NCBI RefSeq assembly: GCF_056746865.1
Contig: NZ_JBWKMP010000003.1
Direction: 5' to 3' (one strand)
Origin: a plasmid
DNA: 64,000 nucleotides
Shown here: piece by piece, positions 1 to 64,000 of the stretch
Layout of the letters: the number at the start of each line of letters is the position of its first letter
Numbering within the stretch: the first letter of the stretch is position 1
The notes under the pieces: generated by a model
Database searches by the model: none
Seen by the model: the letters and a program-made list of their open reading frames with translations, nothing else
What the model was told of the DNA's origin: nothing
Made by a program: the position numbers and the translations under genes

Positions 1-9
1 ATCGGCGGA

Positions 10-1524
10 GTGTCATTTGATGGCAGCGCCAATATCGACCTGCCTGGCGTGAATAAAACGGGTAATCAGAGCACTACCGGCAATGCTGCAACCGCAACGA
101 AACTTCAGACGGCAAGAACAATCGGCGGGGTGGCATTTGATGGCACTGCCAATATCAACCTGCCGGGTGTGAACATTGCTGGTAACCAGAACACAACAGG
201 TAATGCTGCAACCGCTACAAAACTGCAAACAGCCCGCACAATCAACGGTGTTAAGTTTGATGGTTCTGCGAACATTTCGATACCAACAATTACGTCCAGA
301 GGGCGTGTTACTGCGCTCACCAGTACAACGCAAGGTGCTACTACTGGATTGCAGATGTATGAGGCGTACAACAACGGCTATCCTTCTGCTTACGGGAATG
401 TGCTTCATCTTAAGGGCGCAGCTGCCGCTGGTGAAGGCGAGTTGTTCATAGGTTGGAGCGGTACAAGTGGTGCTCATGCGCCTGTACATGTACGTTCACG
501 ACGAGATGCTGATACAGCCAGTTGGTCTGAGTGGGCGCAGGTCTACACATCGAAAGATTCCATCCCTGGTGTAAATACCACGGGCAACCAGAACACAACT
601 GGGAACGCGGCGTCTGCAACGAAATTACTAACGGCAAGAACTATTGGTGGTGTTTCATTTAATGGCACCGCAAATATCGACCTGCCGGGCGTGAATAAAA
701 CAGGTAATCAGAGCACTACCGGCAATGCTGCAACTGCAACGAAACTTCAGACGGCACGCACAATCGGCGGGGTTTCGTTTGATGGTACAGCAAACATCAA
801 TCTTCCGGGCGTTAATATTGCCGGAAATCAAAATACAAGTGGTAATGCAGCTACAGCGACAAAGTTAAAAACTGCCAGAAAAATAAGTGGAGTGGCTTTT
901 GATGGTTCTGCAGACATCAGATTAACGGCAAGTCATGTTGGTGCGTTACCAACAACAGGTGGTACTGTTACCGGTGAAATTATATCCAGCAGCCAAAATG
1001 CTATACGCCTAACTTATAATAATAACTATGGATTCCTAATAACTAATACTGGATATAGTTTCCAGATATCAACCACTGGGCAAAATGTTAATGGTGATGT
1101 CGTTTACACTCCATTAAAGATAGATGGCGGTGATGGTCGCGTAGAATTAGGACGTGCTGATGGTCATGTAAGGGTTATGGGGAATTTATCTGCCGCTGGT
1201 CAGATTACCCCTGGTAACTATAGTAATTTCAACACGAAATATCAGGCTAAAAACACAGCATATGCCAACATTCATGGATGGCATAAGGATACATCAACTA
1301 AGGTGATGATGCAGTGGGGGTTTATAACAAATTTAACTCCAGGAAGCGTGGTTAAATTTCCGACTGCTTTTCCTGAGGCGTGTGCGGTAGTTGTGATTTC
1401 GCCTCACAGCGGGAATGCTGTCAATTCAATTCTTTATACATACAACCACTCAGCCACTGGTTTTACAGTGAAAAGTAGCTCCACTGATAAAATATATGCA
1501 CAGTATGTTGCTTATGGGTATTAA
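10..1524 (+). CDS. Tail fibre protein, C-terminal portion (5' end lies outside the window)
   Basis: ORF open from the window edge; tandem Gly/Asn/Thr-rich repeats (GVNxxGNQxTTGNAATATKLxTARTIxGVxFDGxANIxLP) typical of enterobacterial phage side tail fibres; immediately followed by a Tfa gene. Confidence 0.8.
   Translation: MSFDGSANIDLPGVNKTGNQSTTGNAATATKLQTARTIGGVAFDGTANINLPGVNIAGNQNTTGNAATATKLQTARTINGVKFDGSANISIPTITSRGRVTALTSTTQGATTGLQMYEAYNNGYPSAYGNVLHLKGAAAAGEGELFIGWSGTSGAHAPVHVRSRRDADTASWSEWAQVYTSKDSIPGVNTTGNQNTTGNAASATKLLTARTIGGVSFNGTANIDLPGVNKTGNQSTTGNAATATKLQTARTIGGVSFDGTANINLPGVNIAGNQNTSGNAATATKLKTARKISGVAFDGSADIRLTASHVGALPTTGGTVTGEIISSSQNAIRLTYNNNYGFLITNTGYSFQISTTGQNVNGDVVYTPLKIDGGDGRVELGRADGHVRVMGNLSAAGQITPGNYSNFNTKYQAKNTAYANIHGWHKDTSTKVMMQWGFITNLTPGSVVKFPTAFPEACAVVVISPHSGNAVNSILYTYNHSATGFTVKSSSTDKIYAQYVAYGY
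19..890 (+). repeat. Internal direct repeats in the tail fibre gene (about 230 bp at 19-250 and 661-890, each made of ~38-codon sub-repeats)
   Basis: Near-identical DNA and protein blocks read directly at both positions. Confidence 0.8.
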
Positions 1525-1555
1525 AAATATAGTTAATTAGAATGAAGGTGCTTAA

Positions 1556-1978
1556 ATGGCAAAGTATTACAGCAAAGAGACTGGTGGTTTCTACGACGAC
1601 AGACTAAAAGAAGATTACGATAAAAACGGTTCATGGCCGTCCGATACTGTACATATACCTGATGACTTATATGATGAATTGTTATCAGGGTATGGCAATG
1701 GGAAAATAATAATTGCAAATGGCGATGGTTATCCAATGTTATCTGACCCACAACCTATGAGCTTAGAGGATAGAGTCAGCATTGCTGAAAACACCAAAAG
1801 TAGTCTTATGAATGATGTGAGCATAAAAATATCAACGCTTCAGGATGCTGTTGATATGGATATTGCCACTGATGAGGAAATAGAAATGTTGACAAAGTTA
1901 AAGAGGTATAGAGTTCTTCTTAATAGAGTTGACACTTCTGTTGATGCAGATATCTCATGGCCTGAGATGCCTGTATAA
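1556..1978 (+). CDS. tfa: Tail fibre assembly protein (Tfa chaperone)
   Basis: C-terminus LQDAVDMDIATDEEIEMLTKLKRYRVLLNRVDTSVDADISWPEMPV matches the conserved lambda Tfa C-terminal motif as I recall it; RBS-like aaggtg upstream; sits directly after the fibre gene. Confidence 0.85.
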   Translation: MAKYYSKETGGFYDDRLKEDYDKNGSWPSDTVHIPDDLYDELLSGYGNGKIIIANGDGYPMLSDPQPMSLEDRVSIAENTKSSLMNDVSIKISTLQDAVDMDIATDEEIEMLTKLKRYRVLLNRVDTSVDADISWPEMPV

Positions 1979-2020
1979 ACAATCATAACAATCCAATCAG
2001 CACTGCTTTTTTGATATTTC

Positions 2021-2047
2021 AAGCCCTCTTTTGTTGAGGGCTTTATT
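2021..2047 (+). terminator. Rho-independent terminator-like hairpin after tfa
   Basis: aagccctc-ttttgtt-gagggctt followed by tatt. Confidence 0.5.
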
Positions 2048-2438
2048 AGTGAGTGCTTTTGTGACCTTTTTTAGTAATACAATCCTTTGGTACAAAAAAG
2101 CCGCCGTCCAGTCAATGACGGCGGGCAAAATGAACACTCAGTTAGTTGTATCTGAGAGGGGGGCATTATATTCACTGAATGACGCTTGTGAAGACTCACA
2201 TGTCATCATTTTGTCCTCAAGAATCAGCTCACATCTTGCGCATTCAAGCGTATTTCTCTTTAAAGCCGTGTTTGGACCATTTTGTTGATACGCGAATTTG
2301 GCATCCTCCACGCTCTGAGTGACGAGGTTTACGGACCACCGGGCCATCATATGCATCCATTTTGTGTGAATGGCATTTAGTCGGGAAATAACAAACTGGA
2401 TAAGTTGAAGCCGCGTTAAACGTCATTTCTGGAGGGGT

Positions 2439-2765
2439 ATGTTTGCAGATTATGAAAATCTGGCTGTAGCAGTCATAACATCCCTGCTGAGTGGAACCGG
2501 CGTATTCCTTCTCGGAGTTAGAGACGGGCGCATTTCTGCGTCACTGCTCAACCTCGCGAGTGAATTGTTTACTGCAGTAACTGCCGGGCTTGCGGGGTTT
2601 TGGGTGGCTGATAGCTATGAATGGCCGGAAGGCATCATTTACTGCGTTGTTCTGATTGCCAGTAACAACGGAAGTGAAATTTTACAGGGCTTGAAGTCCA
2701 GAGCTAGTAACGTCTTGAATCTCTTAAGCGTAATAGCGAGTGGGGGAAAAGGTGGAGAGAAGTAA
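2439..2765 (+). CDS. Small three-TM membrane protein, putative holin (LydA position)
   Basis: 108 aa with three hydrophobic segments; RBS ggagg; first gene of an operon that continues into a DarA-sized gene. Confidence 0.4.
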   Translation: MFADYENLAVAVITSLLSGTGVFLLGVRDGRISASLLNLASELFTAVTAGLAGFWVADSYEWPEGIIYCVVLIASNNGSEILQGLKSRASNVLNLLSVIASGGKGGEK

Positions 2766-3211
2766 TGGGTGACTTTGGAAATTATTTCATTTTTATCATG
2801 GCATTTGTTGCCGTTATTGACCGTTTCTTATTTCGTCGCAAGAGTGTTGATATTTTGAGCATTGGCGAAGCTGTAGTGAAAGAGTCTGCTATAGCGTTTC
2901 CCGTGTCGCTTCGCGTTAAGCGAAGCTGGGTAAGCAATGCACAAATCGAATATTGGTTGCAGGACTTGAAAAATCCATCTGTGGTTATTTCGGGGAAAAC
3001 AAGACCAGTTGACGCATCAAAACGCGGTGAGAGAGAAGAATATTTGCTCATCGACACGAAATATCTTGAGCCAGCGAAGTGGGATCTAAAGGTCACATTG
3101 ACTAACGGTAATTGCCGCCTGAATCCGCTTTATCGCATTTTCCCTATCAATGACTGCATAGAACGTCAGTTTATGATTGAAAAGTGTGAAGGAGACTGGA
3201 ATGTCAAATAA
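2765..3211 (+). CDS. Hypothetical protein (LydB position, possible antiholin)
   Basis: 148 aa, start coupled to the preceding gene, RBS ggtggagag; function inferred only from position. Confidence 0.3.
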   Translation: MGDFGNYFIFIMAFVAVIDRFLFRRKSVDILSIGEAVVKESAIAFPVSLRVKRSWVSNAQIEYWLQDLKNPSVVISGKTRPVDASKRGEREEYLLIDTKYLEPAKWDLKVTLTNGNCRLNPLYRIFPINDCIERQFMIEKCEGDWNVK

Positions 3212-3818
3212 ATCTAATTATGTTCTTCTTAATTATGATGAGTTAAACGAAAAGGGGCTGGCAAAACTCGTCAAAGAAATCGGTAAAGGAGGCTACAAGA
3301 TAGCGAGGGTGATCCCCGCCAGTAATGGCAGGAAGAAAGACGGGATCATGACGCGCACGTTTACCCTTATCGGAATCGATGAGCAGACGATGGACGTTCA
3401 GGTTAATGATACTGGTGATATTTCTGGTGTAAAACTGAACGGAAAAATTGTTCCTTTCAAGCCAGTTAAAACGCTGATGGCTTTAGGGCAATCACTGGCT
3501 GCTTTATTTAATAAAGGCGCATCATCATTTCAGAAATCATTGGCGCGTAAGTTAGCTCGTGCGGCGAAAGATATTGATGATGGGAATAAGAAAATAAAAG
3601 GCGTTAAGTCCAATGCGCAGAAACTAGCAGAGGCAAAGGAATCTCGCGATGCGATCCGCGAGGATATTGAAAGGGCCAAAGAAAAATTAAATCAGGTGCA
3701 AGGTAATTCAGACCGCGCAACAAGAGAAACTGAAATCATTAGAACCGAGATGGCGCAGGAACTGGCGAAAACTCGCGTATTGAAAGAAGAAATAGCGCGC
3801 CTGGAGGAAGATGCATGA
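3201..3818 (+). CDS. Hypothetical coiled-coil protein (Hdf position in a dar-like operon)
   Basis: ATG at 3201 preceded by aaggagac; charged coiled-coil C-terminus; ORF-track start at 3177 is probably an over-extension. Confidence 0.4.
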   Translation: MSNKSNYVLLNYDELNEKGLAKLVKEIGKGGYKIARVIPASNGRKKDGIMTRTFTLIGIDEQTMDVQVNDTGDISGVKLNGKIVPFKPVKTLMALGQSLAALFNKGASSFQKSLARKLARAAKDIDDGNKKIKGVKSNAQKLAEAKESRDAIREDIERAKEKLNQVQGNSDRATRETEIIRTEMAQELAKTRVLKEEIARLEEDA

Positions 3819-5740
3819 TAAAGAAACCTATTCGAATAAATATCCAGTCCACTTTTGCAGATACGCTCACTGGATATACGCCTAATCGTTGGGTGGCGGA
3901 AGATATCACCGAGGATGATTTACTTATCGAGCCTGCGACGCTGGAAGATATCGAGCTGGCCTATATGGGCAACGAAATTTTGGTAACTACCAATGAGGCA
4001 ATGTTCGAAGCTTTAACCACAACAAAATTGCGGTTAGCGCAAACAATGCGAGCATTTGTCCGGGCGCTTAATCGCGGCCTGAATGGCACTGACATTGCTG
4101 CGGGTACGGATGAGGCAGGTGAATATGAAGACGGACGTAATAGTATCGGTGGGGCAATCATTGGGCGCGTGCGCCGGGTTGCTAATATCCCTGTTGTAAC
4201 AGCACAAATACCTCTAACCGATGGACAAACGACAAGCATAATTTTCCATTCTCCAACCGCAGACGGCACAAGAATTAAAGGGGATGACGAGCTGGTTGCG
4301 TTTCAGTTTCTTCTTAACAAAAGAAACGTTACGCATGTTGTTGCGCCAATCGGTGGGCGTGATGTATCTCTGAGCCAGGTGTGTCAGGCGCTTTCTAACC
4401 TCATTGAGCGTAACAGTGCAAAATTCAAAAAAGCAAAGGAGCGCCAGGACAAAATGAAGGCTGATATTGAGGGGTATCTCAATGAAGCCGACAAGCTGGC
4501 AGAAGAACGTTCTGTGCTGATTGAGCAGGTTGAAGACGCACAGCGGGGGCTGGCAGAGAAACGCTCAACACTCAATGATATGCAGAATAAATTAGACGCA
4601 CAAAAAGCCCTTAACGGGGAATTGCAGGCTAAGCGCGATAATTTATTGTCAGCTAAGAGCCAAGGAACTAAAGAGCGTGCCTTCAATGATCAACTGCGAC
4701 ACATAAAACATAATCTTGCTACAGAAGGCCAAACAACGCTGGATAATGGTGCTGTAGTTAAGTATGTCACGTCAGGCAGTGATAGCTTTGTCACGATTGA
4801 GGCACCAGAAGGCAATTTCAGTATTGATGTCAGTGCTGTTAAAGGTGGGAGTTCAGCGGACGCTGCAACCAAATTACTTAAAGCCTATCGTGAACATAAT
4901 GCTGATCAATACAAAGTGGATGTGTTGCCGGGCCAGCCTGAGCCAACTGATCAGCCGCAGCCTGAACAGGAGCCACAACCAGCATCACATCCTGATCCCC
5001 TGGAGGTTGGTAAATATCGCTATGCGCTACAATCTCGCCCGGCGGGTGTTGGTGCGGTTCCTGAAGGAAATAAAGCTGTACTTGACCGTCCTGATCAGGC
5101 TGATCCGTATTACGAATATGCTCGTCACGGAATCATTACGTATGACCGCAAACTGACAGACGAAGAAGTCAGTCAGTACGAATTACGCTATCTGCCTGAT
5201 GACGATGAACTGAGAGGGATGGCGAACGAGCTGGTTGCGTCCAGCATGGTAAAACATATTGATGGCTATGTAGATCTGTTTGGAAGTGACCTGAAAACAT
5301 TCAAGGCGCAAGTTAAAATTCTTTTCCGCAAAGCGTTCCCGAACGTGGCATATCCACTTGGTGATGGGGAGAACCTTTTCATTATGGACGTGTATAACGC
5401 CCTTCAAAATCATTCAAGCGAAGTAAAAACAGATCCTGTAGTTGAGCCAGAATCGCAACCTGCACCAGCACCAGAACAGGAGCCGGAGCCAGAAGAAGCG
5501 GGTGAATCAGCAAGCGAAGCTGACCAGGAAGCAGATAAAGCGCTTGAGTACCTGAAATCCGTTCCGGAGCAGTTCACATCCCGCGATCTGACGGTCATAA
5601 GTGCTGAACTTGATCATGTGCAGGAAGCTGCAAACGCTCTTATCAGTGCTGGTCGATATGACGAGAACGAAGCAACTGTAGGTGCAGCCGTTGACTACCT
5701 GATCAATATTCTGGCTGAAATTCAGCAGGGAGGTGCTTAA
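3815..5740 (+). CDS. DarA-like candidate (large head-associated protein with coiled-coil and Pro/Glu-rich linkers)
   Basis: 641 aa, close to my recollection of the size of P1 DarA; operon context lyd-like, this gene, small gene; two PEPxxQP-type linkers. Assignment is from size and position, not alignment. Confidence 0.35.
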   Translation: MIKKPIRINIQSTFADTLTGYTPNRWVAEDITEDDLLIEPATLEDIELAYMGNEILVTTNEAMFEALTTTKLRLAQTMRAFVRALNRGLNGTDIAAGTDEAGEYEDGRNSIGGAIIGRVRRVANIPVVTAQIPLTDGQTTSIIFHSPTADGTRIKGDDELVAFQFLLNKRNVTHVVAPIGGRDVSLSQVCQALSNLIERNSAKFKKAKERQDKMKADIEGYLNEADKLAEERSVLIEQVEDAQRGLAEKRSTLNDMQNKLDAQKALNGELQAKRDNLLSAKSQGTKERAFNDQLRHIKHNLATEGQTTLDNGAVVKYVTSGSDSFVTIEAPEGNFSIDVSAVKGGSSADAATKLLKAYREHNADQYKVDVLPGQPEPTDQPQPEQEPQPASHPDPLEVGKYRYALQSRPAGVGAVPEGNKAVLDRPDQADPYYEYARHGIITYDRKLTDEEVSQYELRYLPDDDELRGMANELVASSMVKHIDGYVDLFGSDLKTFKAQVKILFRKAFPNVAYPLGDGENLFIMDVYNALQNHSSEVKTDPVVEPESQPAPAPEQEPEPEEAGESASEADQEADKALEYLKSVPEQFTSRDLTVISAELDHVQEAANALISAGRYDENEATVGAAVDYLINILAEIQQGGA

Positions 5741-6108
5741 TGGCTATCTCTGTTTTAGAACGCCTGAAATTAGGTAAAGAGCTATCAGATCTAATGCAGG
5801 CGCAGAAAACCGCGCCAGTATTGCAACGCGTCTCAATTGGTAAGCAGATTGTTGATGTGATGCTTAAACTGGGGCTTGGGGCTGCGGCCCAATCAGTATC
5901 GGATCCGCAGGCGCAGCCAGATACTGTTGCAGGTGACATTCCTAAGATAGTGACAGACTTCCTTGGAGGTGCATTCACAAAGTCCACGCAAATGGAATTT
6001 ATTGATGCGCTACGTGGGATCTCAAACTATGTAGGCGAGTTCCTTACGTTGGAACAGGCTAAAGAGCAGACCATAAGCTGGGTGAAAGCCAACGGTTATG
6101 CAGGGTAA
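5740..6108 (+). CDS. Small hypothetical protein (DdrA position)
   Basis: 122 aa, ATGA-coupled to the upstream gene, followed by a terminator. Confidence 0.4.
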   Translation: MAISVLERLKLGKELSDLMQAQKTAPVLQRVSIGKQIVDVMLKLGLGAAAQSVSDPQAQPDTVAGDIPKIVTDFLGGAFTKSTQMEFIDALRGISNYVGEFLTLEQAKEQTISWVKANGYAG

Positions 6109-6111
6109 TCA

Positions 6112-6139
6112 AAGGGGCTGAAATGCCCCTTTCACTTTC
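6112..6139 (+). terminator. Rho-independent terminator-like hairpin
   Basis: aaaggggc-tgaaat-gcccctttc. Confidence 0.5.
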
Positions 6140-6201
6140 CTGTAAGTCCATAAATCACACACTTTTTACACTTCCTGCTTTCTATGTAAGGGGAGTGTAT
6201 T

Positions 6202-7587
6202 TTGAACAAGTCAGTTACTTCCGCGCTATCCGAAGCAGCAGACATTAACAGTGTTATTGCGCTGGTTTCTTCATTAGAGAGGCGAGAAACACGCCAGGGG
6301 CGCAGTAGTTACGTAGTCACCAGTAAAGGGGCAGAGGTAAAGACGGCTTTTAAGGTCGTTGATGCCAGCAGTCTGATCATTTCGAACAACCTTGACGGTA
6401 CGATTAATCCGGCCTTCCCGGAAGAACTCCAACCACGAGATCGTACCCGGCTATCCAGCAAACTCCAGGTTAACCGTATTGCCTCCAATTTACGCCCGGC
6501 ACAATTAACGGATTCCGGTATGAGCAGCCACGGAGCGCCGATAGTTGGTCCGGACAACGTTGTTGAATCCGGCAACGGAAGGAGTATGGGTATCTGGCGT
6601 GCCTATGAGCAAGGACAGGCGGATGAGTATCGCCAGTACCTGATCGACCATGCGAAAGAGTTTGGTCTGAATCCTGACGAAATTTCGCAAATGTCTATGC
6701 CCGTACTGGTGCGAGAAAGACTCACAGATGTAGACCGCGCTCAATTTGCCCGCGATTCAAACATTAGCGATCTGCAAGAGATGGCAGCAAGTGAAAAAGC
6801 GTATGCGGATGCGCAATTTCTCACTGAGAGCGTCATGGCGCTATTTAATCCTTCAGATGATGGAAATCTGCTGGCGCGGTCCAATGATGCGTTTATTCGT
6901 GCGTTTTTGCGCGAAATTGGCGATACAGCGACGGCAGGCTTGCTTACTGCCGATGGGCGTCCCACGAAACAGCTTATCGATCGCATCCAGAATGCAATTT
7001 TTGCCAAAGCGTACAAGGATGAAAGGCTTGTTCGGTTGGTGGCGGAAGAGCCAGATCCGGAAATGCGTAACATCCTTACCGCATTAAATACGGCAGCCAG
7101 CGATTTTGCGCAAATGCAGTCGCTTTCAGGTGATGTTCACCATGACACGGTAACCGGACTGGTAGACGGTATAGAGCAATTGAATGGTCTGGATAAACAG
7201 GCTATAGCAGCACTCCAGGACGCGATTAACCTTGTTCGTGAAGCCAAAGACAACGGTCAGGCAGTGGAAGAGGTGATAGCCCAGCGCGGACTCTTCGGTG
7301 ATAGCACGCCGGAAGCTGAGGCGTTGGCGCTATTCATCGTGGCAAATAATCGAAGCGCGAAGCGCATGGGGGCTGCATTCAAAAAAATGGCACAAAAAAT
7401 CAACGACGAACTGATTCATAAACAGCAGGCGTTGGGCGATATGTTCGGCGGTGGAGATGTCGATCTACGTAGTATTTTGACCGCTGTTTCTAATGAGATT
7501 GAACTGGAACATGGAGAGGGGAAAGGGCTTAACTTCACGATGTTCGAAGCCAAAACAGAACAAAGCGATTTTGGGCTGGAAACCTGA
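6202..7587 (+). CDS. Hypothetical 461-aa protein, probable TTG start
   Basis: Long ORF with RBS aagggga 8 nt upstream of TTG; no recognisable motif by eye; occupies the slot after the dar-like genes. Confidence 0.5.
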   Translation: MNKSVTSALSEAADINSVIALVSSLERRETRQGRSSYVVTSKGAEVKTAFKVVDASSLIISNNLDGTINPAFPEELQPRDRTRLSSKLQVNRIASNLRPAQLTDSGMSSHGAPIVGPDNVVESGNGRSMGIWRAYEQGQADEYRQYLIDHAKEFGLNPDEISQMSMPVLVRERLTDVDRAQFARDSNISDLQEMAASEKAYADAQFLTESVMALFNPSDDGNLLARSNDAFIRAFLREIGDTATAGLLTADGRPTKQLIDRIQNAIFAKAYKDERLVRLVAEEPDPEMRNILTALNTAASDFAQMQSLSGDVHHDTVTGLVDGIEQLNGLDKQAIAALQDAINLVREAKDNGQAVEEVIAQRGLFGDSTPEAEALALFIVANNRSAKRMGAAFKKMAQKINDELIHKQQALGDMFGGGDVDLRSILTAVSNEIELEHGEGKGLNFTMFEAKTEQSDFGLET

Positions 7588-7698
7588 CCTGGCGACCGGA
7601 CACCCCGGATAACCTCCGGGGGATTCGGTATTTCTTCTTTGAATAGAGCGTTTTTAACAAATACCCCGTAAATACTCGCCCAGCAGGGCGGGGAGCAG

Positions 7699-8130
7699 TC
7701 ACCGCATTGGTGTGACAGATACGGCGATATTTTTATTCAGTTGATGCAGTGCCAGCTCGACAGTTTCAACTTTCGATGAATGTTCGACGTCGAGAAGCCG
7801 ATCAATCTGTGTTCCATTTTTTCCGAGTTTGCGCGCCAACTCTGCTTTGCGTGTGCCGGTTTCTATCATCGCGTTGTGGAGTGCAGCCTTCATTGCTGGT
7901 AGCACTGGCAAAGAGACAACGTACTCACCTTCTTTTGGCTCGCTACCAGTGGGAACAGGTCGGCGTTCTTCAATCTCAATCGCAACCGCTGCGACCAATC
8001 CATAACCAGCCTCAAGCAACGCTTCTTCAACTGAGTCACCCACGGAATTAAACAATGGTAGGTCGCGGCATGATACGACATACGCGCCGGTTTTGTCGTC
8101 GCGCTCCAGTTTTACCGGATAGTTAAACAT
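7699..8130 (-). CDS. hicB: HicB antitoxin
   Basis: N-terminal YPVKLERDDKTGAYVVSCRDLP with a C-terminal HTH-like region, matching the HicB family; directly downstream of hicA on the same strand. Confidence 0.85.
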   Translation of the reverse strand: MFNYPVKLERDDKTGAYVVSCRDLPLFNSVGDSVEEALLEAGYGLVAAVAIEIEERRPVPTGSEPKEGEYVVSLPVLPAMKAALHNAMIETGTRKAELARKLGKNGTQIDRLLDVEHSSKVETVELALHQLNKNIAVSVTPMR

Positions 8131-8160
8131 AGAGAAGCTCCTAGTGAAAAAGGCTGGGGC

Positions 8161-8343
8161 TTAAAGCCCCAGGTCCTTCATTATTTTCTTGCGTAGCGGT
8201 TCAGGCATTTCCTTTGAACCGTGGTCCGGGAAAACCGACCGCTTTCCGTTCAGGTTCACTTTCTGATGACTGCCGCCACCAGGCGCTTTCCTGAACTCTG
8301 CCCCTTGCTGGATTAACCAGCGTTTGAACTCTGAATACTTCAC
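8161..8343 (-). CDS. hicA: HicA mRNA-interferase toxin
   Basis: 60 aa, MKYSEFKRWLIQQGAEFRKAPGGGSHQKVNLNGKRSVFPDHG...LRKKIMKDLGL matches the HicA family consensus. Confidence 0.85.
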   Translation of the reverse strand: MKYSEFKRWLIQQGAEFRKAPGGGSHQKVNLNGKRSVFPDHGSKEMPEPLRKKIMKDLGL

Positions 8344-8575
8344 AAGTTTCCTTATGCAATTTATCCATCATGGGCGATAAGAATAGTAACACAAAAGATA
8401 TAAAACACAACAAAAATGTCTATAAACATAACTTCCTTGTTTGGTGGTTGCGTTTTTGGAAAAGCATTTCCGCATATGAAAAAACATCAGCATATGGTGA
8501 AAACAACGAAAAATTACTGATGAAATCACACACTGGATAAGCTGCCACGAAATCGGAAACCTTTTGCGGTGAATC

Positions 8576-10261
8576 ATGGCAACGAAAGACAAAAACAAGG
8601 GCTTTCTGTCGGCATTGAAGAAAGCCTTCAGCGGTGGTGATGTTACGCCTGCCGATCCGGTCGTATTTGCGAGCGGGCATAGCGTCGTTGCTCGTTCTGG
8701 CCTGTCCGCCTTGCGTCCTGGCATCCTGGGGAGCAATAGCGATGGCATGACAAGCGCGGCGGATACTGTATCTATATCGGCAGAATTACCGAGTGACCGC
8801 CTGCAAAAATACAACATACTGGAGACGATGGCGAAAAGTCCGACTATCTCCACAGCATTAAACATTCACATTGCGCATTCTCTGGCTCCATCAAAAAAAA
8901 CAGGCCTCGCATTTATTCTCTCTCCGAAAAATGGGGCGGATAAGGAGGCTGTAAGTCGATGTGAGGAATTGACCGCTGATTTAAGCTCAATGATTAATGA
9001 TGGCCTGCCATCGTGGGCCATGATCATGGCTATTTTCGGTGTGTCGTATATCCGTCCATATGCAGAGCAAGGGAAGGGGATAACTGGAATTGAGTCGAGC
9101 TATTACACGCTCCCTCATTTCGTTCAGGAGTTTTATCGCGGTAGCCAACTTGTCGGATTCAGCGGTGATTATATTCTGGATACGCATACTTTGCGCAGAG
9201 TTATAACCGAACCGTGGAATCTGGTTTCCATGAAAAACCCGTACTGGACGCCTCAGCATAAAGTAATGCCAGTAACTTACGGCACTAAAGGCTATTCCTT
9301 GCTTAGTGAACAGCAGGACAAGCCGTTAATGGAGACGCAGAACTACGGTACGTCGTTTCTTGAATACAGTTATGAACCCTACCTGAATTTATGTGCCGCG
9401 CTTGCTGCGCTGAAAGCAACGCGAAACAACGCTGCAAAAATTGATCGCCTGATTGCACTCACAACGAACACGATAGATCCGGTAAACGCGGCGAATTATA
9501 CGCGCGGGGTCAGCCAGGCACTGAAGCGTCATAGCGACCTCGTAGCGCAACGGTCGATTAATTCTAATGCTCTCCCATCTGTACTTAACCATCTGATACC
9601 CGTCATGGGGGATGGGAAGAACGGGATCACCATTGATACGCAATCTATACCCGCAGATATCAGTGGTATCGAAGACGTTATGTTTCATCTCCGACAGCTC
9701 GCGGCAAGCCTCGGTATTGACGCAACAATGCTTGGCTGGGCTGATCAGATGAGTGGTGGACTTGGAGAAGGCGGTTGGCAGCAAACAGCTATCCAGGCCG
9801 CCTTACGCGCGAACTGGATCAGACAGGCCGCCCAGCGGACTATTTATCGGCTTCATGACATTCACCTCGCTTATAAATACGGGAAGGTTTACACCGAAAA
9901 AAACCGTCCTTATGACGTGCAATTCAACTCAATGAACACAGCTATCCAGGAAGAGGAAAACCGAGAGCTGGATGCGCGCGCCAACTTCGTAGCTGTCATC
10001 TCGCAAATAATGGACCAGATCCAGAACAACCCGAAACTGGCGGGTAGCGACGCGTTTATGCGTTATCTGTTCACCGAACAGCTTCGTATCGACGATGACA
10101 CTCTCAACGTAATGATCCAAGAGTTTAAGGCGAATGAATCAGAGCAAAACAACGAGCATGGTATGTACGAATCCGCGCCGTTGTCGTCCGGTGACGATCC
10201 GGAAAACTGGACGCAAGAACAATTAATCAACTTTGCAAAATTTGTGATGAGCAATAATTAA
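8576..10261 (+). CDS. Putative portal protein (Prt-like)
   Basis: 561 aa ORF immediately upstream of a protease/scaffold-like gene; assignment by size and synteny only. Confidence 0.4.
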   Translation: MATKDKNKGFLSALKKAFSGGDVTPADPVVFASGHSVVARSGLSALRPGILGSNSDGMTSAADTVSISAELPSDRLQKYNILETMAKSPTISTALNIHIAHSLAPSKKTGLAFILSPKNGADKEAVSRCEELTADLSSMINDGLPSWAMIMAIFGVSYIRPYAEQGKGITGIESSYYTLPHFVQEFYRGSQLVGFSGDYILDTHTLRRVITEPWNLVSMKNPYWTPQHKVMPVTYGTKGYSLLSEQQDKPLMETQNYGTSFLEYSYEPYLNLCAALAALKATRNNAAKIDRLIALTTNTIDPVNAANYTRGVSQALKRHSDLVAQRSINSNALPSVLNHLIPVMGDGKNGITIDTQSIPADISGIEDVMFHLRQLAASLGIDATMLGWADQMSGGLGEGGWQQTAIQAALRANWIRQAAQRTIYRLHDIHLAYKYGKVYTEKNRPYDVQFNSMNTAIQEEENRELDARANFVAVISQIMDQIQNNPKLAGSDAFMRYLFTEQLRIDDDTLNVMIQEFKANESEQNNEHGMYESAPLSSGDDPENWTQEQLINFAKFVMSNN

Positions 10262-10274
10262 CCGGAGGGAAATA

Positions 10275-11273
10275 ATGCAATCACTGAATACCGTTACGGA
10301 TCGCTTCTCCCTGGTAGAGAAAATCCGCAAACACACACCTCAGAACAATCGCAATTACGTTATCCAGTCGGTACGAGACACATTCAACTCGCCAGAAACA
10401 AAAGAGCGTATCGCACTGGGTGAGATGTATGGTTATTACGGTCATGGTCGCCGGGCGATGCACTATAACAAAACGAAAAGCCTGGACTTGCCGGAAGTCT
10501 CTGTTGTGATGGTAGATGGGAAGCCTGTTGTATTGGAGAACGTGCCGTCAAACAGGACTATCGACATTTCAATTGACGACAACGGCATTGTTACCCATAC
10601 ACAGGAAATACTGGATACGGACACCGGACGTATTGTTCAGGGTATGATTAATTCTGGCGCAGGTGGTTGGTCATGGGCTACATCTGGTCCAGATTACTCT
10701 GTATCCCTGGTAAAGTCTTTTCACGGTTTTGATTACGTAACTGTGCCTAACTATATCAGCCTCGACAAGAAAAGCCTGATGCTTGAATCAGCAGAAGAAC
10801 GCGACGCGGCGATTCATGCGGCACTTATCGAACAAGGTTTTACCGATAATGCTGCTACGGATCTGGTTCACCACTTTTCAGCAATGAAGAGTCAGCAAGC
10901 CATATTCGAATCAGCACAACGTGAAGTTCTGGAGTCGGAACTGATACATCTTGAAGTGGAAAATATGCAGCTTCGCGACAAACTACGCGACCAGGCCGCG
11001 ATGATGGAAAGCCAGGGGGAGAACGCGAAGAAATGCCGCCGTATTTTGCGTGATGCTATCCAGGAAATGCCTGTTTTTATCAGCGCAGAACAGCGCCGGG
11101 CGCTCTGCCGTATGCAGTCAGAGGATGATGCACGCATTGTCGCAGCGATGCTTGAATCCCTGGGGGCTAATGCCACTTATGGTCTGCCAATATCAGCCAA
11201 TAAACAACAAGAAATACCGGTGAAAGAGAACAAGACGGTGACTCCGCTGATCTTTGTGTCTAAGAGGATGTGA
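10275..11273 (+). CDS. Putative prohead protease / scaffold (Pro-like)
   Basis: 332 aa; globular N-terminal region followed by a coiled-coil C-terminal segment typical of protease-scaffold fusions; coupled to the upstream gene. Confidence 0.4.
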   Translation: MQSLNTVTDRFSLVEKIRKHTPQNNRNYVIQSVRDTFNSPETKERIALGEMYGYYGHGRRAMHYNKTKSLDLPEVSVVMVDGKPVVLENVPSNRTIDISIDDNGIVTHTQEILDTDTGRIVQGMINSGAGGWSWATSGPDYSVSLVKSFHGFDYVTVPNYISLDKKSLMLESAEERDAAIHAALIEQGFTDNAATDLVHHFSAMKSQQAIFESAQREVLESELIHLEVENMQLRDKLRDQAAMMESQGENAKKCRRILRDAIQEMPVFISAEQRRALCRMQSEDDARIVAAMLESLGANATYGLPISANKQQEIPVKENKTVTPLIFVSKRM

Positions 11274-11387
11274 GCTAAAAGCTAGCTTAATTTTCTAACA
11301 CAGTGTGTTTTTATACACTGTTGATCCGACGGCACGTGATCGAGTAGGATCGCGGTCACTGCTCCGGTAGCGACTGCCAAAAAAAGC

Positions 11388-11412
11388 AAAAGCCGCTGAG
11401 TAGCGGCTTTTG
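11388..11412 (+). terminator. Rho-independent terminator
   Basis: aagccgct-gagt-agcggctt followed by tt. Confidence 0.55.
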
Positions 11413-11472
11413 GGTGTATAAATCCACTGGCATAGATTTATACGGTAGATAGATTTTTCACGGAACTATCTG

Positions 11473-12435
11473 GTGAGTATTTTAAATTCAGTTTCAGTTA
11501 CTTTCAACACTTCTGAGTATAAAAACAACACTGAATACCACAAAAAAATCAAAGGTCATCAGTTGAGTTTTTTTGCTCGTCATAGCGGTTTTCTTTCCCC
11601 TTCACATAGCGCCATTATTGCCGAGTTCGCCAACCTGGCCGGAGCTACCGATGAATACATGATCCGTCGCTCATATGCGGATATGTCCGAGATTACAGGA
11701 CGCAGTATTTCTACTGTGCGCCGGGCATTTGCCGAAGCGACGAAGTGCGGAATGCTTGTTAAACAGCATCAGGTAGCGAATAACAATGCTCAGGTGTGTA
11801 ACGTGTACCGGTTTACAACACAATTTCTCCACTTCATTCATGTAGCAATGGAGATAGGGAGTAAGCAGGGCATCAAATTTGCCAACGCCACAAAACTGGT
11901 TAAGCAGTTGATTTCAAAGGTTCGTTATTTTTTTGAAACTGGGAACCCCCTGTTCAAATTGAACAAGTCCCCCCATGTTCAAAATGAACAGCCAATAGAA
12001 AATAAGAGTCACTCTATAGCCAAAAGAAGAGAAAGATCATGCGCGGTTCAGCCAAAGGCTTCACCAGCAGATAGTTCTCAAGCGGATAATGGGGGGCTGG
12101 ATAAAAAACCAGTAATCAGGGAAGAACATACCAACCACTGCCTGGCGGCGGCAAAAGCGAGAGCTGCAAAGCGTCGTTCAGATGAGGGGCACGCAAAACG
12201 GCAGGCTCTGTATCGTACCGCTGAAAAGCTGGCAAAAAAATTTGCATGGATACGTAGTGCCGCTACAGCAGTGAATAAGCCTAAACAATCCAGTGCCCTG
12301 GATTTCTCAATGGATTATTCTGGCTCCCAGGGGTGTGCAACCATTTGTGAAGCCTTTGACCTGATGAAACAGCGTGGCTATCGGTCTGAATTTGACCGGG
12401 AAGACTGGTCAATTCCGGAGGGCTTTCGGGGATGA
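11473..12435 (+). CDS. Hypothetical protein with a winged-helix/HTH-like segment
   Basis: 320 aa ORF, GTG start by ORF track; segment MSEITGRSISTVRRAFAEATKCGML resembles a DNA-binding helix-turn-helix. Confidence 0.4.
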   Translation: MSILNSVSVTFNTSEYKNNTEYHKKIKGHQLSFFARHSGFLSPSHSAIIAEFANLAGATDEYMIRRSYADMSEITGRSISTVRRAFAEATKCGMLVKQHQVANNNAQVCNVYRFTTQFLHFIHVAMEIGSKQGIKFANATKLVKQLISKVRYFFETGNPLFKLNKSPHVQNEQPIENKSHSIAKRRERSCAVQPKASPADSSQADNGGLDKKPVIREEHTNHCLAAAKARAAKRRSDEGHAKRQALYRTAEKLAKKFAWIRSAATAVNKPKQSSALDFSMDYSGSQGCATICEAFDLMKQRGYRSEFDREDWSIPEGFRG

Positions 12436-12492
12436 TGTTGCGATTGACTGTACAATAACCGTGCGGCGGGAATTTCATCGCTCGAAAATGTA

Positions 12493-12522
12493 TGTTAGGA
12501 AATTAAATTGATGTTTCTAATC
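12493..12522. promoter_or_regulatory. Operator-like inverted half-sites (TGTTAGGAAA ... TTTCTAATCA)
   Basis: Member of the dispersed TGTTAGAAA/TTTCTAACA motif family. Confidence 0.45.
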
Positions 12523-12575
12523 AAGAATGTATGATTTACATTGTCACTAAAAAACAGCATTTGATAAAAATTCTG

Positions 12576-12604
12576 TTGATCTTTCTAATGTTCAGGCTTA
12601 TATT
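12576..12604 (+). promoter_or_regulatory. Sigma70-like promoter with an operator motif in the spacer, driving the immI-like module 1
   Basis: TTGATC, 17-bp spacer containing tttctaatg, then TATATT. Confidence 0.45.
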
Positions 12605-12611
12605 CATGCCG

Positions 12612-12850
12612 TCGTAGCAAATTCTGCGACCAGGTTTGACAGCCTGAATACTTACGCGGACAACCGCACATTTCCGATATTGCGGTATTTTTGTGTCCGT
12701 AAAACCACGTTACGCCCGAATTATGGTGGGGCGTGATGGGGAGGCTTCGGCCTGCTGGTTTCGTAAGTGCCAGTCTGTCAACCCTGTCACGTCCTGCCAC
12801 CTGTTTGACAGCGGGTCGCAGGTTGTTTATCAACTTACGAGGCCGTAACT
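12612..12850 (+). ncRNA. Candidate c4-like antisense RNA / structured leader upstream of the icd-like gene
   Basis: About 240 nt without an ORF between promoter and icd-like start; tttgacag (12632, 12811) complementary to ctgtcaac (12773); P1 immI uses a C4 antisense RNA at the equivalent position. Confidence 0.35.
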
Positions 12851-13075
12851 ATGGTTAATGCCAATCATTGCTCACGTCCAGAATTCATCTGGCGTTTCCA
12901 CTCCCTGCAAAAACATTGTGATCACTTCGCAATTGCCGCAACTGAAAAAGAAGCCCGTTCTCTGATCCCTGATCAGTATGGCGTTCTCACTGGTCGTTTC
13001 TCTACTTCCCCACAACCAAACACTAATCCCTGGTATCGCAATATTACCAATCCCGGCATTGCGGAGGCTCACTGA
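12851..13075 (+). CDS. Icd-like small protein (immI-like module 1)
   Basis: 74 aa; paralogous to 54810-55025 (shared EFIWRF...AATE.EAR motif); stop overlaps the start of the antirepressor-like gene. Confidence 0.55.
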   Translation: MVNANHCSRPEFIWRFHSLQKHCDHFAIAATEKEARSLIPDQYGVLTGRFSTSPQPNTNPWYRNITNPGIAEAH

Positions 13076-13782
13076 TGGATATCTGCATTCTCGAAAAACT
13101 ATCAATGACCAGCATTGAGATTGCGGAGCTGGTGGGAAGTCAACACTCTGACGTTAAACGTAGTATTGAGCGTATGGTTGCTCGAAGCATTATCCGAAAA
13201 CCGCCAATGGCTGTTTTCGAAAAAATCAATAACTTAGGATTGCGTCGTGGCGTTGAGGCTTACGTCTTCGAAGGCGAGCAAGGCAAACGAGACAGCATTA
13301 TTGTCGTTGCGCAGCTCTCTCCCGAATTCACCGCCCGGCTGGTGGACCGCTGGCGCGAACTGGAAGAACAAGTACGCCAGCCGTTGACCGAAATAGAGAT
13401 GATCGCTGCAATGGCTGCGAATGCAGTTCAGCAGCAAAAGCGGCTTCATGCTGTTGAGTCAAAGGTTAGCCAGGTCGCTGAAACCGTCGAGCAGATCAAG
13501 AAAGGCAACATACCAGAAGGCTACATTGGCTACCGCCAACTGGCGGCGAAATGCGGCCTGACTGAAGCCAAATGCCGTAACCTGGTCAACGCTTACCGGA
13601 TCCCCACAGATACGCATGAGTTTTTGACGCCAGAGGGGGTATTGTCGCGTCGTACTATTGTGGCCTTATCTCCCTTCATGAATGCCTTTACCCTGATGAT
13701 GTCGGAGGCTGAACACCGAGGAAAACGCTGGTATCACCCAAGGATGGGGCAATTCCAGGTAATCGGTTGGGGAGGCGAGTGA
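13075..13782 (+). CDS. Antirepressor-like protein (Ant/Rha-KilA-type N-terminal domain), module 1, possibly truncated
   Basis: Paralogous to 55025-55966 over the N-terminal and middle regions (identical block EGEQGKRDSIIVVAQLSPEFTARLVDRWRELE); ORF ends early compared with the paralog. Confidence 0.6.
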   Translation: MDICILEKLSMTSIEIAELVGSQHSDVKRSIERMVARSIIRKPPMAVFEKINNLGLRRGVEAYVFEGEQGKRDSIIVVAQLSPEFTARLVDRWRELEEQVRQPLTEIEMIAAMAANAVQQQKRLHAVESKVSQVAETVEQIKKGNIPEGYIGYRQLAAKCGLTEAKCRNLVNAYRIPTDTHEFLTPEGVLSRRTIVALSPFMNAFTLMMSEAEHRGKRWYHPRMGQFQVIGWGGE

Positions 13783-13979
13783 TGGACATCATGCAGGCGG
13801 TAAAAAAAATCGGGGAAGGACAGGCTGAAGTGTGCCGCCGTAAAGCATGGAGTGTTGGTGTATGGGTCTGGCCTGATAATAGCTCTACTACTGGATGGTT
13901 TTGTATTAATGGATACCAGATCCGGGAAGTCGATTTATCGACGGCGGATGCAGTCGGTAATGATTGGATCGTAACTTGA
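13767..13979 (+). CDS. Separate-frame ORF matching the C-terminal DUF2829-like part of the antirepressor paralog (frameshifted ant or ant2-like)
   Basis: CRRKAWSVGVWVWPDN...ADAVGNDWIVT aligns with the C-terminus of 55025-55966; overlaps the 13075-13782 ORF by 16 nt in another frame. Confidence 0.4.
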   Translation: MGRRVMDIMQAVKKIGEGQAEVCRRKAWSVGVWVWPDNSSTTGWFCINGYQIREVDLSTADAVGNDWIVT

Positions 13980-13987
13980 AGTGTGAT

Positions 13988-14012
13988 GCCCCGGCTTGGC
14001 CGGGGCTTTTTT
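13988..14012. terminator. Bidirectional rho-independent terminator between ant-like (+) and the peptidase gene (-)
   Basis: gccccggc-ttg-gccggggc followed by tttttt. Confidence 0.6.
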
Positions 14013-14496
14013 ATGCCTCATTAGTTGAGGTTGCTGCGTCTCCGACTGGTAACAGAGCTGTATTGCGTGGTTCGCCAGCAGGCCAGCGATAGCCAGACAC
14101 TCTTGATGTTGGGAATGCGCGAATATTAACAGCATCCCCCTGGTTCCCACCCAAGACAAGCAGATCGCCATTGGCGCGGTGTCCGACAACAAAGCCTACA
14201 TGCCCACCGCCTGCGCGAGTAAATACAACGATACATCCGTATGCCGGTGTATCTAATTTCTCGCCCCAATCCAGATAGGATTTTGCCGACTCAAATCTTG
14301 TTGAGCGGATACCTACACGTTCCAGCATTGCACCAACAAATGCAGCGCACCACGGCGTTTCGTCGTCTTTAATTCCGCTGCGCTTAATATCCCGCCAGAA
14401 CTGAACGATCTCAGGATTGTGTTTCGCTCCTTTTATTTCGGTGACTCCAATATTTTTACGGGCCTCAATAAGCCAGCGAGGTTCAATGTTTGCCAT
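14011..14496 (-). CDS. NlpC/P60-CHAP-like protein (TIGR02594-type), putative cell-wall peptidase
   Basis: 161 aa; conserved Cys in PWCAAFV and His in GGGHVGFVV, consistent with a papain-like Cys-His peptidase. Confidence 0.55.
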   Translation of the reverse strand: MANIEPRWLIEARKNIGVTEIKGAKHNPEIVQFWRDIKRSGIKDDETPWCAAFVGAMLERVGIRSTRFESAKSYLDWGEKLDTPAYGCIVVFTRAGGGHVGFVVGHRANGDLLVLGGNQGDAVNIRAFPTSRVSGYRWPAGEPRNTALLPVGDAATSTNEA

Positions 14497-14633
14497 ATAT
14501 TTCTCCCGCTCATGGGTTAATAAGTAGGCAAACTATGGTGAGTATGTGATTTTGACGGTAGTGTCGTTCATCCCTGAAAATAACATTCTCCATACCCTCT
14601 CAAACCGAACCGCTTAAGGCGGATTTAACGGTT

Positions 14634-17600
14634 TTGAGGGGGCTTCCTTTGGACAAAATAATTGATTCAATTAGCCAGGCCACCAGCATTGGGGCGCTGA
14701 TTGAAATTGTTAGTCGGTTGCATAAACCGCGAGCTGTAGTGACCTTTGGCGTTAAGAAAGTCGATGGCGTCAGTATTCAGAAAACACGCCGGACAGCAAA
14801 CAACGCCGCAGTAGATCTTCTTAATTCCCTTCCGCCCGGCTTCGATGGAGCGAAATTAACTGACGAACAGCGTCAGATTCTTGCCGGGTATACCGGTGAA
14901 GGCGGCCTGACAGATGGTGAGGGCAGCCAATACGAATACTATACGCCACAGTTTATGGCAGAAGGTATATGGGATCTCTTCGGCGACTACGGTATTGATA
15001 GCGGTCACGTACTGGAACCGTCAGCAGGCACAGGTATTTTCCAGGAGACAAAACGGCAGGGCATGATAATGACCAGCGCCGAACTGTCTCCGATCTCCGG
15101 TCGAATAAACCAGCTTTTGCACCCGGAAGATGATGTGAATATCGGGGCGTTTGAGGCGCTGGCGGCGAAAGATGCAATGTATGACCACGCAGTTGGTAAC
15201 GTACCGTTTGGCGAAGGGCGTTCCGGCGTCGCCGGGCTTGATCCGGCATATGCAAACGAGAAGAACGTTGGCAATTATTTTGTGCTGCGCACGATCGACA
15301 AGGTTAAGCCTGGTGGGCTAATTGTATTGGTGGTGCCGAATGGCATGACCGATGGTACGAAATACAAAAAATTGCGCGATAAAGTCAGCCGTAAAGCGGA
15401 ATTTTTGGGCGCGCATCGTATGCCTTCTGGTACGTTCAGCGAATCCGGTACAGATACCGTGGTGGACGTATGGGTATTGCGTAAACACCCGGAAACCTTC
15501 CTGGAGATGATCCCCGACACGGATGATGCAACGCTCAAATCGGCAAACGTCCTTTGGGATACCTTCCTCAAAGGGAAATGGTTTACAACCGAAGGGAAGC
15601 GATTTGTTTACGGCGACATGGAACGCACCAGCTTCCGCAATACCCTGGTGGTGAAAAAGGACGGTCGTGTATCCAATGAGTCGATGAAAACCGCGTTATC
15701 ACGCCGCTTTGAAAGCCGTATTAATTGGGATTTGCTCGGAGTAACTACCCAGGCATGGCAGGGCGCAAAAGTAGGGGATAAGCGTCTTGTAGGCGGTATC
15801 TGGCATGAGTTTGATGGCCTGAAATGGGTTAAGGACACGACAACCAAATCCTCCGCGCTTGATGTAAGTCGATATGGTGTTTCGACGTTTGGCGATCTGC
15901 AGATCGCGTTCCAGTCAACAAACGGGATTCTGGCTTTGTCATGGGACCAGATATCGGCGATCGCGTCCGACTATCCATCGGTTGTCAGTGATGAAGTGGC
16001 AGCAATGATTCGCTTTGCTGGCAAACAGCGAGAAAAAGACAGGGAGCGCGTTATGCGCGGTGCGTTGATAGGGCAGTTGATCAACAAGGCACTTGATTTG
16101 CGTAACCTGGGGGTGAACGTTGATGACAAACTGGCAGATGCATCCCGCCTGGCGGCAGCAGAAGTTGCGAAGTATGGACCACCGCACGCGATTAAGCTGA
16201 ATGGGCTTGCTGAAGCTGGCGCTAAAAACTGGATGACGTTCACTGGCAATGTGAAACAGGATGGTTCCACTTCTGACCTTCTGGCAGGGCGACTTGATGT
16301 AACGGATGGTGCTGCCGGTATTGACTTTACACGTCCGGAACAAGTGATAGCACATCTTTTCAGTGATGTAGCCCTTAATCCTATAACGCTGGGCGACTTT
16401 CGTGAGGCGTTTGCTGGTGAACTGCCAGAGGACGACGACGCGGCCCTTGAATACCTGGCGAAATTTGATGATATCGCTATTGATGGGTATGGCTGCCTGC
16501 TGCCGATGGACCGCGCCACCAGCGGCGATATTGTAACCAAAACAGCATTGCTGGTGGGCTGGCGTGATGCATCAACAGGTGAGCAGAAAGCGAACTTTGA
16601 GCGTCAGTTGGCGAAAATCGAAGAGAAACGCATTTTCACGCCACTAAATAAAGTCACCGTTAATCTGAACGCCCGCTGGCTGGATCGCCGCTTGATAAAA
16701 GAGTTCCTGGCAGAGCAGGGCTATGACGAGTTTAAGTACACTGAACCTGATCTGAAGGTCGTCGATGGCATTCTGGTATCTCCGGACGATTACGAAGGTA
16801 AGGACGGGGTATTTACCGGCTATCAGCTACGAACCGTAAACGGCAAAAACGGGAATGAGTTCAAGAAGGCCAACAATAAAGACGGCTTCCTGAACCAGTT
16901 AGAAAACTACCTGAACGGTGTTAAACCGCGTGGGCAGAACGCTAACGAGTACCTGGATAAAATTGCTCAACTGGAAGTTAGCTTTAACGACTGGTTACGC
17001 ACCCACCCGCAGGCGGATCAGATAGCCCGTGACTATAACGACGCATTCAATGGCTTCATTCCGTTCACGCACTCTAACGCACCGCTTGGCCTGGAAGGGA
17101 TTAGTGGAAAGCGCATTCCTCTGACTTATCAGAATGAAGAAGTTCGTCGCTTGTCAGAAGATGGGCGCGGCATCATGGGATTTGGTACCGGGCTGGGTAA
17201 AACCACGACCGCGCTTGCGCTTGAGGCGTATAACTTCGAAACAGGTCGTACTAAACGCACGTGTATTGTTGTTCCGAAGGCGGTTTATCAGAACTGGTAT
17301 CACGAGGCACAGAGCTTCTACAGTGCTGATGCCTTCGCCAATATGATGTTTATCGGTCTGGATGAAGTTCGTGATGACAGCGGAAATATTCTGACCGCTC
17401 CGGTGCTTGATGAAAATGGCGAACCCCGCCTCGACAGTAACGGGCAGCCTCTTACCAGAAATGTTGTGAAAGAGTCCGCCAGCGCCGTTATCGTTCAGCG
17501 CATGAACATGATCCCGTCGTCAAATTGGCGAACGGTCATCATGACAAAAGAACAATTCGCGTCTATCCCGCTACGAGAAAAAACCATCGAGGAGAACTCA

Positions 17601-20600
17601 CAGCAAGCTGTCTTTAATGCTGTGGAAATGGGGCGTCTTGACCTGGCGTCTGGTAAACACCGTGATGCGCAGAAGAAGAACAAGATTAAGGATCAGGCCG
17701 CGAATACCGGTACAACGAAGAAGCAGAATATCCCGTACTTTGAGGATATGAACTTCGATAGCGTGATAGCCGACGAGGGGCATAACTACCGCAACTCCTT
17801 TAATGCCGGGCGTGAAGCGGGACAACTGGCATATTTGCCTAACCCGGCAGTATCCAAGATGGCCCGCGACATGGCTGTAAAAGCTGCGTACATGATGAAA
17901 CGCAACAACGGGCGTGGTGTAGTCATGCTGACGGCAACACCGCTGGTGAACAGTCCGATTGATGCCTTCAACATGCTGTCTACTGTCATTCCGCAGGAAG
18001 AGTGGATGCGCATGGGCATCATTACGCCTGATGATTTCGTTCGTGTGTTTGGTAAAACAGCCACAGTTCAGGTCCAGAAAATTTCCGGGGAAGTGGAAGA
18101 GAAGCAGGGGCTGGTTGGCTTCCAGAACCTTGATGGCCTGCGTGGTATTTTCCATCGCTGGACTACTCTGAAGACTGCTGCGGACGTCGGGGCGACGGTT
18201 AAAATCCCTGATATTGTCGAGAATACCTTGCAGATCCCGATGACAGGGGAGCAGGAGGCTGCTTATGAAGAGCTTCGTAAGCGTGCACAGGAGTTAAGTA
18301 GTAAAGATGCGCTGACGGTTGATGAAAACGGGCATATCACAAACGAAAAACCGGATGATTTCATCTTCTCCATCATCCGCGACATGGATAAGGTTGCTAT
18401 AGATCCGGATCTGTATGCCAGTGCGATTACATTCCAGTTCCCCGTTGAGCTTGCAGACAAGGTAAAAGCTATTGCTGATGCCCTGCCAAAAGTAGCTGGC
18501 GGTAAAGTGGCAGATGATGCAGACGAGGCCGAAGAAGACGGCGCTGGTGGGCTGGTTAGTACGCGCACCAGTAAGGTAGTGAAGACCACCTTTAGTGAAC
18601 ATCCGGCGCATGTTGAAATACGTGCCAGCATTGAACTGGAAGCTGAAATACTGAAGGCCATTGCTGCCGCCGGGATTGATATGCAGCAGGTATCACACCC
18701 AATCCCGCCGAAGTATGCCGCGCTGATCGAAAACCTTCGTGAAGGTCTGAAGAACGGTAAACAAATTGTCTTCATTGATGAAAAAGCCCAGCACCAGAAG
18801 CTGCGCCGTATTATCGCCAGTGCACTGCAAATGCCGGAGCAGGAGATAGGCATTATCAATGCGACGACCGTTAGCCAGGCTGGCGGCATCAAGCTGAAGA
18901 AGGTGAATAAGCCGACTGAACCTACTCCGAATAAAAACGGTGAATACAAAGAAGGGGCATGGGAAACCTACTACAGCAAACTTGCCCAATATGAGGATTA
19001 TCTCTCAGCTAAAAATGATGCTGGCCTTGAGGGTATGGAAGGCATTGCCGCCGACTATAACGAAGGGCGCACGCGCATAATTATCTGTAACAAGAAGGCT
19101 GAAGTAGGTATTAACCTGCATATCGGGACAACCGATATCCACCACCTGACACTACCCTGGACACCAGCCAGTATCGACCAACGAAATGGGCGCGGTGCGC
19201 GCGTAGGTTCACCGCAAGAGAAGGTCAATGTTCACTACTATTGTGGCAAAGGCACATTCGACGACTTCCGTCTGGATACGCTGAAACGTAAGAAAGACTG
19301 GATCAAGATGGTAATGACCTCCGACATGTCAGAGATCGCCAATGGTGATGCGGATGATGCTGATGAACGCGCCATTATGCTGGCGGCAAACCCGGAAGAA
19401 CGCCGCGCAATCATGGCTCGCCAGGCGCAAGAGCGTGAAGAACGTCTGAAACTGAAAGCACAGCGCGAGGCCAACAATGCTCTCGATATCTACCTGAAAG
19501 CGGCAAACGCCGCTGGAAAAGATATCGGCATGATGGAGACAGAACTGAAAAGCGCGATGGAACAGATAGAGTATTACCAGCGAAATCTTGACGACCTGAT
19601 AAAAGCGGGTACGAACAGGAATGGGCAAAAATTCGCGCTTGAGCAGTTGAGTAGCTACAGAAAACGTGCGCGGGTGCTGCGGTTTGCGATCACCAGGGCA
19701 AAAGACGCGGATACCATAATGAAACGCTCTCGTGGTGATGTGGAGCGCGCTATTAAGTCTGGTGTGCTGGATATCAGTATCGATGTTATTCAGAACCCAC
19801 AGGAATATATGCGCACTGACAAGAATATCCTGTTGCATAAAGGTAGTTATTACCGTGCAGTCATTGATGATCGCGAAACAACAGCGATTGTCCGGGTGGA
19901 AAAAATTGACGGTGAAAAAGCACAATACCTCTGCCGTATCGCCTGGCTGGATAGAGCAAGTCGTTACGCTCGATCACCGGGGTCAATCGTTACATTGCCG
20001 TTTGACTCTGTGATTGAAGCGGTAACTTTTGAAGAGGGGGTAGCTGAATCGCGCGCAACGGCTGCGCGTGGTGTTCAGTGCCACCAGCTATCAACAATAC
20101 TTACTCGCGATCAGTTCTATGATGCTATTCGCAATGGGGTAATGAATGTTATTGCTGGTAAACCTGGTAATGCATGGGGCGGTGGGTCAGCTATTAAATA
20201 CTGGGCATATCGCACAGATGATGGTCAGATCGCGCTGTCATCGGCCTATGATGGCGTGATAGGCCAAAAAATCGGGCGAGCATCGGATATAGCACCTGAA
20301 CGATGGATATATCCAGATGGCAACGATGAGGCGCTGAAGCGTGAAGTGGCAAAAATACAAGCCAGTGATAACCCGCTGAATATCGTGGACGGCGAGGGAT
20401 TCCTCCAGGCATTGTATGGGTATGATTACATCCAGGGAATGCAGGCATGGGGCGCACAGGCAACGATGGATGATGTTGTCCAGGAGTTCGAAAACTGGAT
20501 GGCTGGGCGTGGTCTGTCAGGTCGTTCGCTTAATAAAGTCACTTCTGAAGATATTCTTAGCTTGTTCCGCAAACCGTCCGGAGAAGGTCTGGAATCATTC

Positions 20601-27424: not shown

Positions 27425-28000
27425 ATGTTAACGGCGAACGATAACGCGTATTTAGAAGATGATCTCGTTTTGAGTGACTTTATAGGGCGACGAGAATGCT
27501 GGACGCAAAAGCGCGAGGAGCTTTATGCAGCGTTAGTTCGTAAAGGCGTCAACATCGAAACCGCACAGAACGGTGATATGACAGTGGTAAGTGTTGGACT
27601 GCACGGCGTAAGTGTGTCAGCAATCAATCATGAGCCGTACATTGCGTTATCCGAGTCGATGGTAAGGTTAGTTAAGTTCCTGAAGTACACAGAAGCGAAT
27701 AACGTGCTCATCGCCAAAAAGAACATCCCGTTCTCATCGGCCTTTTACTGGATGATGAAGGGGCTTGATGCCCGGCGAACATCATGGCCTAAAGGGAGCT
27801 ATATATCGATGCTCCGTGGCAGTGTTGGTAGCAAAGAAAAGCTCGTCGAATTCCTGCCGGAAGAGGCATTCGATATTGTTGAAGGTTGTGATGTGATGGT
27901 TATGCCTCGCCTGGTAATGATGAATGGGGATTTACAGGCGCAGACAGACTGGTTTGCAACTGGAGTTGATATTATCGCTACTGACTGGGAGGTTTTTTGA
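27425..28000 (+). CDS. Hypothetical protein with a C-terminal DUF2829 (Tad2-like) domain
   Basis: C-terminal half carries FYWMMKGLDARRTSWPKGSYISML ... DIIATDWEVF, matching the DUF2829 pattern (G..v.R..W.g ... DllA.DW.iv). Confidence 0.55.
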   Translation: MLTANDNAYLEDDLVLSDFIGRRECWTQKREELYAALVRKGVNIETAQNGDMTVVSVGLHGVSVSAINHEPYIALSESMVRLVKFLKYTEANNVLIAKKNIPFSSAFYWMMKGLDARRTSWPKGSYISMLRGSVGSKEKLVEFLPEEAFDIVEGCDVMVMPRLVMMNGDLQAQTDWFATGVDIIATDWEVF

Positions 28001-28380
28001 TGTACGAGGCTACTAAATTACGCACTGAGGATGCGATGCACATTGGTTGGGACATCATCACCTGCAAGATAACATCATGCAAGGCTACACGCACAGACGC
28101 CGGACACAAGAGCACAATATCAGGTTATGTCGTGATGTCAGTCAGGAGTGTGCGCATACGCTTCAGATGGAAAGCCTGCCAGGTTACATCATCAATGCCG
28201 CTTACCGTCGAGCAGGATTATTTATGCTTACCCGAAATAGACGGAGCGTTGCTGGTGGGCAATAGTGGTCGAAAAGCCGATTTTGAAGCCAGTCTGAAGA
28301 TGGCGCAGGCGGTGATCAACAAACATAAAGGGAAGTGGGAGGCAAAAGTTAAGCATGTTGTTCGTTTATCCCGCTGGTAG
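27997..28380 (+). CDS. Hypothetical protein, start coupled (ATGA) to the upstream gene
   Basis: 127-aa ORF with overlapping stop-start. Confidence 0.35.
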   Translation: MMYEATKLRTEDAMHIGWDIITCKITSCKATRTDAGHKSTISGYVVMSVRSVRIRFRWKACQVTSSMPLTVEQDYLCLPEIDGALLVGNSGRKADFEASLKMAQAVINKHKGKWEAKVKHVVRLSRW

Positions 28381-28410
28381 TGTTAGCAAATTGATATTAA
28401 TTTTCTAATA
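28381..28410. promoter_or_regulatory. Operator-like palindrome TGTTAGCAAATTGATATTAATTTTCTAATA
   Basis: Dispersed motif family member upstream of the lpa-position gene. Confidence 0.45.
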
Positions 28411-28487
28411 CATCATGTTTTTGACAGTCTTCTCAGTATTAACAAGCTGATTATCATCCCCTCGGTCTTTTTCTATCCGGGGGATAA

Positions 28488-28880
28488 ATGGAGCAAATCA
28501 GTAGCGCCGAAATAGCGGATATCATGATCAGGGCTAACTGCTATCTGACGGTCACCGAAATCACCAGCCGTGCAAAAGCACAATATCCTCACCTTCATGT
28601 GTCGCGCGTAAACGTAAATAACATCATACGTTTTTTTGTTCGTTCCAGTCGTGCCATTTGCGAAATAGACGACCGCGTATACCCCCGGAAATATTGGTTA
28701 CATGGCCTGAATGGATACCAGTTCAAGGTGCGCGGGCGCACTCCTGAATTCGGTCGGCTGTTGGTGAAAAACACCAACCGAAAGATAGAAGCTCAATTAC
28801 GAAAGGAGCAGCGTCAGTTGGTGGCGATGACTAACCAGCTATGGAACGCCGCTGTGAAAAAACGTGAGGCTTCCCTATGA
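28488..28880 (+). CDS. Hypothetical regulator-like protein in the Lpa position (immediately upstream of pacA-like)
   Basis: 130 aa, RBS ggggg-ataa-ATG, overlaps the pacA-like start; function inferred from P1 synteny only. Confidence 0.4.
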   Translation: MEQISSAEIADIMIRANCYLTVTEITSRAKAQYPHLHVSRVNVNNIIRFFVRSSRAICEIDDRVYPRKYWLHGLNGYQFKVRGRTPEFGRLLVKNTNRKIEAQLRKEQRQLVAMTNQLWNAAVKKREASL

Positions 28881-30241
28881 CGTTAATTAACTGGGAAGCG
28901 CATCGAGCTAAGTTCCTGGAGTTAAGAGAAGAAACCGGGATCACCATAAAAGAATATTGCGAGCAGCATGACCTCAGCTTTAACACCGCCAGAAAGCATC
29001 TCAATATGAAAAAAAATGAGGTTAAGGCGAAAGCTAAGGCTACCGGGAAAAGTACAAAACAGCGCGCAAAAAGCAGCGCCACCGGCTCAAAAAAAGAGCA
29101 AAAAAAGGCTAATAAAAGCACAGAATTTACAAAAACTGACAAATCGTTGGCTGGTGGACGGTTCCGCGCCATGCCGCAAAAACAAAATGCGGATCACAAA
29201 GAAAAGCCAAGTAATAACAACAAGATACACAAGGATGTGAAGGGATCATTTTGTGATGAAATGGGAGAAATGATCCCTAAAAGCAGCGATAAAGCCCAAC
29301 GAAACAAGGGATCATTGCAAATGATCCCTGATTCATCAGCTCAAAGCACCACTTTGCCTGCCACCAACGTCGCCCGTGAGATGATGAAGAACGGCGCGAC
29401 TGAACATTTACGACTTGCGATACAGATGGCGCAGGAACGAGCAATTCAGTATCAGGCTATCGTTGACCAGGAAGCGGAGCGACTACAGGAAGAGATTGAC
29501 GCCCTCGGTGATACACAGCCAGAGGGGATGCACCCAGGGCAGCGTCTTCTCGGACTGATCAGCGATGCGGCCTACTACATGAATGACTTTATCACCAGGC
29601 TGGCAGCCATCTATCAGAACGAGCAGAAGCTACGCCAGGGGGATGAAAAACTTGCGCAGGGCGCGCGTCAGCAGGCATTCAGGGAGGCTGAGGCCAGAGA
29701 AAAACTGGCGATTGCCCGCCTACAAGCCGAGCAGCGTGGCAAGGAGATTGAGTATCGCATTGGCGCTGACGCACGCGCCGCCAGGGTTATCGCCGCCGCT
29801 ATACGTATGCGTGAGCGCGAGGAGCTGGATGATATAGGTGTTGCTGAATATATCGAGCGGCAGGGCGTCAGTGTCCCGGCTATCCTGGCGGCACGAGCGG
29901 CAAAAGCGATCTCACTTCTGGAGCCTCCGGTTTCTGACGTTAACGATGTTGATGATGAGCAACTGGATAAAGAGGCGAAGCAGTTTGCCGAGCAACAAGC
30001 TGGACTCCCACAATGGCTTGCACAACGCCGGGCTGAAGTAGCGAAAATCGTTGATAGGCTTGGGATGGGGGATTACGACCGGAACGGAGAACGTAAAGCC
30101 GGTGAATTTGAGGCCAATGATGAAGACCTGAATATAGACCCTTCCGCGACGGCTGATATCTACGGTGATTATGACGCGGGGGATACCGGTTTTGATGCTG
30201 TAGATGACGAGATTGCGATAGACCAGCCGGAGGATGACTAA
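28877..30241 (+). CDS. PacA-like terminase small subunit (contains pac-like hexamer cluster)
   Basis: 454 aa immediately upstream of and coupled (ATGA) to the large terminase; HTH-like N-terminus, acidic C-terminal tail; internal cluster of Dam-site hexamers like the P1 pac site inside pacA. Confidence 0.55.
   Translation: MTLINWEAHRAKFLELREETGITIKEYCEQHDLSFNTARKHLNMKKNEVKAKAKATGKSTKQRAKSSATGSKKEQKKANKSTEFTKTDKSLAGGRFRAMPQKQNADHKEKPSNNNKIHKDVKGSFCDEMGEMIPKSSDKAQRNKGSLQMIPDSSAQSTTLPATNVAREMMKNGATEHLRLAIQMAQERAIQYQAIVDQEAERLQEEIDALGDTQPEGMHPGQRLLGLISDAAYYMNDFITRLAAIYQNEQKLRQGDEKLAQGARQQAFREAEAREKLAIARLQAEQRGKEIEYRIGADARAARVIAAAIRMREREELDDIGVAEYIERQGVSVPAILAARAAKAISLLEPPVSDVNDVDDEQLDKEAKQFAEQQAGLPQWLAQRRAEVAKIVDRLGMGDYDRNGERKAGEFEANDEDLNIDPSATADIYGDYDAGDTGFDAVDDEIAIDQPEDD
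29191..29327. promoter_or_regulatory. pac-like site: five GATC-containing hexamers (GGATCA x3, TGATCC x2) including two inverted copies of AATGATCCCT
   Basis: Hexamers at 29191, 29243, 29271, 29309 and 29322; aagggatcatt and aaatgatccct each occur twice. Confidence 0.5.
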
Positions 30242-31749
30242 TGGCTGGTGGTCGTAAGATTAAGTGCGTCACCAGTGATCCACGTTGGCGCGATATGGTT
30301 ATCAGGTATCGATACAACTTTACCCAGGCGGTTGTCGATATTTTTGGGATGTTCCCCTCCCACCAGCAGCAGCAGATCATTCAGTCAGTGCAGGAGACGG
30401 GGAGCAGGACGACCGTTACGTCCGGACACGGAACGGGTAAGTCGTCCCTTACCGCGATGTTGCTACTAATTTTTATGATCCTGTTCCCCGACGCCCGCGT
30501 CATTATTGTTGCGAACAAAATAGGCCAGGTAAAAACAGGCGTATTCAAATACGTGAAACAGTTTTGGGCGAATGCTGTTAAGCGCCACGGCTGGTTACAG
30601 ACCTATTTTGTCCTGTCTGACACCATGTTTTATGAGCGTTCCCGTAAAGGGATATGGGAAGTGCTCTGTAAAGGTTATCGACTCGGTAACGAAGAGGCAC
30701 TGGCGGGGGAGCACGCGGAGCATTTACTGCTAATCCTTGATGAAGCATCGGGCATATCCGATAAGGCGATTAACGTCATGACGGGGGCGTTAACGCAGAA
30801 AGATAACCGTATGCTCATGCTTTCCCAGCCTACGCGTCCAAGCGGTTACTTTTATGAATCTCACCATTCAAGGGCAAAGGCAGAAGGCAATCCGGAAGGT
30901 GTCTGGACGGCAATAGTCCTTAACTCTGAAGAATCACCATTCGTTGAACCGAGCTTTATTCGTGAGAAATTGCTGGAGTACGGCGGCAGGGATTCGCTGG
31001 AGTACATGGTTAAGGTGCTGGGCCAGTTCCCGCGTGCAATTAACGGGTATTTGCTTGGTCGTGATGAGTGCGACCGCGCCGCACGGCGTAAAGTGTTGCT
31101 GGAGAAAGATTGGGGCTGGGTAGCGACCGCTGACGTCGGTAATGGTCGCGATAAATCGGTGCTCAATATATGCAAAGTATCCGGTTATCGTGAGAAACGA
31201 CGCGTTGTGAACTTTAAGATACTGGAGATGCCAGGCACTATGGACCCGTTGGCTTTTGCCGACTTTATCTATAACGAATGCACTCCTGATAAATACCCGA
31301 ACATCACCATTGCTGTGGATGCTGATGGCTTTGGTTCAGATACGTGTGCGCAGCTTGTCCGCCGTGGTGCTAATCCCGTTCGCATCCGTTGGGGTAAGCC
31401 TATGTTTGCGCTAAGAGACAGAGAACGCTTTGTCAATCAGCGTGCTTACGCCAATATTATGGCAGGGGATGCCATTAAATCCGGGCGTATGCGTATCGAT
31501 AGTGACCCCAAAACCGCAGATCAGGCATCAAAAATCCCGTATATGCTTAACGAAGAAGGGAAGGTAGCGATGATGCGCAAGGAGCACATGCGGCAGAAGT
31601 TAAACATCAAGTCACCGGACAGATGGGATACCTACTGCTTCACTATGCTGGTGGATTACGTGCCTGCTAATGAAGACATTGGCGCAGAACTCGCAACATT
31701 CCGCGATCAGGTGTTGGCAGAAGTGGATATTCCTGATATTGACATTTAA
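30241..31749 (+). CDS. PacB-like terminase large subunit
   Basis: 502 aa; P-loop GHGTGKSS, Walker B LLLILDEASG, C-terminal nuclease-like region with VDADGFG; coupled to the upstream small-subunit gene. Confidence 0.75.
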   Translation: MAGGRKIKCVTSDPRWRDMVIRYRYNFTQAVVDIFGMFPSHQQQQIIQSVQETGSRTTVTSGHGTGKSSLTAMLLLIFMILFPDARVIIVANKIGQVKTGVFKYVKQFWANAVKRHGWLQTYFVLSDTMFYERSRKGIWEVLCKGYRLGNEEALAGEHAEHLLLILDEASGISDKAINVMTGALTQKDNRMLMLSQPTRPSGYFYESHHSRAKAEGNPEGVWTAIVLNSEESPFVEPSFIREKLLEYGGRDSLEYMVKVLGQFPRAINGYLLGRDECDRAARRKVLLEKDWGWVATADVGNGRDKSVLNICKVSGYREKRRVVNFKILEMPGTMDPLAFADFIYNECTPDKYPNITIAVDADGFGSDTCAQLVRRGANPVRIRWGKPMFALRDRERFVNQRAYANIMAGDAIKSGRMRIDSDPKTADQASKIPYMLNEEGKVAMMRKEHMRQKLNIKSPDRWDTYCFTMLVDYVPANEDIGAELATFRDQVLAEVDIPDIDI

Positions 31750-31750
31750 A

Positions 31751-31770
31751 AGCCCCGGCGATTCGGGGCT
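31751..31770. terminator. GC-rich hairpin between convergent pacB-like and the repressor-candidate gene
   Basis: agccccg-gcgattc-ggggct. Confidence 0.4.
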
Positions 31771-31786
31771 TGTGGGTGGCTTGCGA

Positions 31787-32824
31787 TTACCAGAGTTTTG
31801 CCGCGTACATCGTTTGTGTGAATGTGTACCCATAGCGTTCTTCAACGCTTTTACCGTATTTTTTCCTGGCTTCAGTAAGGCGGATGCCTGTCAGGTCATC
31901 GCCGGAGGCAATCATAACTTCCAGTAGTTCCAGGTCCATTTTATCCAGCCTTGCCATTGCATCTTTAGCCTCTTGAATTTTCCGGCTAACGATCTGGTGT
32001 ATGGCTGGATCGGCTTCGGCCAGCATTTTATCTGATTTGTTTTTTAAACTCTGATTGCGGATATCAATGTTTCTCAGGATATATGACTTCACGACGTAGC
32101 TTGGCTGCTGCTTTTCCAGATCACGAACCCGATAAAGGTCAAATTCGCCGAGAAGTCCGCACGGAAGCGGTTTAATGCCAGTGTAAATGGTAAGGGTGCG
32201 GCGCTCACCAACGTTGTTAACAACGGGAATCTCTGTGTTTGCTTTTTTTGCAAAGATCAGCGCACCGTGCGTACCCACTCTGAAGCGTGAAAGTCCATTG
32301 TTGCCCTCAATATTGGTGGTAATCACCACATCGGTATAACCTTCTTTTCTTGCGCGGTATACCTCGCCCTCACGTTCAGCGGCGAAGAATCTGCGTTCTT
32401 CTTCAAGCGCACCGACAACCTGTGAAAATATCCTGTTTTTCATGCTTTTCTTTATAGTTTTATCGTATTTTTTCAGCAGGTCTTCGCGCGTAAATGTTCT
32501 CGTTGTGGTTGCGCTTTGCATAACGATGTGCGTACTCTGATTAGTATCCTCAACAATGAATGGGATCGGTAAATAAACCGACTCAACAATGTTTGAGGCT
32601 TTGTCATCATCCTTGCGACACAGATCAACAAAGGCTTTCCATTCGGCTATGCATTTTTCAGCTTCTTCTAATACAGCCGGATCATGTGTTAATGCAACAT
32701 GGCGAAATTCCTCGCCAACATAACTGGTATCATGGAAAACAGAGTTTGCGACCACCAGCTCTTTCCACCTTTCAGCGGTTTGCAGGAACCGTTTGTACTC
32801 ATTCTCGATCGACTTCTTACTCAT
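31787..32824 (-). CDS. Hypothetical 345-aa protein; candidate immunity repressor (P1 c1 position: convergent with pacB, next to lox/cre)
   Basis: Best start is the internal ATG (MSKKSIENEY) with RBS aggaa; an operator motif TGTTAGAAAA lies immediately upstream on the coding strand; no recognisable domain by eye. Confidence 0.45.
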   Translation of the reverse strand: MSKKSIENEYKRFLQTAERWKELVVANSVFHDTSYVGEEFRHVALTHDPAVLEEAEKCIAEWKAFVDLCRKDDDKASNIVESVYLPIPFIVEDTNQSTHIVMQSATTTRTFTREDLLKKYDKTIKKSMKNRIFSQVVGALEEERRFFAAEREGEVYRARKEGYTDVVITTNIEGNNGLSRFRVGTHGALIFAKKANTEIPVVNNVGERRTLTIYTGIKPLPCGLLGEFDLYRVRDLEKQQPSYVVKSYILRNIDIRNQSLKNKSDKMLAEADPAIHQIVSRKIQEAKDAMARLDKMDLELLEVMIASGDDLTGIRLTEARKKYGKSVEERYGYTFTQTMYAAKLW

Positions 32825-32843
32825 TATTCCTACTCGATTTAGT

Positions 32844-32853
32844 TTTCTAACAT
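32844..32853. promoter_or_regulatory. Operator motif TTTTCTAACA in the promoter of the repressor-candidate gene
   Basis: Dispersed motif family member; a second copy at about 32927-32941. Confidence 0.45.
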
Positions 32854-33019
32854 AAAAGTCCTGTGACAAATTTATGCTGAATAACAAGGTGAGTAAAGGA
32901 TAAAACCGCTTTTTTTTGATTGTTCCTATTAGAAAATGTAACCAGGAGCGGCTACCGCATGGCTGACGGATTTGCGAAGTGATCTGGTCGGTGTTTTTTT
33001 GGGAAAAAAGTTCCGATTT

Positions 33020-33053
33020 CTAACTTTAAATAATTGGCATTATTTAAAGTTAG
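33020..33053. promoter_or_regulatory. lox-like recombination site (13-8-13): CTAACTTTAAATA ATTGGCAT TATTTAAAGTTAG
   Basis: Perfect 13-bp inverted arms around an asymmetric 8-bp spacer; same architecture as loxP and 9/13 arm identity to it; 150 bp upstream of the Cre-like gene. Confidence 0.7.
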
Positions 33054-33204
33054 GCTATAATCTCCAGTAAACAGGCAGTATTGACAAGGATGAAAAATCA
33101 TGCCTCGAATCAAAGGCTTGAATTTTGAAAATTAACTTATAACTACCCTGTCAGTTTTCTATTTTTCACGTAGCGTTATCTGTATATAGAGGTTTAATAG
33201 TTTC

Positions 33205-34233
33205 ATGGGTGAACTAGTTATCTCCGGCGGTTCTGGTGGTTTTCTGCGCGATATTGGCACCGAATACCAGGAAGCTGCAAAAAACTTTATGCAGTTCATG
33301 AACGACCAGGGAGCTTATGCTCCAAATACGCTTCGAGATCTCCGTCTGGTGTTTCATTCCTGGGCGCGGTGGTGTAATTCGCGCCAGCGCCCCTGGTTCC
33401 CGATTACGCCGGAAATGGCCCGCGAGTATCTTCTCCAGTTGCATGAGGCCGATCTGGCCTCGACCACCATTGATAAGCACTATGCCATGCTTAACATGCT
33501 GCTTTCGCAATGTGGCCTCCCGCCGCTGTCGGACGATAAAAGTGTGTCTCTGGCCATGCGGCGCATCCGGCGCGAAGCGGCAACGGAAAAAGGCGAGCGA
33601 ACAGGCCAGGCTATACCGTTGCGGTGGGATGATCTGAAATTGCTCGACGTGTTGCTGTCCCGTTCCGAGCGGCTGGTGGACCTGCGCAATCGGGCGTTTC
33701 TCTTCGTGGCATACAATACCCTGATGCGTATGTCAGAAATCTCGCGCATCCGCGTCGGAGATCTGGACCAAACAGGTGACACTGTAACGCTGCATATTTC
33801 ACACACGAAGACCATCACGACCGCCGCCGGACTTGATAAGGTGCTTTCTCGTTACACTACCGCCGTACTGAACGACTGGCTGGAGGTGTCCGGACTTCGA
33901 GAACATCCGGACGCGGTGCTATTCCCGCCAATACACCGCAGTAATAAGGCCAGAATCACGACAACGCCCCTTACTGCACCTGCAATGGAGAAAATATTCA
34001 GCGATGCCTGGGGGTTGCTGAACAAACGAGATGCCACGCCGAACAAAGGAAGATACCGGACGTGGACAGGCCATAGTGCGCGTGTTGGTGCGGCAATTGA
34101 TATGGCTGAGAAACAGGTGTCAATGGTCGAGATCATGCAGGAAGGTACATGGAAAAAGCCCGAAACACTTATGCGATATTTGCGCCGTAGCGGGGCATCC
34201 GTTGGTGCAAATAGTCGCCTGATGGACTCATAA
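33205..34233 (+). CDS. cre: Cre-like tyrosine site-specific recombinase
   Basis: Colinear similarity to P1 Cre as I recall it (SWARWCNSRQRPWFP..., NMLLSQCGLPPLSDDKSVSLAMRRIRRE, WTGHSARVGAAIDMA, C-terminal Tyr in LMRYLRR); ORF-track start is non-ATG. Confidence 0.9.
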   Translation: MGELVISGGSGGFLRDIGTEYQEAAKNFMQFMNDQGAYAPNTLRDLRLVFHSWARWCNSRQRPWFPITPEMAREYLLQLHEADLASTTIDKHYAMLNMLLSQCGLPPLSDDKSVSLAMRRIRREAATEKGERTGQAIPLRWDDLKLLDVLLSRSERLVDLRNRAFLFVAYNTLMRMSEISRIRVGDLDQTGDTVTLHISHTKTITTAAGLDKVLSRYTTAVLNDWLEVSGLREHPDAVLFPPIHRSNKARITTTPLTAPAMEKIFSDAWGLLNKRDATPNKGRYRTWTGHSARVGAAIDMAEKQVSMVEIMQEGTWKKPETLMRYLRRSGASVGANSRLMDS

Positions 34234-34277
34234 ATTAATTTTCTAACAACCTTTTTAGACAGTGCATTTTAATGTAA

Positions 34278-34306
34278 AGTACCCTCGCCTATTGCGGAGG
34301 GTACTT
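34278..34306 (+). terminator. Strong hairpin after cre-like (no T-run)
   Basis: aagtaccctcgc-ctatt-gcggagggtactt. Confidence 0.4.
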
Positions 34307-34650
34307 TGCACAATCGTATTACGGAATCAAAACGCTTCACTGTTGACGGTTACACCATAACCTTCACTGCGGGCGTTAAGCGCGACCAGGCGGTCGTGGT
34401 GTTCGGTGTTATGACCGGACTTGATGCCGTTCCCGTATTTACCCTCGAAAAAAACTGGCGAAATCTGGAGGAAGCTGAACGCTACGTCCGGAAAGTAACC
34501 GTCATTGCTGCTGAAAAACTCCTGGCCCACTATCAGGAAAATTATCGCGCTATGACCGAGAAAATTAACCATGTTTTCACTCGCCCCACCAGCGGCTTCA
34601 TTGCCCCTGATGCGAATGCCGGGCGCTATCCGGCAAGGGGGCGCAAATGA
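34306..34650 (+). CDS. Hypothetical protein (start uncertain, TTG or internal ATG)
   Basis: 114-aa ORF. Confidence 0.3.
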   Translation: MHNRITESKRFTVDGYTITFTAGVKRDQAVVVFGVMTGLDAVPVFTLEKNWRNLEEAERYVRKVTVIAAEKLLAHYQENYRAMTEKINHVFTRPTSGFIAPDANAGRYPARGRK

Positions 34651-35135
34651 AAACTTACTACCCATCCCTGAACTGTTATCCAACCACTAATCCTGAGCTG
34701 TCAGGGAAACTTCTGTCCCTCCTGGCTGATAGTCCTGATGAATGGCATAAGCCTGGTGATATCAACACACAGTTCCCTGAGTACGGGTGTATCCGCACCC
34801 GAAATGAGCTGAAGAACCTCATTGCTCACGGTTTTGTCCGTCACCGTAGCGGGAAAGGCTATCAGTTGGCTATCCCACAAGGAGAGGCAAGAGAACTCTT
34901 TGGCTATCGAGAAAGCCAGACGCAAGCGCGGGTGATCGCAGAAATTATCCGTAATGGCAGCGTCTATGCCCGCAAATTCTGGCTGTCTGGCGGTGGTGAT
35001 GCATCACAGTTCTTGCGTGCTGTGCGATCGCTGGAGGAACAAGGTGTTATCGAGAATACCTGCGTCTCCGTTCCGACCGCTCCGCATATCAAACGCCGGA
35101 TTTATACATTTACCCGGAGAGCTAAAAAGCAATGA
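34647..35135 (+). CDS. Hypothetical protein (162 aa)
   Basis: ATGA-coupled ORF in an operon with dut. Confidence 0.45.
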   Translation: MKTYYPSLNCYPTTNPELSGKLLSLLADSPDEWHKPGDINTQFPEYGCIRTRNELKNLIAHGFVRHRSGKGYQLAIPQGEARELFGYRESQTQARVIAEIIRNGSVYARKFWLSGGGDASQFLRAVRSLEEQGVIENTCVSVPTAPHIKRRIYTFTRRAKKQ

Positions 35136-35626
35136 TTAACGTGAAAGTGAAACGCCTTCATCCGGCGGCAAAACTCCCCGTTTACGCCACCGCCGGATCG
35201 GCGGCGATGGATTTTGTTGCTGTTGAAATAACGCCGGGTATCGATAGCAACGGCGCTATTTCCTCAAGCTGGTGGGTGCATACCGGCCTCGCTATGGCGA
35301 TCCCTCCTGGCTGGTGTCTGAAACTTTATCCTCGTTCCGGATTGGGCTGCAAAAAGCATACGCGCCTGGCTAACTGCGTAGGAATTATCGACTCCGATTA
35401 TCGCGGTGAAATCAAAGCAAAACTGATTACAGATCCCGGTGGTGAAGGCGTTTGCCTCAAGCCAGGAATGGCGGTCATGCAAGGCATTTTTGAGCGTGTT
35501 GAACCGGTATCGCTGGTAGAAGTTGATGAACTCGATGAAACAGAGCGAGGTGCTGGTGGCTTTGGTAGCACATCGGAAGACCGCATTGAAATCAAGCGTA
35601 CACCGCTTCAGTACGCAAAGTTTTAA
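35132..35626 (+). CDS. dut: dUTPase (trimeric dUTP pyrophosphatase)
   Basis: All hallmark motifs: AAMDF, PRSGLG, GIIDSDYRGEI, RGAGGFGSTS. Confidence 0.85.
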   Translation: MINVKVKRLHPAAKLPVYATAGSAAMDFVAVEITPGIDSNGAISSSWWVHTGLAMAIPPGWCLKLYPRSGLGCKKHTRLANCVGIIDSDYRGEIKAKLITDPGGEGVCLKPGMAVMQGIFERVEPVSLVEVDELDETERGAGGFGSTSEDRIEIKRTPLQYAKF

Positions 35627-35640
35627 GTAGAGGAAAGGCT

Positions 35641-36291
35641 ATGAATAACATGCCAACGAAAGAGCTTTTTAAGTTCCTTCCCAAATACAAAGCTCACAAA
35701 AACGTTAGTGCATCGAAAATTAAAAATGTTGTTATTTTCGGAGTAACTGATGCCCCACTTTGGGGCTGCATCGAACTCGTTGAACCAAAAGGGGCAACAG
35801 TTTGTGTTGACGCAATGTTTTTACAAAAACACCGACCAAAAACTGGCGGGTATCTGATCGTTTATGAAAACGGTTATCTGTTCTATGCCCCGGAGAAACC
35901 ATTTGAGGAATGCTATGGCCTGGTTAACGACGCCTCCAAAAATGGAACCACGGTCATCATTACGGATGACAACGGCGTGATGATTAATCTTACTGGGAGC
36001 GTAACTATTTCTGCTGGTGGCATCACCACCCAGCAAGAAGAAATCGACCTTGAAGCAGCCGACTTCTCTGATGCGCTAATGTGGTTGAAGGAAGGCAAGA
36101 AAGTTGCCCGACGCGAGTGGAAAGGCGAAAAGCAATTCTGCTGGTTAGTTCTCGCTGGAAGCGTCAATTTACACGGCATTCACGTTCCTTATGGTGACCA
36201 TTTTGTATTGAAAGATGCACAAAATATGGACAGCGTTTGGTTGCCGTCTGTGGATGATTTACTGGCCTGTGACTGGTTTGTTGTGGAGTGA
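35641..36291 (+). CDS. Two-domain protein with a C-terminal DUF2829 (Tad2-like) domain
   Basis: C-terminal FSDALMWLKEGKKVARREWKGEKQFCWLVLAGS ... VWLPSVDDLLACDWFVVE fits the DUF2829 pattern; N-terminal ~140 aa unassigned. Confidence 0.6.
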   Translation: MNNMPTKELFKFLPKYKAHKNVSASKIKNVVIFGVTDAPLWGCIELVEPKGATVCVDAMFLQKHRPKTGGYLIVYENGYLFYAPEKPFEECYGLVNDASKNGTTVIITDDNGVMINLTGSVTISAGGITTQQEEIDLEAADFSDALMWLKEGKKVARREWKGEKQFCWLVLAGSVNLHGIHVPYGDHFVLKDAQNMDSVWLPSVDDLLACDWFVVE

Positions 36292-36297
36292 TTTAAC

Positions 36298-37104
36298 GTG
36301 GAAAATACCAAGAACATTCAATATCGCTTGCGTAACGGCCTGCTGGTGGATGTAAACGATGATATGTCCCTGCCCTTTGCCACCATTGAGCGAACCATCC
36401 TTACATACCTGGGCTTAGACGAAGAGTTAGATAGTGAGAATGGCATTGCTATCTGGCGTGACGGAAAAACGGGAGTCAGACGTTTTATTACGGCAAGAGG
36501 CATTCAGTGCACACAGGAAGAATTGTTTGAACTGGCGCAGTCTTATGGATGCATCGCGTTAGATCCCCTGTATGACCCAGCCATAGCACAACAACTCATT
36601 CGAGAGCTGTCGCTTTCGGTCACGCCAATAATCTTCCGCCAGGGAACCTTAACCGGCACATGGCGTGTAGAACGCATCTCTAAATATCAGCCATATAATA
36701 TCCATTTGAACGGCACTATTACTGGTGTGGATCAACCAGTAGCAGGTGAAAACAAAGACCTGGAACTTGCAGTAATGATGGCAGCTTGTCGCGTGCTTGG
36801 CCTGGGCAAGCAGATGTTTATCCATTTCCCAAACGGCGCGGAAGGCGAAGTAGAGCTGATTTCCTGCGACTTTTCCTTAACCTGGATGCTTGATGAATTC
36901 CTGGACAAAACAGTATTCCGTGCTGAAGAACTGGATATGTATGTCACCTCAAGTATTCCTAATGACGTGAAAGTTGAGGCCATCGCTACAGCCAGGGCGA
37001 AATGCCGTGCGGCGATTGCAGAACAGGCCAAAGAAGAACAGTCCGATGAAGTCGCGGCAGATGTGGAGGCAGAGGTAGCGGAGGATGCTGATGCTGACGC
37101 CTAA
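36298..37104 (+). CDS. Hypothetical protein with acidic C-terminal tail, coupled to the terminase-like paralog
   Basis: 268 aa, GTG start per ORF track; overlaps the next gene by 20 nt. Confidence 0.45.
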   Translation: MENTKNIQYRLRNGLLVDVNDDMSLPFATIERTILTYLGLDEELDSENGIAIWRDGKTGVRRFITARGIQCTQEELFELAQSYGCIALDPLYDPAIAQQLIRELSLSVTPIIFRQGTLTGTWRVERISKYQPYNIHLNGTITGVDQPVAGENKDLELAVMMAACRVLGLGKQMFIHFPNGAEGEVELISCDFSLTWMLDEFLDKTVFRAEELDMYVTSSIPNDVKVEAIATARAKCRAAIAEQAKEEQSDEVAADVEAEVAEDADADA

Positions 37105-38191
37105 AAACATCACCGAATTACCAGAGTGGAGAGAGCTGGTAAGCAAATATAGCCATGACTGGGCATTAGCAGCAGAAGAGTTGATGGGTGTTAAGTTAAC
37201 CCACCAGCAAAAGCTAATTGTTGAGGCGATTCAACAAAAAGGTTCAGCAGTCAGCGTCACCACTCCTGAAGGGATAGGCCAAAAGACGGTTATCGCTATA
37301 ATTAGTATTCTTTATACAATCCTGATGCCTGAGTCTAAAACGGTTATTGTTTCCCCAAAGTTCTATAATTGTCGCAGGCAAGTTATCCAATACATAAGTA
37401 CGTATTGGGATAGAGTCAGTAACAGAATCCCATTGCTGGGAGAATATTTTAAAGTCGACGGAAACGGCATCAATCATCGTTACCGGGAATATTGGGGCTG
37501 CGAAATTAAGCCATATCACCGAAATTATGAGGAAGGTTTCGGTGGATATTATGCTGAACATCTTTTAATCATTGTTACGGAGGCGGCTCTTGCTGGCGAT
37601 CGGCTATTCAGCATGTTAAGAGCATCGTTAGTAAGTGACGATTCACGTATACTTTTAATGTCCGCTCCTTCAGAGGAGGAGCATGGACACTTTTACGATT
37701 CCCATCATGGTCGTGCAAAATCAGAAGAAAATCCATGTGGTATTTATACAGCCATCAAGCTGAACGCAGAAGATACCCCCATTATTTCACAAGGTTATCT
37801 TGATAACATTGCAGAAATATATGGTGGTAAAAACAGCGATTACTACCGTCGCATGATTCTTGGTGAGTTTCCAGGTATTAGGGAGGCTGTTCTTGAATCA
37901 GATATGCCGAAAACAATGCGCTTTTCGATGCCTGATGGTAGTGAATGGATAATGCCATTACGAGTGATAGCCCGGCATCATGCACAGCACCACGCCAAAA
38001 AACATGGCGTTACAACATTGGAGTGGTTGAAATCGCACACCATTCCACTCTTCACTGCAGATCACAATGCTATCGTTGAGTGGGCAAAAACAATTCCGTG
38101 GGAGAATGTCGCTGAATACGCCCACATGCTAAAACCGCCGAAAGACAGGCAAGAAATTAGCTGGCTGACAGCAGAAAAAATCATTGAGTGA
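37085..38191 (+). CDS. Terminase-large-subunit-like ATPase-domain paralog with degenerate Walker motifs and no nuclease domain
   Basis: Alignable to the PacB-like gene (HQQKLIVEAIQQ / HQQQQIIQSVQE; HGHFYDSHHGRAKSEENPCGIYTAIKLNAEDTP / [33 protein letters not shown]), but P-loop reads GIGQKT instead of GTGKS and Walker B reads VTE instead of LDE; 368 aa without the VDADGFG nuclease region. Confidence 0.6.
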   Translation: MLMLTPKNITELPEWRELVSKYSHDWALAAEELMGVKLTHQQKLIVEAIQQKGSAVSVTTPEGIGQKTVIAIISILYTILMPESKTVIVSPKFYNCRRQVIQYISTYWDRVSNRIPLLGEYFKVDGNGINHRYREYWGCEIKPYHRNYEEGFGGYYAEHLLIIVTEAALAGDRLFSMLRASLVSDDSRILLMSAPSEEEHGHFYDSHHGRAKSEENPCGIYTAIKLNAEDTPIISQGYLDNIAEIYGGKNSDYYRRMILGEFPGIREAVLESDMPKTMRFSMPDGSEWIMPLRVIARHHAQHHAKKHGVTTLEWLKSHTIPLFTADHNAIVEWAKTIPWENVAEYAHMLKPPKDRQEISWLTAEKIIE

Positions 38192-38226
38192 TAGTAGGAA
38201 GCCCGCCTGGTTGAGCGGGCTTCTTT

Positions 38227-38607
38227 TCAAATATTGGAACCATATAGTTCACGTAGTTTATCCGCTACTGAAGATACGGGGATTTCACCAGTTGCAGCCC
38301 CCACCGCAAGTTCCACCAGCACGGGAGAATCATATACCTGTATACCGTTACGGCGTAGAAATAGCAGCGCACTGTTTAGCGCGGTACGCTTATTGGCATC
38401 ATTGAATATATGCCCTCTCGCTGTAGCCACCAGGTAGGTGGCGGAGACTTCGAAAAGGTCGGTGATCTCTTCGTAGGCAACTCTGGCCTGAACTCTCCCG
38501 ATAATGGCCTCTGCCCTGCCCGGATCTGACATGCCAGGCAGGCCGCCGTAGCGGCTTATATTCGCATCATGAAGCGCAATAAGTTCTTCCGGTGATATAT
38601 GCCTCAT
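38227..38607 (-). CDS. doc: Doc toxin (Fic-fold kinase) of the phd/doc addiction module
   Basis: 126 aa; [78 protein letters not shown] matches P1 Doc as I recall it almost residue for residue. Confidence 0.92.
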
Positions 38608-38828
38608 TATCGGTTAACCAGTTCCTTGTTGGTGGAGTCCAGGGTGTCAAACAGGGATGCAAATTCAGCATCCAGCGCCGCTTTTTTGTAGGCTTCGAAA
38701 GTAGCCTTGCTGACAATTACTGCTGGCTCACGGCCTCTGCGGGTGATTTCAACCTCTTCCCCGGCTTCAACATTGTTGAGCACTTCAGAAAGGTTGCCAC
38801 GCGCGGTACGGAAGTTAATGGATTGCAT
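38607..38828 (-). CDS. phd: Phd antitoxin
   Basis: [73 protein letters not shown] matches P1 Phd as recalled; stop overlaps the doc start. Confidence 0.92.
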
Positions 38829-38900
38829 AAACACCTCGTGTACTCGTTATGTGTACACAATTATAAACTTCACAGGCATAAAGCACCAGCACTTTGCAGC

Positions 38901-39290
38901 TTAAATAACCGGACAATCATCAAATTCCCCACTTCGGGCATCATTGATGACATGAGTGATCACACCAAAAACAGCATTACTGCCCGTGTATCCATCGTCA
39001 TCTACTGGTAACGCCTCTTTCTTCCCGGTGCTTAAGTCCTCCAGGTGCTGGCGCGGATACTTCCTGTATCTCTTTATGCGATATTCACCCTCCATAGCGC
39101 ACACAAGCAGAGAACCATCAACCGGAGTAAGCGAGGAATCAACCACCAGCAAAGCACCCTGCAATATTCCCTCACGGTGATGGCTATCAGCTGCCCGCAT
39201 GAAGTAGGTCGCTGAAGGATGTCTAATTATCTGCTGATCAAGAGAAATTCGGCTTTCAACATAATCCGCCGCAGGAGAAGGGAAGCCCAT
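38901..39290 (-). CDS. humD: HumD-like UmuD' homolog
   Basis: GFPSPAADYVESRISLDQQIIRHPSATYF aligns with UmuD; lacks the N-terminal autocleavage segment like P1 HumD; lies upstream of phd/doc as in P1. Confidence 0.8.
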   Translation of the reverse strand: MGFPSPAADYVESRISLDQQIIRHPSATYFMRAADSHHREGILQGALLVVDSSLTPVDGSLLVCAMEGEYRIKRYRKYPRQHLEDLSTGKKEALPVDDDGYTGSNAVFGVITHVINDARSGEFDDCPVI

Positions 39291-39413
39291 AGCGTTTTAC
39301 CTCAATGATACTGTTTATTCATACAGTATACATTGAAAAGGCATAGTTTGTGAAAGCGGGGTTTGTAGGCGCGCCACGCTGGGGGCTAATCACATTTCTC
39401 CCCCATCTTGCCG

Positions 39414-39665
39414 TTATTTTTTTGGTGCATCCTCGTTCTGATACACCGGATCGCTCCCTTTTGGCAACTGGAGGCTTAACTGCCGATAGTGCCGTAACCG
39501 TTCCATGAAATAGGTGCGCAGATTCTCTGGTTGCTCGCGGGCTACCTGTTCAGCTATGACAGGTATGTTCAATCGCTCTTTGTACGCCACACCGCTGGCA
39601 GCCAGATCAACGTTAACCTTATCCCGTTCTTCCTGACTTTTAGCTGCAATATTCCAGTCGCTCAT
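39414..39665 (-). CDS. hot: Hot-like homolog of DNA polymerase III theta subunit
   Basis: [43 protein letters not shown] aligns with E. coli HolE. Confidence 0.8.
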
Positions 39666-39667
39666 AT

Positions 39668-39940
39668 TTAAGGCTCACATTTCCAGATGGTATTCTGAAC
39701 ACCCGAACCGGGCGCAAGATTAGGGTTGGCGTTCGCGCTATGCTGATATACTGCTTTAGACTTCCCATATTGCTGACAGGCTTTATCTGCGGTTTTTTGC
39801 AGGCTATCCAGGCCATACCAACCATCTGACTGTATGCTTACCTTTTCACCGTCGTTGTATTGCACCATTGCACACCCAGATATAGCCAGTATCGCACCGA
39901 CAATAACGCTTTTCCATAAAACTCTATGCAACATATACAA
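39668..39940 (-). CDS. Putative lipoprotein
   Basis: Signal peptide with lipobox LAISGC. Confidence 0.55.
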
Positions 39941-39979
39941 AAATCCCCTCTGTGAATTGAGGGGATTTTAGCATGGTGA

Positions 39980-40615
39980 TCAGATATCGGCCTTATTCGG
40001 AATTTTATCAGCCACCAGCGGCAATAAAGCCTTCGCCATTTCATGAACCAACATGGCATCAATGACGCCTAGCGTATGGCCCGGTTTAATGTTTAATGCC
40101 GCCTCAAGATGACTCCTTTCCAGGCCGCTTTTCTCGGCTTGTTTATGACGATCTGGTGTAATAACTTCGCCCAAAACGCGGCTAATTTTTTCTCGTAATT
40201 GCTGGGTGCCAGCACACTTGATCGCTGTATCGTGGAGACGGTTAACCAGTTCGCGATAAACATGCGGCTTAATGCGGATACGTTCACCGGTGACGCCCTT
40301 TCCTGGCGCTGGCACCGAACTATCCGGATAGTTGCCAGCCTCGTAAGCTACCCGCAGCCAGTGCATGAATGTTTCAGTGGACACACAACCACAGTCCACA
40401 TCGATTTTTCCGCGTTGCTGTTCCAGCCACTGCTCAAAATTCAATCTACACGTATTACTTTCATGTTGCTCTTTTTGTCTCAAGGCCAGCATCTGCTGGG
40501 CTATTTCCAATACTTCATCTGCCGTATATCCAGCACCGTGACCATACATTTCGATACGGGAAATAATCTCTGATATACGCTCTTCAGTGATTCTGGTCAT
40601 TTCTTTTTGCGCCAT
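39980..40615 (-). CDS. Hypothetical protein sharing a ~45-aa segment with the C-terminus of the DUF4406 fusion
   Basis: KPHVYRELVNRLHDTAIKCAGTQQLREKISRVL versus APHIYRELVNALRDIAAVYHGTEQLRERLAHTI in 52539-53150. Confidence 0.5.
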   Translation of the reverse strand: MAQKEMTRITEERISEIISRIEMYGHGAGYTADEVLEIAQQMLALRQKEQHESNTCRLNFEQWLEQQRGKIDVDCGCVSTETFMHWLRVAYEAGNYPDSSVPAPGKGVTGERIRIKPHVYRELVNRLHDTAIKCAGTQQLREKISRVLGEVITPDRHKQAEKSGLERSHLEAALNIKPGHTLGVIDAMLVHEMAKALLPLVADKIPNKADI

Positions 40616-40968
40616 TTCTTTTCACATTCCTTAGTCCATTTTTCAATGTTCATTTTGGCAATATCAGTCATTCCATCACCTAAGAAATACTTTTTCCGGT
40701 ATGTCTTGCACTTAAACCACACTACAACAGCCACCAGCCAGAAAATAAAAGGCCATACAGCAATACCAACGACAGCCGCGATAAAGCCCAATAGCCATAA
40801 ATGAAGCTCTCCAACTTCTGTTTCCGGCAATATTCTTAAAGAATTAAACAGCAGGCTGAACGAATGGTCGTATGCATTGGCGGTATAAGACATGCAATCC
40901 ATATAATTAAAGTCATAGCCTGCGGCTGCCGCCCATAATGGGCGGTCAAGAAAATGTTTTAGTGTCAT
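40597..40968 (-). CDS. Hypothetical membrane protein
   Basis: Two or three hydrophobic helices, basic C-terminus. Confidence 0.45.
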   Translation of the reverse strand: MTLKHFLDRPLWAAAAGYDFNYMDCMSYTANAYDHSFSLLFNSLRILPETEVGELHLWLLGFIAAVVGIAVWPFIFWLVAVVVWFKCKTYRKKYFLGDGMTDIAKMNIEKWTKECEKKWRKKK

Positions 40969-40977
40969 TATATAAAT

Positions 40978-41271
40978 TTAAGGTTCAGACCAGTTATCTT
41001 CAATAGCAATGCTTAATCTTTGTAGCCATTCTGCTAATTTCAGCATTGCTTCTCTTTCGCTTAAACCACGAGGAAAATCATCAAGCGAAATTGTTGGCTT
41101 GAATCCCCCGCAATTATCCATTTCAACTGTCAGATTTTGTTCCAGCACGGTATTTCTTACGCGGCTATTGTGCCGAAGCAAATATACTGAGCGTGATTTA
41201 TTGGTTTTGTGGTCTAGCTTATATTCGGTAAGTATCATCTGGCTTTTGCCATGATTATTACCTCTCCACAT
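40978..41271 (-). CDS. Hypothetical protein (start trimmed to the internal ATG with RBS)
   Basis: ATG (MWRGNN) preceded by tgaggtaag; the longer 129-aa ORF-track version overlaps an upstream small ORF. Confidence 0.4.
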   Translation of the reverse strand: MWRGNNHGKSQMILTEYKLDHKTNKSRSVYLLRHNSRVRNTVLEQNLTVEMDNCGGFKPTISLDDFPRGLSEREAMLKLAEWLQRLSIAIEDNWSEP

Positions 41272-41278
41272 ACTTACC

Positions 41279-41401
41279 TCACTTAATAAAACAACTCCAT
41301 GCGTAGTTGATGATTTTTTCCCACGTAATATAAATCTGCACTCCGGCAGTAAAACCAAAGCCAACAATTGCTGAAAAAATCAAAACATTTACTTTTGACA
41401 T
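41279..41401 (-). CDS. Small hydrophobic peptide (40 aa)
   Basis: MSKVNVLIFSAIVGFGFTAGVQIYITWEKIINYAWSCFIK; below the ORF-track cutoff; stop lies next to the start of 40978-41271. Confidence 0.3.
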   Translation of the reverse strand: MSKVNVLIFSAIVGFGFTAGVQIYITWEKIINYAWSCFIK

Positions 41402-41449
41402 TATAAATTTTCTCTCGGTGTCGTAGGTGATAGCACCATAATTGATAAT

Positions 41450-41683
41450 TTAGTGAGTTAGCAGTTCCATTTTTTTGATGATTTCCGCATGAGCATCATC
41501 GTTATCAACACTTAGCTCGTTTAATGCTTCTCGCACTACATCAACTTCTTCAGGCTGAAAGAAGTCGTCGCGGTAATCACCAAATAGAACCGAAACCAGC
41601 CTGCCACCAGCAACATCAAGATTGGCGCTAACAGGTGGCTCTTTGCCATCCTCAAATTCGACTACAAAAGTTAATTTTCCCAT
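41450..41683 (-). CDS. Hypothetical acidic protein (77 aa)
   Basis: ORF with conserved operon orientation. Confidence 0.45.
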   Translation of the reverse strand: MGKLTFVVEFEDGKEPPVSANLDVAGGRLVSVLFGDYRDDFFQPEEVDVVREALNELSVDNDDAHAEIIKKMELLTH

Positions 41684-41759
41684 CGTTACCCCCAGAAGAT
41701 AAAAATAGCGGCAATCGCCATAGCTACGCCTACAATCGCAAATGCTTCAGGCCAGCTTA

Positions 41760-42017
41760 TTACCTCACCTCCAGTCTCCATACCGCCTGACCAATCCGGC
41801 TGGCATGGGTATCTTTGGATACTGTTCCATCTTTAGCCAGCTCCATAAGAATTTTGCGCAAATCTGCCGAACGCCATTCTTCATCAGGAAATTCCTTCTC
41901 CATTGCCAACCGCAGATTCCAGGTTGCTATCGTGAATGGATATTCCCCGCCGAGAGCTTTCTCTTGCAGGGCAGCACGGGAACGTATCACCTGCAAAACC
42001 TTCTCTTTTACATCCAT
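41760..42017 (-). CDS. Hypothetical protein (start set at the ATG overlapping the upstream stop)
   Basis: Translational coupling with 42017-42715. Confidence 0.4.
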   Translation of the reverse strand: MDVKEKVLQVIRSRAALQEKALGGEYPFTIATWNLRLAMEKEFPDEEWRSADLRKILMELAKDGTVSKDTHASRIGQAVWRLEVR

Positions 42018-42715
42018 CATTTTGCCTCCTGCGGCGGTTCTGGTAGCGGCATCCAGTGTGATGGTATCCACGACGCACCAGGTATTACCCACCCATCATT
42101 AGCGTCAGGATGCCCCGGGATGTAAGTCGCCCATTTCATTCGCCAGTCACCTTTCCTGTCAAACTCCCTGGCAACAAGAACGGCTGTTTTGGTATCCGGC
42201 ATTCGCTCACTACAGCTTATCCAACTATCCGGAATTACCGGATAGTTGCCCGACAGCTTGTTCAACTTGTAAGTCTGGCTTACAGGTTTGGCACCATGAA
42301 GCATGGCGTCGCTCCGCTCTATGCCATCCAGCGCGATTCGCAGTGCCTGAATTGTGGTAGAGCTATCGTTTGGGGCTATTCCATATCGCTCGAATACAGC
42401 TAAATGGTTGCGCATAATCTCAGGCGTAAGCTCTTTGTAAGCATAAGCAAGAGACTCTGATGCATTATCCGGCACAACCGACGCAAGCGCGGCAGCATAA
42501 ACAGGAATAACGTCCACTTGCTCTTTATTGCTTTCATCCGTTAAAGCCCAGAATAATTTCCCGGCCGGATGTTTGAAAATATAAGCAATTGGTTCTGCTT
42601 CCAGCGATGCCAGAGCAATTTCATACGACCGTCGCTCAATATTGTCTCGCACGTCCAGGCTGCTGATACGCTCTTTGATTTCTTTAATCAGTTCTTTGTC
42701 GGTTAAAGTGGTCAT
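42017..42715 (-). CDS. DUF551-like protein
   Basis: C-terminal ...DGWVIPGASWIPSHWMPLPEPP resembles the DUF551 C-terminal motif common in enterobacterial prophages. Confidence 0.5.
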   Translation of the reverse strand: MTTLTDKELIKEIKERISSLDVRDNIERRSYEIALASLEAEPIAYIFKHPAGKLFWALTDESNKEQVDVIPVYAAALASVVPDNASESLAYAYKELTPEIMRNHLAVFERYGIAPNDSSTTIQALRIALDGIERSDAMLHGAKPVSQTYKLNKLSGNYPVIPDSWISCSERMPDTKTAVLVAREFDRKGDWRMKWATYIPGHPDANDGWVIPGASWIPSHWMPLPEPPQEAK

Positions 42716-42725
42716 AAATTATGCC

Positions 42726-42962
42726 TCAGTTGTATCCGATTGGATTAACCGCAACAAGAACGCCATCCGCGAACAAATCTTTAATGAGGTGTTCGCTCGG
42801 CTCGCCTTTTTCGTACTCTTCAATAAGGTAAGTGTCTCCATCTTCATTGATATAAACAGGAAGGATGGAGCCGTTGATAAAGTAGGTTCCGTTGTTATCG
42901 AGGATTTTTGCCTCGGCGATTTGTTTTTTGGTAAAACGCTCTTCTTTTGTCAAAGTTGCCAT
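42726..42962 (-). CDS. Hypothetical protein (78 aa)
   Basis: Internal ATG start MATLTKEERF. Confidence 0.4.
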   Translation of the reverse strand: MATLTKEERFTKKQIAEAKILDNNGTYFINGSILPVYINEDGDTYLIEEYEKGEPSEHLIKDLFADGVLVAVNPIGYN

Positions 42963-42963
42963 A

Positions 42964-43182
42964 TCAGCTTTCCTTATATGGGTTGATTTTGTTGTGCAAT
43001 GTGTTGAACGACGCCCATACCACGTCGTTATACAATTCAATAACTGGCTCAATTATTTTCCCGATTCCCCATACCAGAATTAACGGGGATATCGGTATCA
43101 TCAACACGATAAACAGAATGAGAAACAGAAATTCTGTTATTCGGCTTCTTTGCGGATATTCTTTTCTGAATAATGTTGGCAC
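42964..43182 (-). CDS. Small membrane protein (GTG start)
   Basis: RBS aaggagag 4 nt upstream of GTG; hydrophobic core FLFLILFIVLMIPISPLILVWGIG. Confidence 0.35.
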   Translation of the reverse strand: MPTLFRKEYPQRSRITEFLFLILFIVLMIPISPLILVWGIGKIIEPVIELYNDVVWASFNTLHNKINPYKES

Positions 43183-43183
43183 A

Positions 43184-43405
43184 TCACTCTCCTTTGCCCG
43201 CAGCTTTCGCCTGCTCTTTAGCAAGTCGCTCCGCTTCTCTGAAATCCCAATCCACTCGATGTGCGATATCAATTGCAGAACGCACGGTTCGTTCAATTAG
43301 CGTATCCAGGTTATCAATTGTCATTGCCATATCTGGATTTCGAGATAAAATCTCCGCCCTCTGAATCTGCCAGTTGTTACAGGTTTCAAGTAATGAGTTA
43401 GCCAT
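43184..43405 (-). CDS. Hypothetical protein (73 aa)
   Basis: Internal ATG start MANSLLETC. Confidence 0.35.
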   Translation of the reverse strand: MANSLLETCNNWQIQRAEILSRNPDMAMTIDNLDTLIERTVRSAIDIAHRVDWDFREAERLAKEQAKAAGKGE

Positions 43406-43406
43406 A

Positions 43407-43595
43407 TCACTCTCCTTTAGTGCGCAAGTGGTTTTTCCAGCGGTTTTGCGCCGCGCTGGGCTTTTTGCAAAAACCACAATCCATCATCCCGTAATATTTC
43501 ATCAACCCCATCCGTCGGTTGCTGAGTCTCACCCACTGCCAGACGCCAGGAGCGTTTCTACGAACTAACAGAATCTTTGCTTTACGGTTTTTCAT
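43407..43595 (-). CDS. Small basic protein, copy 1 of a tandem pair (MKNRKAK...)
   Basis: Shares N-terminus MKNRKAK and the DNA block ttacggtttttcat with the upstream copy. Confidence 0.3.
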   Translation of the reverse strand: MKNRKAKILLVRRNAPGVWQWVRLSNRRMGLMKYYGMMDCGFCKKPSAAQNRWKNHLRTKGE

Positions 43596-43768
43596 CTTAC
43601 AGCGTACCCTTTCTTCCGCCTGTTCTGTGACGCAGTAGGCTTACGCTTTGCGGCAAAAGCCACCTGACCAAATGGATGGAGTACCGCTATCTTATGGTTG
43701 CTAATAACCAGCTCCACCACACGCACAGGTCGCTGTAAAAAAAGTCGTTTTGCCTTACGGTTTTTCAT
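43592..43768 (-). CDS. Small basic protein, copy 2 of a tandem pair (MKNRKAK...)
   Basis: 58 aa, stop overlaps the start of copy 1 (ATGA). Confidence 0.3.
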   Translation of the reverse strand: MKNRKAKRLFLQRPVRVVELVISNHKIAVLHPFGQVAFAAKRKPTASQNRRKKGYAVR

Positions 43769-43940
43769 CGCTTTGCTCTCCTGCGTCTCTTTGCTGCTCG
43801 TCGTGCCGCTGCAATACCGGTATGGCGGCGCTTTGGTGCCGGGATGATGTTGTCAGCCATCAGGACATACGGCTTTGCAATTAGCGCAGAAGCCCAAAAA
43901 CGAGTCGGGTACGGTAACAAGCCGATACATGCCACACGCA

Positions 43941-44693
43941 TTACTCACCTCCTTTGATGCGAATGCCTGCGGCGCGGATTGCAGCGATGACTTCAGAAAC
44001 TTTGTATGCCATTACCGTTTGGTAATCATCGTGAAAATCTGTTCGATGAAGCATGCTGCTACGTTCCGGGAGCGATATTTCCCGAGCATCCAGTTCCTTA
44101 ACGCGTTCCTCCAGTTCGTAGACCCTGCATTGTTCTCTATCATCAATCAGATATACCCCAAGACATTCGCTTTCTACCCAACCGCCAAAATCATGATCGT
44201 AACGCTCACATGAAAACTCACCGTCACCGTCCTTTGTTGGAATGGTGTAACTATCTAATGGGCCACCATATGTCGGCACATTTCCCAATGTTGGATGCTC
44301 AATCCACATGAAAAATGCACGTCCGGTTATTGGGCAAATATCTGGCCGCCATTGGTTACGAACAGCCTTGGTTTCGGATAATTCTTCAGCGTGTTGTTTT
44401 ACTTCCTCAAGCTCAACTCTCAGCTTCCCTACCGTTAGCGCAATATCCTCGTTCTCCTGATCGCGGCGTTTTATGTATTGCTGGTTTCTTTCCCGTTCAT
44501 CCAGCAGCGCCAGCACGGTTTCTGGTCCGGTCAGAAATTTGAAGGCGTTGAGCGCATCAATATCCACACCGTAATCTTTAAGTTCCTGTTCACTTAACAA
44601 ATCATCATCAGCTGGCAACATTAACAGGCGTTCCATTGCTGGAATTGCACGTTCCGCCGCCTCACGCAGTGCCTGGTAATTAATTTCGCTCAC
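43941..44693 (-). CDS. ead/Ea22-like family protein
   Basis: Contains [37 protein letters not shown] and C-terminal [10 protein letters not shown], shared with 50855-51529. Confidence 0.55.
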   Translation of the reverse strand: MSEINYQALREAAERAIPAMERLLMLPADDDLLSEQELKDYGVDIDALNAFKFLTGPETVLALLDERERNQQYIKRRDQENEDIALTVGKLRVELEEVKQHAEELSETKAVRNQWRPDICPITGRAFFMWIEHPTLGNVPTYGGPLDSYTIPTKDGDGEFSCERYDHDFGGWVESECLGVYLIDDREQCRVYELEERVKELDAREISLPERSSMLHRTDFHDDYQTVMAYKVSEVIAAIRAAGIRIKGGE

Positions 44694-45352
44694 TGGTTGC
44701 CTCCTTTGCGAAGCTGGGCAGCAAAGTCAACTAACCACTCAGTCATTTCAACCTTCCCTACCAGGTCGGAACCAGGGTGCATACAGCAATCACTCTGCGC
44801 CGCTTTGAAATCCTTACACTCATATTCTTTGGCCACCAGATTTTTTGCAGCTTCTATAGCAGCATCCACCCCCTGCGCCCGCACTTCAGCCAGAAAAGCA
44901 TCGGTAGCTGGAGTTTCGCTGTGGTGTAGGGCATCGTTGATAATCATTGCAGCAACACCAGCCTGCCCTGCATCCGTGACCGACACATGCTCAAGAGTTA
45001 CGGCCATTGCGTGTTTCAGCCCAGCGTTCTCTGCCACCAGCGCAGCGATATTAGTCTCAAGCTCTGAAATTCGGCACGTGGCATCAATATTTGTGTCCTC
45101 CAAGCACTTAATTTCACCAAGCAGCTCCAGTGCAACCTTTGGGTTGAACGCGGCAACATGACGAGCGTTGTTCTCTGCATTTTTCTGTCCATCAAAGCCG
45201 GTCCATTTGATAACGTCTTCACATCGTTCATCACCGGGCGTGTGCACCGCATAAGTACCAGTATCCGTCGAAATAAATGCGACCCATTCGTCTGGTGTTG
45301 CCTTTTCTGCCGCCTCACGCAGTACCTGATAGTCAATTGTCATTCTCGCCAT
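44690..45352 (-). CDS. ead/Ea22-like family protein
   Basis: [14 protein letters not shown] block and C-terminal FAAQLRKGGNQ shared with paralogs. Confidence 0.5.
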   Translation of the reverse strand: MARMTIDYQVLREAAEKATPDEWVAFISTDTGTYAVHTPGDERCEDVIKWTGFDGQKNAENNARHVAAFNPKVALELLGEIKCLEDTNIDATCRISELETNIAALVAENAGLKHAMAVTLEHVSVTDAGQAGVAAMIINDALHHSETPATDAFLAEVRAQGVDAAIEAAKNLVAKEYECKDFKAAQSDCCMHPGSDLVGKVEMTEWLVDFAAQLRKGGNQ

Positions 45353-45966
45353 CCTTCACAGTTGTAATCACTACAGCCTTCAAAATCATATGGGCTGTAC
45401 TGCCAGGTTATTTTTCCGCAATGCGGACAATTCCAACGCACCTTCCCGCTTCGCGACTTCTTTCTTCTGTTCTGCTCTTTCAACCAGTCAGGCATGATCA
45501 AACCTGCGCCCTGAACCATTGTTCTGCGGTTAAAGTTATTGATATTGAACGTCCGGCGCTTTGCTGCATCAGCAATGGAAAATGGCAACCAAACTATTCC
45601 TGGTTCGTTTTTGTTGGCGACGCTAAAGATGGTCGCTTTACTGAAGTCATCTGTTGGCAATCCACCGTGTTGAAGCCAGTAAACATCGTTGCCGTTCCAG
45701 CTACCTTTTTTGTAGGCCACATACGCAGTGCAATCTGACTCAATCAGGCTTTCTGTAGGGATGTACTGGCAATCAACGTGCCACACAGCCATTGCATCCA
45801 CGCTATCAGCGCAAACAGGCTGATCGATATCTCGCCCACAATTCCAGGCTTTTTGGGCTTCTTCCAGCGTGTAAACATGAGCGCGATCGATATCAGAGCT
45901 ATAACCATTGCCGTTATGGCAATGGAATGAGGCGTTATTACCCACAGTTTCACGCAAGCACATCAT
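45340..45966 (-). CDS. Hypothetical protein with a C-terminal zinc-ribbon-like Cys cluster
   Basis: CPHCGK...C..C motif; start trimmed to an internal ATG. Confidence 0.4.
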   Translation of the reverse strand: MMCLRETVGNNASFHCHNGNGYSSDIDRAHVYTLEEAQKAWNCGRDIDQPVCADSVDAMAVWHVDCQYIPTESLIESDCTAYVAYKKGSWNGNDVYWLQHGGLPTDDFSKATIFSVANKNEPGIVWLPFSIADAAKRRTFNINNFNRRTMVQGAGLIMPDWLKEQNRRKKSRSGKVRWNCPHCGKITWQYSPYDFEGCSDYNCEGWRE

Positions 45967-45980
45967 GTAAAAACGGTTAC

Positions 45981-46220
45981 TCACTGGTTGCCTCCTTGGC
46001 GGAGTTGCGCTGCGATGCATGAAAAAAAAGACTCCCGAGTGTGACAGTTAAGAGCTGGTGCGAACGCCGCGTTAAGAACGGCGGCATCACAGCCGTCATC
46101 AATATAGAGCGCAATTTTTTTCTCCAGGCGCGCTTTGGCTTCCTGCAACTGCATACCCCGGCACGCACGCGGGATATAATCAGCAATTTGAGCGATAGCT
46201 TTTTCGTTCTGTTTAAACAT
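45981..46220 (-). CDS. Small protein carrying the Ea22-family C-terminal motif (AAQLRQGGNQ)
   Basis: Motif shared with 44690 and 49817. Confidence 0.4.
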   Translation of the reverse strand: MFKQNEKAIAQIADYIPRACRGMQLQEAKARLEKKIALYIDDGCDAAVLNAAFAPALNCHTRESFFSCIAAQLRQGGNQ

Positions 46221-46416
46221 GCTTCACCTCGATAGGCTTGATGGTGTCTAACAGCAGTCGGCGGCGCGTATTTTCTGCAAAATGGCGGCGTCCAGTTTCT
46301 TTGTGGTAAAACTCGTTTTTGCCGACGACCCACATCCGCTCTGTTTGGTGCAGTTTTTTTACCTTCGGGCCATCTTTGGTGATCACGGTACCGGTATGGG
46401 TTTTTACGATTGTCAT
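46213..46416 (-). CDS. Hypothetical small protein
   Basis: 67-aa ORF. Confidence 0.3.
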   Translation of the reverse strand: MTIVKTHTGTVITKDGPKVKKLHQTERMWVVGKNEFYHKETGRRHFAENTRRRLLLDTIKPIEVKHV

Positions 46417-46499
46417 GCCACTACCTATTCGAACAGATGAACGAGACAGGCCGATGCTCGTCCACCTGAAAAACTGACGATTTGATGCATACTCACGGT

Positions 46500-47228
46500 T
46501 TATTCCTGAATGCGCTTAAACTCGATTACCCACACCCAGGGATTAGCGTTCCAGCTTTCTTCACCATAGATGGATTCCCACAGGCGCTGGAACGCAACCT
46601 TGGCCATTGCGAAATCCCCCTTGGGAGTAAGGAATGTTCCCGGGTGATCAGGAAGCAAACTTCCAGCAGGCGGAACGCCCTCAGCCCTTGCATCGCATTC
46701 GCTGATATCGTTCAACCGTTCAACGCGCACGTTGGTAATTTCCAACAGAATGCGTGATGCCCATCGCGGCATGTGAATTGATGGACGCCACCCACCATCA
46801 AACTTTTCATTCACAGTGTGAGGTTTCCAGTCGGCATCATCGGGTATCGACCATAAGCCGTAATCACCAGGTTTTTGCTCGCAACTGGCCCGATAAATCC
46901 TTGCTGCGTTCTTCTCATCGCCACGACAAAGGTTGTCGTTCCAGTCCACACTGCAACCATCCTCATTGCCTAATATCGCCCATGTTTCACGAACCCAAAT
47001 TCGATCGCCGACGATACCAAATGGGCAATTGAAAACACTGCTTACACCATCAGCCCCGTACCACTGAAAACCTGCACCAATTTTTCTAACCATCACTGGT
47101 GCTTCTGGACCAACTTCCGCAGGCTGATTTTTCATTATCCGCCGCGTCTGCGTTTTCCTTCCTTCGAGGATGGCCCGGACCATCTCATCGTTAAAAATCA
47201 TCCCGCGTTCTTTCATTTTTTGATCCAC
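46500..47228 (-). CDS. ASCH-domain-like protein (start may be the internal MIFNDEMV)
   Basis: EMVRAILEGRKTQTRR resembles the ASCH GxKxxExR signature. Confidence 0.45.
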   Translation of the reverse strand: MDQKMKERGMIFNDEMVRAILEGRKTQTRRIMKNQPAEVGPEAPVMVRKIGAGFQWYGADGVSSVFNCPFGIVGDRIWVRETWAILGNEDGCSVDWNDNLCRGDEKNAARIYRASCEQKPGDYGLWSIPDDADWKPHTVNEKFDGGWRPSIHMPRWASRILLEITNVRVERLNDISECDARAEGVPPAGSLLPDHPGTFLTPKGDFAMAKVAFQRLWESIYGEESWNANPWVWVIEFKRIQE

Positions 47229-47232
47229 TCCA

Positions 47233-48228
47233 TCAGTTATTGAACGTGATCACTCCGCGCTCGATGGCGAAGTCGAAAAGCTGGTTGGCGGCTACGTAAA
47301 GGCGTATGCCATGTGCTTTTTCCCATGCCCGGACATCGTTTTCTGCGCTTCTGGCGCATTCATCGCAAAGAGGAACGGCCCAGCGATCGTGTTCGTTTAA
47401 CGAGCGGGCGCGGTACATGAACGGGTGATTAACTTTGCCTCCGCATCCGATGCACGGACGAGAAATCACAAACCGGAGATAAGCCGGGCTTTTACCGAGA
47501 ACCGCTTTTGGTCGGCGCATATACAGCAGGCCGGAATCCTCATCTACAGACAGGTTGACGATCTGCTCTGCGGTTATGTCCACCAGCTCACGGGTGCTGT
47601 GCTCCCAGGTGATATCCGATTCTTTCAGTGTGCCGGTAGGGATTTCCTGTTTTGGCTGACAAAATGCAATGCGACCGGCTTCATCTGGCAGCTCGTCTTT
47701 CAGATTCCGGCGAATGGCCCAAAAAGTGAGTTCAACCATGCTCAGATCGCGTTCTGGCGGTAGTTTTAACTCGCTCGCAGCCCAGTTCATAACCCAGTTG
47801 GCACGATTCAGGGATAACTGGTCATCCAGCTTGCCGTACCCCTTCATCATGTATTCCGCATCATGCTTCCAGCACAGGCGAACGGCAGAGCCGTTATAGA
47901 AATGAGTGGTTAGCTGGTGGCTGCAATCGCGCTTATCGTGCGCCTGGCAATCGTGGATATTGGAACTTACCCAATGAACAAGCGAATCTTCACCGCCTAA
48001 TGCGTTAAATACGCGCTCGCTTTGAAAAAATGCTTTCAGAGACTGGTTGGCAACCAGCGAATAGTTCAGATCCACTACGCCATCTGGCGTGTTTTCAGCC
48101 TGTTCGCGCGGAAGTGGAGAGATAATGAAACGGCGACCTGCGCCAATGTAGTTGCTGGTGGGCTTGTCTACCGGAAAGACAGCCACACCAGCTCCGTTTA
48201 CGAAATGAGGTGTGATTATTGCACTCAT
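47233..48228 (-). CDS. Hypothetical 331-aa protein with C-terminal Cys-rich motifs
   Basis: CIGCGG...C..C pattern; no confident family. Confidence 0.45.
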   Translation of the reverse strand: MSAIITPHFVNGAGVAVFPVDKPTSNYIGAGRRFIISPLPREQAENTPDGVVDLNYSLVANQSLKAFFQSERVFNALGGEDSLVHWVSSNIHDCQAHDKRDCSHQLTTHFYNGSAVRLCWKHDAEYMMKGYGKLDDQLSLNRANWVMNWAASELKLPPERDLSMVELTFWAIRRNLKDELPDEAGRIAFCQPKQEIPTGTLKESDITWEHSTRELVDITAEQIVNLSVDEDSGLLYMRRPKAVLGKSPAYLRFVISRPCIGCGGKVNHPFMYRARSLNEHDRWAVPLCDECARSAENDVRAWEKAHGIRLYVAANQLFDFAIERGVITFNN

Positions 48229-48270
48229 AATGTATACCGACTCTGTTTTGTTCCGAGCGGTAAAATAATA

Positions 48271-48300
48271 TGTTAGAAAATTAAAATCAATATTCTAACA
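48271..48300. promoter_or_regulatory. Operator palindrome TGTTAGAAAATTAAAATCAATATTCTAACA
   Basis: Inverted half-sites of the dispersed motif, upstream of the minus-strand operon. Confidence 0.55.
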
Positions 48301-48332
48301 CGGTTTTGAGTGCATAAACGATGTGTTCAGGA

Positions 48333-49019
48333 TTACGGCTGGCCTCCCTTCACCTGCTTTAGCGTCAGATTTCCGCAAAAAACCGCGCCAGTGTCTATGT
48401 AGTGCTGGTTCCAGAAAGATTTCGGGCTGTTTACTGGCGTATGCCCGAAAATAAAGCTATCTGCACCAGTGATCATTCCACCAACACCATCAACCGCGTC
48501 ATAAAATCGCTCACGCCGCCAGGTAACATTGAGATCGCTAACAGGTTTACCAAACTGGTATTCGTTATCAGGATAGTCGGCATGGGCTATAACGATAGTT
48601 TCATGCCCGGTGTTCAACTCAATGATATAGGGTAAACGTCTTACCAGCTCCACCAGCGCCCTGGCTAATATTTCCCGATCAGCGTCCAGCATGAAGAACC
48701 ATTGGCCGCCATTCATTAGCCAGTTATTCACGTTGCCTGCGGGGCTTAACGCATCGATCATTAATCGCTCGTGGTTTCCCATAACCGACCGAAACCAGGG
48801 CATCTGCAATAGCTCCAAGCATTCAACATTTTCGGTGCCGCGATCGATAAGGTCGCCAACCGATATCAGTAAATCCTGTGTCGGGTCAAAGTCCACACGA
48901 TGAAGTTCAGACATCAATCTGGTGTAGCAACCATGCAGATCACCAACAACCCATATGTTTCTGTAGCCTGAACCATCAATACGGCCATATAAATTCACTT
49001 CATGCAGCGCCTGGGTCAT
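48333..49019 (-). CDS. Ser/Thr protein phosphatase (calcineurin-like metallophosphatase)
   Basis: GDLHGC ... GDLIDRG ... GNHE motifs. Confidence 0.75.
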
Positions 49020-49327
49020 GCGGCAACCTTCTCCCGCAGCCAGATACAAACCGGGCCATCTTCAGTGTCATGAATAGAGCCAACAAACCATCCTTCGCCC
49101 TCTGGTCGCTCTGGTTCCCAGGCGGCAATATCGGGACCATCTGCGTCCAGATTAAAATGATCTTCATCCATACTGCGAATAGTCCACTGAAGATTATTAT
49201 CCTTCATCCAGGCGTCAAATTCCTCAGTGGATATATATTCACGACCTGCGCAAAACTTTTCATATTCCGGATGTGTCCAGCAGCCATATTCATCACGTTC
49301 TACCGGCATTTCTTTAATGATGCTCAC
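49016..49327 (-). CDS. Hypothetical acidic protein
   Basis: Coupled ORF. Confidence 0.45.
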
Positions 49328-49548
49328 TCTTCATCCTCCAAGTCGGCAACGGCCTCCATCACATCAGAACCGCGAATAACCTCAAAAGCACGGCAGGCCA
49401 TTTCAAACACCTGTTGTTCTTGCGGATGCGGTGACTCCCAATACTTAAAACCAGGTCGATGCTCGTAACCCAACATGGAATAAAAATCGCCAGCAAGTTC
49501 AATCGCTGCATCAACAAGTTCGCGATTTGTCATCGTCTGTTCTGTCAT
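49324..49548 (-). CDS. Hypothetical protein
   Basis: Coupled ORF. Confidence 0.45.
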   Translation of the reverse strand: MTEQTMTNRELVDAAIELAGDFYSMLGYEHRPGFKYWESPHPQEQQVFEMACRAFEVIRGSDVMEAVADLEDEE

Positions 49549-49820
49549 TTTGTTTTCTCCTGTCTGAACATCACTATCATCAGGTCGCCTTTTGTCGCTA
49601 TCCTGGCTGTTGTACCTGGTTCAATGCGGCTAAGCTCAAATGCGTCATAGAACGCTTCTAATGCCTTCTGGCGTAGTTCCTGTTTGCGCCGTTTTTTCCA
49701 CTGTTTTAGGAAAATGGAACCCAGCCATCGCCATGTACGGGACATGATGTAAAGCCAACCGAGAAGTGCCAGACCGGTATTTAGGAGCGTATCGATCGTT
49801 ATTGTCGTGTCGATATTCAC
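49545..49820 (-). CDS. Hypothetical membrane protein
   Basis: N-terminal TM segment. Confidence 0.45.
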   Translation of the reverse strand: MNIDTTITIDTLLNTGLALLGWLYIMSRTWRWLGSIFLKQWKKRRKQELRQKALEAFYDAFELSRIEPGTTARIATKGDLMIVMFRQEKTK

Positions 49821-50584
49821 TGGCTGCCTCCTTTGCGAAGCTGGTCGGCGAACAAACGTACACTAGACGCTTCACTGCGTAGAAACTTAACGGCATAATC
49901 AAAACCACCTCGTTCTGCGTCGTCTGCTCCGTTGTCGAGGTTATCTGCGTACATCTCTACCCCCTGCGCACGTACTTCAGCCAGGAAAGCATCGGTGGCT
50001 GGGGTATCAACACGGATACTGTCGCGCAAGATGAAAAATGCATTGAGCATTCCAGTCTCTGGCACTTCATCCTGATGCTTCTCATACGCATCAAGAGCCT
50101 TCATCATCTCAGCTCCGAATGGTTGAGGGTGCACAGACTTCAGCTCCGCATTCTCCGCCGCCAGCACCGCGCGTTCGCTCTCCAGTTCTGTAATGCGCCG
50201 TCTTGCAGCATCCAGTTCAATCGACAATTTTCCCAACTGCTCTTTATGCTTCTTGTATTCCTGATATGCGTGCCAAGACTGACCTTTGCGCACACTATCC
50301 GTGATATCAGTAATCTGTTCTGGTGTTAGCGTGGTCAGTGGCTGTGCTGGGAAAATCAGCACTTTCCCAGCATCCCAATCAAAACCCACCTGAATTGACT
50401 GAACCTCAACTGATGGTGTTGAACCGATGCGACCAGGCGAATGAACAACGATCGTTACATCCATATCGCGACGATGGCTGTGGTTGTTGGACAAAATACG
50501 ATTCACCAACTCCGAGAATTTGGAAAATTTCATGCTGATTCCCTTTGCTCTTCCTGGATAATGTTGTTGCAATCTTTCACGCAC
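49817..50584 (-). CDS. ead/Ea22-like family protein
   Basis: [14 protein letters not shown] block and C-terminal [11 protein letters not shown]. Confidence 0.5.
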
Positions 50585-50853
50585 TCGTTGCAGATGAAAA
50601 CGTTGTCCCCGGCAATTAACTTTTTAACGGTGTGCTGGGATTTGTTGCAGAAGCTGCAATAAAGCGTTGGACTGGCTGATATGGATGGTGCGCCAGATGT
50701 CAGCCGCGCGATGTCGTTCTTGCGACGCAATATCACACGGCTGCACTCGACCAGCATCTCCGGGGATATATCCTCCTCCGTGGCGAGCGCCTCCAGACGT
50801 TCGAGCAAGCGAAATACTTTTTCCTGGGTGATTGCAGAATGCGATGTGGTCAT
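50530..50853 (-). CDS. ClpX-type zinc-finger domain protein
   Basis: [36 protein letters not shown] matches the ClpX N-terminal zinc-binding domain pattern. Confidence 0.5.
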
Positions 50854-50854
50854 C

Positions 50855-51529
50855 TCACTCTCCTTTGATGCGAATGCCAGCGGCACGGGAGTCATTCCAT
50901 CGCTTTACTTCTTCACGAATTACGTCAATGCATTCTTTCGAATCCATTAGGTAATCTTCATCAAAAAGCCTTTCCTGTTCGTTTTCTATCGCAACAATGA
51001 TTGCTTCAACTAACTTTTGTGCCTGAGAACCACTTTCTAACTCTGCAATGCGCTTCTCTGCGGCTTCCAGCTTCTCGCGCATATCGTCAACGTACTCGAC
51101 CAGAGATCCGCCAGCAGGAATTTCGCACTCCTCGACCAGTTGGAAGTAGATATCAGCTGCGGCCCGTGTGTTGCTATGCCTAGCGTCGCCCATCTCACCT
51201 TCACGAAGAGCATCGCGTTCGGCGGTAAGATTGGCTATTTTGCTGTCTTTGCCTTCAAGCTCAACGCGCAGCTTCCCTACCGTTAGCGCAATATCCTCGT
51301 TCTCCTGGTCGCGGCGTTTTATGTATTGCTGGTTTCTTTCCCGTTCATCCAGCAGCGCCAGCACAATGTGTGGCGTTATCAAGGACTCAAATTCGGCAAC
51401 AGCTTGCTCACCTCGCTTGTAATTCTTAATCCCACCTAAATCTTTCGCGTTCTGTGCCGCCTCACGCAGCGCCAGTGTGTCGATGTCGATGTCGATGTTG
51501 CTCATTGTGCCTCCTCGATTTCGTCCCAT
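50855..51529 (-). CDS. ead/Ea22-like family protein
   Basis: Same conserved block as 43941-44693. Confidence 0.55.
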
Positions 51530-51735
51530 TCCACCCAGGCATTCTCTCCATCAGCATCGATTTCACCTTTGTGACCGCATTTGGAACAAACGGCCTCATC
51601 ACCCGCCCACAAAGAATCTTTGGTTACCGACCATCCTGTTACCCTGGCTTTGCCGTGCTGGCACCTAGGGCAATCATCAAGCCATTCGACTTCGACCGTT
51701 GAAGGACCAAATCCATGTTCAGTTCGGATGCTCAT
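51502..51735 (-). CDS. Small zinc-ribbon protein
   Basis: CPRCQHG ... CSKCGHKG. Confidence 0.4.
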   Translation of the reverse strand: MSIRTEHGFGPSTVEVEWLDDCPRCQHGKARVTGWSVTKDSLWAGDEAVCSKCGHKGEIDADGENAWVEWDEIEEAQ

Positions 51736-52235
51736 GACTGAACTCCTTTGCGAATCTGTTCCGCCCATTCTTCAAGGGATTTCTCCGCATATTCACCGGA
51801 CAGGCCATCAATCGGATGCGGTTCATTAGCCAACTCTTCTTTCGCTGACAAAATCATGCGTGTAACGTCGAAAACTTCACGCAAAGACTTATTGATAAAT
51901 CCGTGATTGAACGCAGCAGCAAGACGGCTTGCGGTGTAGTTAATCCCCTCGTTGCGTGCCTCCGCACGTATTTCAGCCAGGAAAGCGTCGGTGGCTGACA
52001 TATTTCCTGTTGCCTTCATGGCCTTCAAAATAACCAGAACGCCATCTTGCCCAACCAACTCGGAGATAATCTCAGTGTTGTCGCCAACAACCTCACAGAA
52101 TGCCTGAACAGCTTTACGAGCAAGTGCATTCTCCGCCGCCAGCGCCGCGCGCTCTTTCTCAAGTCGGGAAATTTCCGTTACATACTCAGCGTTACGCTCT
52201 GCCAGTTGTGCGGGCGTTAAACCTTCAGACTTCAT
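51732..52235 (-). CDS. ead/Ea22-like family protein ([12 protein letters not shown] block)
   Basis: Paralog of 44690 and 49817. Confidence 0.5.
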   Translation of the reverse strand: MKSEGLTPAQLAERNAEYVTEISRLEKERAALAAENALARKAVQAFCEVVGDNTEIISELVGQDGVLVILKAMKATGNMSATDAFLAEIRAEARNEGINYTASRLAAAFNHGFINKSLREVFDVTRMILSAKEELANEPHPIDGLSGEYAEKSLEEWAEQIRKGVQS

Positions 52236-52542
52236 GCACTCTCCTTTCGAAATAAACGTACTGATTAATCATGCCCAGGGGCATTTCGAACTTTTCTGCG
52301 ATCTCACGGCGGGGAACGCCACACTGATGAAGCTGCCGCGCCAGCTCTATATCGCTCTGCCGGTATTTGGCTGACTGGTGAAAGTCACCTTTCAGAATCA
52401 TGCTGATCCGCAATTGCCGCGCTTTAGTCCTGACAGCACCACCGGTACGCCCGATCAGTCTCCCAATACCCTCGACTGTCATAGTCCCGGCGCACTGGCG
52501 GAGTATCATGATTTCTGCCCTTCCCCATCCCCGCCAGCTCAC
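52225..52542 (-). CDS. Small HTH protein (sigma-70 region-4-like)
   Basis: C-terminal HTH-like RREIAEKFEMPLGMINQYV. Confidence 0.4.
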   Translation of the reverse strand: MSWRGWGRAEIMILRQCAGTMTVEGIGRLIGRTGGAVRTKARQLRISMILKGDFHQSAKYRQSDIELARQLHQCGVPRREIAEKFEMPLGMINQYVYFERRVHEV

Positions 52543-53150
52543 GCAGAACTCCTTCTAACCAAAAGAACGCCATCTTCAGAAACAACGTTGCAGGACTTCA
52601 GGTAATTCATTGCCTCTTTCGGTAATGGATTCTTTGGATCGGCGCTTGCCAGGGATTTCGATAACCTCATGATAAATTTGATCATTACCTTCTGACGGAG
52701 CTTGTGCTCATGGGATGCAGACAGGTAATAGGAAATGGTATGGGCTAAACGCTCACGAAGCTGTTCTGTGCCGTGATATACAGCAGCGATATCACGCAGT
52801 GCATTGACCAGTTCCCGGTAAATATGCGGAGCAACCTGGCATTCAATGTTGGTTGGTGACTCATAAATTACATTCAGCCCCAGCTTTTGAGCCAGCTCGT
52901 GCTCTGCACGAGCGCCAACTGATTCCTCCCACCCCTTGAGCAAATAGACCGCATTAGCCGAACGCACCATTGCAAGGCAAATATCCATGTATTCGCTCTG
53001 GCAGAGGCCAGCAGGTAACAGCGCCGGATTCAGAACAATATGCCCTACCTCCATCAGCTCTTTTGCTTTCGAAAAAAACGCTGTGCGGTTGTAGTCGGGA
53101 TAACCAGTCATCGGACCCGCGATGTAAATTTTCATAATGCGTTTTGACAT
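52539..53150 (-). CDS. DUF4406 (nucleoside 2-deoxyribosyltransferase-like) domain fused to a C-terminal domain shared with 39980-40615
   Basis: MKIYIAGPMTGYPDYN ... LLKGWEESVGARAEHELAQKLGLNV fits DUF4406; C-terminal APHIYRELVNALRD segment is paralogous to 39980-40615. Confidence 0.5.
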   Translation of the reverse strand: MSKRIMKIYIAGPMTGYPDYNRTAFFSKAKELMEVGHIVLNPALLPAGLCQSEYMDICLAMVRSANAVYLLKGWEESVGARAEHELAQKLGLNVIYESPTNIECQVAPHIYRELVNALRDIAAVYHGTEQLRERLAHTISYYLSASHEHKLRQKVMIKFIMRLSKSLASADPKNPLPKEAMNYLKSCNVVSEDGVLLVRRSSA

Positions 53151-53345
53151 CAAAGTTTCCCCAGGAACGTTACGCAAAAGTTAATGAGAGCAAAGAGTTC
53201 AATGCCCAGCTCAAACAACGCCAGGACAGTGAAAAACAGGGCATATAGCAACCCAATTTCTGTACCGGATTGCTGGTGGATTGCACTTATTGCGACAAGC
53301 ATCATGACCTCCTGATATAGCGTCTGAAAAAAGTATCTTCATTTT

Positions 53346-53377
53346 GTGTTAGAAAATCAATTTTGATTTTCTAACAC
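53346..53377. promoter_or_regulatory. Perfect operator palindrome GTGTTAGAAAATCAA-tt-TTGATTTTCTAACAC
   Basis: 15-bp arms are exact reverse complements; sits between the divergent minus-strand operon and the ref-like gene. Confidence 0.6.
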
Positions 53378-53421
53378 TTTTGATCAACCATAGCGGCGAT
53401 GTAGACAAACCGGGTATTTCT

Positions 53422-53997
53422 ATGAAGCAAAGCTATTGGGAGAAACAGACACAAAAAGCCCTGCAAAAACTGGCTGATCCGAAATGGCGGGAGGAACAAA
53501 GGGCAAAGCGTCTTCAGCAAGCTCAACGCCAGCAGCAGCGTGCGCGAGAAAAAGCCGCATCGCCTGAATATCGGCAAAAGAAAATTGAAAAAGCGAAGCA
53601 ATATGAACAGCGAAGAAAAGAGAAGGCCGCTTCTGCTCCTGTCAAAAAAACTCGCGCGTCACGCGGCCTGAAAGGCAGAACACTCACAGCAGATGAGCGC
53701 CGGATACAAACTGCCATCGGTGCTCTCCCCTGCATTGCCTGCCATATGCACGGACAGCATAGCCCTGTGGTATCCCTGCACCACATCTTCGGGAGAACAG
53801 CAGAAAACGCGCATAAATACGTCCTCCCTTTGTGTAAATGGCACCATCAACACGCAGCGCCAGCAGAGATCCGCGAGCAATACCCCTGGTTGGTTCCTGT
53901 TCATGCTGATGGAAAAATAGGCGGCAAAGCAGATTTCAGGCGGCACAATGCTGATGAAATGACGTTGTATCAGATGGTGACTGAATTAATAAATTAA
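53422..53997 (+). CDS. Ref-like HNH-type nuclease with a basic disordered N-terminal region
   Basis: Lys/Arg/Glu/Gln-rich N-terminal ~80 aa followed by Cys/His cluster CIACHMHG ... HHIFG ... CKWHH; same architecture as P1 Ref as I recall it; start could be TTG at 53380. Confidence 0.45.
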   Translation: MKQSYWEKQTQKALQKLADPKWREEQRAKRLQQAQRQQQRAREKAASPEYRQKKIEKAKQYEQRRKEKAASAPVKKTRASRGLKGRTLTADERRIQTAIGALPCIACHMHGQHSPVVSLHHIFGRTAENAHKYVLPLCKWHHQHAAPAEIREQYPWLVPVHADGKIGGKADFRRHNADEMTLYQMVTELIN

Positions 53998-54012
53998 TTT
54001 TCTAACATTTTA
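53990..54012. promoter_or_regulatory. Operator-like motif AAATTAATTTTCTAACATTTTA
   Basis: Dispersed motif family member. Confidence 0.45.
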
Positions 54013-54328
54013 AGTTGAATTGTGAAATTCGCCGTTGTACATTCACAACCGATTGGTACACCGGTCAACTTTTTGAGACAAACCGTTTGGTTTTTCGTAT
54101 GATTGCCGCCGCCATACCAATGGCGGTGCAATATAGGTGGCTGAAAAGCCCCCGTTGACTCACGGTGTTCCAACCTTTATTGCGCCGCCACCAGACCGTG
54201 GAACAGTCGATGGCGGCTCCGAAAGCAAGGAGTCACTACACTATGAACAGCTACTGTCTTTTCCCATCACTCGTTATCCGCCACTCACGCGATAATCTGC
54301 ATTCTTTACTCGCGCTGGGGGTGTCAAA

Positions 54329-54496
54329 ATGACCGTTCGCTATCTCAACTTTCAAATCCAGAACATCACTGGCGGTTGCTATGACTGGTTTGTCACTCTC
54401 GGAAAAGAAGTGATCACCGGGAAGCTGGATGAAGTGAAAGCTAAAGCAATGGCCTACGCCTGCAAGCAAGCCCAAAAGAAGAAAAGAAAAGCATAA
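54329..54496 (+). CDS. Small basic ORF (55 aa), coupled to a 29-codon upstream ORF
   Basis: ATGA overlap with a leader ORF that has RBS aaggag; followed by a terminator at 54603-54624; weak support. Confidence 0.25.
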   Translation: MTVRYLNFQIQNITGGCYDWFVTLGKEVITGKLDEVKAKAMAYACKQAQKKKRKA

Positions 54497-54602
54497 GAAA
54501 ACACACAGTTGCGCCCTGGCATTATCGTGGGGTATATTTCTACGGCACCTTAGAAAAACGGGTGCCGGGATTGGAACCCCGGATAATGTCAAAGGCGACA
54601 CA

Positions 54603-54624
54603 GACGCCGAACGCGTCTTTTTTT
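54603..54624 (+). terminator. Rho-independent terminator
   Basis: gacgc-cgaac-gcgtc followed by ttttttt. Confidence 0.6.
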
Positions 54625-54639
54625 GTGTCATGCCATCGC

Positions 54640-54809
54640 ACAGCCATACTTAGCGTTTAGCTCAGAGATCAATGGTAGTGCTGGCTGGGCTGCCGAAAGG
54701 CAGGCCGGTTCCCTTTGACGCCGGTAGTTCCAACCCAGTCAGTGCTACCGCCATTGAGATTGGAACCTCACGCGGTAGCTCCTTAACTTAGTCAAAGGAG
54801 GCTGCCAAT
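54640..54809 (+). ncRNA. Candidate c4-like antisense RNA / structured leader of the immI-like module 2
   Basis: ORF-free ~170 nt with long-range complementarity (tcaatggtagtgctg / cagtgctaccgccattga; gttccaa / ttggaac) directly upstream of the icd-like RBS. Confidence 0.35.
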
Positions 54810-55025
54810 ATGGCTACTATCCCTACCCCAACTCATTCTGAATTTATCTGGCGTTTCTATTCCTGCCAAAAACACCTTTATATCTGCGTAATGGCTGCTA
54901 CCGAAGCAGAGGCGCGCTCATACCTTCCCGAAGAACCCTGCATTTTTGCTGCTCGCTTCACTCTTGATGCGATGGAGATCCTCAATTACTGGAATCTGCC
55001 AATGAACTGCGTGGAGGTGCACTGA
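54810..55025 (+). CDS. Icd-like small protein (immI-like module 2)
   Basis: 71 aa; paralog of 12851-13075; stop overlaps the ant-like start. Confidence 0.55.
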   Translation: MATIPTPTHSEFIWRFYSCQKHLYICVMAATEAEARSYLPEEPCIFAARFTLDAMEILNYWNLPMNCVEVH

Positions 55026-55966
55026 TGAATCTGTCCATCTCTCAAAAAGCGACAATGACCAGCATTGAGATCGCGGAACTGGTAGGAAGTCGCCCAGATA
55101 GTGTGAAGAGAACTATCGAAACACTGGCTAAAAAGAGTGTGATTCAATTTCCACAATCTGTGGAAATTGAAAATAAACAATCAGTTGGCCCTCGTCGATT
55201 TTCCAAGGCTTACATCTTTGAAGGCGAACAAGGAAAACGAGACAGCATCATTGTCGTCGCGCAGCTCTCTCCGGAATTTACCGCCCGGCTGGTGGACCGC
55301 TGGCGCGAACTGGAGAATGCCCGGGTACAGTTAAAATCCAAAGCCGAAATCCTGGCCGAAATGGCGCAAATGCATCTTGAGCATGAACGCCGGATCAACG
55401 CCGTTAATGCCCAGGTAGCCGAAGTATCGGCACAAGTGTCCAGGGTCACCGAAACACTTGAGCAGATCAAGAAAGGCAATATTCCAGAAGGCTACATTGG
55501 CTATCGCCAGTTGGCGGCAAAATGCGGCCTGACTGAAGCCAAATGCCGCAACCTGGTCAACGCTTACCGGATACCCACTGATACGCATGAGTTTTTAACT
55601 CCCGACGGTTTGCTTGCGCGACGCTCCATTGTGGCCCTGGCCCCCTTCCGGAAAGCCTTTAAGCAGGTTATGTCGGAGGCAGAACCACGTAACAAACGCT
55701 GGTATCATCCCAGGATGGGGCTATTTCAGGCCATTCACCATCCTGTGCCTGAAAGTCCAAAGGCAAACCTGTCGTTGCATACCGCCAGAGAGAAGATTAA
55801 AACAGGGTATGCAACCGTATGCCGTCGAGCATCCTGGCCTGAAAGTGTCTGGGTATGGCCCGAAAGAGGCTCACGGAAAAACTGGCGCACCATTCGCGAC
55901 GGCAAGATCTGTGCGATTGATTTACAGCCAGAAGATGTAGCAGCGACCGACTGGATTGTTAGTTAA
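55025..55966 (+). CDS. Antirepressor-like protein (Ant/Rha-KilA-type N-terminal region plus C-terminal DUF2829-like domain), intact copy
   Basis: 313 aa; N-terminal and middle regions paralogous to 13075-13782; C-terminus CRRASWPESVWVWPERG ... DVAATDWIVS fits DUF2829. Confidence 0.65.
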   Translation: MNLSISQKATMTSIEIAELVGSRPDSVKRTIETLAKKSVIQFPQSVEIENKQSVGPRRFSKAYIFEGEQGKRDSIIVVAQLSPEFTARLVDRWRELENARVQLKSKAEILAEMAQMHLEHERRINAVNAQVAEVSAQVSRVTETLEQIKKGNIPEGYIGYRQLAAKCGLTEAKCRNLVNAYRIPTDTHEFLTPDGLLARRSIVALAPFRKAFKQVMSEAEPRNKRWYHPRMGLFQAIHHPVPESPKANLSLHTAREKIKTGYATVCRRASWPESVWVWPERGSRKNWRTIRDGKICAIDLQPEDVAATDWIVS

Positions 55967-55978
55967 TAGATTTGCCCC

Positions 55979-56000
55979 GGTCATGCCGGGGCTTTAACTA
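55979..56000 (+). terminator. Terminator-like hairpin after ant-like
   Basis: gccccgg-tcatg-ccggggc followed by ttt. Confidence 0.5.
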
Positions 56001-56004
56001 CTAA

Positions 56005-56343
56005 GTGACCGGACACAGCAAAATGTATGCCACGAAAAAAATTGATTTCACTTATTCTTCCGCCACAATTGAGCGGCGCTTCACCCTCATTAGAGAGTTG
56101 GAACTGTCAAAAGTCTGGTATCAAATTCTACTGGATGAAGAGTTCTCACTGATGATAATGGCTGAAAAAGAAGCAATGCCGAATGACCGGCATAAAGTCA
56201 TTGCCAGCCTTGACCTGGTGACAAACAGATACTGGGAGACAGAGGAACTGCGTGAAGCGGGAGTAATTCGTGACCTGATGGAGAGTTCCGTTCCCCGCCG
56301 CTATCGTGCGGGAAACGAAATCTCCGTGATTAAAGGGGCTTAA
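56005..56343 (+). CDS. Hypothetical protein
   Basis: 112-aa ORF; start uncertain. Confidence 0.4.
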   Translation: MTGHSKMYATKKIDFTYSSATIERRFTLIRELELSKVWYQILLDEEFSLMIMAEKEAMPNDRHKVIASLDLVTNRYWETEELREAGVIRDLMESSVPRRYRAGNEISVIKGA

Positions 56344-56732
56344 AGCTCACCAGCACGCTGTTTTTCAAGCGTAGATTTAACATTGGGCGCTTTCCCTTTA
56401 AAAGAATGGAAAGTGCCACATTTTTCTGTTTTAACCTCGCGCAGAGCTTCGCCATCGGCGTTCTGCCATTGATGAGATAACGTCATATCACCGCGAGAAG
56501 GAACATCCAGCGAGTACAACGTGTAAGTTCCCCCCATCTCGGCATACTCCTGGAACACATAGCTCATTACGTCAGATTCAGTTTTCCGGTGCGCGTTATC
56601 GACCTTATTCCCATTCAGAAATATGGCGTTCGGATAGATTTTTATATCAAACCTACCGCACTTCACTTGTAAATTCCCGGCGTGAGCGATCAAAGGGAAA
56701 GCTGCCAATAAAGCAATAGCTAATCTTTTCAA
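56340..56732 (-). CDS. Secreted hypothetical protein
   Basis: N-terminal signal peptide MKRLAIALLAAFPLIAHA. Confidence 0.55.
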   Translation of the reverse strand: MKRLAIALLAAFPLIAHAGNLQVKCGRFDIKIYPNAIFLNGNKVDNAHRKTESDVMSYVFQEYAEMGGTYTLYSLDVPSRGDMTLSHQWQNADGEALREVKTEKCGTFHSFKGKAPNVKSTLEKQRAGEL

Positions 56733-56752
56733 TTCTGCCTCCGCTGCGTAAC

Positions 56753-57373
56753 TTATTGCCCGTATTGTTTACACCATTGCTCTGCCATTTGTGGGGCTAA
56801 AGGCCCAGCCACTGCGCTGTATTCTGCTGTTTTGCTTTGCACGCATGAGGCAGATGGTTTTTTATTGCGCTGTTCCTTGAGTTGTTTTTCATAGGCAACG
56901 ATGGCATCGAAACCAGCTACATCTTCCTCCCTCATGAACCCTTTCTTGATCAGAAACTGCTGACCTTCCGGCACCAATGCTAGAGCATACAACGGCTGCA
57001 ACAGCTCCCCCAATCCTTCCCGGCTATAAACTTGAAACTGCATCCAGCTTTTACTTAACGCTGTCATAGTGTCTTTGGTGGAATAGCCAGCCTTGCGTAT
57101 AGCCTTGTCTAATCGATCTGCTGAATACGCAAACAAACAGAAATCGCCCTTTCCTGTAAACCCCGGTTCAACCGGTTGCAACGTGATATTTTCTTTTTCG
57201 CAAAAGTCTATAAATTCATCAGGTCTATCGGTTTTATAGTCCCGCAATACCTTCAGTCCAGCCTCATACTTTGCAGGTAACGCGCCTGCATAGGCAGCAT
57301 TAAGAGAAACTCCCCCCAATATAACCGCGAGCACTGCTCCCAAAACCCTTAACTTCACAAAACCATCCTTCAT
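56753..57373 (-). CDS. Secreted or periplasmic hypothetical protein
   Basis: Signal-peptide-like LRVLGAVLAVILGGVSLNAAYA; start may be the GTG at 57358 with RBS aagga. Confidence 0.5.
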   Translation of the reverse strand: MKDGFVKLRVLGAVLAVILGGVSLNAAYAGALPAKYEAGLKVLRDYKTDRPDEFIDFCEKENITLQPVEPGFTGKGDFCLFAYSADRLDKAIRKAGYSTKDTMTALSKSWMQFQVYSREGLGELLQPLYALALVPEGQQFLIKKGFMREEDVAGFDAIVAYEKQLKEQRNKKPSASCVQSKTAEYSAVAGPLAPQMAEQWCKQYGQ

Positions 57374-57587
57374 GTAAACAAACTGAAGTTTTATGTTACA
57401 AAAGCAAACATCTACGCCAAAATGACTTAGGCCAAATTCAGCGCGAATAAAAAAATCAAAAAAATTGTTGACACTATTCTGGAAATCACAATCTGGACAA
57501 AATCCATTGCGCAAACGGCTCCCGTTGAAGGTTCTTTTGACGACTAACTTTCAGCCGATGCGCGGTAGGGAGTCATAACGCCAAAGC

Positions 57588-57612
57588 AGGCCGCCATGTG
57601 CGGCCTTTTTTT
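57588..57612 (+). terminator. Textbook rho-independent terminator with no upstream plus-strand gene
   Basis: aggccgc-catgt-gcggcct followed by 7 T. Confidence 0.6.
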
Positions 57613-57638
57613 GTGCCTGCTATCGTGGAGTAAAAGCC

Positions 57639-58292
57639 ATGCAAAAGATCGCAATATTCAGTCTTTCTACTAACAAGCCGCTGATGGCTACGGCAGTCCT
57701 GAAAGACGGCGCGCTTGTAATTGACAAAGTAAAGCCGCTCCCTGCATCTGCTATTGAACAAAAACGAAAAATTCCACCAGCAATTGCCGAGCTGCGTAAA
57801 AGTGAATTTAAGGTGCTGGTTGACGAAATCACGCCAACCATTTCAGCCGGTACAGGTGCCAGCCAGGTAACATTAAAAACACGGCACGCCGACGGCAGAG
57901 CAGCGATCATTGTCGGCATGGAGAGATACCGGGAGCTGAAACTACAAAGGCTGCTATCCCTGCCTGACAAGAACAAAGGGGCATTTGAGATCCCCGACTC
58001 TATCGTCGATACCGAATACAACGGCAACGGTGAAGAGGTTTATCGAGTTAACTGGCAAGATATCCGACCAGAGCACATCCTGATGATTCTGTGCTGCTAT
58101 GCAACGGTATACCACAATGTTGCCAGCGCGGATTACCTGAAACAAATGACAGGAGCGGTAGAGAAAGAAAACAAAGCAGGGATAATGGCCTCGTTCCTGT
58201 CCATTATCAGCGATCAAAAAGCTAAAGCAGGAAATACCCAACCAAAATCGCTGGCCGGGCAAGTAATTGATGAAGATACGGTGATACTTTAA
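57639..58292 (+). CDS. Hypothetical protein (217 aa)
   Basis: ORF with RBS ggag. Confidence 0.5.
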   Translation: MQKIAIFSLSTNKPLMATAVLKDGALVIDKVKPLPASAIEQKRKIPPAIAELRKSEFKVLVDEITPTISAGTGASQVTLKTRHADGRAAIIVGMERYRELKLQRLLSLPDKNKGAFEIPDSIVDTEYNGNGEEVYRVNWQDIRPEHILMILCCYATVYHNVASADYLKQMTGAVEKENKAGIMASFLSIISDQKAKAGNTQPKSLAGQVIDEDTVIL

Positions 58293-58623
58293 TCAACTCA
58301 GTAGCTTTGTTAACTCCCTTAATACCAGGTAGAAGAGTAACAAAAATACTAACGCCAGTATTTGCGTGGTCAACGAGGCGTTCATAAACAGAACAATTAG
58401 CTTTAACAATTCGAGAATAACGTCCATGTCATTCACACTATTTAATTTTTAATCTACAGCCAGCAAACAATGAAGCTGGCCCCCGCATAAAGATTAATGA
58501 AAGTCACTTGTCACCAGTGAGGGGATTTATGAACCACATCCCCCTGAACTGGTGGACTGTCTGTTTCTCGCATTTCACACCCTGCATACAGTTCCCCCCA
58601 GGTTATGACTGTGAGGAACTGTT

Positions 58624-58953
58624 ATGAGTTACAGCAGGCTCGACGATCGATGCATTGAAGACGATGTGCTGCGCGCACTATTCCATCAGGAGATGATCAA
58701 GCGGGTATCGGAGTACCACTCCGATAATTTCCAGTACACGATAAAAATTGATGAGGTTTATCGCTCAGACCTGGCGGCCTATCGCGCCTATGGCAACGCT
58801 GATTTGCGCTGGGTATTTCGCGTGCTGGTGGGCCATGAGTCAGAAATGGAAGAAATGCCGGTCGGGACAACGTTAACTCTTCCTGACGCAGCATGGCTAA
58901 GAAACAAGATTCGCGATTACGCTGGCTCGGCACCGGAGATAGAAAATGCCTGA
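58624..58953 (+). CDS. Hypothetical protein (109 aa)
   Basis: ORF overlapping the next gene start. Confidence 0.5.
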   Translation: MSYSRLDDRCIEDDVLRALFHQEMIKRVSEYHSDNFQYTIKIDEVYRSDLAAYRAYGNADLRWVFRVLVGHESEMEEMPVGTTLTLPDAAWLRNKIRDYAGSAPEIENA

Positions 58954-60142
58954 CTTCCTGAAAAATCAGGACGGGCGATATATCACTGACGGCCTGTCCT
59001 CTAAGGATTTCACACGCGTATTTGAACTCATCAGGAAAGAGCAAAACCGCAAACGCCGCCAGGCGAACAGGACACTCACGCCGGGCAGGCTTAGGAATAA
59101 ATCAGCCGAAGACATTCTTAAGCTGGGGAAAAAGAAAGGCGGCACGTTCTTTACGCGTGACGATCTGAAAGGCTTCGAAAAGCTGCGAAGCAAAGCACGC
59201 GAAAAATATGACAGCAAGACGGCTGGCATTACATACGCACAACTGGTAGCGTCCAGCCAGGCTATCGATATTAAGCGAGCAAATAACGCCGTAGACGACG
59301 GTTCTGGTATCAAAAGAGCTACGCCCGTATCTCTTCGTCACAATGTGATTAATATCCGCGTGGAAGCGTCCGATATATCCGTTCACCAGCACCACATTGT
59401 CCGGGTACGTTTTGAAGAATGGGATCAGATGGTCGATGACATCGCAGAAGACGATAAATCAGCCCTGAAAGTCACAAAATCACTGTGTGCCGGGCGAGTG
59501 TCTTTCGACTGTGACTGCGGTCGCCATCAATACTGGTATCGCTACATCGCCACTGCGGGTAACTTTGCCCTGGCCCCGCCAAAAGAATACGCCTATCCAA
59601 AAGTTCGCAACCCTAAGCTGCAAGGCGTCGCCTGTAAACATGTGATCCACTCAATGACACGACTACAGTCTGCCAGTTGGCAGATGAGTATTGCTCGTGC
59701 GCTACAAAAGGCTGCAACGCAAATTGCATTTGGTGACGATCGCCGCCGTACAACCAAACACTTCTCAAAAGAAGACGAGAAGGAGTTTAATCGCAATCGT
59801 AGCAGTAAAACGAACGTTGAAGCCGCCAAACGCGAATGGAGGCTCTATCAGAAGCGCCAGGCAGCTTTAAGTACAAAACTGGCGAAGGACAACGGCAAGA
59901 TCGACAAGCTACGTGACCAACTGACCAGGGCCAGAAAGTTGTCAGACGCACAGAAAAAACGAGCGGCAGCAAAAGAAGCGGCCTTGCAACGTGAGAAACA
60001 GAAAAACAAGGAGCTTCAGCAACGCCTTGCCGATCAGTTCGCACTGAAGAAGCAGGCGTTCATTGATGCGCTGGTCATGGCAGGAACGTCACCTGGGCAA
60101 GCTGAAAAAATGTTTATGGAGTACGTGAAGAAAGGTTCTTGA
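58946..60142 (+). CDS. Hypothetical 398-aa protein with a Cys cluster and a basic coiled-coil C-terminus
   Basis: CAGRVSFDCDCGRH motif; KR-rich coiled coil. Confidence 0.5.
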   Translation: MPDFLKNQDGRYITDGLSSKDFTRVFELIRKEQNRKRRQANRTLTPGRLRNKSAEDILKLGKKKGGTFFTRDDLKGFEKLRSKAREKYDSKTAGITYAQLVASSQAIDIKRANNAVDDGSGIKRATPVSLRHNVINIRVEASDISVHQHHIVRVRFEEWDQMVDDIAEDDKSALKVTKSLCAGRVSFDCDCGRHQYWYRYIATAGNFALAPPKEYAYPKVRNPKLQGVACKHVIHSMTRLQSASWQMSIARALQKAATQIAFGDDRRRTTKHFSKEDEKEFNRNRSSKTNVEAAKREWRLYQKRQAALSTKLAKDNGKIDKLRDQLTRARKLSDAQKKRAAAKEAALQREKQKNKELQQRLADQFALKKQAFIDALVMAGTSPGQAEKMFMEYVKKGS

Positions 60143-60176
60143 TTGACAACAAAGGCGGTCATACAGACCGCCGAAC

Positions 60177-60557
60177 TCATACACCAACCAGGCTTTCAAG
60201 AGGAATGCCAAACTGGGAATGTAAACGACGAATCATAGGTAACGTTAAATTTCGTGTTCCATTTAGCACTTCGTAAACACGATTTGACTTACCAATCGCC
60301 GGTTCCAGATCCTTCACGGTCAGCCCTTGCTGTTCCATACGGAATTTAATGGCCTCAATAGGTGATGGTGGCTCAATTGGGTAATGTTTTTTCTCGTACT
60401 CCTCAATGAGAAGACACATGACCTCAAAGAAATCACCTTCCGGGGTGTTCATTTCCGGTTCGTTATCGAACATCGGTTCGACCGCACGCAGTGCGGCCTC
60501 ATAATCTTGTTCTGTACGGATAGGTTTAATGTTCATTAATTCCAAAGGAAAGCCCAC
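60177..60557 (-). CDS. Long-form HigA-family HTH antitoxin-like protein, no adjacent cognate toxin
   Basis: C-terminal HTH GKSNRVYEVLNGTRNLTLPMIRRLHSQFGIP and N-terminal PIRTEQDYEAAL region typical of the longer HigA-type antitoxins. Confidence 0.5.
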   Translation of the reverse strand: MGFPLELMNIKPIRTEQDYEAALRAVEPMFDNEPEMNTPEGDFFEVMCLLIEEYEKKHYPIEPPSPIEAIKFRMEQQGLTVKDLEPAIGKSNRVYEVLNGTRNLTLPMIRRLHSQFGIPLESLVGV

Positions 60558-60592
60558 TTGTTAAGTGGGCTTTTTGTATGTGTTTAACTATA

Positions 60593-60931
60593 TCAGGCTG
60601 CTTTTTTATTCAGGTTCCGCTGAGAAATAAATTTTTCAGCAGTATTGATACGACTTAACTCTTCCTGAACGCGCATATCATTTTCGACTTCCCACAGGTC
60701 TACTGCGGTCTGAAGATTAATCCAAAAATCTACAGAAGTATCGAATGCTTTTGCCAGGCGATATGCCATATCCATCGTTAGCTTACGATTGTTATTAACA
60801 AGAGCACTTACGGTGTTACGATGAACATGAAGTATTTCTGCTAACTCGTTGATCTTAAGCTCTAACGGCTCCAGGTATTCGTACAGCAGGATATCACCTA
60901 CAGTCGTCGGTTTTCTGGTTGCCTGTTTCAT
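60593..60931 (-). CDS. higA: HigA antitoxin (Xre-type HTH)
   Basis: TVGDILLYEYLEPLELKINELAEILHVHRNTVSALVNNNRKLTMDMAYRLAKAFDTSVDFWINLQ matches the HigA antidote family; directly downstream of higB. Confidence 0.8.
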   Translation of the reverse strand: MKQATRKPTTVGDILLYEYLEPLELKINELAEILHVHRNTVSALVNNNRKLTMDMAYRLAKAFDTSVDFWINLQTAVDLWEVENDMRVQEELSRINTAEKFISQRNLNKKAA

Positions 60932-61002
60932 TTTTTGCCCTTACTAGCGTGCGTATTAAGTGGACTCTGGTCAGTACCTGGCCCATCCGCCGGGTATTTG
61001 TT

Positions 61003-61305
61003 TTAGTATTTGTGAGGGTCGAGATACAAGTCCTCGGCCTTTCCGTTAACCCACTTAAAAATTAACCTGTATTGCTTATTCACCCTTATTGATGAATAGC
61101 CGTTTAGCTTCCCTGACAATTCCTCATACCGATTACCTGGTGGTGATCTCAAGTCCTTCCAAGTAGTTGCAGCATTGATAATATCCAGCTTCCGCAACAA
61201 TGTAATCTGAATATCAGAAGGTATCTTTTTGTGTGGTATTGAAAATTCAAAAAAATCATCAAGCCACTCATCCCTGAAATTCTTTATGTTAATCTTTTTG
61301 CTCAT
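61003..61305 (-). CDS. higB: HigB toxin (RelE/ParE superfamily)
   Basis: LLRKLDIINAATTWKDLRSPPGNRYEELSGKLNGYSSIRVNKQYRLIFKW matches the HigB killer-protein signature. Confidence 0.8.
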   Translation of the reverse strand: MSKKINIKNFRDEWLDDFFEFSIPHKKIPSDIQITLLRKLDIINAATTWKDLRSPPGNRYEELSGKLNGYSSIRVNKQYRLIFKWVNGKAEDLYLDPHKY

Positions 61306-61468
61306 CGATCATTTTATCCTCCATGATTATTAATGAATGTCATAATGATAGCGCACTGTTGCACCGTGCGCAAGTGCATATTGTAACAATTCCCCTCCTC
61401 CATCCAAAATCACAATCTCCCGAAAATCTTCCTTTCGATACCTGATAAATCGACCTTTGAGGACGCTT

Positions 61469-62263
61469 ATGGGCCGTTTTGATGAATGGCTTGCTGATGA
61501 TGCAAGCCTGATGAGAAAGGGAACAGAACATGACAGCACGCAGAGAGAAGAGACAACGACGGTTGAAGCGAATGAAGGAAGCACAACGGAAAATGGGAAG
61601 GTCAGTACAGGGCCATTCAGTATTCTGGAAGAACACGCTGCCACCGAAGCAGATAGCCGCCATGATAATTGGCCTGATAATGCTGGTGACTCTGTTACGG
61701 AAGTGATTGAACCTGACATCGCCCCCCTACCGGCATCGCTCGCTAACAGAGAACCAAACCAGCAGCTTAAAACCCGATATAACGGACACAAAGCGTTCAA
61801 CGACCAGATCCGCGCCGATTGGATGCTCATTATTGAATCAAGCCCTGACGCATTCGAGGCGCTTTTATATCGCCCGGCTGATGGCACCTATGGCGTCGTA
61901 AACGATGAAACAGGTGAAGAGTCATTCACGCAACTGGACAACAACCAGCGTGAGCTTACCTATCTGGAACCGGAAATCGTATACGTCCTGGACAACCCGG
62001 ACGGAAGGGATTCGTTTCATGCCATTGATGCCGATGGAGAACAGGATGGTCTTGCTGATGAAGTGCTAATCCTGCGTATTGCTGCAAACAACGTACCTGT
62101 TGGTTCAATCCTGGAATGGAACGAAGAAATGGCGAATGGCCTCGCCCGCCGCTGGTGGTACGTGCACCGAATCTTCAGCTACGGAACACAACACGTCGGC
62201 TCCCTTTATTACTGCATCCCGGCCAGGAACTTTGATACCACTCAAAACGGAGTGATCGAATGA
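61469..62263 (+). CDS. Hypothetical protein, first gene of a coupled plus-strand operon (possible virion morphogenesis)
   Basis: ATG at 61469 with RBS gagga; acidic N-terminal region. Confidence 0.5.
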   Translation: MGRFDEWLADDASLMRKGTEHDSTQREETTTVEANEGSTTENGKVSTGPFSILEEHAATEADSRHDNWPDNAGDSVTEVIEPDIAPLPASLANREPNQQLKTRYNGHKAFNDQIRADWMLIIESSPDAFEALLYRPADGTYGVVNDETGEESFTQLDNNQRELTYLEPEIVYVLDNPDGRDSFHAIDADGEQDGLADEVLILRIAANNVPVGSILEWNEEMANGLARRWWYVHRIFSYGTQHVGSLYYCIPARNFDTTQNGVIE

Positions 62264-63027
62264 CATCCAACAAAACTCTCCTGTCCCGCATTGGCGAGTG
62301 GCAGACAACGCGTACTGGAAAATTCCAGACAACTGGTCTGGAAAGAGTGGATAACGCTTTTGCTACGCTAATCAGTGACATTTTTTCTGACGTAACGCTG
62401 GTGGAACCAGCAAAAGAAGAAAGGCGCTTTGCATCATTCCTGAGTCGCCCACCAGCGGAGCGTGTTTATGTTGCCCGTTTTGATAACGCGGTCGAGTTCC
62501 TTAAAGCGGTTCGCCGTGCTAATGCCGGGCAAGGGAGAAAGCCAGAGAATCCGAACATTAATCGCGATGCGCTCCCTCTGATTAATATCTCGCGCTCAAT
62601 GGATATCAGCTATATCAACAATGACCAGCAGATAGACCGCAAAAGCTGTGATCACTTCTGCGAACCTGGCAGCGGTATGCCTTTAGTAGCCCTGGAATAC
62701 ACCCAGGCAAATCTGACGTATGACGTTACATTAATGGCGACGGATAAGGCGACCATGAGTCTGATGTGTAATTCGCTAGGAGCACGTCTTCGCTTGATGG
62801 CAGGAACGCAGTTTGAAGCAACAACCCCGCTGGTACGAGTACCCGTCCCGCTAATTTGCGCGATTCAGGATGCTAAAGACATCAGTTTTACTGATGTTTC
62901 AGCCCCAATTGGGGAAGAGCGTATTTATGCTGCACAAACGGCAATTAGTGTTATAGCAGACGTGATCACCGCCTGGGAGCTGGACGCGAAACGAATTATT
63001 ACTGAAACCTCTCTGAGAATGGGGTAA
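62260..63027 (+). CDS. Hypothetical protein, coupled (ATGA) to the upstream gene
   Basis: 255-aa ORF. Confidence 0.5.
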   Translation: MTSNKTLLSRIGEWQTTRTGKFQTTGLERVDNAFATLISDIFSDVTLVEPAKEERRFASFLSRPPAERVYVARFDNAVEFLKAVRRANAGQGRKPENPNINRDALPLINISRSMDISYINNDQQIDRKSCDHFCEPGSGMPLVALEYTQANLTYDVTLMATDKATMSLMCNSLGARLRLMAGTQFEATTPLVRVPVPLICAIQDAKDISFTDVSAPIGEERIYAAQTAISVIADVITAWELDAKRIITETSLRMG

Positions 63028-63030
63028 GCC

Positions 63031-64000
63031 ATGTCCCAGGAGCTACAGCAATACTTTCTACAGTCCGTTACCATCAACGGAAACAAAGTACCCAGGGAGT
63101 GGATATTCACTGCCGTATATGTGGAAAAGGCAAACCTGCGTGCACCATTGCTGAAACTGGAAATTCACGACATTACCGGCACCATAATTGATGACTGGAA
63201 AACAAAATACGGCGCAGCACTGGTTGCAGAGATGGGAGATCCACAAGGCAATTCAGGCACGTTTAAAACAACTTTTTTCGTAACATCTGCGGTGCTGGCT
63301 GGTGATGTCATCACGGTCATTGCAGTCAGTGAAGACGTTCGGATATTTAAGATCCCCGCCATACGGGCTAACCTGCATACAAATAAAACGCCTGATACCA
63401 TTTTCAAGACGTATACCGGTACACTGAAAATCGCCTCCAGCGCATTGAAACGAAGCTGTACGTACCATCTTTCCGCCGGGGAAAAACCCTCCAAAATGCT
63501 ATCTGAAATGGCCCGCGATAAAGGCGCTTTATGCTGGGCCTGCCGTGGTCAGTTTAACTTTTATACATTAGCTGACCTTATGAAAGCCAAACCATCATTC
63601 ACCTATGAAGGGAACAACCCCAGGGCGGAATACACGATTTCAAAAATGAGGCTTATACAGCAAGAGTATGCCGTTACGGCAAATACTCAGTATCGATTTA
63701 CCGGCTATTCAATGACTGAAGGCTATGTCGAATATGGCGATAGCTCACTTCCAATACGCTATATATCCGATCCGGATATGGAAACTCTGCGCAATATGCA
63801 ATTGTCGCTCGTACCCAAAATGGATATTGAGGTCGCGGGTAATCCCGACATCACGCCGGGAATGGTTATTGAGATCCTCGTGTATCGTTACGACCAGGAA
63901 AATAAGCTGGACGAATCGTTGCCTCGTAAGCTGTTGGTGAAAAACGTAGCCCATTTTGAGGACCGGATCGGCTATACAACACGAATGATATTAGGAGTAC
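63031..64000 (+). CDS. Hypothetical protein, 3' end outside the window (absent from ORF track because no stop is in the window)
   Basis: ATG at 63031 opens a frame that I translated by hand to the window end without a stop. Confidence 0.55.
   Translation, partial: MSQELQQYFLQSVTINGNKVPREWIFTAVYVEKANLRAPLLKLEIHDITGTIIDDWKTKYGAALVAEMGDPQGNSGTFKTTFFVTSAVLAGDVITVIAVSEDVRIFKIPAIRANLHTNKTPDTIFKTYTGTLKIASSALKRSCTYHLSAGEKPSKMLSEMARDKGALCWACRGQFNFYTLADLMKAKPSFTYEGNNPRAEYTISKMRLIQQEYAVTANTQYRFTGYSMTEGYVEYGDSSLPIRYISDPDMETLRNMQLSLVPKMDIEVAGNPDITPGMVIEILVYRYDQENKLDESLPRKLLVKNVAHFEDRIGYTTRMILGV

Follow-up and report, generated by a model that had tools for sequence, protein, structure and literature searches.

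By its sequence, the window (the whole stretch of DNA analysed here, 64,000 nucleotides) is an E. coli phage-plasmid of the D6-like type, related to P1. Positions 52126-53700 share 87.8% DNA identity with Escherichia phage D6, and homologues of phd/doc, humD and hot are sited at 38.2-39.7 kb of the window. Two of its genes, named ORF A and ORF B, are described in this work. ORF A (52539-53150) comes second in a long accessory operon that runs leftward and is made up of small, translationally coupled genes. In an annotated relative, the operon block spans about 14 kb and reaches hot and humD; ORF B (39980-40615), located approximately 12 kb downstream, therefore has the same transcriptional orientation as ORF A. 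An Ead/Ea22-like gene separate from both ORFs is found at 50855-51529. The features of ORF A and of the gene preceding it are listed below.

53150..53305, minus strand: operon gene 1, encoding a strongly hydrophobic 51-aa protein (phrog_8890), with a strong AGGAGG Shine-Dalgarno site
52539..53150, minus strand: ORF A CDS, 203 aa, a DUF4406-hairpin-tail protein, orthologue of phage D6 gp038
52863..53135, minus strand: DUF4406 domain (aa 6-96), from Pfam, AF2, Foldseek and the family profile
52842..52862, minus strand: flexible linker (aa 97-103), with AF2 pLDDT <50 at residues 100-105
52713..52841, minus strand: portable 'EaA-type' cassette, a predicted two-helix hairpin (aa 104-146, PHIYRELVNALRDIAAVYHGTEQLRERLAHTISYYL), common to ORF B
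52542..52712, minus strand: lineage-specific C-terminal tail (aa 147-203), predicted to be helical at low confidence

The ORF listing calls ORF A as 52539-53177 on the minus strand, with a TTG start. The ATG at 53150 overlaps the stop codon of the upstream 51-aa ORF (TGATG), and both RefSeq and the phage D6 annotation give ORF A a length of 203 aa. The overlap and these annotations identify 52539-53150 as the correct CDS, in agreement with the limits given in the preliminary description, and the longer TTG start at 53177 was dropped. The phrog_8890 gene is translationally coupled to the DUF4406 gene, and the stop codon of ORF A overlaps the GTG start of the next gene (GTGA). A gene for a Ref-like RecA-filament endonuclease (53380-53997, plus strand) diverges from the ORF A operon; the annotation of its relatives implies an ATG start at approximately 53419 rather than the TTG at 53380.

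The orthologue of ORF A in phage D6, gp038 (YP_009914766, 'DUF4406 domain-containing protein'), is 87% identical in amino acids, and the protein on plasmid NZ_LR890273 is 100% identical; the RefSeq record is WP_021551799, found on plasmids of approximately 90 kb. The D6 gp038/WP_021551799 protein has the three-part architecture of ORF A and its position beside ref, with no material difference, and its public annotation is limited to the DUF4406 part, leaving the cassette unmentioned. Genes 92-100% identical to ORF A are carried by 91 non-mobilizable plasmids of around 90 kb from Escherichia and Salmonella. More generally, the fusion of DUF4406 to the cassette is limited to one family of 69-100% identity on plasmids of around 90 kb in E. 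coli, Salmonella and Shigella. No relative of the C-terminal tail was found outside D6 in the phage collection searched, and the tail occurs in D6-like elements only.

The divergent intergenic region between ref and the ORF A operon is centred on a perfect palindrome, whose half-sites belong to a family of 13-mers dispersed over the window.

53348..53375, no strand: perfect palindrome of 13+2+13 bp, GTTAGAAAATCAA-AA-TTGATTTTCTAAC
11287, 12494, 23452, 24697, 24712, 24847, 28397, 32839, 34235, 48272, 53994 and 57395: the 12 further sites of the 13-mer

With at most 2 mismatches, the 13-mer GTTAGAAAAT(T/C)AA occurs 14 times in the window against 2.07 expected, and 0 of 100 shuffles reached 14. 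Two inverted pairs are formed, at 24697/24712 and, in the intergenic region next to ref, at 53348/53363. The core of the 13-mer resembles the P1 C1 operator (ATTGCTCTAA vs AATTTTCTAA). These sites are probably the operator set of the immunity repressor, with the palindrome at 53348-53375 as a candidate operator; if so, the ORF A operon would be repressor-controlled.

The N-terminal part of ORF A was assigned to DUF4406 in the preliminary description, and this assignment is borne out by a full-length match to Pfam PF14359 (E 1.6e-34, score 118.6, model positions 1-91 of 91), which covers residues 15-105 of the 212-aa translation from the TTG start. The motifs IYIAGPMTG and GWEESVGARAE are both found in ORF A, and phrog_355, annotated as 'nucleoside 2-deoxyribosyltransferase', matches it with an E value of 3.2e-44. 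Among 19 aligned DUF4406 sequences, the invariant residues are Y9, A11-G12-P13-M14, G16, N21, F25, P42, P46, L71, S77, G79, A80 and E83, of which Tyr9 lies within IYIAGP and Glu83 within SxGAxxE. The profile of these 19 sequences matches the Trypanosoma brucei nucleoside 2-deoxyribosyltransferase 2a0k (E 5.5e-4). In the profile alignment, KIYIAGP falls on KIYIAGP, with Y9 on the corresponding Tyr, and E83 falls on the Glu of GTAFEV; furthermore, E83 aligns with the Glu of SPGTHVEIG in MilB, residue 103, which is mutated in PDB entry 4ohb. The AF2 model of ORF A has a pLDDT of about 90 over residues 7-96, and its top Foldseek matches are 2a0k (E 6.6e-4), 6qai, MilB, DNPH1 and BcmB, all with probability 1.0.

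Judged from these alignments and the model, the domain is a minimal alpha/beta fold of the NDT/DNPH1/MilB type that keeps Tyr9 and the putative catalytic Glu83. It shares with the superfamily of NDT, DNPH1 (Rcl) and the MilB-BcmB N-glycosidases the fold (TM-score ~0.5 on the target) and the motifs (I/V)Y(I/F)AGP and SxG(A/T)xxE, with its Glu aligned to the nucleophile. However, DUF4406 is only around 95 aa long against 130-160 aa in the solved members, and the sequence similarity is marginal (E 5.5e-4 at best). The missing length includes the C-terminal elements that complete the active site of the partner subunit in NDT and DNPH1, so that catalysis is not guaranteed. Its most likely activity would be to cleave a (deoxy)nucleoside 5'-monophosphate at the N-glycosidic bond.

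DUF4406 is found in 628 phage records, and most DUF4406 proteins are stand-alone, with 95-130 aa. Other family members have unrelated tails: a Cys-rich CPSCGG...C tail, zinc-ribbon-like as judged by eye, an Ead_Ea22 domain (P0223) or PF18909 (P0250). In phage N15 (8234-9542), the DUF4406 gene gp57 is directly followed by a cytosine DNA methyltransferase of the Dcm type; other loci have Dam or N6/N4 methyltransferases nearby, and on one contig the gene lies between MazG and dGTP_diPhyd_N genes, beside ribonucleotide reductase and ThyX. In these example loci, the neighbours suggest a connection of DUF4406 to nucleotide or DNA metabolism. NCBIfam gave no match for ORF A or ORF B, and no family of the PADLOC defence models matched either protein at E<=0.1. 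A literature search on DUF4406, the cassette motif strings, EaA and PmgU returned no functional study of DUF4406 or of the cassette.

ORF B is a homologue of PmgU of phage P1 ('putative morphogenetic function') and lies in the same pmgT-hot-humD region.

39980..40615, minus strand: ORF B CDS, 211 aa, P1 PmgU homologue
40154..40279, minus strand: the other hairpin cassette in the window (PmgU aa 113-154)

In tblastn, over approximately 80% of its length, ORF B is 76.5% identical to P1 pmgU and 88-91% identical to its counterparts in P7 and RCS47, and it matches phrog_21459 with an E value of 5.8e-70. The position near hot and humD reported earlier for this gene is correct: a homologue of the theta subunit (39414-39665) lies immediately downstream, and an S24 peptidase is seen in the annotated relative. 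The protein is a chain of portable modules, in which an N-terminal block is followed by a FEQWL..CGC block, then the hairpin and finally the PmgU tail. No experiment was found behind the label 'morphogenetic'. CRISPRi and transposon data show that P1 pmgU is non-essential and dispensable for plaque formation (PMC10695390).

A block in the C-terminal half of ORF A had been described as recurring in ORF B. The block is real, at a level well above chance, and it is smaller than that half, with only about 42-55 residues in common. BLASTP between the two proteins gave one significant segment (21/55 identical, E 1e-9). Each protein matches the PHROG family of the other, ORF A phrog_21459 (E 5.8e-8) and ORF B phrog_5781 (E 1e-5), in both cases solely across the shared block. 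Alignment of the two family profiles with hhalign supported the block with a probability of 96.4% and an E value of 1.1e-9 over 42 columns (A 104-145 vs B 113-154), and nothing in common was detected between the two families beyond those 42 columns. This cassette is thus all that ORF A shares with P1 PmgU. The two copies in the window have about 47% nucleotide identity over the core, and 11 of their 16 identical residues use different codons; the same holds for 17 of the 29 identical residues between KpV2811 and Edno5. Identical residues that are mostly encoded by different codons indicate that it is the peptide that is under selection. A recent duplication within the window was ruled out by the low nucleotide identity of the window copies and their scrambled synonymous sites.

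The block was present in 181 phage records when used as a tblastn query. It is N-terminal in EaA-2 of Salmonella phage L and C-terminal in the EaA-like protein of Klebsiella KpV2811 and in gp97 of Escherichia phage Cyrano, and further carriers are Serratia phage BZS1, Edwardsiella phage Edno5, T4-like RB49 (ORF005c) and T5-like Proteus phage PM135. Collectively, the carriers comprise P22-like EaA proteins and P1-, T4-, T5- and T7-like phages, both temperate and virulent, and their hosts are essentially Enterobacterales plus a few Vibrio. At 1495-1635 of Klebsiella phage VLC2, a T7-like Drulisvirus, a 46-aa ORF consists of the cassette alone and extends from the end of the primase gene into the beginning of the helicase gene. 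Among P22/L-type EaA proteins, EaA-2 of phage L, the KpV2811 EaA-like protein and the Drulisvirus 'Eaa' ORF carry the cassette of ORFs A and B. In contrast to this EaA type, ORFs A and B hold a divergent 'type 2' form, PPHxYRELVNxLRDTA..., and not KDHQIRELVNELRDIAVEYHGTQQLRERIAR. Unlike the lambda/Stx Ea22 mosaic proteins, they also lack DUF551 and the Ead_Ea22 coiled coil (PF13935), for which neither ORF gave a match.

An alignment of ten sequences yielded the consensus KPHxxRELVNxLRDIAIxYHGTQQLRERIAR. The profile built from it was scored against 1.84 billion representative proteins, an exhaustive search used in place of the word-indexed homologue search, which, with the C-terminal 103 aa of ORF A as query, had returned nothing but near-identical fragments. 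The cassette was retrieved in 2,236 clusters at E<=1e-3, including 814 at E<=1e-10, with proteins of 55-392 aa. Among the best 150 of the 2,236, 86 proteins hold the cassette internally, 40 at the C-terminus and 18 at the N-terminus, and 6 are stand-alone (<=80 aa); stand-alone proteins have 46-77 aa, and some proteins carry tandem cassettes, as in P0010 and P0011. As for partners, about 110 of the same best 150 have no Pfam domain, 29 carry DUF551 and 2-3 carry Ead_Ea22. Enzyme domains acting on nucleotides or nucleic acids were found in 6 of these 150 (dATP/dGTP pyrophosphohydrolase in 2, ASCH/DUF3850 in 2, DUF4406 in 1 and an Rv2179c-like exoribonuclease in 1), so that a loose link of the cassette to nucleic-acid metabolism is conceivable. 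No entry for the cassette was found in Pfam, NCBIfam, PADLOC or the PDB, and ten long cassette proteins were likewise without an NCBIfam match.

The AF2 model of ORF A predicts a two-helix hairpin with helices at residues 108-125 and 130-145 (pLDDT about 80), flanked on either side by linkers with pLDDT <50. For an unrelated carrier (P0010), two successive hairpins followed by a DUF551 beta domain were predicted, with similar pLDDT for hairpin and linkers. The alignment for the ORF A model was assembled by joining DUF4406 domains to unrelated cassette fragments in artificial concatenated rows, after MAFFT had placed isolated cassette fragments on the DUF4406 domain in an alignment that was discarded; inter-domain contacts in this model are thus not interpretable, and pTM values of 0.49 and 0.37 leave the relative arrangement of the domains undefined. 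Within helix 1, alignment positions 9, 12/13, 16, 19/20 and 23 form a hydrophobic stripe, and the opposite face bears the near-invariant polar residues H7, R10, E11, N14, R17 and D18. A PDB profile search with the cassette gave chance-level matches only, with nothing below E 0.8, and Foldseek with the cassette-containing P0010 model gave nothing below E 0.39. No Pfam helix-turn-helix (HTH) matched ORF A or ORF B, and no DNA-binding fold was retrieved by the PDB profile search or Foldseek. A conserved, exposed polar face together with the existence of stand-alone forms points to a binding surface, and to docking or oligomerisation rather than a passive spacer. From the alignment and the models, we infer that the cassette may be an autonomous docking or oligomerisation unit.

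The cassette also comes and goes within a single protein family. PmgU proteins that are 92% identical across their aligned positions may carry it or lack it (P0347 and P0362), and a further cassette-less form of 161 aa (P0352) is present on 93 contigs. The module order can be permuted: the hairpin precedes the FEQWL..CGC block in P0050 and follows it in PmgU. In another PmgU relative (P0318), the cassette region is read in another frame, suggesting a compensated frameshift. Another portable block, LNFEQWLEQQRGKIDVDCGCVSTETFMHWLRVAYEAG, was observed at 40330-40445 (aa 58-96 of ORF B), in an order relative to the hairpin opposite to that in P0050; many Stx, lambdoid and Klebsiella phages have it at 62-80% identity in their Ea22, EaA and DUF551 proteins. 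Natural in-frame fusions in public assemblies were found to involve the two downstream neighbours of ORF A, ORFs of 105 and 167 aa (51732-52542 in the window). One joins DUF4406 and the cassette to the C-terminus of the 105-aa ORF (P0209), and the other joins DUF4406 to the C-terminus of the 167-aa ORF (P0215). These fusions indicate that illegitimate recombination is ongoing in the ORF A operon, with deletions creating chimeric genes. The literature describes Ea22/EaA proteins as block-wise mosaics, chains of portable blocks including DUF551 (PMC10834534), and places the pmgT-humD region among eight hypervariable regions in P1-like phage-plasmids (PMC9603915). The domain shuffling proposed earlier is thus confirmed by the varied contexts of the cassette across 2,236 clusters and by its presence or absence within the PmgU family.

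Taking these results together, we consider it reasonably probable that ORF A is a three-part protein of the D6 lineage, an NDT-like enzyme followed by a portable hairpin and a tail, that shares no modification pathway with PmgU. Part 1 (aa 6-96), the DUF4406 domain, would act through Glu83 as the nucleophile in the N-glycosidic cleavage of a (deoxy)nucleoside 5'-monophosphate. Part 2 (aa 104-146), behind a disordered linker, is a predicted autonomous hairpin that circulates among early and accessory proteins of enterobacterial phages. The hydrophobic face of its helix 1 is predicted to pack on helix 2, leaving the polar face (H, R-E, N, R-D) exposed, and the cassette may tether the cargo fused to it (in ORF A, the DUF4406 enzyme) either to itself or to a single conserved partner. 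The tail that forms part 3 (aa 147-203) is specific to the lineage. The fusion was presumably a single event in the D6 lineage, produced by illegitimate recombination of the kind typical of the hypervariable region.

Several other readings of the shared block were weighed against this one. The preliminary description took the block as a mark of nucleotide- or DNA-modification function, which would place the DUF4406 protein and PmgU in one pathway. The NDT-like nature of DUF4406, the frequent position of its genes beside DNA methyltransferase or MazG-type/dGTP-diphosphohydrolase genes, and the few cassette proteins that hold nucleotide enzymes are all in line with such a pathway. However, the majority of cassette proteins have either DUF551 or no recognised domain, PmgU shows no domain resembling an enzyme and also occurs in cassette-less forms, the fusion of DUF4406 and cassette is a single lineage-specific event, and the two genes are about 12 kb apart. 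A common pathway is therefore very improbable on our assessment, and the functional claim made for the block is not supported, given that most of its partners are not nucleotide enzymes and that it also occurs alone. With such partners, a 46-aa stand-alone form and PmgU proteins both with and without the block, the prediction of a nucleotide-related role comes down to the DUF4406 domain by itself. The block might also be functionless, a conserved DNA 'linker' kept for promoting homologous recombination between mosaic genes, as its place between flexible linkers at the module junctions of highly mosaic proteins and the character of the region as a recombination hot spot would suggest. Against this, the copies have only 40-71% DNA identity with conserved amino acids, most identical residues are in different codons, and stand-alone ORFs exist; the codon comparison largely rules out a recombination linker, to which we assign next to no probability.

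The remaining alternatives accept a function for the peptide and differ in what the hairpin does. It may be a host-takeover or anti-defence peptide that binds and inhibits one conserved enterobacterial protein, autonomous in function and with the fused domains being secondary. Stand-alone forms of 46-77 aa, one of them located between primase and helicase in a T7-like Drulisvirus, would fit such a role, as would the presence of the cassette in virulent T4-, T5- and T7-like phages besides temperate ones, the strong conservation of the exposed polar face and the host range of essentially Enterobacterales with few Vibrio. We nevertheless regard an inhibitor as unlikely: PADLOC gave no match and the motif was not found in the literature, P1 pmgU is dispensable for plaque formation, and cassette-less PmgU variants are common. 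A small HTH-like element that brings its cargos to DNA or RNA could be read from the two predicted helices joined by a G-T turn, from several conserved Arg residues and from partners that act on nucleotides or RNA (dATP/dGTP pyrophosphohydrolase, ASCH, exoribonuclease). The net charge, however, is near neutral with R-E and R-D paired, two helices are fewer than in any canonical HTH, and neither a DNA-binding fold (PDB profile search, Foldseek) nor a Pfam HTH was retrieved, so we strongly doubt that the hairpin binds nucleic acids in this way. Finally, a bolder version of docking would make the cassette a universal docking peptide of enterobacterial phages, an address label for one host or phage structure such as the replisome or the nucleoid, which we hold to be rather unlikely. 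If it were true, cargos as diverse as the NDT-like N-glycosidase, dATP/dGTP pyrophosphohydrolase, ASCH, the exoribonuclease and DUF551 would be delivered to one site, and the DUF4406 fusion would be a locally targeted enzyme that sanitises or depletes nucleotides.

In conclusion, the ORF A gene itself is ordinary: it is an already annotated accessory gene in a hypervariable region, present as a lineage-specific variant, and mosaicism of this kind is documented. The block that it shares with the PmgU homologue is explained by ordinary shuffling of modules and not by a DNA-modification pathway, so that of the original interpretation the domain assignment and the shuffling stand and the function read from the shared block is not supported. 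Phages commonly encode the NDT-like DUF4406 domain, which recurs beside DNA methyltransferase and MazG-type genes. The most useful by-product of the analysis is the cassette, compact and strongly conserved over approximately 40 aa, which occurs in more than 2,000 protein clusters and is covered by neither Pfam, NCBIfam nor solved structures. Its definition would allow many proteins now labelled 'hypothetical', 'EaA' or 'Pmg' to be better annotated, and if the cassette is indeed a docking unit, it would provide one handle on a large share of the dark matter of phage early regions.

Follow-up and report, generated by a model that had tools for sequence, protein, structure and literature searches.

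In phage P1, ref encodes a RecA-dependent nuclease and lies close to cre. A 64,000-nucleotide stretch of plasmid DNA (hereafter referred to as the window) contains a gene that was initially annotated as a Ref-like nuclease, located behind a perfect 32-bp operator palindrome and separated from cre by about 19 kb of accessory genes. This raises the question of whether the gene encodes a genuine Ref orthologue, what the palindrome in front of it controls, and what the distance to the recombinase gene represents.

The reading that I favor, with a probability of roughly 0.85, is that of the Ref nuclease of a D6-like phage-plasmid, placed behind a double C1 operator that would silence two divergent promoters. 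It builds on the homology, the catalytic residues, and the recurrence and placement of a sequence motif, all of which are observed, and it predicts RecA dependence, C1 binding and the two promoters. The coordinates of the features are listed in Table 1.

Table 1. Features of the ref locus and of the related sites in the window.
Feature	Position	Strand	Description
ref	53422..53997	+	191-aa Ref-family HNH nuclease, RecA-dependent by homology; stop codon included
Ref protein, N-terminal part	residues 1–84		basic, disordered-type
Ref protein, C-terminal part	residues 85–191		nuclease core
Operator-like bivalent palindrome	53346..53377	.	GTGTTAGAAAATCAA / TT / TTGATTTTCTAACAC; half-sites at 53346 and 53363
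Candidate ref promoter (weak)	53363..53391	+	-35 TTGATT (53363–53368) in the right arm, 17-nt spacer, -10 AACCAT (53386–53391)
Candidate leftward promoter	53332..53360	-	-35 TTGATT (53360–53355) in the left arm, 17-nt spacer, -10 GATACT (53337–53332)
Leftward early-type operon	48333..53305	-	starts 41 bp from the palindrome; ends with ppp (48333)
Single (monovalent) operator-like half-site	53994..54008	+	TTAATTTTCTAACAT; overlaps the ref stop codon; 2 mismatches, PWM 29.0
Doublet	48270..48301	.	15+2+15, between ppp and pdcB; half-sites at 48270 and 48287
Doublet	24695..24726		15+2+15; half-sites at 24695 and 24712
Doublet	28380..28411		upstream of lpa; half-sites at 28380 and 28397
Single half-sites	11287, 12492, 22395, 23450, 24845, 32839, 34235		
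D6-type C1 repressor gene	31787..32824	-	345 aa; presumed to bind the operators
rox site	33021..33052		exact match, upstream of the Dre orthologue
Dre-type tyrosine recombinase gene	33205..34233	+	called cre in the initial annotation
dre-ref interval	34234..53421	.	19.2 kb
isrK/a1b1-like element	54532..54623		canonical C4 module
C4 RNA	54668..54755		canonical C4 module; 77 bits
icd	54810..55025		canonical C4 module
ant	55025..55966		canonical C4 module

The ref gene and the element that carries it

The open reading frame listed for this locus spans positions 53380–53997 of the plus strand, and opens with a TTG codon. This start was dropped in favor of the ATG at 53422, based on the end-to-end alignment of the resulting 191-residue product with D6 orf87, and on the gene that PGAP calls in E. 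coli MINF_7C plasmid 4. No obvious Shine-Dalgarno sequence precedes this ATG.

The encoded protein is 100% identical to RefSeq entry WP_024191207.1, named "Ref family recombination enhancement nuclease", and 92% identical to the Ref protein of phage D6 (orf87, YP_009914764.1). Identity to P1 Ref is 54% over 175 residues, and reaches about 75% in the core. The structure of P1 Ref (PDB 3PLW), the only one solved for a Ref protein, is matched with an E-value of 3e-52, and the protein is also recognized by PHROG 2321, "Ref-like RecA filament endonuclease" (E 2e-81, profile positions 13–183 of 186), and by Pfam PF16786, RecA_dep_nuc (7.7e-36, residues 89–190, model positions 2–102 of 103). An NCBIfam HMM search of the protein gave no match, and its PGAP name stems from a route other than an NCBIfam HMM. 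These matches confirm the Ref-like identity that was first proposed, and the alignment to P1 Ref, suggested at the time as a check, shows clear similarity.

The Cys and His residues of the core, including the active-site histidines of the HNH (His-Me finger) fold (P1 H134 and H153) and the metal-binding positions, are all conserved: P1 Ref residues C96, C99, H112, H113, C130, H133, H134, H136 and H153 align with C104, C107, H120, H121, C138, H141, H142, H144 and H161, all nine being identical. In P1 Ref, the H134/153A double variant is nuclease-dead (PMC4713147, PMC4330346), and serves as a control in PMC4713147. The 107 C-terminal residues, outside the disordered zone of a charge-hydropathy plot, include 11 His and 3 Cys. 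The 84 N-terminal residues possess 27 K/R for 9 D/E, with neither His nor Cys, and lie within the disordered zone (H 0.288, for a boundary of 0.49); the corresponding 76 residues of P1 Ref have 25 K/R and 9 D/E (PMC4330346). The two-part architecture initially described, with a basic disordered N-terminus and a Cys/His-rich HNH-like C-terminus, is therefore upheld at the level of composition. As seen in the alignment to 3PLW, the N-terminal halves are far more divergent than the cores.

Judging from its sequence, the gene is thus an ordinary, already annotated copy of a P1-type Ref nuclease. In P1, Ref stimulates RecA-dependent recombination and the SOS response, and favors lytic growth (PMC4330346, PMC3973344, PMC4713147). 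RecA dependence has been demonstrated for the proteins of P1, P7 and phiW39 only (PMC4330346; biochemistry also in PMC3973344), and by analogy is expected of the D6-like orthologue. By homology with P1, this protein would cut DNA only where RecA filaments are bound, in D-loops and SOS filaments, its tail binding DNA and its HNH core cutting the strands inside the RecA filaments. Orthologues of Ref that differ in their N-terminal tails hold some interest, both as programmable nucleases guided by RecA and for phage-antibiotic synergy (PMC4330346, PMC4713147).

Sequence comparison places the window in a D6-like phage-plasmid of Escherichia, which belongs to the P1 supergroup and is distantly related to P1. 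Collinear blocks of 80–91% nucleotide identity to D6 are found over most of the 64 kb, with 86% identity in the 1.2 kb around ref, and membership of the D6-like group is further indicated by synteny, by a Dre orthologue at 94%, by an exact rox site and by a C1 homologue at 80%. A 22 kb segment (positions 33000–54999) aligns with MINF_7C plasmid 4 along 70% of its length, at 97.9% identity, where the ends are conserved and the center is different. At a nucleotide identity of at least 80%, ref is present in 112 PLSDB plasmids of ∼90 kb, which are non-mobilizable, and is annotated as Ref in nearly all of these.

The palindrome and its recurring half-site

The palindrome is located 45 bp upstream of the ref ATG, within a divergent intergenic region of 116 bp (35% GC). 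Its two arms (53346–53360 and 53363–53377) are 15 nt each, 100% complementary, and separated by TT. Across the 64 kb, it is one of only two perfect inverted repeats of at least 15 nt with a spacer of at most 12 nt, the other being the rox site, with which it ties as the best short-range inverted repeat of the window; none of 200 shuffles yielded such a repeat, which places it well outside what chance would produce. The arms are perfect, but the TT is not self-complementary, and the 32-bp span is symmetric at 30 of 32 positions. It is accordingly a 15+2+15 arrangement, not the perfect 32-mer initially stated.

I compared the palindrome across five relatives. Four of them have an unaltered left arm, and pS143-4 has a single base change in it. 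In the right arm, no relative departs from TCTAA and four of the five have TCTAAC, while the flanks diverge. The D6 right arm is degenerate (TTGAATATCTAATCA, with mismatches at 5 of 15 positions), which indicates that perfect symmetry is a sub-lineage trait and is not required. The perfect copy of the right arm is found in the sub-lineage of the window, corresponding to 11 of the 112 plasmids at an identity of at least 95%.

The half-site, TTrATTTTCTAACAy, is found 17 times in the window when allowing up to 3 mismatches, for 2.15 occurrences expected, and when 9-mers are ranked without bias, its core TTTCTAACA comes second in enrichment, behind Chi only. Four pairs of half-sites share the same 15+2+15 geometry (Table 1). 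The sites map upstream of repL, the second icd/ant module, pmgM, pmgS, lpa, c1, the first gene after dre, pdcB/ppp, ref and the immI-like region. The one at c1 (32839–32853) is 15 nt away from the start codon of the C1 homologue, and the one overlapping the end of ref, shortly before the immI-like region (C4-like RNA, icd, ant), is conserved in all five relatives save for one A/G position. A matrix derived from the sites of the window detects high-scoring sites at the homologous positions of D6, which has an extra doublet upstream of hrdC-dmt.

This distribution recalls the C1 operators annotated in the P1 record (Oref, Omat, Oc1a-e, Oppp, OpmgRa/b, OpmgT and Olpa), which serve many of the same genes. 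In P1, kilA/repL and dmt are also reported to be under C1 control (PMC4713147). The layout around ref is alike as well, with P1 Oref upstream of the gene and Omat overlapping its 3' end, and with a doublet upstream and a single site over the stop codon in the window. The annotation of the two D6 GenBank records contains no operators, and nothing relevant to a D6-type operator motif, or to C1 operators in D6-like elements, was found in the full-text literature covered, which leaves out the D6 genome paper (Gilcrease & Casjens, 2018).

The presumed cognate repressor is the C1 homologue of the window, which is 80% identical to D6 C1 and 21% to P1 C1. Its match to the NCBIfam model phage_rep_C1 is weak (24 bits, for a cutoff of 500), and in related plasmids PGAP names it "hypothetical protein", so that the immunity repressor of a widespread plasmid group is effectively unannotated. 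No match to the P1-type operator consensus is present in the window at up to 3 mismatches, and P1 immunity was ruled out on this basis. The best alignment between the D6-type and P1 operator consensus sequences is in the same orientation around TCTAA, with 11 of 17 positions identical.

Because the half-site recurs, the doublets share their spacing, the placement is P1-like, and the cores are conserved while the flanks diverge, the palindrome is most likely a bivalent operator for the element's own D6-type C1, covering two divergent promoters. The initial description of the palindrome as an operator thus gains support by inference, through the recurrence of the half-site where P1 has C1 operators.

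Both candidate promoters were read by hand from the sequence, and their hexamers score 3–4 of 6. A sigma-70 consensus scan called no promoter on the plus strand before ref, and placed the leftward candidate below threshold. The D6 counterpart of the ref -10 is AATCAT, and at the leftward position D6 has TTGATT, a 16-nt spacing and TAATAT. The block TTTTGATCAAyCATAG is conserved in four of the five relatives, with two bases different in pS143-4, while its flanks are not. The leftward operon encodes a 51-aa hydrophobic ORF, DUF4406, a DNA-binding protein, ead/Ea22-like and DUF4752 proteins, and the ppp phosphatase, based on the ORFs, the annotation of D6 and MINF_7C plasmid 4, and PHROGs.

Each arm of the palindrome holds an outward-facing TTGATT, resembling a -35 hexamer, and in the proposed arrangement a single repressor complex would shut off both ref and the divergent early operon in the plasmid-prophage state. 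Upon induction, both promoters would be released. The third operator, a single site at the end of ref, would act on the immI-like operon that follows (C4 RNA/icd/ant). If this is correct, one doublet at ref represses both this gene and a 5-kb early operon at once.

More tentatively, the palindrome could be one of at least 16 operators of a perhaps undescribed D6-type C1 regulon, and could have originated when the block at 80–90 kb of P1 moved and inverted into the dre-ref gap, bringing P1-type Oref and Oppp sites back-to-back. The weak right half would then have been perfected in one sub-lineage, making repression of the toxic Ref nuclease tighter. I regard this scenario as possible, but rather doubtful.

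A palindrome of this type could instead function as RNA, with a hairpin acting as an intrinsic terminator, or as an attenuator of the kind proposed for P1 ref. It appears terminator-like in a scan, with a 14-pair stem and a loop of 4 followed by TTTTGATC, and its predicted fold is stable (-17.6 kcal/mol, z -6.5). P1 ref has a GC-rich hairpin and U8 directly before its ATG, and "attenuator-antiterminator control" of the gene is claimed in the title of Windle et al. (1988), cited in PMC4713147. However, the hairpin is not conserved among relatives, with -4.6 kcal/mol in D6 (z +0.6), -7.3 in AR_0119 and -9.9 in pS143-4, while the half-site cores are kept; the terminator or attenuator function was rejected for this reason. 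Only 4 of the stem pairs are G-C, and the run of T is short. Upstream, the genes lie on the opposite strand and thus provide no plus-strand transcript to terminate, and the same motif is found at nine other places as single sites that do not form hairpins. A role as a hairpin is therefore improbable.

It is likewise quite improbable that some other regulator than the C1 homologue, such as a Cro/Coi-like or host protein, binds the motif, or that the palindrome is a recombinase or replication site. The link between C1 and the motif is itself drawn from sequence, the arms have the same length as those of rox, and H-NS binds the AT-rich regulatory region of P1 ref (PMC4713147), which the low GC content of the intergenic region here resembles. 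Nonetheless, the sites mirror the C1 regulon of P1, including the site in front of c1, and the best alignment of the motif with the P1 operator keeps the same orientation about TCTAA; the window has a single Dre/rox pair, with no second recombinase adjoining the palindrome, and H-NS needs no specific 15-nt sequence. For the nuclease itself, a generic HNH or homing endonuclease, which lost or never had RecA dependence and resembles Ref only at the level of the fold, could be invoked from the small set of proteins for which this dependence was shown (PMC4330346), and from the divergence of the N-terminal halves. The identity to P1 Ref along 175 residues and in the core, the full-length match to the PHROG Ref profile, and an architecture, charge pattern, regulatory layout and phage family that are all the same as for Ref make this very improbable. 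A Ref nuclease under a double C1 operator thus remains the preferred reading.

Ref is characterized, and both the exact protein and the D6 orthologue are already named, in RefSeq and in the D6 annotation respectively. What is added to these records is only a prediction for the D6-type repressor, in the form of an operator consensus with a map of its sites, which would provide concrete sites for a heteroimmune C1.

The dre-ref interval and the region downstream of ref

The gene initially identified as cre encodes a protein that shares 94% identity with D6 Dre and 42% with P1 Cre, and with the exact rox site upstream, the recombination system of the element is, by sequence, Dre/rox and not Cre/lox. 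The reported distance of 19 kb is accurate, with 19.2 kb between the recombinase stop codon and the ref ATG; the corresponding distances are 13.4 kb for D6 and 0.6 kb for P1. The proximity of the two genes in P1 was also correctly stated, as c8 alone separates the end of cre (1467) from the start of ref (2077).

The interval had been proposed to define an accessory insertion, and its comparison by blastn to D6, MINF_7C plasmid 4 and P1 supports a plastic center, but not a simple insertion. The two ends (34.2–37.1 kb and 47.1–53.4 kb) are 99% identical to MINF_7C plasmid 4. The center, at about 37.1–47.1 kb, is variable over ∼10 kb, and consists of a mosaic of ead/Ea22-like, DUF551-type and unknown phage genes, differing even between close relatives. 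However, the gap is already 13.4 kb long in D6, and part of it is P1 backbone: homologues of P1 pmgT/U, hot, humD, phd-doc, pdcB and ppp are found in the interval, inverted relative to P1, where these genes form the block at 80–90 kb, on the other side of lpa-pacAB-c1-lox. Since it combines an inverted P1 backbone block with a variable center, the interval is not simply an accessory insertion at a P1-like junction. It does behave as a plastic region, but D6-like elements have this gap as a trait of their lineage, and it can already be seen in the published D6 genome. The gap in these phage-plasmids can thus be described as a rearranged P1 backbone block with a variable core.

Two segments of the interval, 38237–39667 and 46534–47218 (phd-doc-humD, hot, pmgT), are 94–99% identical to P1, while the neighboring DNA is D6-like, at 80–90%. 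This points to a recent exchange between P1-type and D6-type phage-plasmids. A separate segment of 1039 bp (37110–38148) is absent from MINF_7C plasmid 4, at a junction that is otherwise 98–99% identical. It belongs to an ORF on the plus strand (37085–38191, 368 aa), which falls in PHROG 5902, a family of unknown function, and weakly resembles terminase large subunit/ATPase-nuclease proteins.

Downstream of ref, a second C4-like antisense RNA is found at 54116–54195 on the plus strand, ∼120 nt from the gene. It scores 42.3 bits against Rfam RF01695, for a gathering score of 45 (E 5.5e-7 on a stretch of 331 nt), and the region is ∼99% conserved among the window, D6 and MINF_7C plasmid 4, more than ref itself. 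On its 3' side, GTGGAACAG is complementary to its UGUUCCAAC loop, and is followed by an AAGGAG Shine-Dalgarno sequence, then by ORFs of 29 and 55 residues (D6 orf86 and orf85; region 54228–54496). The arrangement resembles a C4/target module, placed in tandem with the canonical module (Table 1). The window possesses two icd/ant-type antirepressor modules, at 12492–13782 by repL and at 54810–55966 by ref, with an operator-like site before each, and D6 likewise has two (orf18/19 and orf82/83).

No word is more over-represented in the window than Chi (GCTGGTGG), with 44 copies for 1.7 expected, or one per 1.45 kb. One copy is located at 53272–53279 (plus strand), and the first 13.1 kb contain none. 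Richness in Chi, which has also been reported for P1, is suggestive in an element encoding a predicted RecA-dependent nuclease.

Comparison with P1 and D6

The Ref protein has the same two-domain layout as that of P1, with a basic N-terminus of ∼80 residues, predicted here to be unstructured, followed by an HNH core, and in both cases it is encoded by a lytic/early gene of a plasmid prophage. In contrast, the N-terminus is 8 residues longer here and lacks Cys11, and the gene adjoins immI, where P1 ref adjoins mat. The GC-rich hairpin that precedes the ATG of P1 ref has no counterpart before this gene.

The two predicted or known operator systems share many scattered, asymmetric sites, some of these inverted doublets, at c1, lpa, repL, pmgR/S, ref and immI, and have the TCTAA core in common. 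They differ in their details. P1 operators are asymmetric 17-mers (ATTGCTCTAATAAATTT) in monovalent and bivalent forms, while the consensus here is TTAATTTTCTAACAy, and the P1 repressor has 283 residues for 345 in the C1 homologue. In P1 Oc1ab, two 17-mers are arranged tail-to-tail with a 6-bp overlap, whereas the doublets of the window are head-to-head, with 15-nt arms 2 bp apart. The operator upstream of P1 ref is monovalent, and that proposed here is double, palindromic and of another sequence.

The closest counterparts are D6 and the D6-like E. coli and Salmonella plasmids that encode WP_024191207.1, where ref is similarly flanked by the DUF4406 operon on its left and by C4/icd/ant on its right. 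D6 has the same left operator arm and downstream operator, but a different central gene set in the dre-ref interval.

Follow-up and report, generated by a model that had tools for sequence, protein, structure and literature searches.

A predicted miniature Tad2-like domain in the two immI operons of a D6-like phage-plasmid, fused to an antirepressor-type protein in one and separately encoded in the other

Introduction

To our knowledge, the Tad2-family sponges described so far, from lytic and temperate phages alike, are early proteins that stand on their own. Relatives of Tad2 are known sponges with very diverse ligands (10.1101/2023.05.01.538930, 10.1101/2023.11.15.567273, 10.1101/2025.08.24.671296), and the canonical protein forms an obligate tetramer with helix alpha1 at its core (10.1101/2023.05.01.538930).

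The immI operon of phage P1 comprises c4, icd, and ant1/ant2. In P1, ant1 and ant2 are nested in-frame starts, an arrangement that differs from that of the operons described here. The position after the Icd-like ORF is where P1 encodes its antirepressor (PMC6799933), and a second c4-icd region has already been noted in D6-like elements (PMC6799933). Phage D6 and D6-like plasmid prophages (e.g., pYU39_89) carry the same genes in the same order as the DNA analyzed here, and both a pair of 235-aa and 65-aa products and a 313-aa fusion are annotated in them. Their records differ from the present account in that orf17 is a 'hypothetical protein' and orf82 is an 'anti-repressor Ant' or 'Rha family transcriptional regulator'; neither the annotation of these records nor precomputed Pfam marks the domain shared by the two products as Tad2-like.

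Exchange of the N-terminal module is the usual domain shuffling in regulators of the Rha / Bro-N / KilA-N / ANT class. A literature search with Tad2 and antirepressor terms returned no paper combining them, and none of the papers it returned reported a Tad2-like appendage for this class. Here we describe a putative stripped-down relative of Tad2, invisible to Pfam, that lies inside an antisense-RNA-controlled immunity operon of widespread E. coli and Salmonella phage-plasmids. The mini domain occurs in three forms: fused to an antirepressor-type protein, apparently coupled to it as a separate gene, and alone behind C4.

Results

Two P1-type immI operons

The window, i.e., the whole 64,000-nt stretch of DNA that was analyzed, is part of a D6-like (P1-related) E. 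coli phage-plasmid and contains two paralogous P1-type immI operons (C4 antisense RNA, icd, ant). At both operons it shares ~91% nucleotide identity with phage D6, where the same three genes are annotated (NC_050154; orf18, 235 aa; orf17, 65 aa; orf82, 313 aa). C4 antisense RNA lies ahead of both operons (Rfam RF01695, gathering score 45). Operon 1 contains the following features:

12598-12650, + strand: c4-a1b1 target element (Rfam RF03163, 55.2 bits)
12719-12804, + strand: C4 antisense RNA (Rfam RF01695, 69.6 bits)
12851-13075, + strand: icd-like gene, 74 aa, with a TGA/ATG overlap with ant, GGAGGCTCACTGATG
13075-13782, + strand: antirepressor-type protein without the C-terminal domain, 235 aa (phrog_63, E = 1.4e-45; D6 orf18, 'anti-repressor Ant, similar to HK97 Roi')
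13782-13979, + strand: putative stand-alone mini Tad2-like gene, 65 aa (MDIMQAVKK...DWIVT), last gene of the operon (phrog_7385, E = 7.4e-46, 1-65/65; D6 orf17)
13988-14012, + strand: intrinsic terminator (8 GC pairs, T6)

Operon 2 contains:

54545-54623, + strand: isrK-like RNA element at the head of the operon (Rfam RF01394, 61.3 bits, gathering score 50)
54668-54755, + strand: C4 antisense RNA (Rfam RF01695, 77.1 bits, full model)
54810-55025, + strand: icd-like gene, 71 aa, whose TGA overlaps the ant ATG, GGAGGTGCACTGATG
55025-55966, + strand: fused antirepressor-type protein, 313 aa (Pfam Phage_pRha, E = 3.5e-5; phrog_63 'anti-repressor Ant', E = 3.5e-58, residues 2-313)
55769-55963, + strand: putative mini Tad2-like (DUF2829-superfamily) domain at the Ant C-terminus (phrog_7385, E = 1.8e-13; 40% identity to the stand-alone copy)
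55974-55992, + strand: GC-rich hairpin, GCCCCGG-TCATG-CCGGGGC with TTT behind it; by alignment a homologue of the operon-1 terminator

This hairpin was missed by the terminator scan because of its weak T tract. The D6 homologues of both icd-like genes are annotated Icd-like (that of operon 2 as 'host cell division inhibitor Icd-like'). At both icd/ant junctions a GGAGG stands just before a TGATG overlap, and icd and ant are probably translationally coupled.

As in P1 immI, an Icd-like ORF comes after C4 and an a1b1 target, and its stop codon overlaps with the start codon of the gene behind it. Four differences from P1 stand out: the element carries two such operons per genome; an extra putative Tad2-like gene or domain lies at the 3' end of each; operon 2 begins with the isrK-like element, which takes the place held by c4-a1b1 in operon 1; and the 'Ant' of the window is a Rha/Roi-type protein, labeled Ant from its position and its PHROG match.

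A separate small gene follows ant in operon 1

The original prediction described the 313-aa ORF, the 235-aa ORF, and a paralogous C-terminal segment encoded behind the latter in another, overlapping frame. The ORF list bears this out, as does an ungapped alignment of the two 65-residue segments at 40% identity (tblastn E = 2e-14 within the window); this similarity is far beyond chance, and it is kept elsewhere. The overlapping ORF had been placed at 13767-13979. An ORF with these bounds does exist in a frame other than that of the 235-aa ORF and encodes ...CRRKAWSVGVWVWPDN...GNDWIVT, but the small gene probably begins at the ATG at 13782 (MDIMQ..., 65 aa) rather than at the TTG at 13767. The first base of this ATG is also the last base of the TGA that ends the 235-aa ORF, and a GGAGG stands 4 nt upstream (junction GGAGGCGAGTGATG), a GGAGG-N4-TGATG design identical to that of both icd/ant junctions.

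The 65-aa ORF and its junction are intact in all six loci read, i.e., in the window, D6, three E. coli and Salmonella plasmids, and an E. marmotae plasmid; a further locus, in pSa1423-90k, was left out on account of indels in every gene and a low-quality assembly. DNA matching the junction is present, at 84-99.8% identity, in 110 plasmids, and most of their records label it as 'Rha family transcriptional regulator' followed by 'hypothetical protein'. The small protein covers the 65-column PHROG family phrog_7385 end to end (7e-46), and the terminator lies directly 3' of its gene. Given its own GGAGG and ATG, its intact state in D6 and four plasmids, the junction in 110 plasmids, and a PHROG family of its own, the small gene appears genuine. 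At the level of sequence, then, the 'split' copy of operon 1 is not broken; it is a normal separate gene with a predicted translational coupling to ant.

The first copy had been proposed to be a frameshift pseudogene, a programmed frameshift, or an ant1/ant2-like two-product arrangement. The first proposal conflicts with the features just listed. The second finds no slippery X XXY YYZ heptamer in the 69-nt overlap of the 0 and -1 frames (13713-13782). The third does not fit because the small ORF has its own Shine-Dalgarno sequence and ATG in a TGATG overlap, whereas the two P1 products arise from nested in-frame starts. Nor do the two loci differ by a simple frameshift: their junctions are separated by several indels, including ones of 10 nt and 6 nt, within diverged sequence, and not by one base. 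Between the stand-alone and fused copies, pS is 0.77 (saturated) and pN is 0.41, which is consistent with long-term purifying selection; within the stand-alone clade, a pN/pS of 0.5-0.9 is derived from only ~12 substitutions (~4 synonymous, 8 non-synonymous) and is hence uninformative.

Domain layout and distribution of the fused protein

The 313-aa protein ends in ...CRRASWPESVWVWPERG...DVAATDWIVS. Its Phage_pRha match (PF09669, E = 3.5e-5) spans residues 11-98 and model positions 1-91 of 91, and Phage_pRha also appears in the precomputed Pfam annotation of most of its homologues. The N-terminus thus looks Rha-type, and the Ant label of this protein is annotation by position and by phrog_63. 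Pfam and AF2 secondary structure suggest a Rha-type winged helix at residues ~10-98, a long helix or coiled coil at 83-150, a second winged-helix-like domain at 157-234, a Pro-rich linker at 238-255 (HHPVPESPKAN), and the mini Tad2-like domain at 249-313. The linker has low confidence in the full-length AF2 model and the C-domain has a pLDDT of 30-56; with such values and no interface information, this model says nothing on docking to the Ant body.

The fused protein itself is already known: many database entries carry it under the name 'Rha family transcriptional regulator'. More than 100 database protein clusters (301-314 aa) have the fused form and come from E. coli and Salmonella contigs of roughly 90 kb; it was also found in 92 plasmids.

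Remote homology of the mini domain to Tad2

The window contains five DUF2829-type domains. Those outside the two operons are:

22867-23067, + strand: 66-aa ORF of phrog_7206, probably a third mini copy (fused C-domain as tblastn query: E = 5e-5, 31% over 65 aa)
27425-28000, + strand: 191-aa protein with a canonical C-terminal Tad2-like domain at residues 103-190 (Pfam PF11195, E = 2.6e-9)
35641-36291, + strand: 216-aa protein with a canonical C-terminal Tad2-like domain at residues 141-215 (Pfam PF11195, E = 6.1e-18; 40% identity to Myroides Tad2)

The third mini copy follows a VRR-NUC/resolvase-like gene (22406-22852), and a comparison of this copy alone with canonical Tad2 was not significant. 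The D6 homologue of the 216-aa protein is annotated 'DUF2829 domain-containing protein'. DUF2829 domains also occur as C-terminal appendages in PHROG families 872, 1048, and 30130.

The C-terminus of the 313-aa protein had been called DUF2829-like. This holds as remote homology, as profile-profile comparison (hhalign probability 86-91%) and fold searches indicate, but Pfam is sub-threshold or silent. Against PF11195, the stand-alone copy gave a sub-threshold E of 0.08-0.11 across model positions 1-72 of 73, and the fused copy gave no match at E ≤ 10. Among eight family members the best value was 8.6e-5 (one of eight), and four reached ≤ 0.1. No mini copy matched NCBIfam. One PHROG family, phrog_643, links both groups (window copy, 3.8e-3; Myroides Tad2, 7.8e-5).

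Using hhalign, we compared the mini family with a profile of three solved Tad2 proteins and the two Pfam-significant window domains. This gave probabilities of 86.4-90.9% and E-values of 1.1e-6 to 4.7e-6 over 62-63 columns; when the target was reduced to the three PDB Tad2 sequences, the probability was 34% and the E-value 4e-4. None of 150 column shuffles reached the real score of 35.6 (shuffles 10.1 ± 2.1, maximum 18.2), and a reversed control scored 9.2. The Tad2 PDB sequences had been fetched with a DUF2829-like consensus that served as bait only, and all later comparisons used the PDB chains themselves. HMM and sequence searches of the PDB with the 65-aa protein and the family profiles A2 and A3 found no Tad2.

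The AF2 model of the 65-aa protein (pLDDT 78.5) has one N-terminal helix and a five-stranded antiparallel sheet. In a Foldseek search of the PDB with this model, ranks 1-10 were all Tad2 chains; in AFDB50, the matches outside its own family were mostly 62-84-aa 'Thoeris anti-defense 2-like/DUF2829' proteins with probabilities of 0.9-1.0. A word-indexed protein search with the 65-aa query returned three matches, and the family profile, run in an exhaustive representative search of 1.84 billion proteins, picked up only six; the subfamily is therefore narrow and a deep alignment is not attainable.

Taken from these profiles and models, the last 65 residues of the fused protein are best described as a miniaturized, strongly diverged member of the Tad2-like/DUF2829 superfamily, at the level of remote homology only. 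With Tad2 (SPO1 gp34.65, Myroides MoTad2, HgmTad2/AcrIIA7) the mini domain shares the order of its fold elements, i.e., an N-terminal helix and then a five-stranded antiparallel sheet whose final strand is preceded by a short helix. Two motifs are also shared, G-x(2-4)-R-x(2)-W close to the N-terminus and D-x-x-A-x-D-W-x-[IV] at the C-terminus. Like Tad2, the mini protein is small and phage-encoded, and profile-profile and fold searches lead from it to the Tad2 family only. Unlike Tad2, the mini domain has 65 residues rather than 84-104, lacks the beta2-beta3 insertion (alpha2, dimer interface, cyclic-dinucleotide pocket), falls below the Pfam threshold, and lies in a C4-controlled immunity operon, fused to a regulator. 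The mini family also has invariant residues of its own, i.e., C18, R19, W28, and P31 (CRR...WVWP motif).

Residues of the ligand pocket

The main gcADPR contacts of SPO1 Tad2 are W25, N26, W73, and D79, and the corresponding residues of HgmTad2 are W21/N22 and S90/T92/D93 (10.1101/2023.05.01.538930, 10.1101/2023.11.15.567273). In the hhalign register, the mini domain retains two of the four main contacts, the W and the D: W23 and D56, equivalent to SPO1 W25 and D79, are invariant in the mini family. The equivalent of N26 is S in the stand-alone copy and P in the fused copy, that of W73 is V or I, and those of HgmTad2 S90/T92 are S/A (stand-alone) or Q/E (fused). In this register, the mini domain does not have the full set of conserved gcADPR pocket residues of Tad2. 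Since the alpha2 insertion, which forms the canonical dimer interface, is absent, the tetramer and the pocket may not form.

The mini gene alone behind C4

In two unrelated backbones of roughly 90-110 kb, the mini gene is the only one directly behind c4-a1b1 and C4, icd and ant both being absent. This recurrence in unrelated plasmids ties the mini gene to the C4 circuit. A tblastn search of the phage collection found the mini domain in D6 only.

Discussion

We favor, at a probability of about 0.55, the reading that a mini Tad2-like domain, either fused to Ant or encoded by a genuine coupled gene behind C4, is most likely an autonomous binder of a small ligand. In this model, the 65-aa gene of operon 1 would be read by termination-reinitiation at GGAGG-N4-TGATG, as from icd to ant, such that icd, ant, and the small gene would form a chain of coupled reading frames behind C4. 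The two arrangements probably go back to an old event in which two genes of a single operon were either joined or separated. If regulation works as in P1 immI, production of the domain would be confined to times at which C4 no longer represses, i.e., to infection of a naive cell or to induction, and its output would keep in step with that of Ant, exactly 1:1 when fused. Delivered early with Ant, it could act as a sponge for a nucleotide-derived immune signal, and its ligand specificity would differ from that of SPO1 Tad2. The autonomous sponge role is the most likely one by analogy with the only known activity of the fold. Three observations speak for the autonomy of the module: the low-confidence linker, a plasmid variant in which the N-terminal domain of the fused protein is exchanged but the rest is retained, and the mini gene standing by itself behind C4 in unrelated backbones. 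Two canonical Tad2-like proteins are already encoded in the window, so the mini copies may do something else.

A different reading, which we think unlikely though worth serious consideration, is that the domain is a protein-protein module of Ant, used for oligomerization or target binding, that is docked in operon 1, covalently attached in operon 2, and binds no small ligand. Fusion in one operon and adjacent, coupled genes in the other are the classic signature of partners by Rosetta-stone logic, and half of the ligand-contact residues are lost. Tad2 being an obligate tetramer around alpha1 (10.1101/2023.05.01.538930), its fold would be a ready-made oligomerizer, and DUF2829 appendages recur at C-termini in the window proteins and in the PHROG families named above. 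This account is at odds with the mini gene standing alone behind C4, without ant, in unrelated backbones; in addition, the linker is predicted to be flexible and the Ant body already has a long coiled coil for self-association.

Alternatively, in line with the original proposal of a link between prophage induction and signaling-molecule binding, the domain might be a ligand sensor that gates Ant, whereby an immune second messenger would turn Ant on and induce the prophage. A Tad2-family fold attached to a lysis-lysogeny regulator would suit such a role, as would the invariance of the two residues that match ligand-contacting W25 and D79. However, the domain has its own gene in operon 1, and elsewhere this is the only gene under C4 control, which points to an autonomous module rather than an allosteric sensor; the low-confidence linker is consistent with flexibility, and C4 already controls, at an earlier step, whether the protein is made. 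Allosteric sensing is thus less likely than autonomous binding, and we regard it as improbable.

We give still less credence to the small protein being a harmful or anti-immunity effector silenced by C4, such as a small antirepressor or a type-I-TA-like toxic peptide. The arrangement of C4 and c4-a1b1 followed by the mini gene alone in two unrelated plasmid backbones would fit such an effector, and one short AFDB neighbor of the fold is labeled 'MW1434 family type I TA system toxin', MW1434 being listed as a predicted type I toxin of an S. aureus prophage (PMC6266405). This label, however, is annotation only, NCBIfam matches no copy, the small protein does not have the hydrophobic character of a membrane peptide, and early anti-defense cargo accounts for C4 control equally well. 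Finally, the least credible account of all, and one largely refuted, is that ant in operon 1 was once fused and is now a pseudogene broken by a frameshift, an artifact of sequencing, or a gene read by programmed -1 frameshifting. In its favor, the small ORF uses the -1 frame and begins within the 235-aa ORF, that frame is open for 69 nt upstream, and an A8 run within the small gene yields truncated database variants. Against it, the same layout recurs in the independently sequenced D6 and four plasmids, and the junction DNA in the 110 plasmids, at up to ~16% divergence; the small gene has its own ribosome-binding site and ATG and a dedicated 65-aa PHROG family, there is no slippery heptamer, and multiple indels separate the junctions.

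If the favored reading of an autonomous binder extends to an immune signal, this would be anti-defense cargo timed by an immunity circuit, and the Tad2 family would extend to a minimal 65-residue form; if no signal is bound, the Tad2 fold would have been reused as a protein module in phage regulators. A bolder proposal, which we consider improbable, is that a nucleotide-signal-binding module in the C4/immI circuit couples the lysis-lysogeny switch to the second messengers of abortive infection (gcADPR, cyclic nucleotides), and that C4 plus mini-Tad2 forms a mobile cassette across several unrelated phage-plasmid families. Such coupling would mean that the phage-plasmid either silences the host alarm while derepressing or senses the alarm and escapes. 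In either case, a likely misreading of the small gene as a pseudogene is corrected, and a domain name can be proposed for a 'hypothetical protein' and an unannotated C-terminus in about a hundred sequenced plasmids.

The fused protein also resembles the modular Rha / Bro-N / KilA-N (ORF6N) / ANT regulators, in which an N-terminal winged-helix module is exchanged between near-identical proteins; it is unlike them in that its C-terminal appendage is a putative Tad2-like domain. One plasmid variant (p702_18_3) illustrates this exchange: an ORF6N domain replaces the Rha N-terminus, and residues 103-313 are kept at 92% identity.

Two paralogous operons carry a 65-residue segment, separate in one and fused in the other

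The ORF listing recovered the predicted 313-aa Ant-like protein ending in DVAATDWIVS, together with a second Ant-type locus:

55025–55966, + strand: fused Ant-type ORF, 313 aa, C-terminal end ...CRRASWPESVWVWPERG...DVAATDWIVS
13075–13782, + strand: Ant-type ORF without the C-terminal domain, 235 aa
13767–13979, + strand: ORF with the paralogous 65-residue segment, in another frame and overlapping the 235-aa ORF
13988–14006: strong terminator directly 3' of the small gene, at the end of operon 1
54545–54623: isrK-like RNA element (Rfam RF01394, 61.3 bits) heading operon 2, in place of the c4-a1b1 element of operon 1

The stand-alone and fused segments share 40% identity in a gap-free alignment. 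The other frame and the overlap were as originally described, but the start was not: the plausible start is the ATG at 13782 (MDIMQAVKK..., 65 aa), whose A is also the last base of the 235-aa ORF's TGA and which has GGAGG 4 nt upstream, rather than the upstream TTG.

Both loci have ~91% nucleotide identity to Escherichia phage D6, a P1-related plasmid prophage in whose record the same genes are annotated: Icd-like, Ant (235 aa, orf18) and a hypothetical protein (65 aa, orf17) at the first locus; Icd-like and Ant (313 aa, orf82) at the second. Rfam places a C4 antisense RNA upstream of each operon (77.1 and 69.6 bits), with the c4-a1b1 element additionally in operon 1. These annotations and C4 matches indicate that the two copies belong to two paralogous P1-type immI operons, and a second c4-icd region has already been noted in D6-like prophages (PMC6799933). 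In plasmid matches to 12800–14100 (operon 1) and 54700–56100 (operon 2), the closest plasmid at operon 2, NZ_LR890273, was 100% identical there and 97.7% identical at operon 1; NZ_AP019805, the closest at operon 1, was 99.8% identical there but 88% at operon 2. That the closest plasmid differs between operons indicates recombinational mosaicism among D6-like elements.

The small gene in operon 1 is an intact, probably coupled cistron

The original prediction held that the first copy was split, as a frameshift pseudogene, by a programmed frameshift or as an ant1/ant2-like two-product arrangement. Seven concordant lines argue against a defect. The ant/small-gene junction reads GGAGG-CGAG-TGATG and the two icd/ant junctions read GGAGG-CTCAC-TGATG and GGAGG-TGCAC-TGATG, such that all three combine a Shine-Dalgarno sequence with a one-base stop/start overlap. 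This combination is the standard signature of translational coupling, and we infer that the small gene is coupled to ant. The junction is kept, together with an intact 65-aa ORF, in the window, in D6, in three E. coli/Salmonella plasmids and in one E. marmotae plasmid. Junction DNA occurs in 110 plasmids of ~90 kb (84–99.8% identity), with two genes as the usual annotation and a constant alignment length in nearly all of the 40 plasmid matches listed. The 65-aa protein matches the 65-column PHROG family phrog_7385 from end to end (7.4e-46). Alignment of the two operons showed not a point indel but mosaic similarity (78% overall) and a diverged junction region with one 10-nt and one 6-nt indel. 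No X XXY YYZ heptamer lies in the 69 nt over which the two reading frames are both open, and the terminator directly follows the small gene. The pseudogene and frameshift readings are essentially excluded by these sequence comparisons, given a gene with its own Shine-Dalgarno sequence and ATG, a conserved junction, several indels and no slippery heptamer.

Since the small-gene and fused forms are both well established, the arrangement is best read as an old gene fusion or fission between neighbors of one operon. With synonymous sites saturated (pS 0.77) and pN much lower (0.41), the divergence of the two copies is consistent with both having been under purifying selection for a long time; among the stand-alone copies themselves, substitutions were too few for pN/pS to be informative.

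The small gene contains an A8 run at 13802–13809 (codons V-K-K-I). Truncated or frameshifted variants exist in databases (proteins P0002, P0003, and P0126) and the pSa1423-90k assembly (locus L008) is indel-ridden, which together show how readily homopolymer errors corrupt this gene.

The 65-residue domain resembles a miniaturized Tad2

The C-terminus had been predicted to be DUF2829-like; DUF2829 (PF11195) is the Tad2 family. Direct Pfam evidence for this was weak: the stand-alone copy matched PF11195 at E 0.08–0.11 (model positions 1–72 of 73), the fused copy did not match it, and precomputed Pfam assignments of fused-form homologues showed nothing in the C-terminus. The subfamily is narrow, a family-profile search of 1.84 billion representatives returning six proteins only, two of them more distant relatives (P0124, 96 aa; P0125, 68 aa). 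In an eight-sequence family alignment including these two, one member reached 8.6e-5 to PF11195 and four of eight scored ≤0.1. Further, phrog_643 matched both the window copy (3.8e-3) and Myroides Tad2 (7.8e-5).

Profile and fold comparisons supported the prediction as remote homology. Against Tad2 sequences from the PDB combined with two Pfam-significant Tad2-like domains of the same window, hhalign aligned the family end to end (62–63 columns) with 86–91% probability and E 1e-6 to 5e-6; against three PDB Tad2 sequences alone, the values were 34% and 4e-4. The real score was 35.6, compared to 10.1 ± 2.1 (maximum 18.2) for 150 column shuffles. In an AF2 model of the 65-aa protein (pLDDT 78.5), five strands follow an N-terminal helix, with a short helix preceding the final strand, i.e., the topology described for Tad2 (10.1101/2023.05.01.538930). 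Tad2 chains took ranks 1–10 in a Foldseek search of the PDB (E ~0.2–0.6, probability 0.6–0.89), and AFDB50 neighbors outside the family were mostly 62–84-aa 'Thoeris anti-defense 2-like/DUF2829' proteins (probability 0.9–1.0). Each statistic is not strong singly, but all are concordant, and we conclude from profiles and models that the domain is a diverged, miniaturized member of the Tad2-like superfamily.

The domain and Tad2 share two motifs, G-x-x-[VA]-x-R-x-x-W close to the start and a terminal D-x-x-A-x-DW-x-[IV]; C18, R19, W28, and P31 are invariant residues of the family's own. In the hhalign register, equivalents of SPO1 Tad2 W25 and D79 are invariant (W23, D56), N26 corresponds to S or P, and W73 to V or I; HgmTad2 S90/T92 correspond to S/A in the stand-alone and to Q/E in the fused copy (residue roles from 10.1101/2023.05.01.538930 and 10.1101/2023.11.15.567273). 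In contrast to Tad2, the mini domain lacks the β2–β3 insertion, which supplies α2 and the dimer interface in canonical Tad2 and the cyclic-dinucleotide pocket in HgmTad2 (same sources). Sequence and model features thus support membership of the fold family, but the pocket comparison does not support membership of the functional class 'gcADPR sponge'.

One AFDB50 neighbor, A0AAU7NJ27 (66 aa, Pediococcus), carries the label 'MW1434 family type I TA system toxin'; the name comes from MW1434 of a S. aureus prophage, which is listed as a predicted type I toxin (PMC6266405). NCBIfam gave no match for any copy. Pairing of a DUF2829-like protein with an antisense RNA would parallel the C4-associated arrangement described below.

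The domain occurs with varied partners, or alone, behind C4

The window encodes five DUF2829-type domains, three mini (one only probable) and two canonical:

13782–13979: stand-alone mini copy
55769–55963: fused mini copy
22867–23067: probable third mini copy, 66 aa
27425–28000: canonical C-terminal domain of a 191-aa protein (PF11195, 2.6e-9)
35641–36291: canonical C-terminal domain of a 216-aa protein (PF11195, 6.1e-18)

In D6, the counterpart of the 216-aa protein already bears the annotation 'DUF2829 domain-containing protein'. The longer PHROG profiles 872, 1048, and 30130 are matched at their C-terminal ends by canonical Tad2; with the 191- and 216-aa proteins, this makes C-terminal fusion of the domain a recurrent event. 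The N-terminal part of the 216-aa protein (35620–36151) has ~76–78% nucleotide matches in the P1-like phages SJ46, RCS47, and vB_EcoM-Ro157c2YLVW, so that the canonical copy is common to the wider P1 group; the RCS47 match is annotated near isaA/IS1. Directly upstream of the 66-aa copy lies a 148-aa VRR-NUC/Holliday-junction-resolvase-like protein (22406–22852; phrog_5702, 1.2e-35, C-terminal half). Three tRNA genes (26040–26111, 26117–26189, and 26897–26969; Rfam, 66–75 bits) lie between DUF2829-type genes.

More than 100 database clusters of 301–314 aa represent the fused form; they come from hundreds of contigs and carry the name 'Rha family transcriptional regulator'. The fused form was found in 92 plasmids. 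The full-length model of the 313-aa protein comprises two winged-helix-like domains, a long helix (83–150), and a low-confidence Pro-rich linker before the C-terminal domain. In the 332-aa variant of p702_18_3 (locus L012, 909–1907; E. coli plasmid NZ_CP074704), whose gene also lies behind C4 and icd, an ORF6N-type N-terminus replaces the Rha domain, and residues 103–313 (coiled coil, second winged helix, linker, and Tad2-like domain) are 92% identical. An 81-aa ORF (P0134; locus L013, 2501–2746; E. coli WSHR01000028) equals the C-terminal 81 residues of a fused-type Ant and adjoins a tyrosine integrase and an IS transposase; it looks like a 3' remnant at a recombination boundary.

The contigs encoding P0124 and P0125 (88–110 kb) have nothing else in common with the window by tblastx. 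Their genes lie directly behind c4-a1b1 and C4, and icd and ant are absent:

L005, 2752–3291 (Raoultella plasmid CP196041 region), and L003, 2746–3207 (Logan contig SRR32291423_190): c4-a1b1, C4, and a mini Tad2-like gene (96 or 68 aa)

These loci look like a mobile 'C4 + mini-Tad2' cassette. Taken together, the five domains, the C4-only loci, the ORF6N swap, and the low-confidence linker indicate an autonomous module whose constant companion is the C4 circuit rather than a particular N-terminal partner.

Possible roles of the domain

These proteins have existing database entries, and operons of this type are known. Within the annotations and literature found, which did not cover the D6 genome paper, we saw no description of the 65-residue unit as a minimal Tad2-like domain, of its fusion to an antirepressor-type protein, or of the C4 cassette.

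The analyses establish gene structure, gene conservation, and fold family for the small gene and domain; a mechanism can be proposed by analogy. In P1 immI, the product is synthesized only in the absence of pre-existing C4 or once that C4 is overrun. With icd, ant, and the small gene probably translated as a series of coupled frames behind C4, the domain would be made only when a naive cell is entered or induction occurs, the small protein in proportion to Ant and the fusion at a fixed 1:1 ratio. We favor the reading that the mini domain is an early-delivered ligand binder with altered specificity, because the characterized relatives of this fold all act as small-molecule sponges, whose ligands are notably diverse (10.1101/2025.08.24.671296). 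The main rival, a ligand-free partner or oligomerization module of Ant, fits the pattern of fusion and adjacency too. Two readings are less likely: the originally suggested ligand sensor gating Ant, and a role as an independent effector or toxin that C4 keeps silent.

Follow-up and report, generated by a model that had tools for sequence, protein, structure and literature searches.

A conserved, structured RNA ending in an intrinsic terminator precedes mat in a D6-like phage-plasmid and is a candidate cis-acting leader

The lambda late gate consists of the PR' promoter, the 6S RNA, the tR' terminator and antitermination by Q, i.e., a lytic promoter is followed, within approx. 100 to 200 nt, by a strong terminator that stands before the late genes and gives a short RNA by default. 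HK022 put, which consists of two tandem stem-loops, and lambda nut (boxA/boxB) are structured RNAs close to the promoter; they are modular as regards the terminators downstream and influence, in cis, the RNA polymerase that transcribes them. In the P1 family, late promoters are, to our knowledge, activated by Lpa and not controlled through antitermination. The C4 RNA of P1 and P7 (RF01695) from the same phage family, a three-way junction with a 12-nt loop, is encoded upstream of the gene that it controls, on the same transcript, and is excised by RNase P. Attenuators (e.g., riboswitches, T-box leaders and PyrR-, TRAP- or BglG-type systems) place a structured 5' leader and a terminator just before an open reading frame. 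Here we describe an element of the P1 family that shares features with each of these systems and is best described as a new RNA family, i.e., a phage 5' leader with an intrinsic terminator. No leader RNA or terminator at mat was described in the literature searched, to which the P1 genome paper (PMC523184) did not belong, and the conserved RNA and terminator before this gene apparently have been unannotated so far.

The window, i.e., the whole stretch of 64,000 nucleotides of plasmid DNA analyzed here, carries the element in a 265-bp divergent intergenic region between a simB-like gene and mat, both placed via annotated relatives. The 401 bases around the element are 99 - 99.5% identical to approx. 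14 E. coli plasmids of 89 - 95 kb and show 82 - 86% identity to 83 further plasmids and phage D6. By these identities and the genes of the annotated relatives, the window is assigned to the D6-like phage-plasmids within the P1 family. Other genes near the element include icd/ant, ref, the tail genes 26 and 25 and a HigBA module; a 330-nt gap parts mat from gene 26 in the window as well as in D6. A close leader of the D6 type was found in 99 of 5,426 complete E. coli genomes and was plasmid-borne every time. The features of the region are as follows; the two nearest genes upstream of the hairpin are both on the minus strand, as the first-pass annotation of this DNA had it.

56340-56732, minus strand: second upstream gene
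56753-57373, minus strand: simB-like gene, the nearest upstream gene
57507-57613, plus strand: conserved element (junction and terminator), an RNA of approx. 105 bases, delimited by comparison
57588-57612, plus strand: intrinsic terminator, from sequence, fold and covariation (stem 57588-57594/57600-57606, loop CAUGU, U-run 57606-57612)
57627-57630, plus strand: ribosome-binding site of mat, GGAG, from the sequence
57639-58292, plus strand: mat ("maturation control protein"), 217 amino acids, ATG at 57639

The stretch from 57588 to 57613 reads AGGCCGC-CATGT-GCGGCCT, then TTTTTTG; the stem has 7 pairs, 6 of which are G-C, the loop has 5 nt, and the first T of the 7-T run closes the stem. A GC stem of 7 bp followed by 7 T just 5' of position 57639 on the plus strand, as originally reported, was thus confirmed, with a gap of 26 nt between the end of the T-run and the mat start codon. 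The hairpin alone has a folding energy of -13.1 kcal/mol (z = -2.6 as compared to shuffles), and, together with its U-run, it corresponds in sequence to an intrinsic (Rho-independent) terminator. By a consensus scan, terminator-like sites occur 4 times in 2 kb as compared to 2.5 expected, i.e., the pattern alone is within chance. Among the 12 strong terminator candidates in the 64-kb window, the mat hairpin is the only one in a leader-type position, defined as no same-strand ORF end within 300 nt upstream and a same-strand ORF start within 200 nt downstream; the term "orphan", which had been applied to it, is apt, and no other leader terminator was found in the 64 kb.

Conservation, compensatory changes and position raise this hairpin above chance. 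All junction-bearing leaders keep a U-run of 6 - 7 after 6 G-C pairs and a closing A-U pair. In the model-fitted alignment described below, every cell of the terminator stem pairs and 2 pairs show compensatory changes; the Enterobacter hormaechei hairpin, for example, has the compensatory change AAGCCGC/GCGGCUU. A role as terminator of an upstream operon was ruled out for phages of the D6 type, since the gene before the hairpin is transcribed in the opposite direction. In Cronobacter phage JK004, a separate terminator sits upstream of the promoter.

The hairpin represents the 3' module of a larger element, the 5' module of which is a three-way junction with the following parts, all on the plus strand.

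57509-57581, plus strand: three-way-junction RNA, from the MFE fold and comparison
57509-57514 and 57576-57581, plus strand: closing stem P1a, GCGCAA with UAACGC, from the MFE fold
57517-57523 and 57568-57574, plus strand: closing stem P1b, GGCUCCC with GGGAGUC, from the MFE fold and RNAalifold
57526-57533 and 57546-57553, plus strand: hairpin P2, UGAAGGUU with AACUUUCA, from the MFE fold and RNAalifold
57534-57545, plus strand: L2, the 12-nt loop of P2, CUUUUGACGACU, the best-conserved single-stranded element
57554-57557 and 57563-57566, plus strand: 4-bp hairpin P3, GCCG with CGGU, from the MFE fold
57559-57564, plus strand: GCGCG(G) motif at P3 and the three-way junction, invariant in D6-type leaders

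Both the MFE fold and the centroid fold of 57507-57613 consist of P1a, P1b, P2, P3, a 6-nt linker and the terminator. In leaders of the D6 type, L2 has the consensus UUUUGRC, and in those of the P1 type it has YCUUUUCAAAY; in the GCGCG motif, which is also present in JK004, columns G54, C55 and G56 are invariant and G58 and G59 nearly so. For the junction alone, the thermodynamic z is only -0.9 in the window (weak) as compared to -3.6 in P1 (strong), and the case for the junction therefore rests on the comparison between sequences. A leader peptide was rejected; the leader contains a single AUG ORF (6 codons, at 57559), which is missing from D6.

In an alignment of 8 diverse homologous intergenic regions, a nearly invariant block extends from approx. 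57507 to 57613. Fold prediction and conservation, which had been proposed as a check of the hairpin, both gave a positive outcome: a three-armed RNA is predicted, its helices covary (see below), and the RNA block is 96% identical to D6-type plasmids as compared to 77% for the 133 nt upstream and 60% for the 25 nt down to the ATG. The block is kept in an Enterobacter hormaechei plasmid whose upstream DNA can not be aligned. A covariance model built from 5 sequences with the above structure fetched leaders whose Mat proteins are only 45 - 55% identical. In the model-fitted alignment, 90% of cells were paired as compared to 32 - 50% with the partners slid, and 19 of 32 pairs had changed on both sides, which was reached by 0 of 500 shuffles. 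As a fitted alignment is biased towards its own structure, the count was redone on a structure-blind MAFFT alignment; here, 81.9% of cells were paired (38 - 53% when slid) and 13 pairs showed double changes (reached by 4 of 500 shuffles). RNAalifold recovered P1b, P2 and the terminator de novo from the MAFFT alignment. The structure is weakest at P3 and at the first pair of P2. As the numerous G-U pairs are possible on the plus strand alone (they would be A-C mismatches on the other strand), the RNA runs in the sense of mat. Overall, these comparisons show that a structured, strand-specific RNA ending at the terminator is under selection. That the hairpin arose by chance, or is a site acting at the DNA level (i.e., a protein-binding site or a cruciform), has next to no probability in our view; terminator-like patterns are common in this DNA, as shown by the consensus scan, but neither explanation accounts for covariation that includes G-U pairs, the pattern of conservation, or the recurrence of the structure before mat in distant phages.

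Upstream of the conserved RNA, four sequence features bear on the position of the promoter.

57420-57438, plus strand: candidate late promoter A, AAATGACTT-AGGC-CAAATT, from a box and spacing of the P1 LPmat type
57445-57467, plus strand: A-rich tract before the TTGACA hexamer, from the sequence
57468-57473, plus strand: TTGACA hexamer, 115 nt before the terminator stem
57483-57491 and 57498-57503, plus strand: candidate promoter B, box AAATCACAA with -10-like CAAAAT, from conservation

Between the end of the annotated LPmat of P1 (box AAGTGACTT, 4 nt, CAGAAT) and the closing stem there are 8 nt, and the arrangement is the same in JK004; in these two phages the -10 sits 8 - 10 nt before the closing stem. 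By analogy to P1, candidate B would start the RNA at approx. 57509-57511, i.e., at the first base of P1a. The box of candidate B matches AAGTCACTT at 6 of 9 positions, with a spacing of 4 - 6 nt; the D6 counterpart of its -10-like sequence is CATAAT, and TCACAA in this candidate is invariant even in Enterobacter, where the upstream DNA has diverged. Candidate A, which lies 70 nt upstream of the conserved RNA, has an 8 of 9 match to the P1 LPmat -22 box with the right spacing, and the block TGAYTTAGGCCAAWT at this position is kept in D6-like plasmids of E. coli and Salmonella; its start is predicted near 57445, which would add an A-rich 5' extension of approx. 64 nt. With 16 sites in the window as compared to 13.4 expected, boxes that match at 8 or 9 of the 9 positions show no enrichment. 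The TTGACA hexamer, noted earlier as a -35-like sequence approx. 115 nt upstream with a poor -10, is present, and none of the hexamers 16 - 18 bp past it (ATCTGG, AATCTG and TCTGGA) represents a usable -10; as 24 - 25 nt separate it from the conserved -10-like element (CAAAAT in the window), its role as the -35 of that element is doubtful. TTGACAC is conserved in D6-type leaders and in those of the L097/L106 type. A P1-type C1 operator, allowing up to 3 mismatches, was not found anywhere in the window. The interval from TTGACA to the hairpin, which the first-pass annotation had treated as a unit, did not hold up as such, as the conserved RNA begins only at approx. 57507-57509.

Homologues of Mat were gathered from phages, viral contigs, genomes and a protein database, and the upstream DNA of 12 distant ones was examined. 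P1, JK004 and three further loci (L229, L102 and L105), probably also L103, show the same layout at a Mat identity of 30 - 35%, i.e., a -10 element, a three-way junction, a linker of 10 - 30 nt, a GC hairpin with a U-run, a ribosome-binding site and the Mat start. In these distant relatives, only a few nt lie between the predicted start and the first base of the junction. The closing stems show no sequence relationship (GCCCGGUAC/GUACCGGGC, AGCCCGGUGC/GCGCCGGGCU and UUCGG-CAUU/AAUG-CCGAA), and the P2 loops have YCUUUUCAAAY in common. As the covariance model of the D6 type did not detect P1-type leaders, the two types were compared by inspection of single-sequence folds and not by a joint statistical model; by this inspection, they appear to be equivalent. 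The end of the U-run lies 10 - 26 nt before the conserved Mat start in all leaders but one (L094, 69 nt).

The element is linked exclusively to mat. Its upstream neighbors vary (a simB-like divergent gene, ref, Rep3, HEPN, TIR or Peptidase_S24), and every additional match of the model in metagenomes has a Mat ORF downstream. A search with a degenerate DNA pattern in metagenomes mostly yielded noise (4 of 80 loci were true matches), and scans of genome contigs and a viral scan (P0109) added almost no new relatives. The covariance model found a single copy in the window and a single copy in 92.6 kb of a 99.5%-identical 94-kb plasmid; no second copies or regulon were found in the window and this sister plasmid. 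Four mat loci (L099-L101 and L104) have neither a junction nor a U-run and instead carry a strong sigma-70-like promoter approx. 40 nt from the ATG; a hairpin like the P1 terminator stem is kept. As all four junction-less loci are also without the U-run, junction and U-run come and go together. An overlap of mat with the baseplate/tail genes 26 and 25 is seen in most relatives, so that the leader heads a late morphogenesis operon there; given the gap before genes 26 and 25 in the window and in D6, mat is the only gene that would clearly be gated in these two.

Searches of 56000-59000 with the 4227 models of Rfam 15 gave no match at E <= 1; when the cutoff was relaxed to E <= 10 for 57440-57645, scores did not exceed 12 - 15 bits as compared to gathering thresholds of 35 - 70, i.e., no family was identified, and the leaders of P1, JK004, L102, L097 and L044 gave no match either. 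In the window, the same models recovered two C4 RNAs, an IsrK-like RNA and three tRNAs as would be expected. A small-molecule riboswitch, with the junction as aptamer and the hairpin as expression platform, would fit a junction with conserved junction and loop nucleotides directly before a terminator and a gene start. We consider this highly improbable given that no riboswitch or other family was matched, that a virion-maturation gene has no evident connection to a metabolite, and that no conserved antiterminator covers the terminator arm. Specifically, neither a conserved antiterminator helix nor a complement to the terminator arm was found in the window or its relatives, and the MFE and centroid folds of the window contain both junction and terminator, as do most longer-context MFE folds of the relatives. 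The sole alternative helix (CCAUCGCGCU with AGCGCGGUAGG) occurs in one subclade only and lies upstream of the likely start. The leader differs from riboswitch, T-box and protein-dependent attenuators in that terminator and antiterminator pairings that exclude each other were not detected, nor was an aptamer or protein-binding motif of a known kind. As no competing antiterminator helix was found, conditional termination is not apparent from the sequence.

The likeness to C4 raises the alternative of an antisense RNA, in which L2 would mimic the b' loop and bind to the ribosome-binding site of icd (GUCAAAGGAG, 54792-54801) or, in an analogous way, to that of mat. Like C4, the leader is a three-way junction and has a loop of 12 nt, the C4 loop of the second copy in the window (54668-54755; UUCCCUUUGACG) has UUUGACG in common with L2 in the same sense, and L2 can form 10 bp (2 of them G-U) with the b2 site of the window and 8 bp with GCAAAAGG of D6. 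However, the C4 model (RF01695, clan CL00128) gave no match to the mat leader even at E <= 10, as compared to 77.1 and 69.6 bits for the true C4 copies of the window. Moreover, C4 b' and b2 covary between D6 and the window while L2 is unchanged, the P1-type L2 (CCCUUUUCAAAU) has no complementarity to the b2 sites of P1 and P7, and duplexes between L2 and the mat start were no better for cognate pairs (mean -8.7 kcal/mol) than for non-cognate pairs (-9.4 kcal/mol). The order of the hairpins is reversed in the leader as compared to C4, the leader has no flanking complementary a/b target sites, and it ends in its own intrinsic terminator. The likeness may only reflect two pyrimidine-rich, anti-Shine-Dalgarno-like loops, and we regard a C4-like mode of action as very unlikely. 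Duplexes of C4, C4-2 and IsrK with the leader (duplexfold) were long and non-specific, and uninformative.

The first-pass annotation had offered a small RNA or a transcriptional attenuator as possible functions of the interval, and a structured RNA linked to mat fits both. As a small RNA, the terminated transcript of approx. 105 nt would act in trans during the lytic phase, with its seed in L2 or the linker, and expression of mat would depend on residual read-through. The layout is classical for this class, i.e., a structured body with a conserved loop carrying YUNR-like UUGA/UUCA and a Rho-independent terminator with a U-tail, and L2 is the best-conserved unpaired segment. Still, we consider this rather unlikely. 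No target of L2 was found in the window, where complement matches of at least 12 of 15 were limited to the locus itself, and the best non-self L2 duplex in 128 kb (-17.8 kcal/mol) was no better than those of 20 shuffled loops (-17.3 to -23.0 kcal/mol). Moreover, the RNA is always next to mat despite the rearrangement of its neighbors, and a free-standing small RNA gene needs no such tie. Because of this exclusive and close linkage across rearrangements, a cis-acting leader is favored over a free-standing small RNA gene, and the attenuator is the part of the initial proposal that we favor.

We thus propose, with a probability of approx. one half, that the interval is a cis-acting 5' leader, or attenuator, that gates transcription into mat. 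Starting from a conserved, structured RNA that ends in a terminator and is attached to mat, we infer the following steps. A transcript initiated at a lytic-phase promoter just upstream would first form the compact three-way junction (57509-57581); approx. 6 nt on, the strong terminator (57588-57612) would halt most polymerases 26 nt before mat and release an RNA of approx. 105 nt. Mat, and in most relatives the overlapping genes 26 and 25 likewise, would be expressed only from polymerases that read through. Since the junction is conserved, does not depend on the terminator and disappears along with the U-run, it would be the likely control module; as it folds independently of the terminator, it probably is a binding platform that sets the frequency of read-through. 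Conceivable partners are phage proteins, host proteins and RNA polymerase itself, by analogy to lambda nut, lambda PR'-tR' and HK022 put. mat has been reported to be essential in P1 (PMC10695390); as a conserved strong terminator precedes an essential gene, and in most relatives also tail genes, read-through can be expected to matter.

A more passive function would also place the element in cis, namely as a 5'-UTR stabilizer or insulator, with the terminator as a constitutive, leaky damper that keeps Mat low. Consistent with this, the structure begins a few nt from the predicted start, as do 5' stabilizer stem-loops, the junction-less mat loci keep a hairpin beside the ribosome-binding site without a U-run, and no switch pairing was seen. 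On the other hand, the invariant UUUUGRC and GCGCG and a three-helix architecture that persists across 30% protein identity exceed the needs of a stabilizer, and the U-run after a GC-rich stem is retained in all leaders that bear the junction; we therefore consider a merely passive role unlikely.

The gating leader that we favor is related in principle to the lambda late gate but differs from it in that no Q-like protein or qut-type DNA site has been identified and in that its three-way junction is conserved and covarying, while lambda 6S RNA has no such required fold. It also differs from lambda nut, as it has no N-like protein or boxB-like conserved loop, and from the tandem stem-loops of put, as it is a closed three-way junction. 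More speculatively, the junction could represent a new class of promoter-proximal antitermination RNA, put- or nut-like in action and unrelated to these in sequence and fold, which would license polymerase, either by itself or with a late factor of phage or host, past the terminator into mat and the baseplate/tail operon; we put this forward as a tentative idea. L2 opens with GUUCUUU, which resembles GYUCUUU of boxA, but lies in a hairpin loop. The gamma-proteobacterial boxA consensus is GYTCTTTAANA (PMC5725501); GTTCTTTTGAC of the D6 type and ACTCTTTTCAA of JK004 each match at 7 of 10 positions and do not have the critical AA at positions 8 - 9, and boxA was rejected. Pairing of an A-tract (57456-57464) with L2 or the U-run was likewise rejected, as it is not kept in relatives.

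Mat as an RNA-binding autoregulator was another candidate that we rejected. Mat of the window is 85% identical to D6 Mat and approx. 33% identical to P1 Mat; it has no match to a Pfam domain, and its AlphaFold model (pLDDT 80.8) is closest, with modest scores, to large-terminase nuclease and RuvC folds, which gives no support to such a role.

P1 is among the most used and best-annotated phages, and phage-plasmids of the P1 and D6 types are widespread in Enterobacteriaceae. If the leader regulates read-through, late morphogenesis would have a layer of control after initiation, and, if the antitermination reading is true, an RNA checkpoint would be added to late expression that is thought to rely on the activator Lpa. 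The leader would also be a compact, portable terminator-control module that is directly testable in E. coli. If it only damps expression, it would still correct the annotation of P1 and add a new RNA family to the databases.

With regard to the P1 annotation, the leader stretch is annotated in the reference record as the first 37 codons of mat. Protein alignment places the conserved start of P1 Mat at ATG 2827, Mat proteins annotated by PGAP have 213 amino acids, and close relatives of P1 carry 1-nt indels between the two candidate mat starts. These data indicate that the P1 mat annotation is over-extended and hides the leader.

The window carries two immunity modules of the immI type, the C4 RNA (RF01695) being the antisense immunity RNA of P1 and P7, with b' its recognition loop:

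12598-12650 and 12719-12804, first module: P1-type c4 and its a1b1 targets, 89.5% identity to P1
54545-54623 and 54668-54755, second module: IsrK-like RNA and C4 RNA, upstream of the icd-like gene and ant
54810-55025, icd-like gene, downstream of the second-module C4 RNA
55025-55966, ant, downstream of the second-module C4 RNA

The b' loop that the window has in its second module (CCUUUGAC) matches GUCAAAGG at 54589-54596 and 54792-54799, while at the equivalent places of D6 CCUUUUGC pairs with GCAAAAGG. As loop and targets thus covary between D6 and the window, these comparisons suggest that the second immunity module differs in specificity between the two. The 12-nt b' loop of this second C4 RNA (UUCCCUUUGACG, 54705-54716) also has UUUGACG in common, in the same sense, with L2 (CUUUUGACGACU, 57534-57545), the loop of hairpin P2 in the mat leader; both loops are hosted by three-way-junction RNAs. 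The likeness may simply be that of two pyrimidine-rich, anti-Shine-Dalgarno-like loops.

The P1 reference annotation (NC_005856) places the mat start at 2716 (250 aa), whereas the family as a whole conserves the ATG at 2827 as the start (213 aa). The 37 extra annotated codons (2716-2827) overlie the structured RNA and the terminator, and 1-nt indels occur within this stretch in close P1 relatives. The simB-like gene (window 56753-57514, minus strand, in its long form) starts in RefSeq relatives with a TTG at 57514 and thereby extends into the mat promoter/leader region. Since an alternative ATG at 57373 yields a typical signal peptide (MKDGFVKLRVLGAVLAVILGGVSLNAAYA) and coincides with the onset of conservation, the long form is probably over-extended.

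Four distant mat loci of metagenomic or genomic origin (L099, L100, L101 and L104; Mat identity about 34-39%) form a subgroup that lacks the junction RNA. These share a conserved, strong promoter predicted from sequence (TTGCTGACA...GATACTAATTTTATAAT) about 40 nt from the mat ATG, as well as a hairpin that resembles the P1 terminator stem and has no U-run.

Mat itself (57639-58292) has no domain in Pfam. Because its AlphaFold model (pLDDT 80.8) is closest, by Foldseek, to large-terminase nuclease domains and RuvC (E about 1e-4, TM 0.42-0.46), this "maturation control" protein may have a nuclease fold; a catalytic Asp is not evident in strand 1 of the model.

P1-type late-promoter boxes, both perfect palindromes (AAGTCACTT), are found at 20536-20544 and, in the interval from mat to gene 26, at 58501-58509; on the minus strand the latter is followed by TCAT and TAATCT, toward a 47-aa hydrophobic ORF (58436..58293). 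Further features of the window are:

60177-60931, minus strand, HigB/HigA-type toxin-antitoxin pair, with the gene 26/25 tail genes on one side and the following tail genes on the other
26040-26111, 26117-26189 and 26897-26969, three tRNA genes (Rfam)

The HigB/HigA-type pair looks like a moron insertion within the late region. A near-identical RefSeq plasmid is annotated with four tRNAs (Asn, Thr, Ser, Ile), as compared to the three detected by Rfam.

Follow-up and report, generated by a model that had tools for sequence, protein, structure and literature searches.

The third gene of a higB–higA–HTH locus on a D6-like plasmid is very probably an antitoxin left behind when its own toxin was exchanged for a complete toxin–antitoxin (TA) cassette, and forms no part of the higBA module next to it. 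The window, by which we mean the whole analysed stretch of 64,000 nucleotides (contig NZ_JBWKMP010000003.1, assembly GCF_056746865.1), comes from a D6-like, P1-type phage-plasmid of E. coli. The three genes share the minus strand, with a hairpin between higA and the third gene and a gap of 56 bp separating the two, and are bordered by genes for two P1-like tail proteins (Table 1). The gp25-like protein is 96–98 % identical in amino acid sequence between loci, and the gp7-like protein occurs in two haplotypes (98 % or 79 % identity). The slot between them is occupied in the population by either of two alleles: allele A, which consists of a PF09907 HigB toxin of 100 aa and, 5 bp further on, a 119-aa K-12-type HigA antitoxin, or allele B, the arrangement of the window. 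Both alleles belong to the same replicon type, rep_cluster_1704. A D6-like plasmid with this locus is found in about 1.7 % of complete E. coli genomes; among 5,426 such genomes, higBA is present in 75 and allele A in 19. D6-like phage-plasmids are frequent among E. coli and Salmonella of clinical and animal origin, and their stability is credited in part to higBA, which the literature on these plasmids cites as a post-segregational killing system (PMC6799933).

Table 1 Features of the cargo slot in the window
Feature	Position	Strand	Evidence or remarks
gp25-like (P1 gp25) tail protein	58946..60142	+	Right border of the cargo slot; D6 annotation
Intrinsic terminator 3' of the third gene	60154..60172	-	GGCGGTC-loop-GACCGCC, then UUUGUUGU
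Third gene, K-12-type HigA antitoxin, 119 aa	60177..60536	-	ATG 60536, MNIKPIR...
Hairpin, 11-bp stem and 3-nt loop	60547..60575	-	3' end of the incoming higBA cassette
higA, 112 aa	60593..60931	-	TIGR02607 antidote_HigA, E 7.9e-30; HTH_3, E 7e-11
higB, 100 aa	61003..61305	-	PF05015 HigB-like_toxin, E 1.2e-34, profile positions 1-91/91
Promoter/operator region of the higBA cassette	61306..61406	-	Came in with the cassette; sequence reading and alignment
gp7-like (P1 gp7) tail protein	61457..62263	+	Left border of the cargo slot; D6 annotation

The initial annotation described a canonical higB followed by higA on the same strand, and the profile searches bear this out with matches too strong for the predicted reading frames to be chance. 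Genes 1 and 2 have the composition of an Rts1-type module, with a PF05015 toxin first and a TIGR02607 HTH antitoxin after it. The higB product also matches phrog_3066 ('toxin of TA system', E 2e-35), and the D6 and RefSeq annotations list it as a RelE/ParE family toxin; the PF05015 HigB has the accession WP_016262381.1. By these matches it is classed with the HigB of Proteus vulgaris Rts1, as an mRNA interferase toxin with a RelE fold. The higA product (RefSeq WP_000806445.1), which has an N-terminal HTH and covers positions 2–80 of the 81 of TIGR02607 above the curated cut-off, is predicted to be the short-form cognate antitoxin of higB, and is almost invariant across all allele-B plasmids.

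The cassette carries a putative promoter of its own, with a -35 element TTGCGC (61373..61368), a 17-nt spacer and a -10 element TATCAT (61350..61345); this assignment comes from reading the sequence and was not flagged by a consensus scan. An inverted repeat, GCGCAC-N9-GTGCGC, lies at 61371..61351, and alignment showed the palindrome to be kept in both higB haplotypes. The hairpin that had been noticed between higA and the third gene is real by folding energy (centroid -15.5 kcal/mol, z = -3.2). On the sense strand CCUUUGG comes next, on the opposite strand a U-run, and the hairpin probably serves higBA as a terminator that is leaky or works in both directions. The same hairpin, with a better U-tail, is conserved in an E. 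albertii chromosomal copy. A search for the source of the cassette, in which the E. albertii and Enterobacter copies were compared, found no donor: the E. albertii chromosomal fragments are the closest non-D6 copies but derive from D6-like allele B, and the Enterobacter modules share only about 70 % nucleotide identity, within the coding region.

The third gene had been read as a 126-aa HTH protein with the architecture of the longer HigA antitoxins. The HTH domain and the architecture hold, while the length does not. A 126-aa product would start at GTG 60557, which sits in the 3' arm of the hairpin, and all homologues, together with the D6 and RefSeq annotations, begin at ATG 60536, giving 119 aa. 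The protein comprises two domains, an N-terminal helical, putatively toxin-binding domain and a C-terminal Cro/C1-type HTH (HTH_3, residues 63–115), as expected of a K-12-type HigA. A phmmer search retrieved E. coli/Shigella HigA (5ifg/5ycl; E 2e-8 over residues 12–119), and AlphaFold2 predicted an all-helical structure (pLDDT 91) for which the top four Foldseek hits were HigA chains from E. coli/Shigella HigBA or HigA structures (6kmq_B, 6kml_B, 5ycl). The protein is identical to WP_021551809.1, the allele-A antitoxin paired with PF09907 HigB, an accession that RefSeq annotates both in allele-A plasmids and in plasmids bearing the orphan. The window copy is intact and differs from allele-A copies at synonymous sites only. 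Taken by its sequence, the third gene is thus classed as a K-12-type HigA by descent and an orphan by context, and should not be annotated as a second antitoxin of the adjoining HigB.

The initial annotation stated that this gene has no toxin of its own, which agrees with tblastn searches: no PF09907 toxin, remnant or distant copy was found in the window (E > 1), and none in a near-identical plasmid of 89.8 kb. The third gene therefore does not stand directly downstream of a PF09907 HigB in one operon here. The distant cognate toxin that it was proposed to look for turned up in sibling D6-like plasmids, where a PF09907 HigB lies at the same locus directly upstream of the identical antitoxin. 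At seven such loci (L015–L020 and L053) the order in the same slot is gp7, PF09907 toxin, antitoxin (99–100 % amino acid identity) and gp25. The allele-A toxin (WP_021551810.1; for example NZ_CP034790, 71473–71775) matches K-12 HigB (E 1e-7). The pairing extends well beyond these plasmids: a PF09907 toxin lies 4–5 bp 5' of third-gene homologues in Kluyvera chromosomes, Salmonella prophages and an E. coli O26 prophage, whose antitoxins are 83–94 % identical to the third gene, and is present at 43 of 63 IMG/VR loci. Complete E. coli genomes contain about 150 chromosomal copies; the one examined, that of O26:H11 11368, is a prophage HigB/HigA module with an antitoxin 94 % identical.

Alignment of the two alleles delimits the exchange. 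Homology of the window to allele-A siblings ends on the left at 61407, where the junction follows GATTGTGATTT at about this position, and on the right exactly at ATG 60536, the point at which DNA homology to toxin-linked loci also begins. Between these junctions, which are identical in all allele-B loci examined, 870 bp (61406..60537: promoter, higB, higA and hairpin) stand in place of 390 bp of allele A that comprise the operator-promoter and the PF09907 toxin. Beyond the third gene, allele-A homology reaches to 60152, and the intrinsic terminator that separates the third gene from the convergent gp25 is likewise present in allele A. The antitoxin has also been separated from its likely control elements. 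A K-12-type HigA is expected to regulate itself through palindromic operators in its promoter. The allele-A promoter contains two TCCCA-N3-TGGGA palindromes, and of 15 diverged PF09907 modules 13 have this candidate operator upstream. No exact copy was found in the window or in the whole 89.8-kb plasmid, and copies with one mismatch (3 observed vs 1.8 expected) are at chance level. Its Shine–Dalgarno sequence reads GGA in the window vs GGAG in allele A.

We propose that the promoter and PF09907 toxin of allele A were exchanged, up to the antitoxin ATG, for an unrelated and self-contained higBA cassette, which would have brought its own promoter/operator, PF05015 higB, TIGR02607 higA and terminator hairpin. 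The direction from A to B is assumed because the toxin–antitoxin pair is ubiquitous elsewhere, and not on the basis of a rooted phylogeny. Since the cell and co-resident sibling plasmids would still hold the toxin, its removal was presumably tolerated only if the antitoxin stayed, and loss of the toxin with the antitoxin retained would be the sole order that a cell survives. The orphan protein is likely able to neutralise the allele-A PF09907 toxin, because it is identical in sequence to a working allele-A antitoxin. In the swapped state the gene may shield its plasmid from post-segregational killing by allele-A siblings of rep cluster 1704, while the plasmid imposes a different addiction of its own. 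The orphan, now behind a hairpin, with a weak Shine–Dalgarno sequence and its operator gone, would probably be expressed at a low level, come under relaxed selection and decay in most lineages. The third gene is most likely retained immunity or a relic antitoxin; as a relic it is of an ordinary kind, belonging to a known type of element, with a history that is clearly readable.

The distribution of the third gene in allele-B plasmids speaks of such decay. A full-length copy is kept in only 24 of the 75 higBA carriers among complete E. coli genomes, and about 51 of the 75 higBA-bearing plasmids retain just its first 182 nt; the truncated form has 66 aa. In PLSDB, nt 1–182 alone are retained in 73 of 112 matches. 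Two further copies are disrupted by a stop at Q69 (L047) and a frameshift (L056), and in an E. albertii chromosomal fragment the third gene is cut to 99 nt beside an intact higBA. The large truncated class represents one deletion that spread, as opposed to many independent losses.

This pattern bears on the alternative that fares best, namely that the orphan is an expressed and selected anti-addiction or competition factor that helps allele-B plasmids to establish themselves against allele-A siblings or supplant them, or to persist in hosts whose prophages carry PF09907 HigB, unharmed by the residual toxin. Several observations are in keeping with it. The orphan has the same protein sequence as the allele-A antitoxin, its gene is unbroken in the window and departs from allele-A copies at synonymous sites alone, and the replacement junction falls exactly at the ATG; alleles A and B share a replicon cluster and are thus probably incompatible competitors, and the roughly 150 chromosomal copies in complete E. 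coli genomes offer additional targets. Precedents exist in models of plasmid competition and anti-addiction (PMC12548467) and in phage orphan antitoxins (10.1101/2024.07.11.602962). Against it stand the loss of the HTH half from most allele-B plasmids, the nonsense and frameshift mutations in others, the weak Shine–Dalgarno sequence and the hairpin upstream.

The signal of selection on the orphan is mixed. Intact orphan copies differ almost exclusively at synonymous sites (pairwise dN/dS 0.02–0.17), which could mean that the gene is still selected and is not a mere relic. Yet nonsynonymous polymorphism is in excess in the orphan state, with synonymous/nonsynonymous segregating sites of 26/1 in allele A and 45/14 in allele B (Fisher p = 0.03), a difference that loses significance when the pseudogene L047 is left out (allele B 40/9, p = 0.087), and disruptions are frequent. 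Recombination with toxin-linked copies probably brought in much of the third-gene diversity, because haplotypes are common to alleles A and B (0–1 nt differences) and third-gene dS of 0.1–0.39 far exceeds that of the adjoining higA, with its five or fewer synonymous differences. The low dN/dS is probably due to this recombination, a confounding effect that keeps it from proving that the orphan is under selection. On balance, the orphan could still neutralise the toxin of sibling plasmids and so act in anti-addiction, as the initial annotation suggested, but its maintenance as an expressed and selected factor, although plausible, is in our judgement less likely than not.

A second alternative, that the third gene is a second antitoxin or dedicated regulator in a tripartite higB–higA–HTH system, is very improbable; the initial annotation had named a regulator among its options. 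Its position on the same strand 56 bp 3' of higA and its HTH domain would suit such a role, and a tripartite system would be expected to conserve the third gene together with higBA. Instead, higBA is intact and its proteins are near-invariant where the third gene is truncated, as in the approximately 51 of 75 E. coli plasmids and on the E. albertii chromosome. The homologous higBA of Enterobacter kobei consists of two genes, without the hairpin and without a third gene; the TIGR02607 HigA possesses its own HTH and promoter palindrome; and the family of the third gene pairs with another toxin family, PF09907. Because higBA is intact beside a truncated third gene and related modules have two genes, higBA can do without the orphan, and these comparisons largely refute a regulatory or structural part for the third gene in the adjoining module.

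Equally hard to credit is a role as regulator or antitoxin for a downstream cargo gene similar to D6 orf73, deleted in the window. D6 and many siblings do carry an orf73-like gene 60–65 bp downstream on the same strand, encoding a 242-aa membrane/coiled-coil protein with no match in Pfam or PADLOC. Its presence is, however, independent of the state of the third gene: toxin and antitoxin occur without orf73 in L016, L017 and NZ_CP034790, the orphan occurs without it in the window, L003 and L079, and a truncated third gene accompanies an intact orf73 in L004 and L059–L067. Elsewhere, moreover, the conserved partner of the third gene is the upstream PF09907 toxin.

The initial annotation also suggested an anti-toxin-defence factor, which we regard as a bare possibility. 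We give next to no chance to the specific proposal that the orphan counters the PD-lambda-2 defence, by mimicking the N-terminal domain of PD-lambda-2B or by repressing the promoter of that system. PD-lambda-2 belongs to the Abi defences, and its component B is neutralised by component A (PMC9519451). The third gene strongly matches the PADLOC PD-Lambda-2_B profile (E 7e-43, positions 1–119 of 402), and matches to PD-Lambda-2_A were obtained with PF09907 toxins (E about 1e-40), among them that of allele A. But simple two-gene toxin/antitoxin ancestry fully accounts for the similarity, titrating away PD-lambda-2A should unleash toxicity and not block it, and the gene is often lost, contrary to a strong benefit.

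The leftover-antitoxin reading makes the locus an illustration of how addiction modules are exchanged on a mobile element, with the toxin displaced and the antitoxin retained. It presents three natural states, namely toxin with antitoxin, a new TA module with an intact orphan, and a new TA module with a truncated orphan, which are useful for asking whether orphan antitoxins are anti-addiction and competition factors or decaying scars. A more far-reaching idea, which we put forward tentatively and consider rather unlikely, is that the locus is a natural case of one addiction module being replaced by another while immunity to the first is kept, and that incompatible phage-plasmids use this in warfare with each other. 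If so, allele B would kill plasmid-losing cells through its new PF05015 HigB and be immune to post-segregational killing by allele A, possibly also to PF09907 HigB modules of prophages, and the antitoxin gene would serve as a homology arm for repeated exchange of cassettes in the population.

Among known systems, PD-lambda-2 (Vassallo et al. 2022, PMC9519451) resembles the third gene in the HigA-like N-terminal domain of PD-lambda-2B. The third gene ends at residue 119 and lacks the ImmA/IrrE-type peptidase domain; in PD-lambda-2 the toxic part is the HTH-peptidase (PMC9519451). PADLOC detected no PD-lambda-2 components among the neighbouring genes, including higB and higA, and the window contains no PD-lambda-2A-like gene; with neither the peptidase domain nor an A or C component, membership in that system was rejected. 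The higBA cassette is like Proteus vulgaris Rts1 HigB/HigA (PF05015 and TIGR02607) in its full-length matches, toxin-first order and promoter palindrome, and compared with Rts1-type modules shows nothing unusual, being here a moron between phage-plasmid tail genes. The third gene shares its two-domain HigA with the HigB–HigA of E. coli K-12/Shigella (YgjN–YgjM; 5IFG, 6KML, 6KMQ, 5YCL), and allele A agrees with that system in its PF09907 partner toxin and in the toxin gene preceding the antitoxin. Unlike K-12 HigA, to which it is about 30 % identical, the third gene is an orphan whose toxin and operator-promoter are gone in the window.

Closest in kind are anti-addiction modules and orphan antitoxins such as chromosomal ccd against F ccd, Dmd and AdfN, a concept reviewed in PMC12548467 and exemplified for phages in 10.1101/2024.07.11.602962. 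As in those cases, a toxin-less antitoxin homologue is found together with a matching toxin on competing elements of the same hosts, here the allele-A siblings and STEC prophages. It differs from them in that many lineages are losing the window-type orphan and in that the orphan, as we read its sequence record, arose in situ, through replacement of its own toxin by another TA cassette.

Three genes on the minus strand (61305..60177) occupy the interval between one divergent and one convergent tail gene of a D6-like phage-plasmid. The first two are an ordinary Rts1-type HigBA module: the canonical higB-higA pair proposed in the initial annotation is borne out by full-length PF05015 and TIGR02607 matches on the same strand, the latter exceeding the curated cut-off. 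HigBA has already been cited as a means of post-segregational killing in D6-like plasmids (PMC6799933). The stable hairpin that had been placed before the third gene was likewise recovered, starting 17 nt after the higA stop. The length of 126 aa ascribed to that gene had to be shortened to 119 aa: ATG 60536 is the start codon in all homologues and is the one annotated in both D6 and RefSeq; the GTG at 60557 lies inside a hairpin arm.

Features of the locus and of the 242-245-aa gene found in related plasmids
Feature	Position	Strand	Description
gp7-like tail gene	61457..62263		similar to P1 gp7 (D6 annotation); cassette flank
higB	61305..61003	-	100 aa; full-length PF05015 HigB-like toxin, E 1.2e-34
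higA	60931..60593	-	112 aa; TIGR02607 HigA antitoxin, E 7.9e-30; N-terminal HTH_3
Hairpin after higA	60575..60547	-	11-bp stem; centroid -15.5 kcal/mol; z = -3.2
Third gene	60536..60177	-	119 aa, MNIKPIR...
Second hairpin	60172..60154	-	terminator-like with U-tail, 3' of third gene
gp25-like tail gene	58946..60142		similar to P1 gp25 (D6 annotation); cassette flank
242-245-aa gene	L001 4274-5002		D6 orf73
242-245-aa gene	L002 1774-2511		
242-245-aa gene	L004 1774-2502		

Escherichia phage D6, a P1-like phage-plasmid, shares 92% identity with the region, and its annotation lists the three genes as a RelE-family toxin and two "HigA family" antitoxins. Identity to non-mobilizable plasmids of ~90 kb from E. 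coli, Salmonella and Shigella is 92-100%; one of them, NZ_JBTZPF010000006.1, is 100% identical over the whole locus. The annotation of this plasmid includes an addiction module, phd/doc (50898-51499), and an anti-Thoeris gene of the Tad2 family (41136-41711), which map, as positions only, to ~38150-38865 and ~27430-28000 of the window. Going by this annotation, the element would carry at least two addiction systems and anti-defence cargo. A sibling plasmid, NZ_OY757108.1, has a further "HigA family addiction module antitoxin" (45463-45744; L003 1-129) upstream of a gp26-like baseplate gene; at the counterpart position in the window (~58300-58620) no ORF of at least 60 aa is listed, nor, from 58,500, any of at least 30 aa. 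Many D6-like plasmids of both alleles described below also carry, 3' of the third gene, a gene for a predicted membrane/coiled-coil protein of 242-245 aa (phrog_8191; no Pfam or PADLOC match), which is absent from the window (corresponding site ~60143-60176). Its versions are only 36-100% identical to one another, which suggests fast-turnover cargo in the same slot.

Sequence, fold and ancestry all place the third gene with K-12-type HigA. Among solved structures it is closest to HigA from the HigBA complexes of E. coli K-12 and Shigella (phmmer E 2e-8, residues 12-119), and the same chains are the top Foldseek matches of its all-helical AlphaFold model (pLDDT 91). It also matches positions 1-119 of the 402 in the PADLOC PD-Lambda-2_B profile (E 7e-43), the HigA-like domain that is fused to a peptidase in that protein (Vassallo et al., PMC9519451); a PD-lambda-2 system was rejected, as the peptidase domain and the A and C components are absent. 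Thousands of 119-aa homologues occur in Enterobacterales, and wherever context was inspected a 100-aa PF09907 HigB toxin, matching PD-Lambda-2_A (E ~1e-40) and K-12 HigB, ends 4-5 bp 5' of the start codon. Such toxin-linked homologues are 83% identical to the third gene in Kluyvera chromosomes, 87% in Salmonella lambdoid prophages and 94% in an E. coli O26:H11 prophage.

The third gene had been described as lacking its own toxin, and indeed neither the 64-kb window nor the complete near-identical plasmid retains a PF09907 remnant (tblastn E > 0.5). The distant cognate toxin sought was found in the same slot of sibling plasmids. Among 63 loci with third-gene homologues in viral contigs, 43 have a PF09907 toxin immediately 5' of the homologue, and seven of these (L015-L020, L053) are D6-like, with toxin and antitoxin between gp7 and gp25 (allele A) and an antitoxin protein 99-100% identical to that of the window; the window's arrangement (allele B) accounts for 16 of the 63. 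A single RefSeq protein, WP_021551809.1, is the antitoxin of the toxin-bearing plasmids NZ_LR890273 and NZ_CP034790 and the orphan of NZ_OY757108 and NZ_JBTZPF010000006. The window and allele A are homologous in DNA through gp7 as far as 61407 (…GATTGTGATTT) and again from precisely ATG 60536 onward, junctions common to all allele-B loci examined. Between them, the window has 870 bp (61406..60537) with higB, higA, the hairpin and a promoter that contains the palindrome GCGCAC-N9-GTGCGC; allele A has 390 bp, made up of the PF09907 toxin and a promoter in which the palindrome TCCCA-N3-TGGGA occurs twice. Taking the ubiquitous toxin-antitoxin pair as the ancestral unit, we infer that the 870 bp replaced the 390 bp and that the orphan state is derived.

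The replacement would also have removed regulatory DNA. In 13 out of 15 diverged PF09907 modules TCCCA-N3-TGGGA overlaps the -10 region in front of the toxin, and it is therefore very probably the operator of this HigA family. Written as (G)TCCCA-N3-TGGGA(C), it is conserved at L015 2625-2675 and 5' of the PF09907 toxins in L005, L010, L031, L048, L051, L054, L057, L058, L070 and L088, although the antitoxins of modules sharing it are only 47-100% identical, and is thus likely to serve the family as a whole. Neither the window nor the plasmid contains an exact copy, and one-mismatch matches there are at chance level. The good Shine-Dalgarno sequence of allele A, GGAG, lies inside the toxin 3' end; its counterpart is GGA in the window and GTA in D6. 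With the allele-A promoter, operator and toxin gone, orphan expression presumably comes from read-through of the higBA hairpin.

The suggestion that the third gene might belong to or regulate higBA did not hold: it is not a component of that module. The higBA cassette occurs in 75 of 5,426 complete E. coli genomes, always plasmid-borne, and only 24 of the 75 have a full-length third gene; the remaining ~51 keep only nt 1-182, with the HTH deleted (as in L004 and L059-L067), next to an intact higBA. Truncation also affects 73 of 112 PLSDB matches, the gene is interrupted by a stop at Q69 in one locus and by a frameshift in another, and 19 complete E. coli genomes carry the toxin allele instead of higBA. 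HigA(112) is near-invariant in all higBA loci compared, and on the chromosome of Enterobacter kobei the homologous higBA (81% HigA identity) consists of just two genes. E. albertii chromosomes carry a 1,365-bp fragment of allele B that runs from within gp7 through an intact higBA and the hairpin to nt 99 of the third gene, a TA module of plasmid origin that has survived the loss of its flanks; in CP045690.1 (L092 1634-2994) this fragment corresponds to window 61802..60438 at 96% identity, between dinQ and slp.

Intact orphan copies show pairwise dN/dS of 0.02-0.17. This is not clean evidence of selection, because third-gene dS (0.1-0.39) far exceeds that of adjacent higA (at most five synonymous differences) and haplotypes are shared between alleles: orphan L082 and toxin-linked L015 are nucleotide-identical, and L003 and L016 differ by 1 nt. 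Homologous recombination, in which the antitoxin gene serves as one arm, has evidently swapped the two cassettes time and again, so that much third-gene diversity probably arose in the toxin-linked state. Two higB haplotypes (61003-61305) differ by 12 synonymous and 11 nonsynonymous changes with zero variation within each, and gp7 likewise has two (98% and 79% aa identity); beside a near-invariant higA protein (60593-60931), the region is a recombination mosaic. Synonymous/nonsynonymous segregating sites number 26/1 in toxin-linked versus 45/14 in orphan copies (Fisher test, p = 0.03, or p = 0.087 if the pseudogene is left out); taken with the disruptions, this points to a relaxation of constraint in orphan copies. 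Truncated copies are common enough to show that most allele-B plasmids succeed without any immunity the orphan might confer, and an actively maintained weapon is accordingly rated below a retained antitoxin that is mostly a decaying relic but, in the window, intact and potentially protective.

How an antitoxin came to be retained is most likely explained by the replacement itself. A plasmid could shed the toxin gene only with the antitoxin kept while toxin protein or a co-resident sibling persists, and a swap sparing the antitoxin ORF from its first codon would be a survivable event. The resulting allele-B plasmid would impose a new addiction through PF05015 HigB/HigA and, judging by sequence identity, would still be protected from the PF09907 toxin that allele-A siblings encode. 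As both share MOB-suite replicon cluster 1704, these siblings are probably incompatible competitors.

Orphan antitoxins and anti-addiction are known as concepts, as is the HigA-like annotation of the third gene; new here are the identity of the absent cognate toxin, the precise points at which the replacement begins and ends, and the finding that two interchangeable alleles circulate in the population while the orphan decays. Although of K-12 type, the third gene differs from such HigA genes in context, standing without toxin and without operator. Orphan antitoxins of phages form an established class of counter-defence factors (10.1101/2024.07.11.602962), and the proposed retention of the antitoxin fits the reasoning on anti-addiction and plasmid competition reviewed in PMC12548467.
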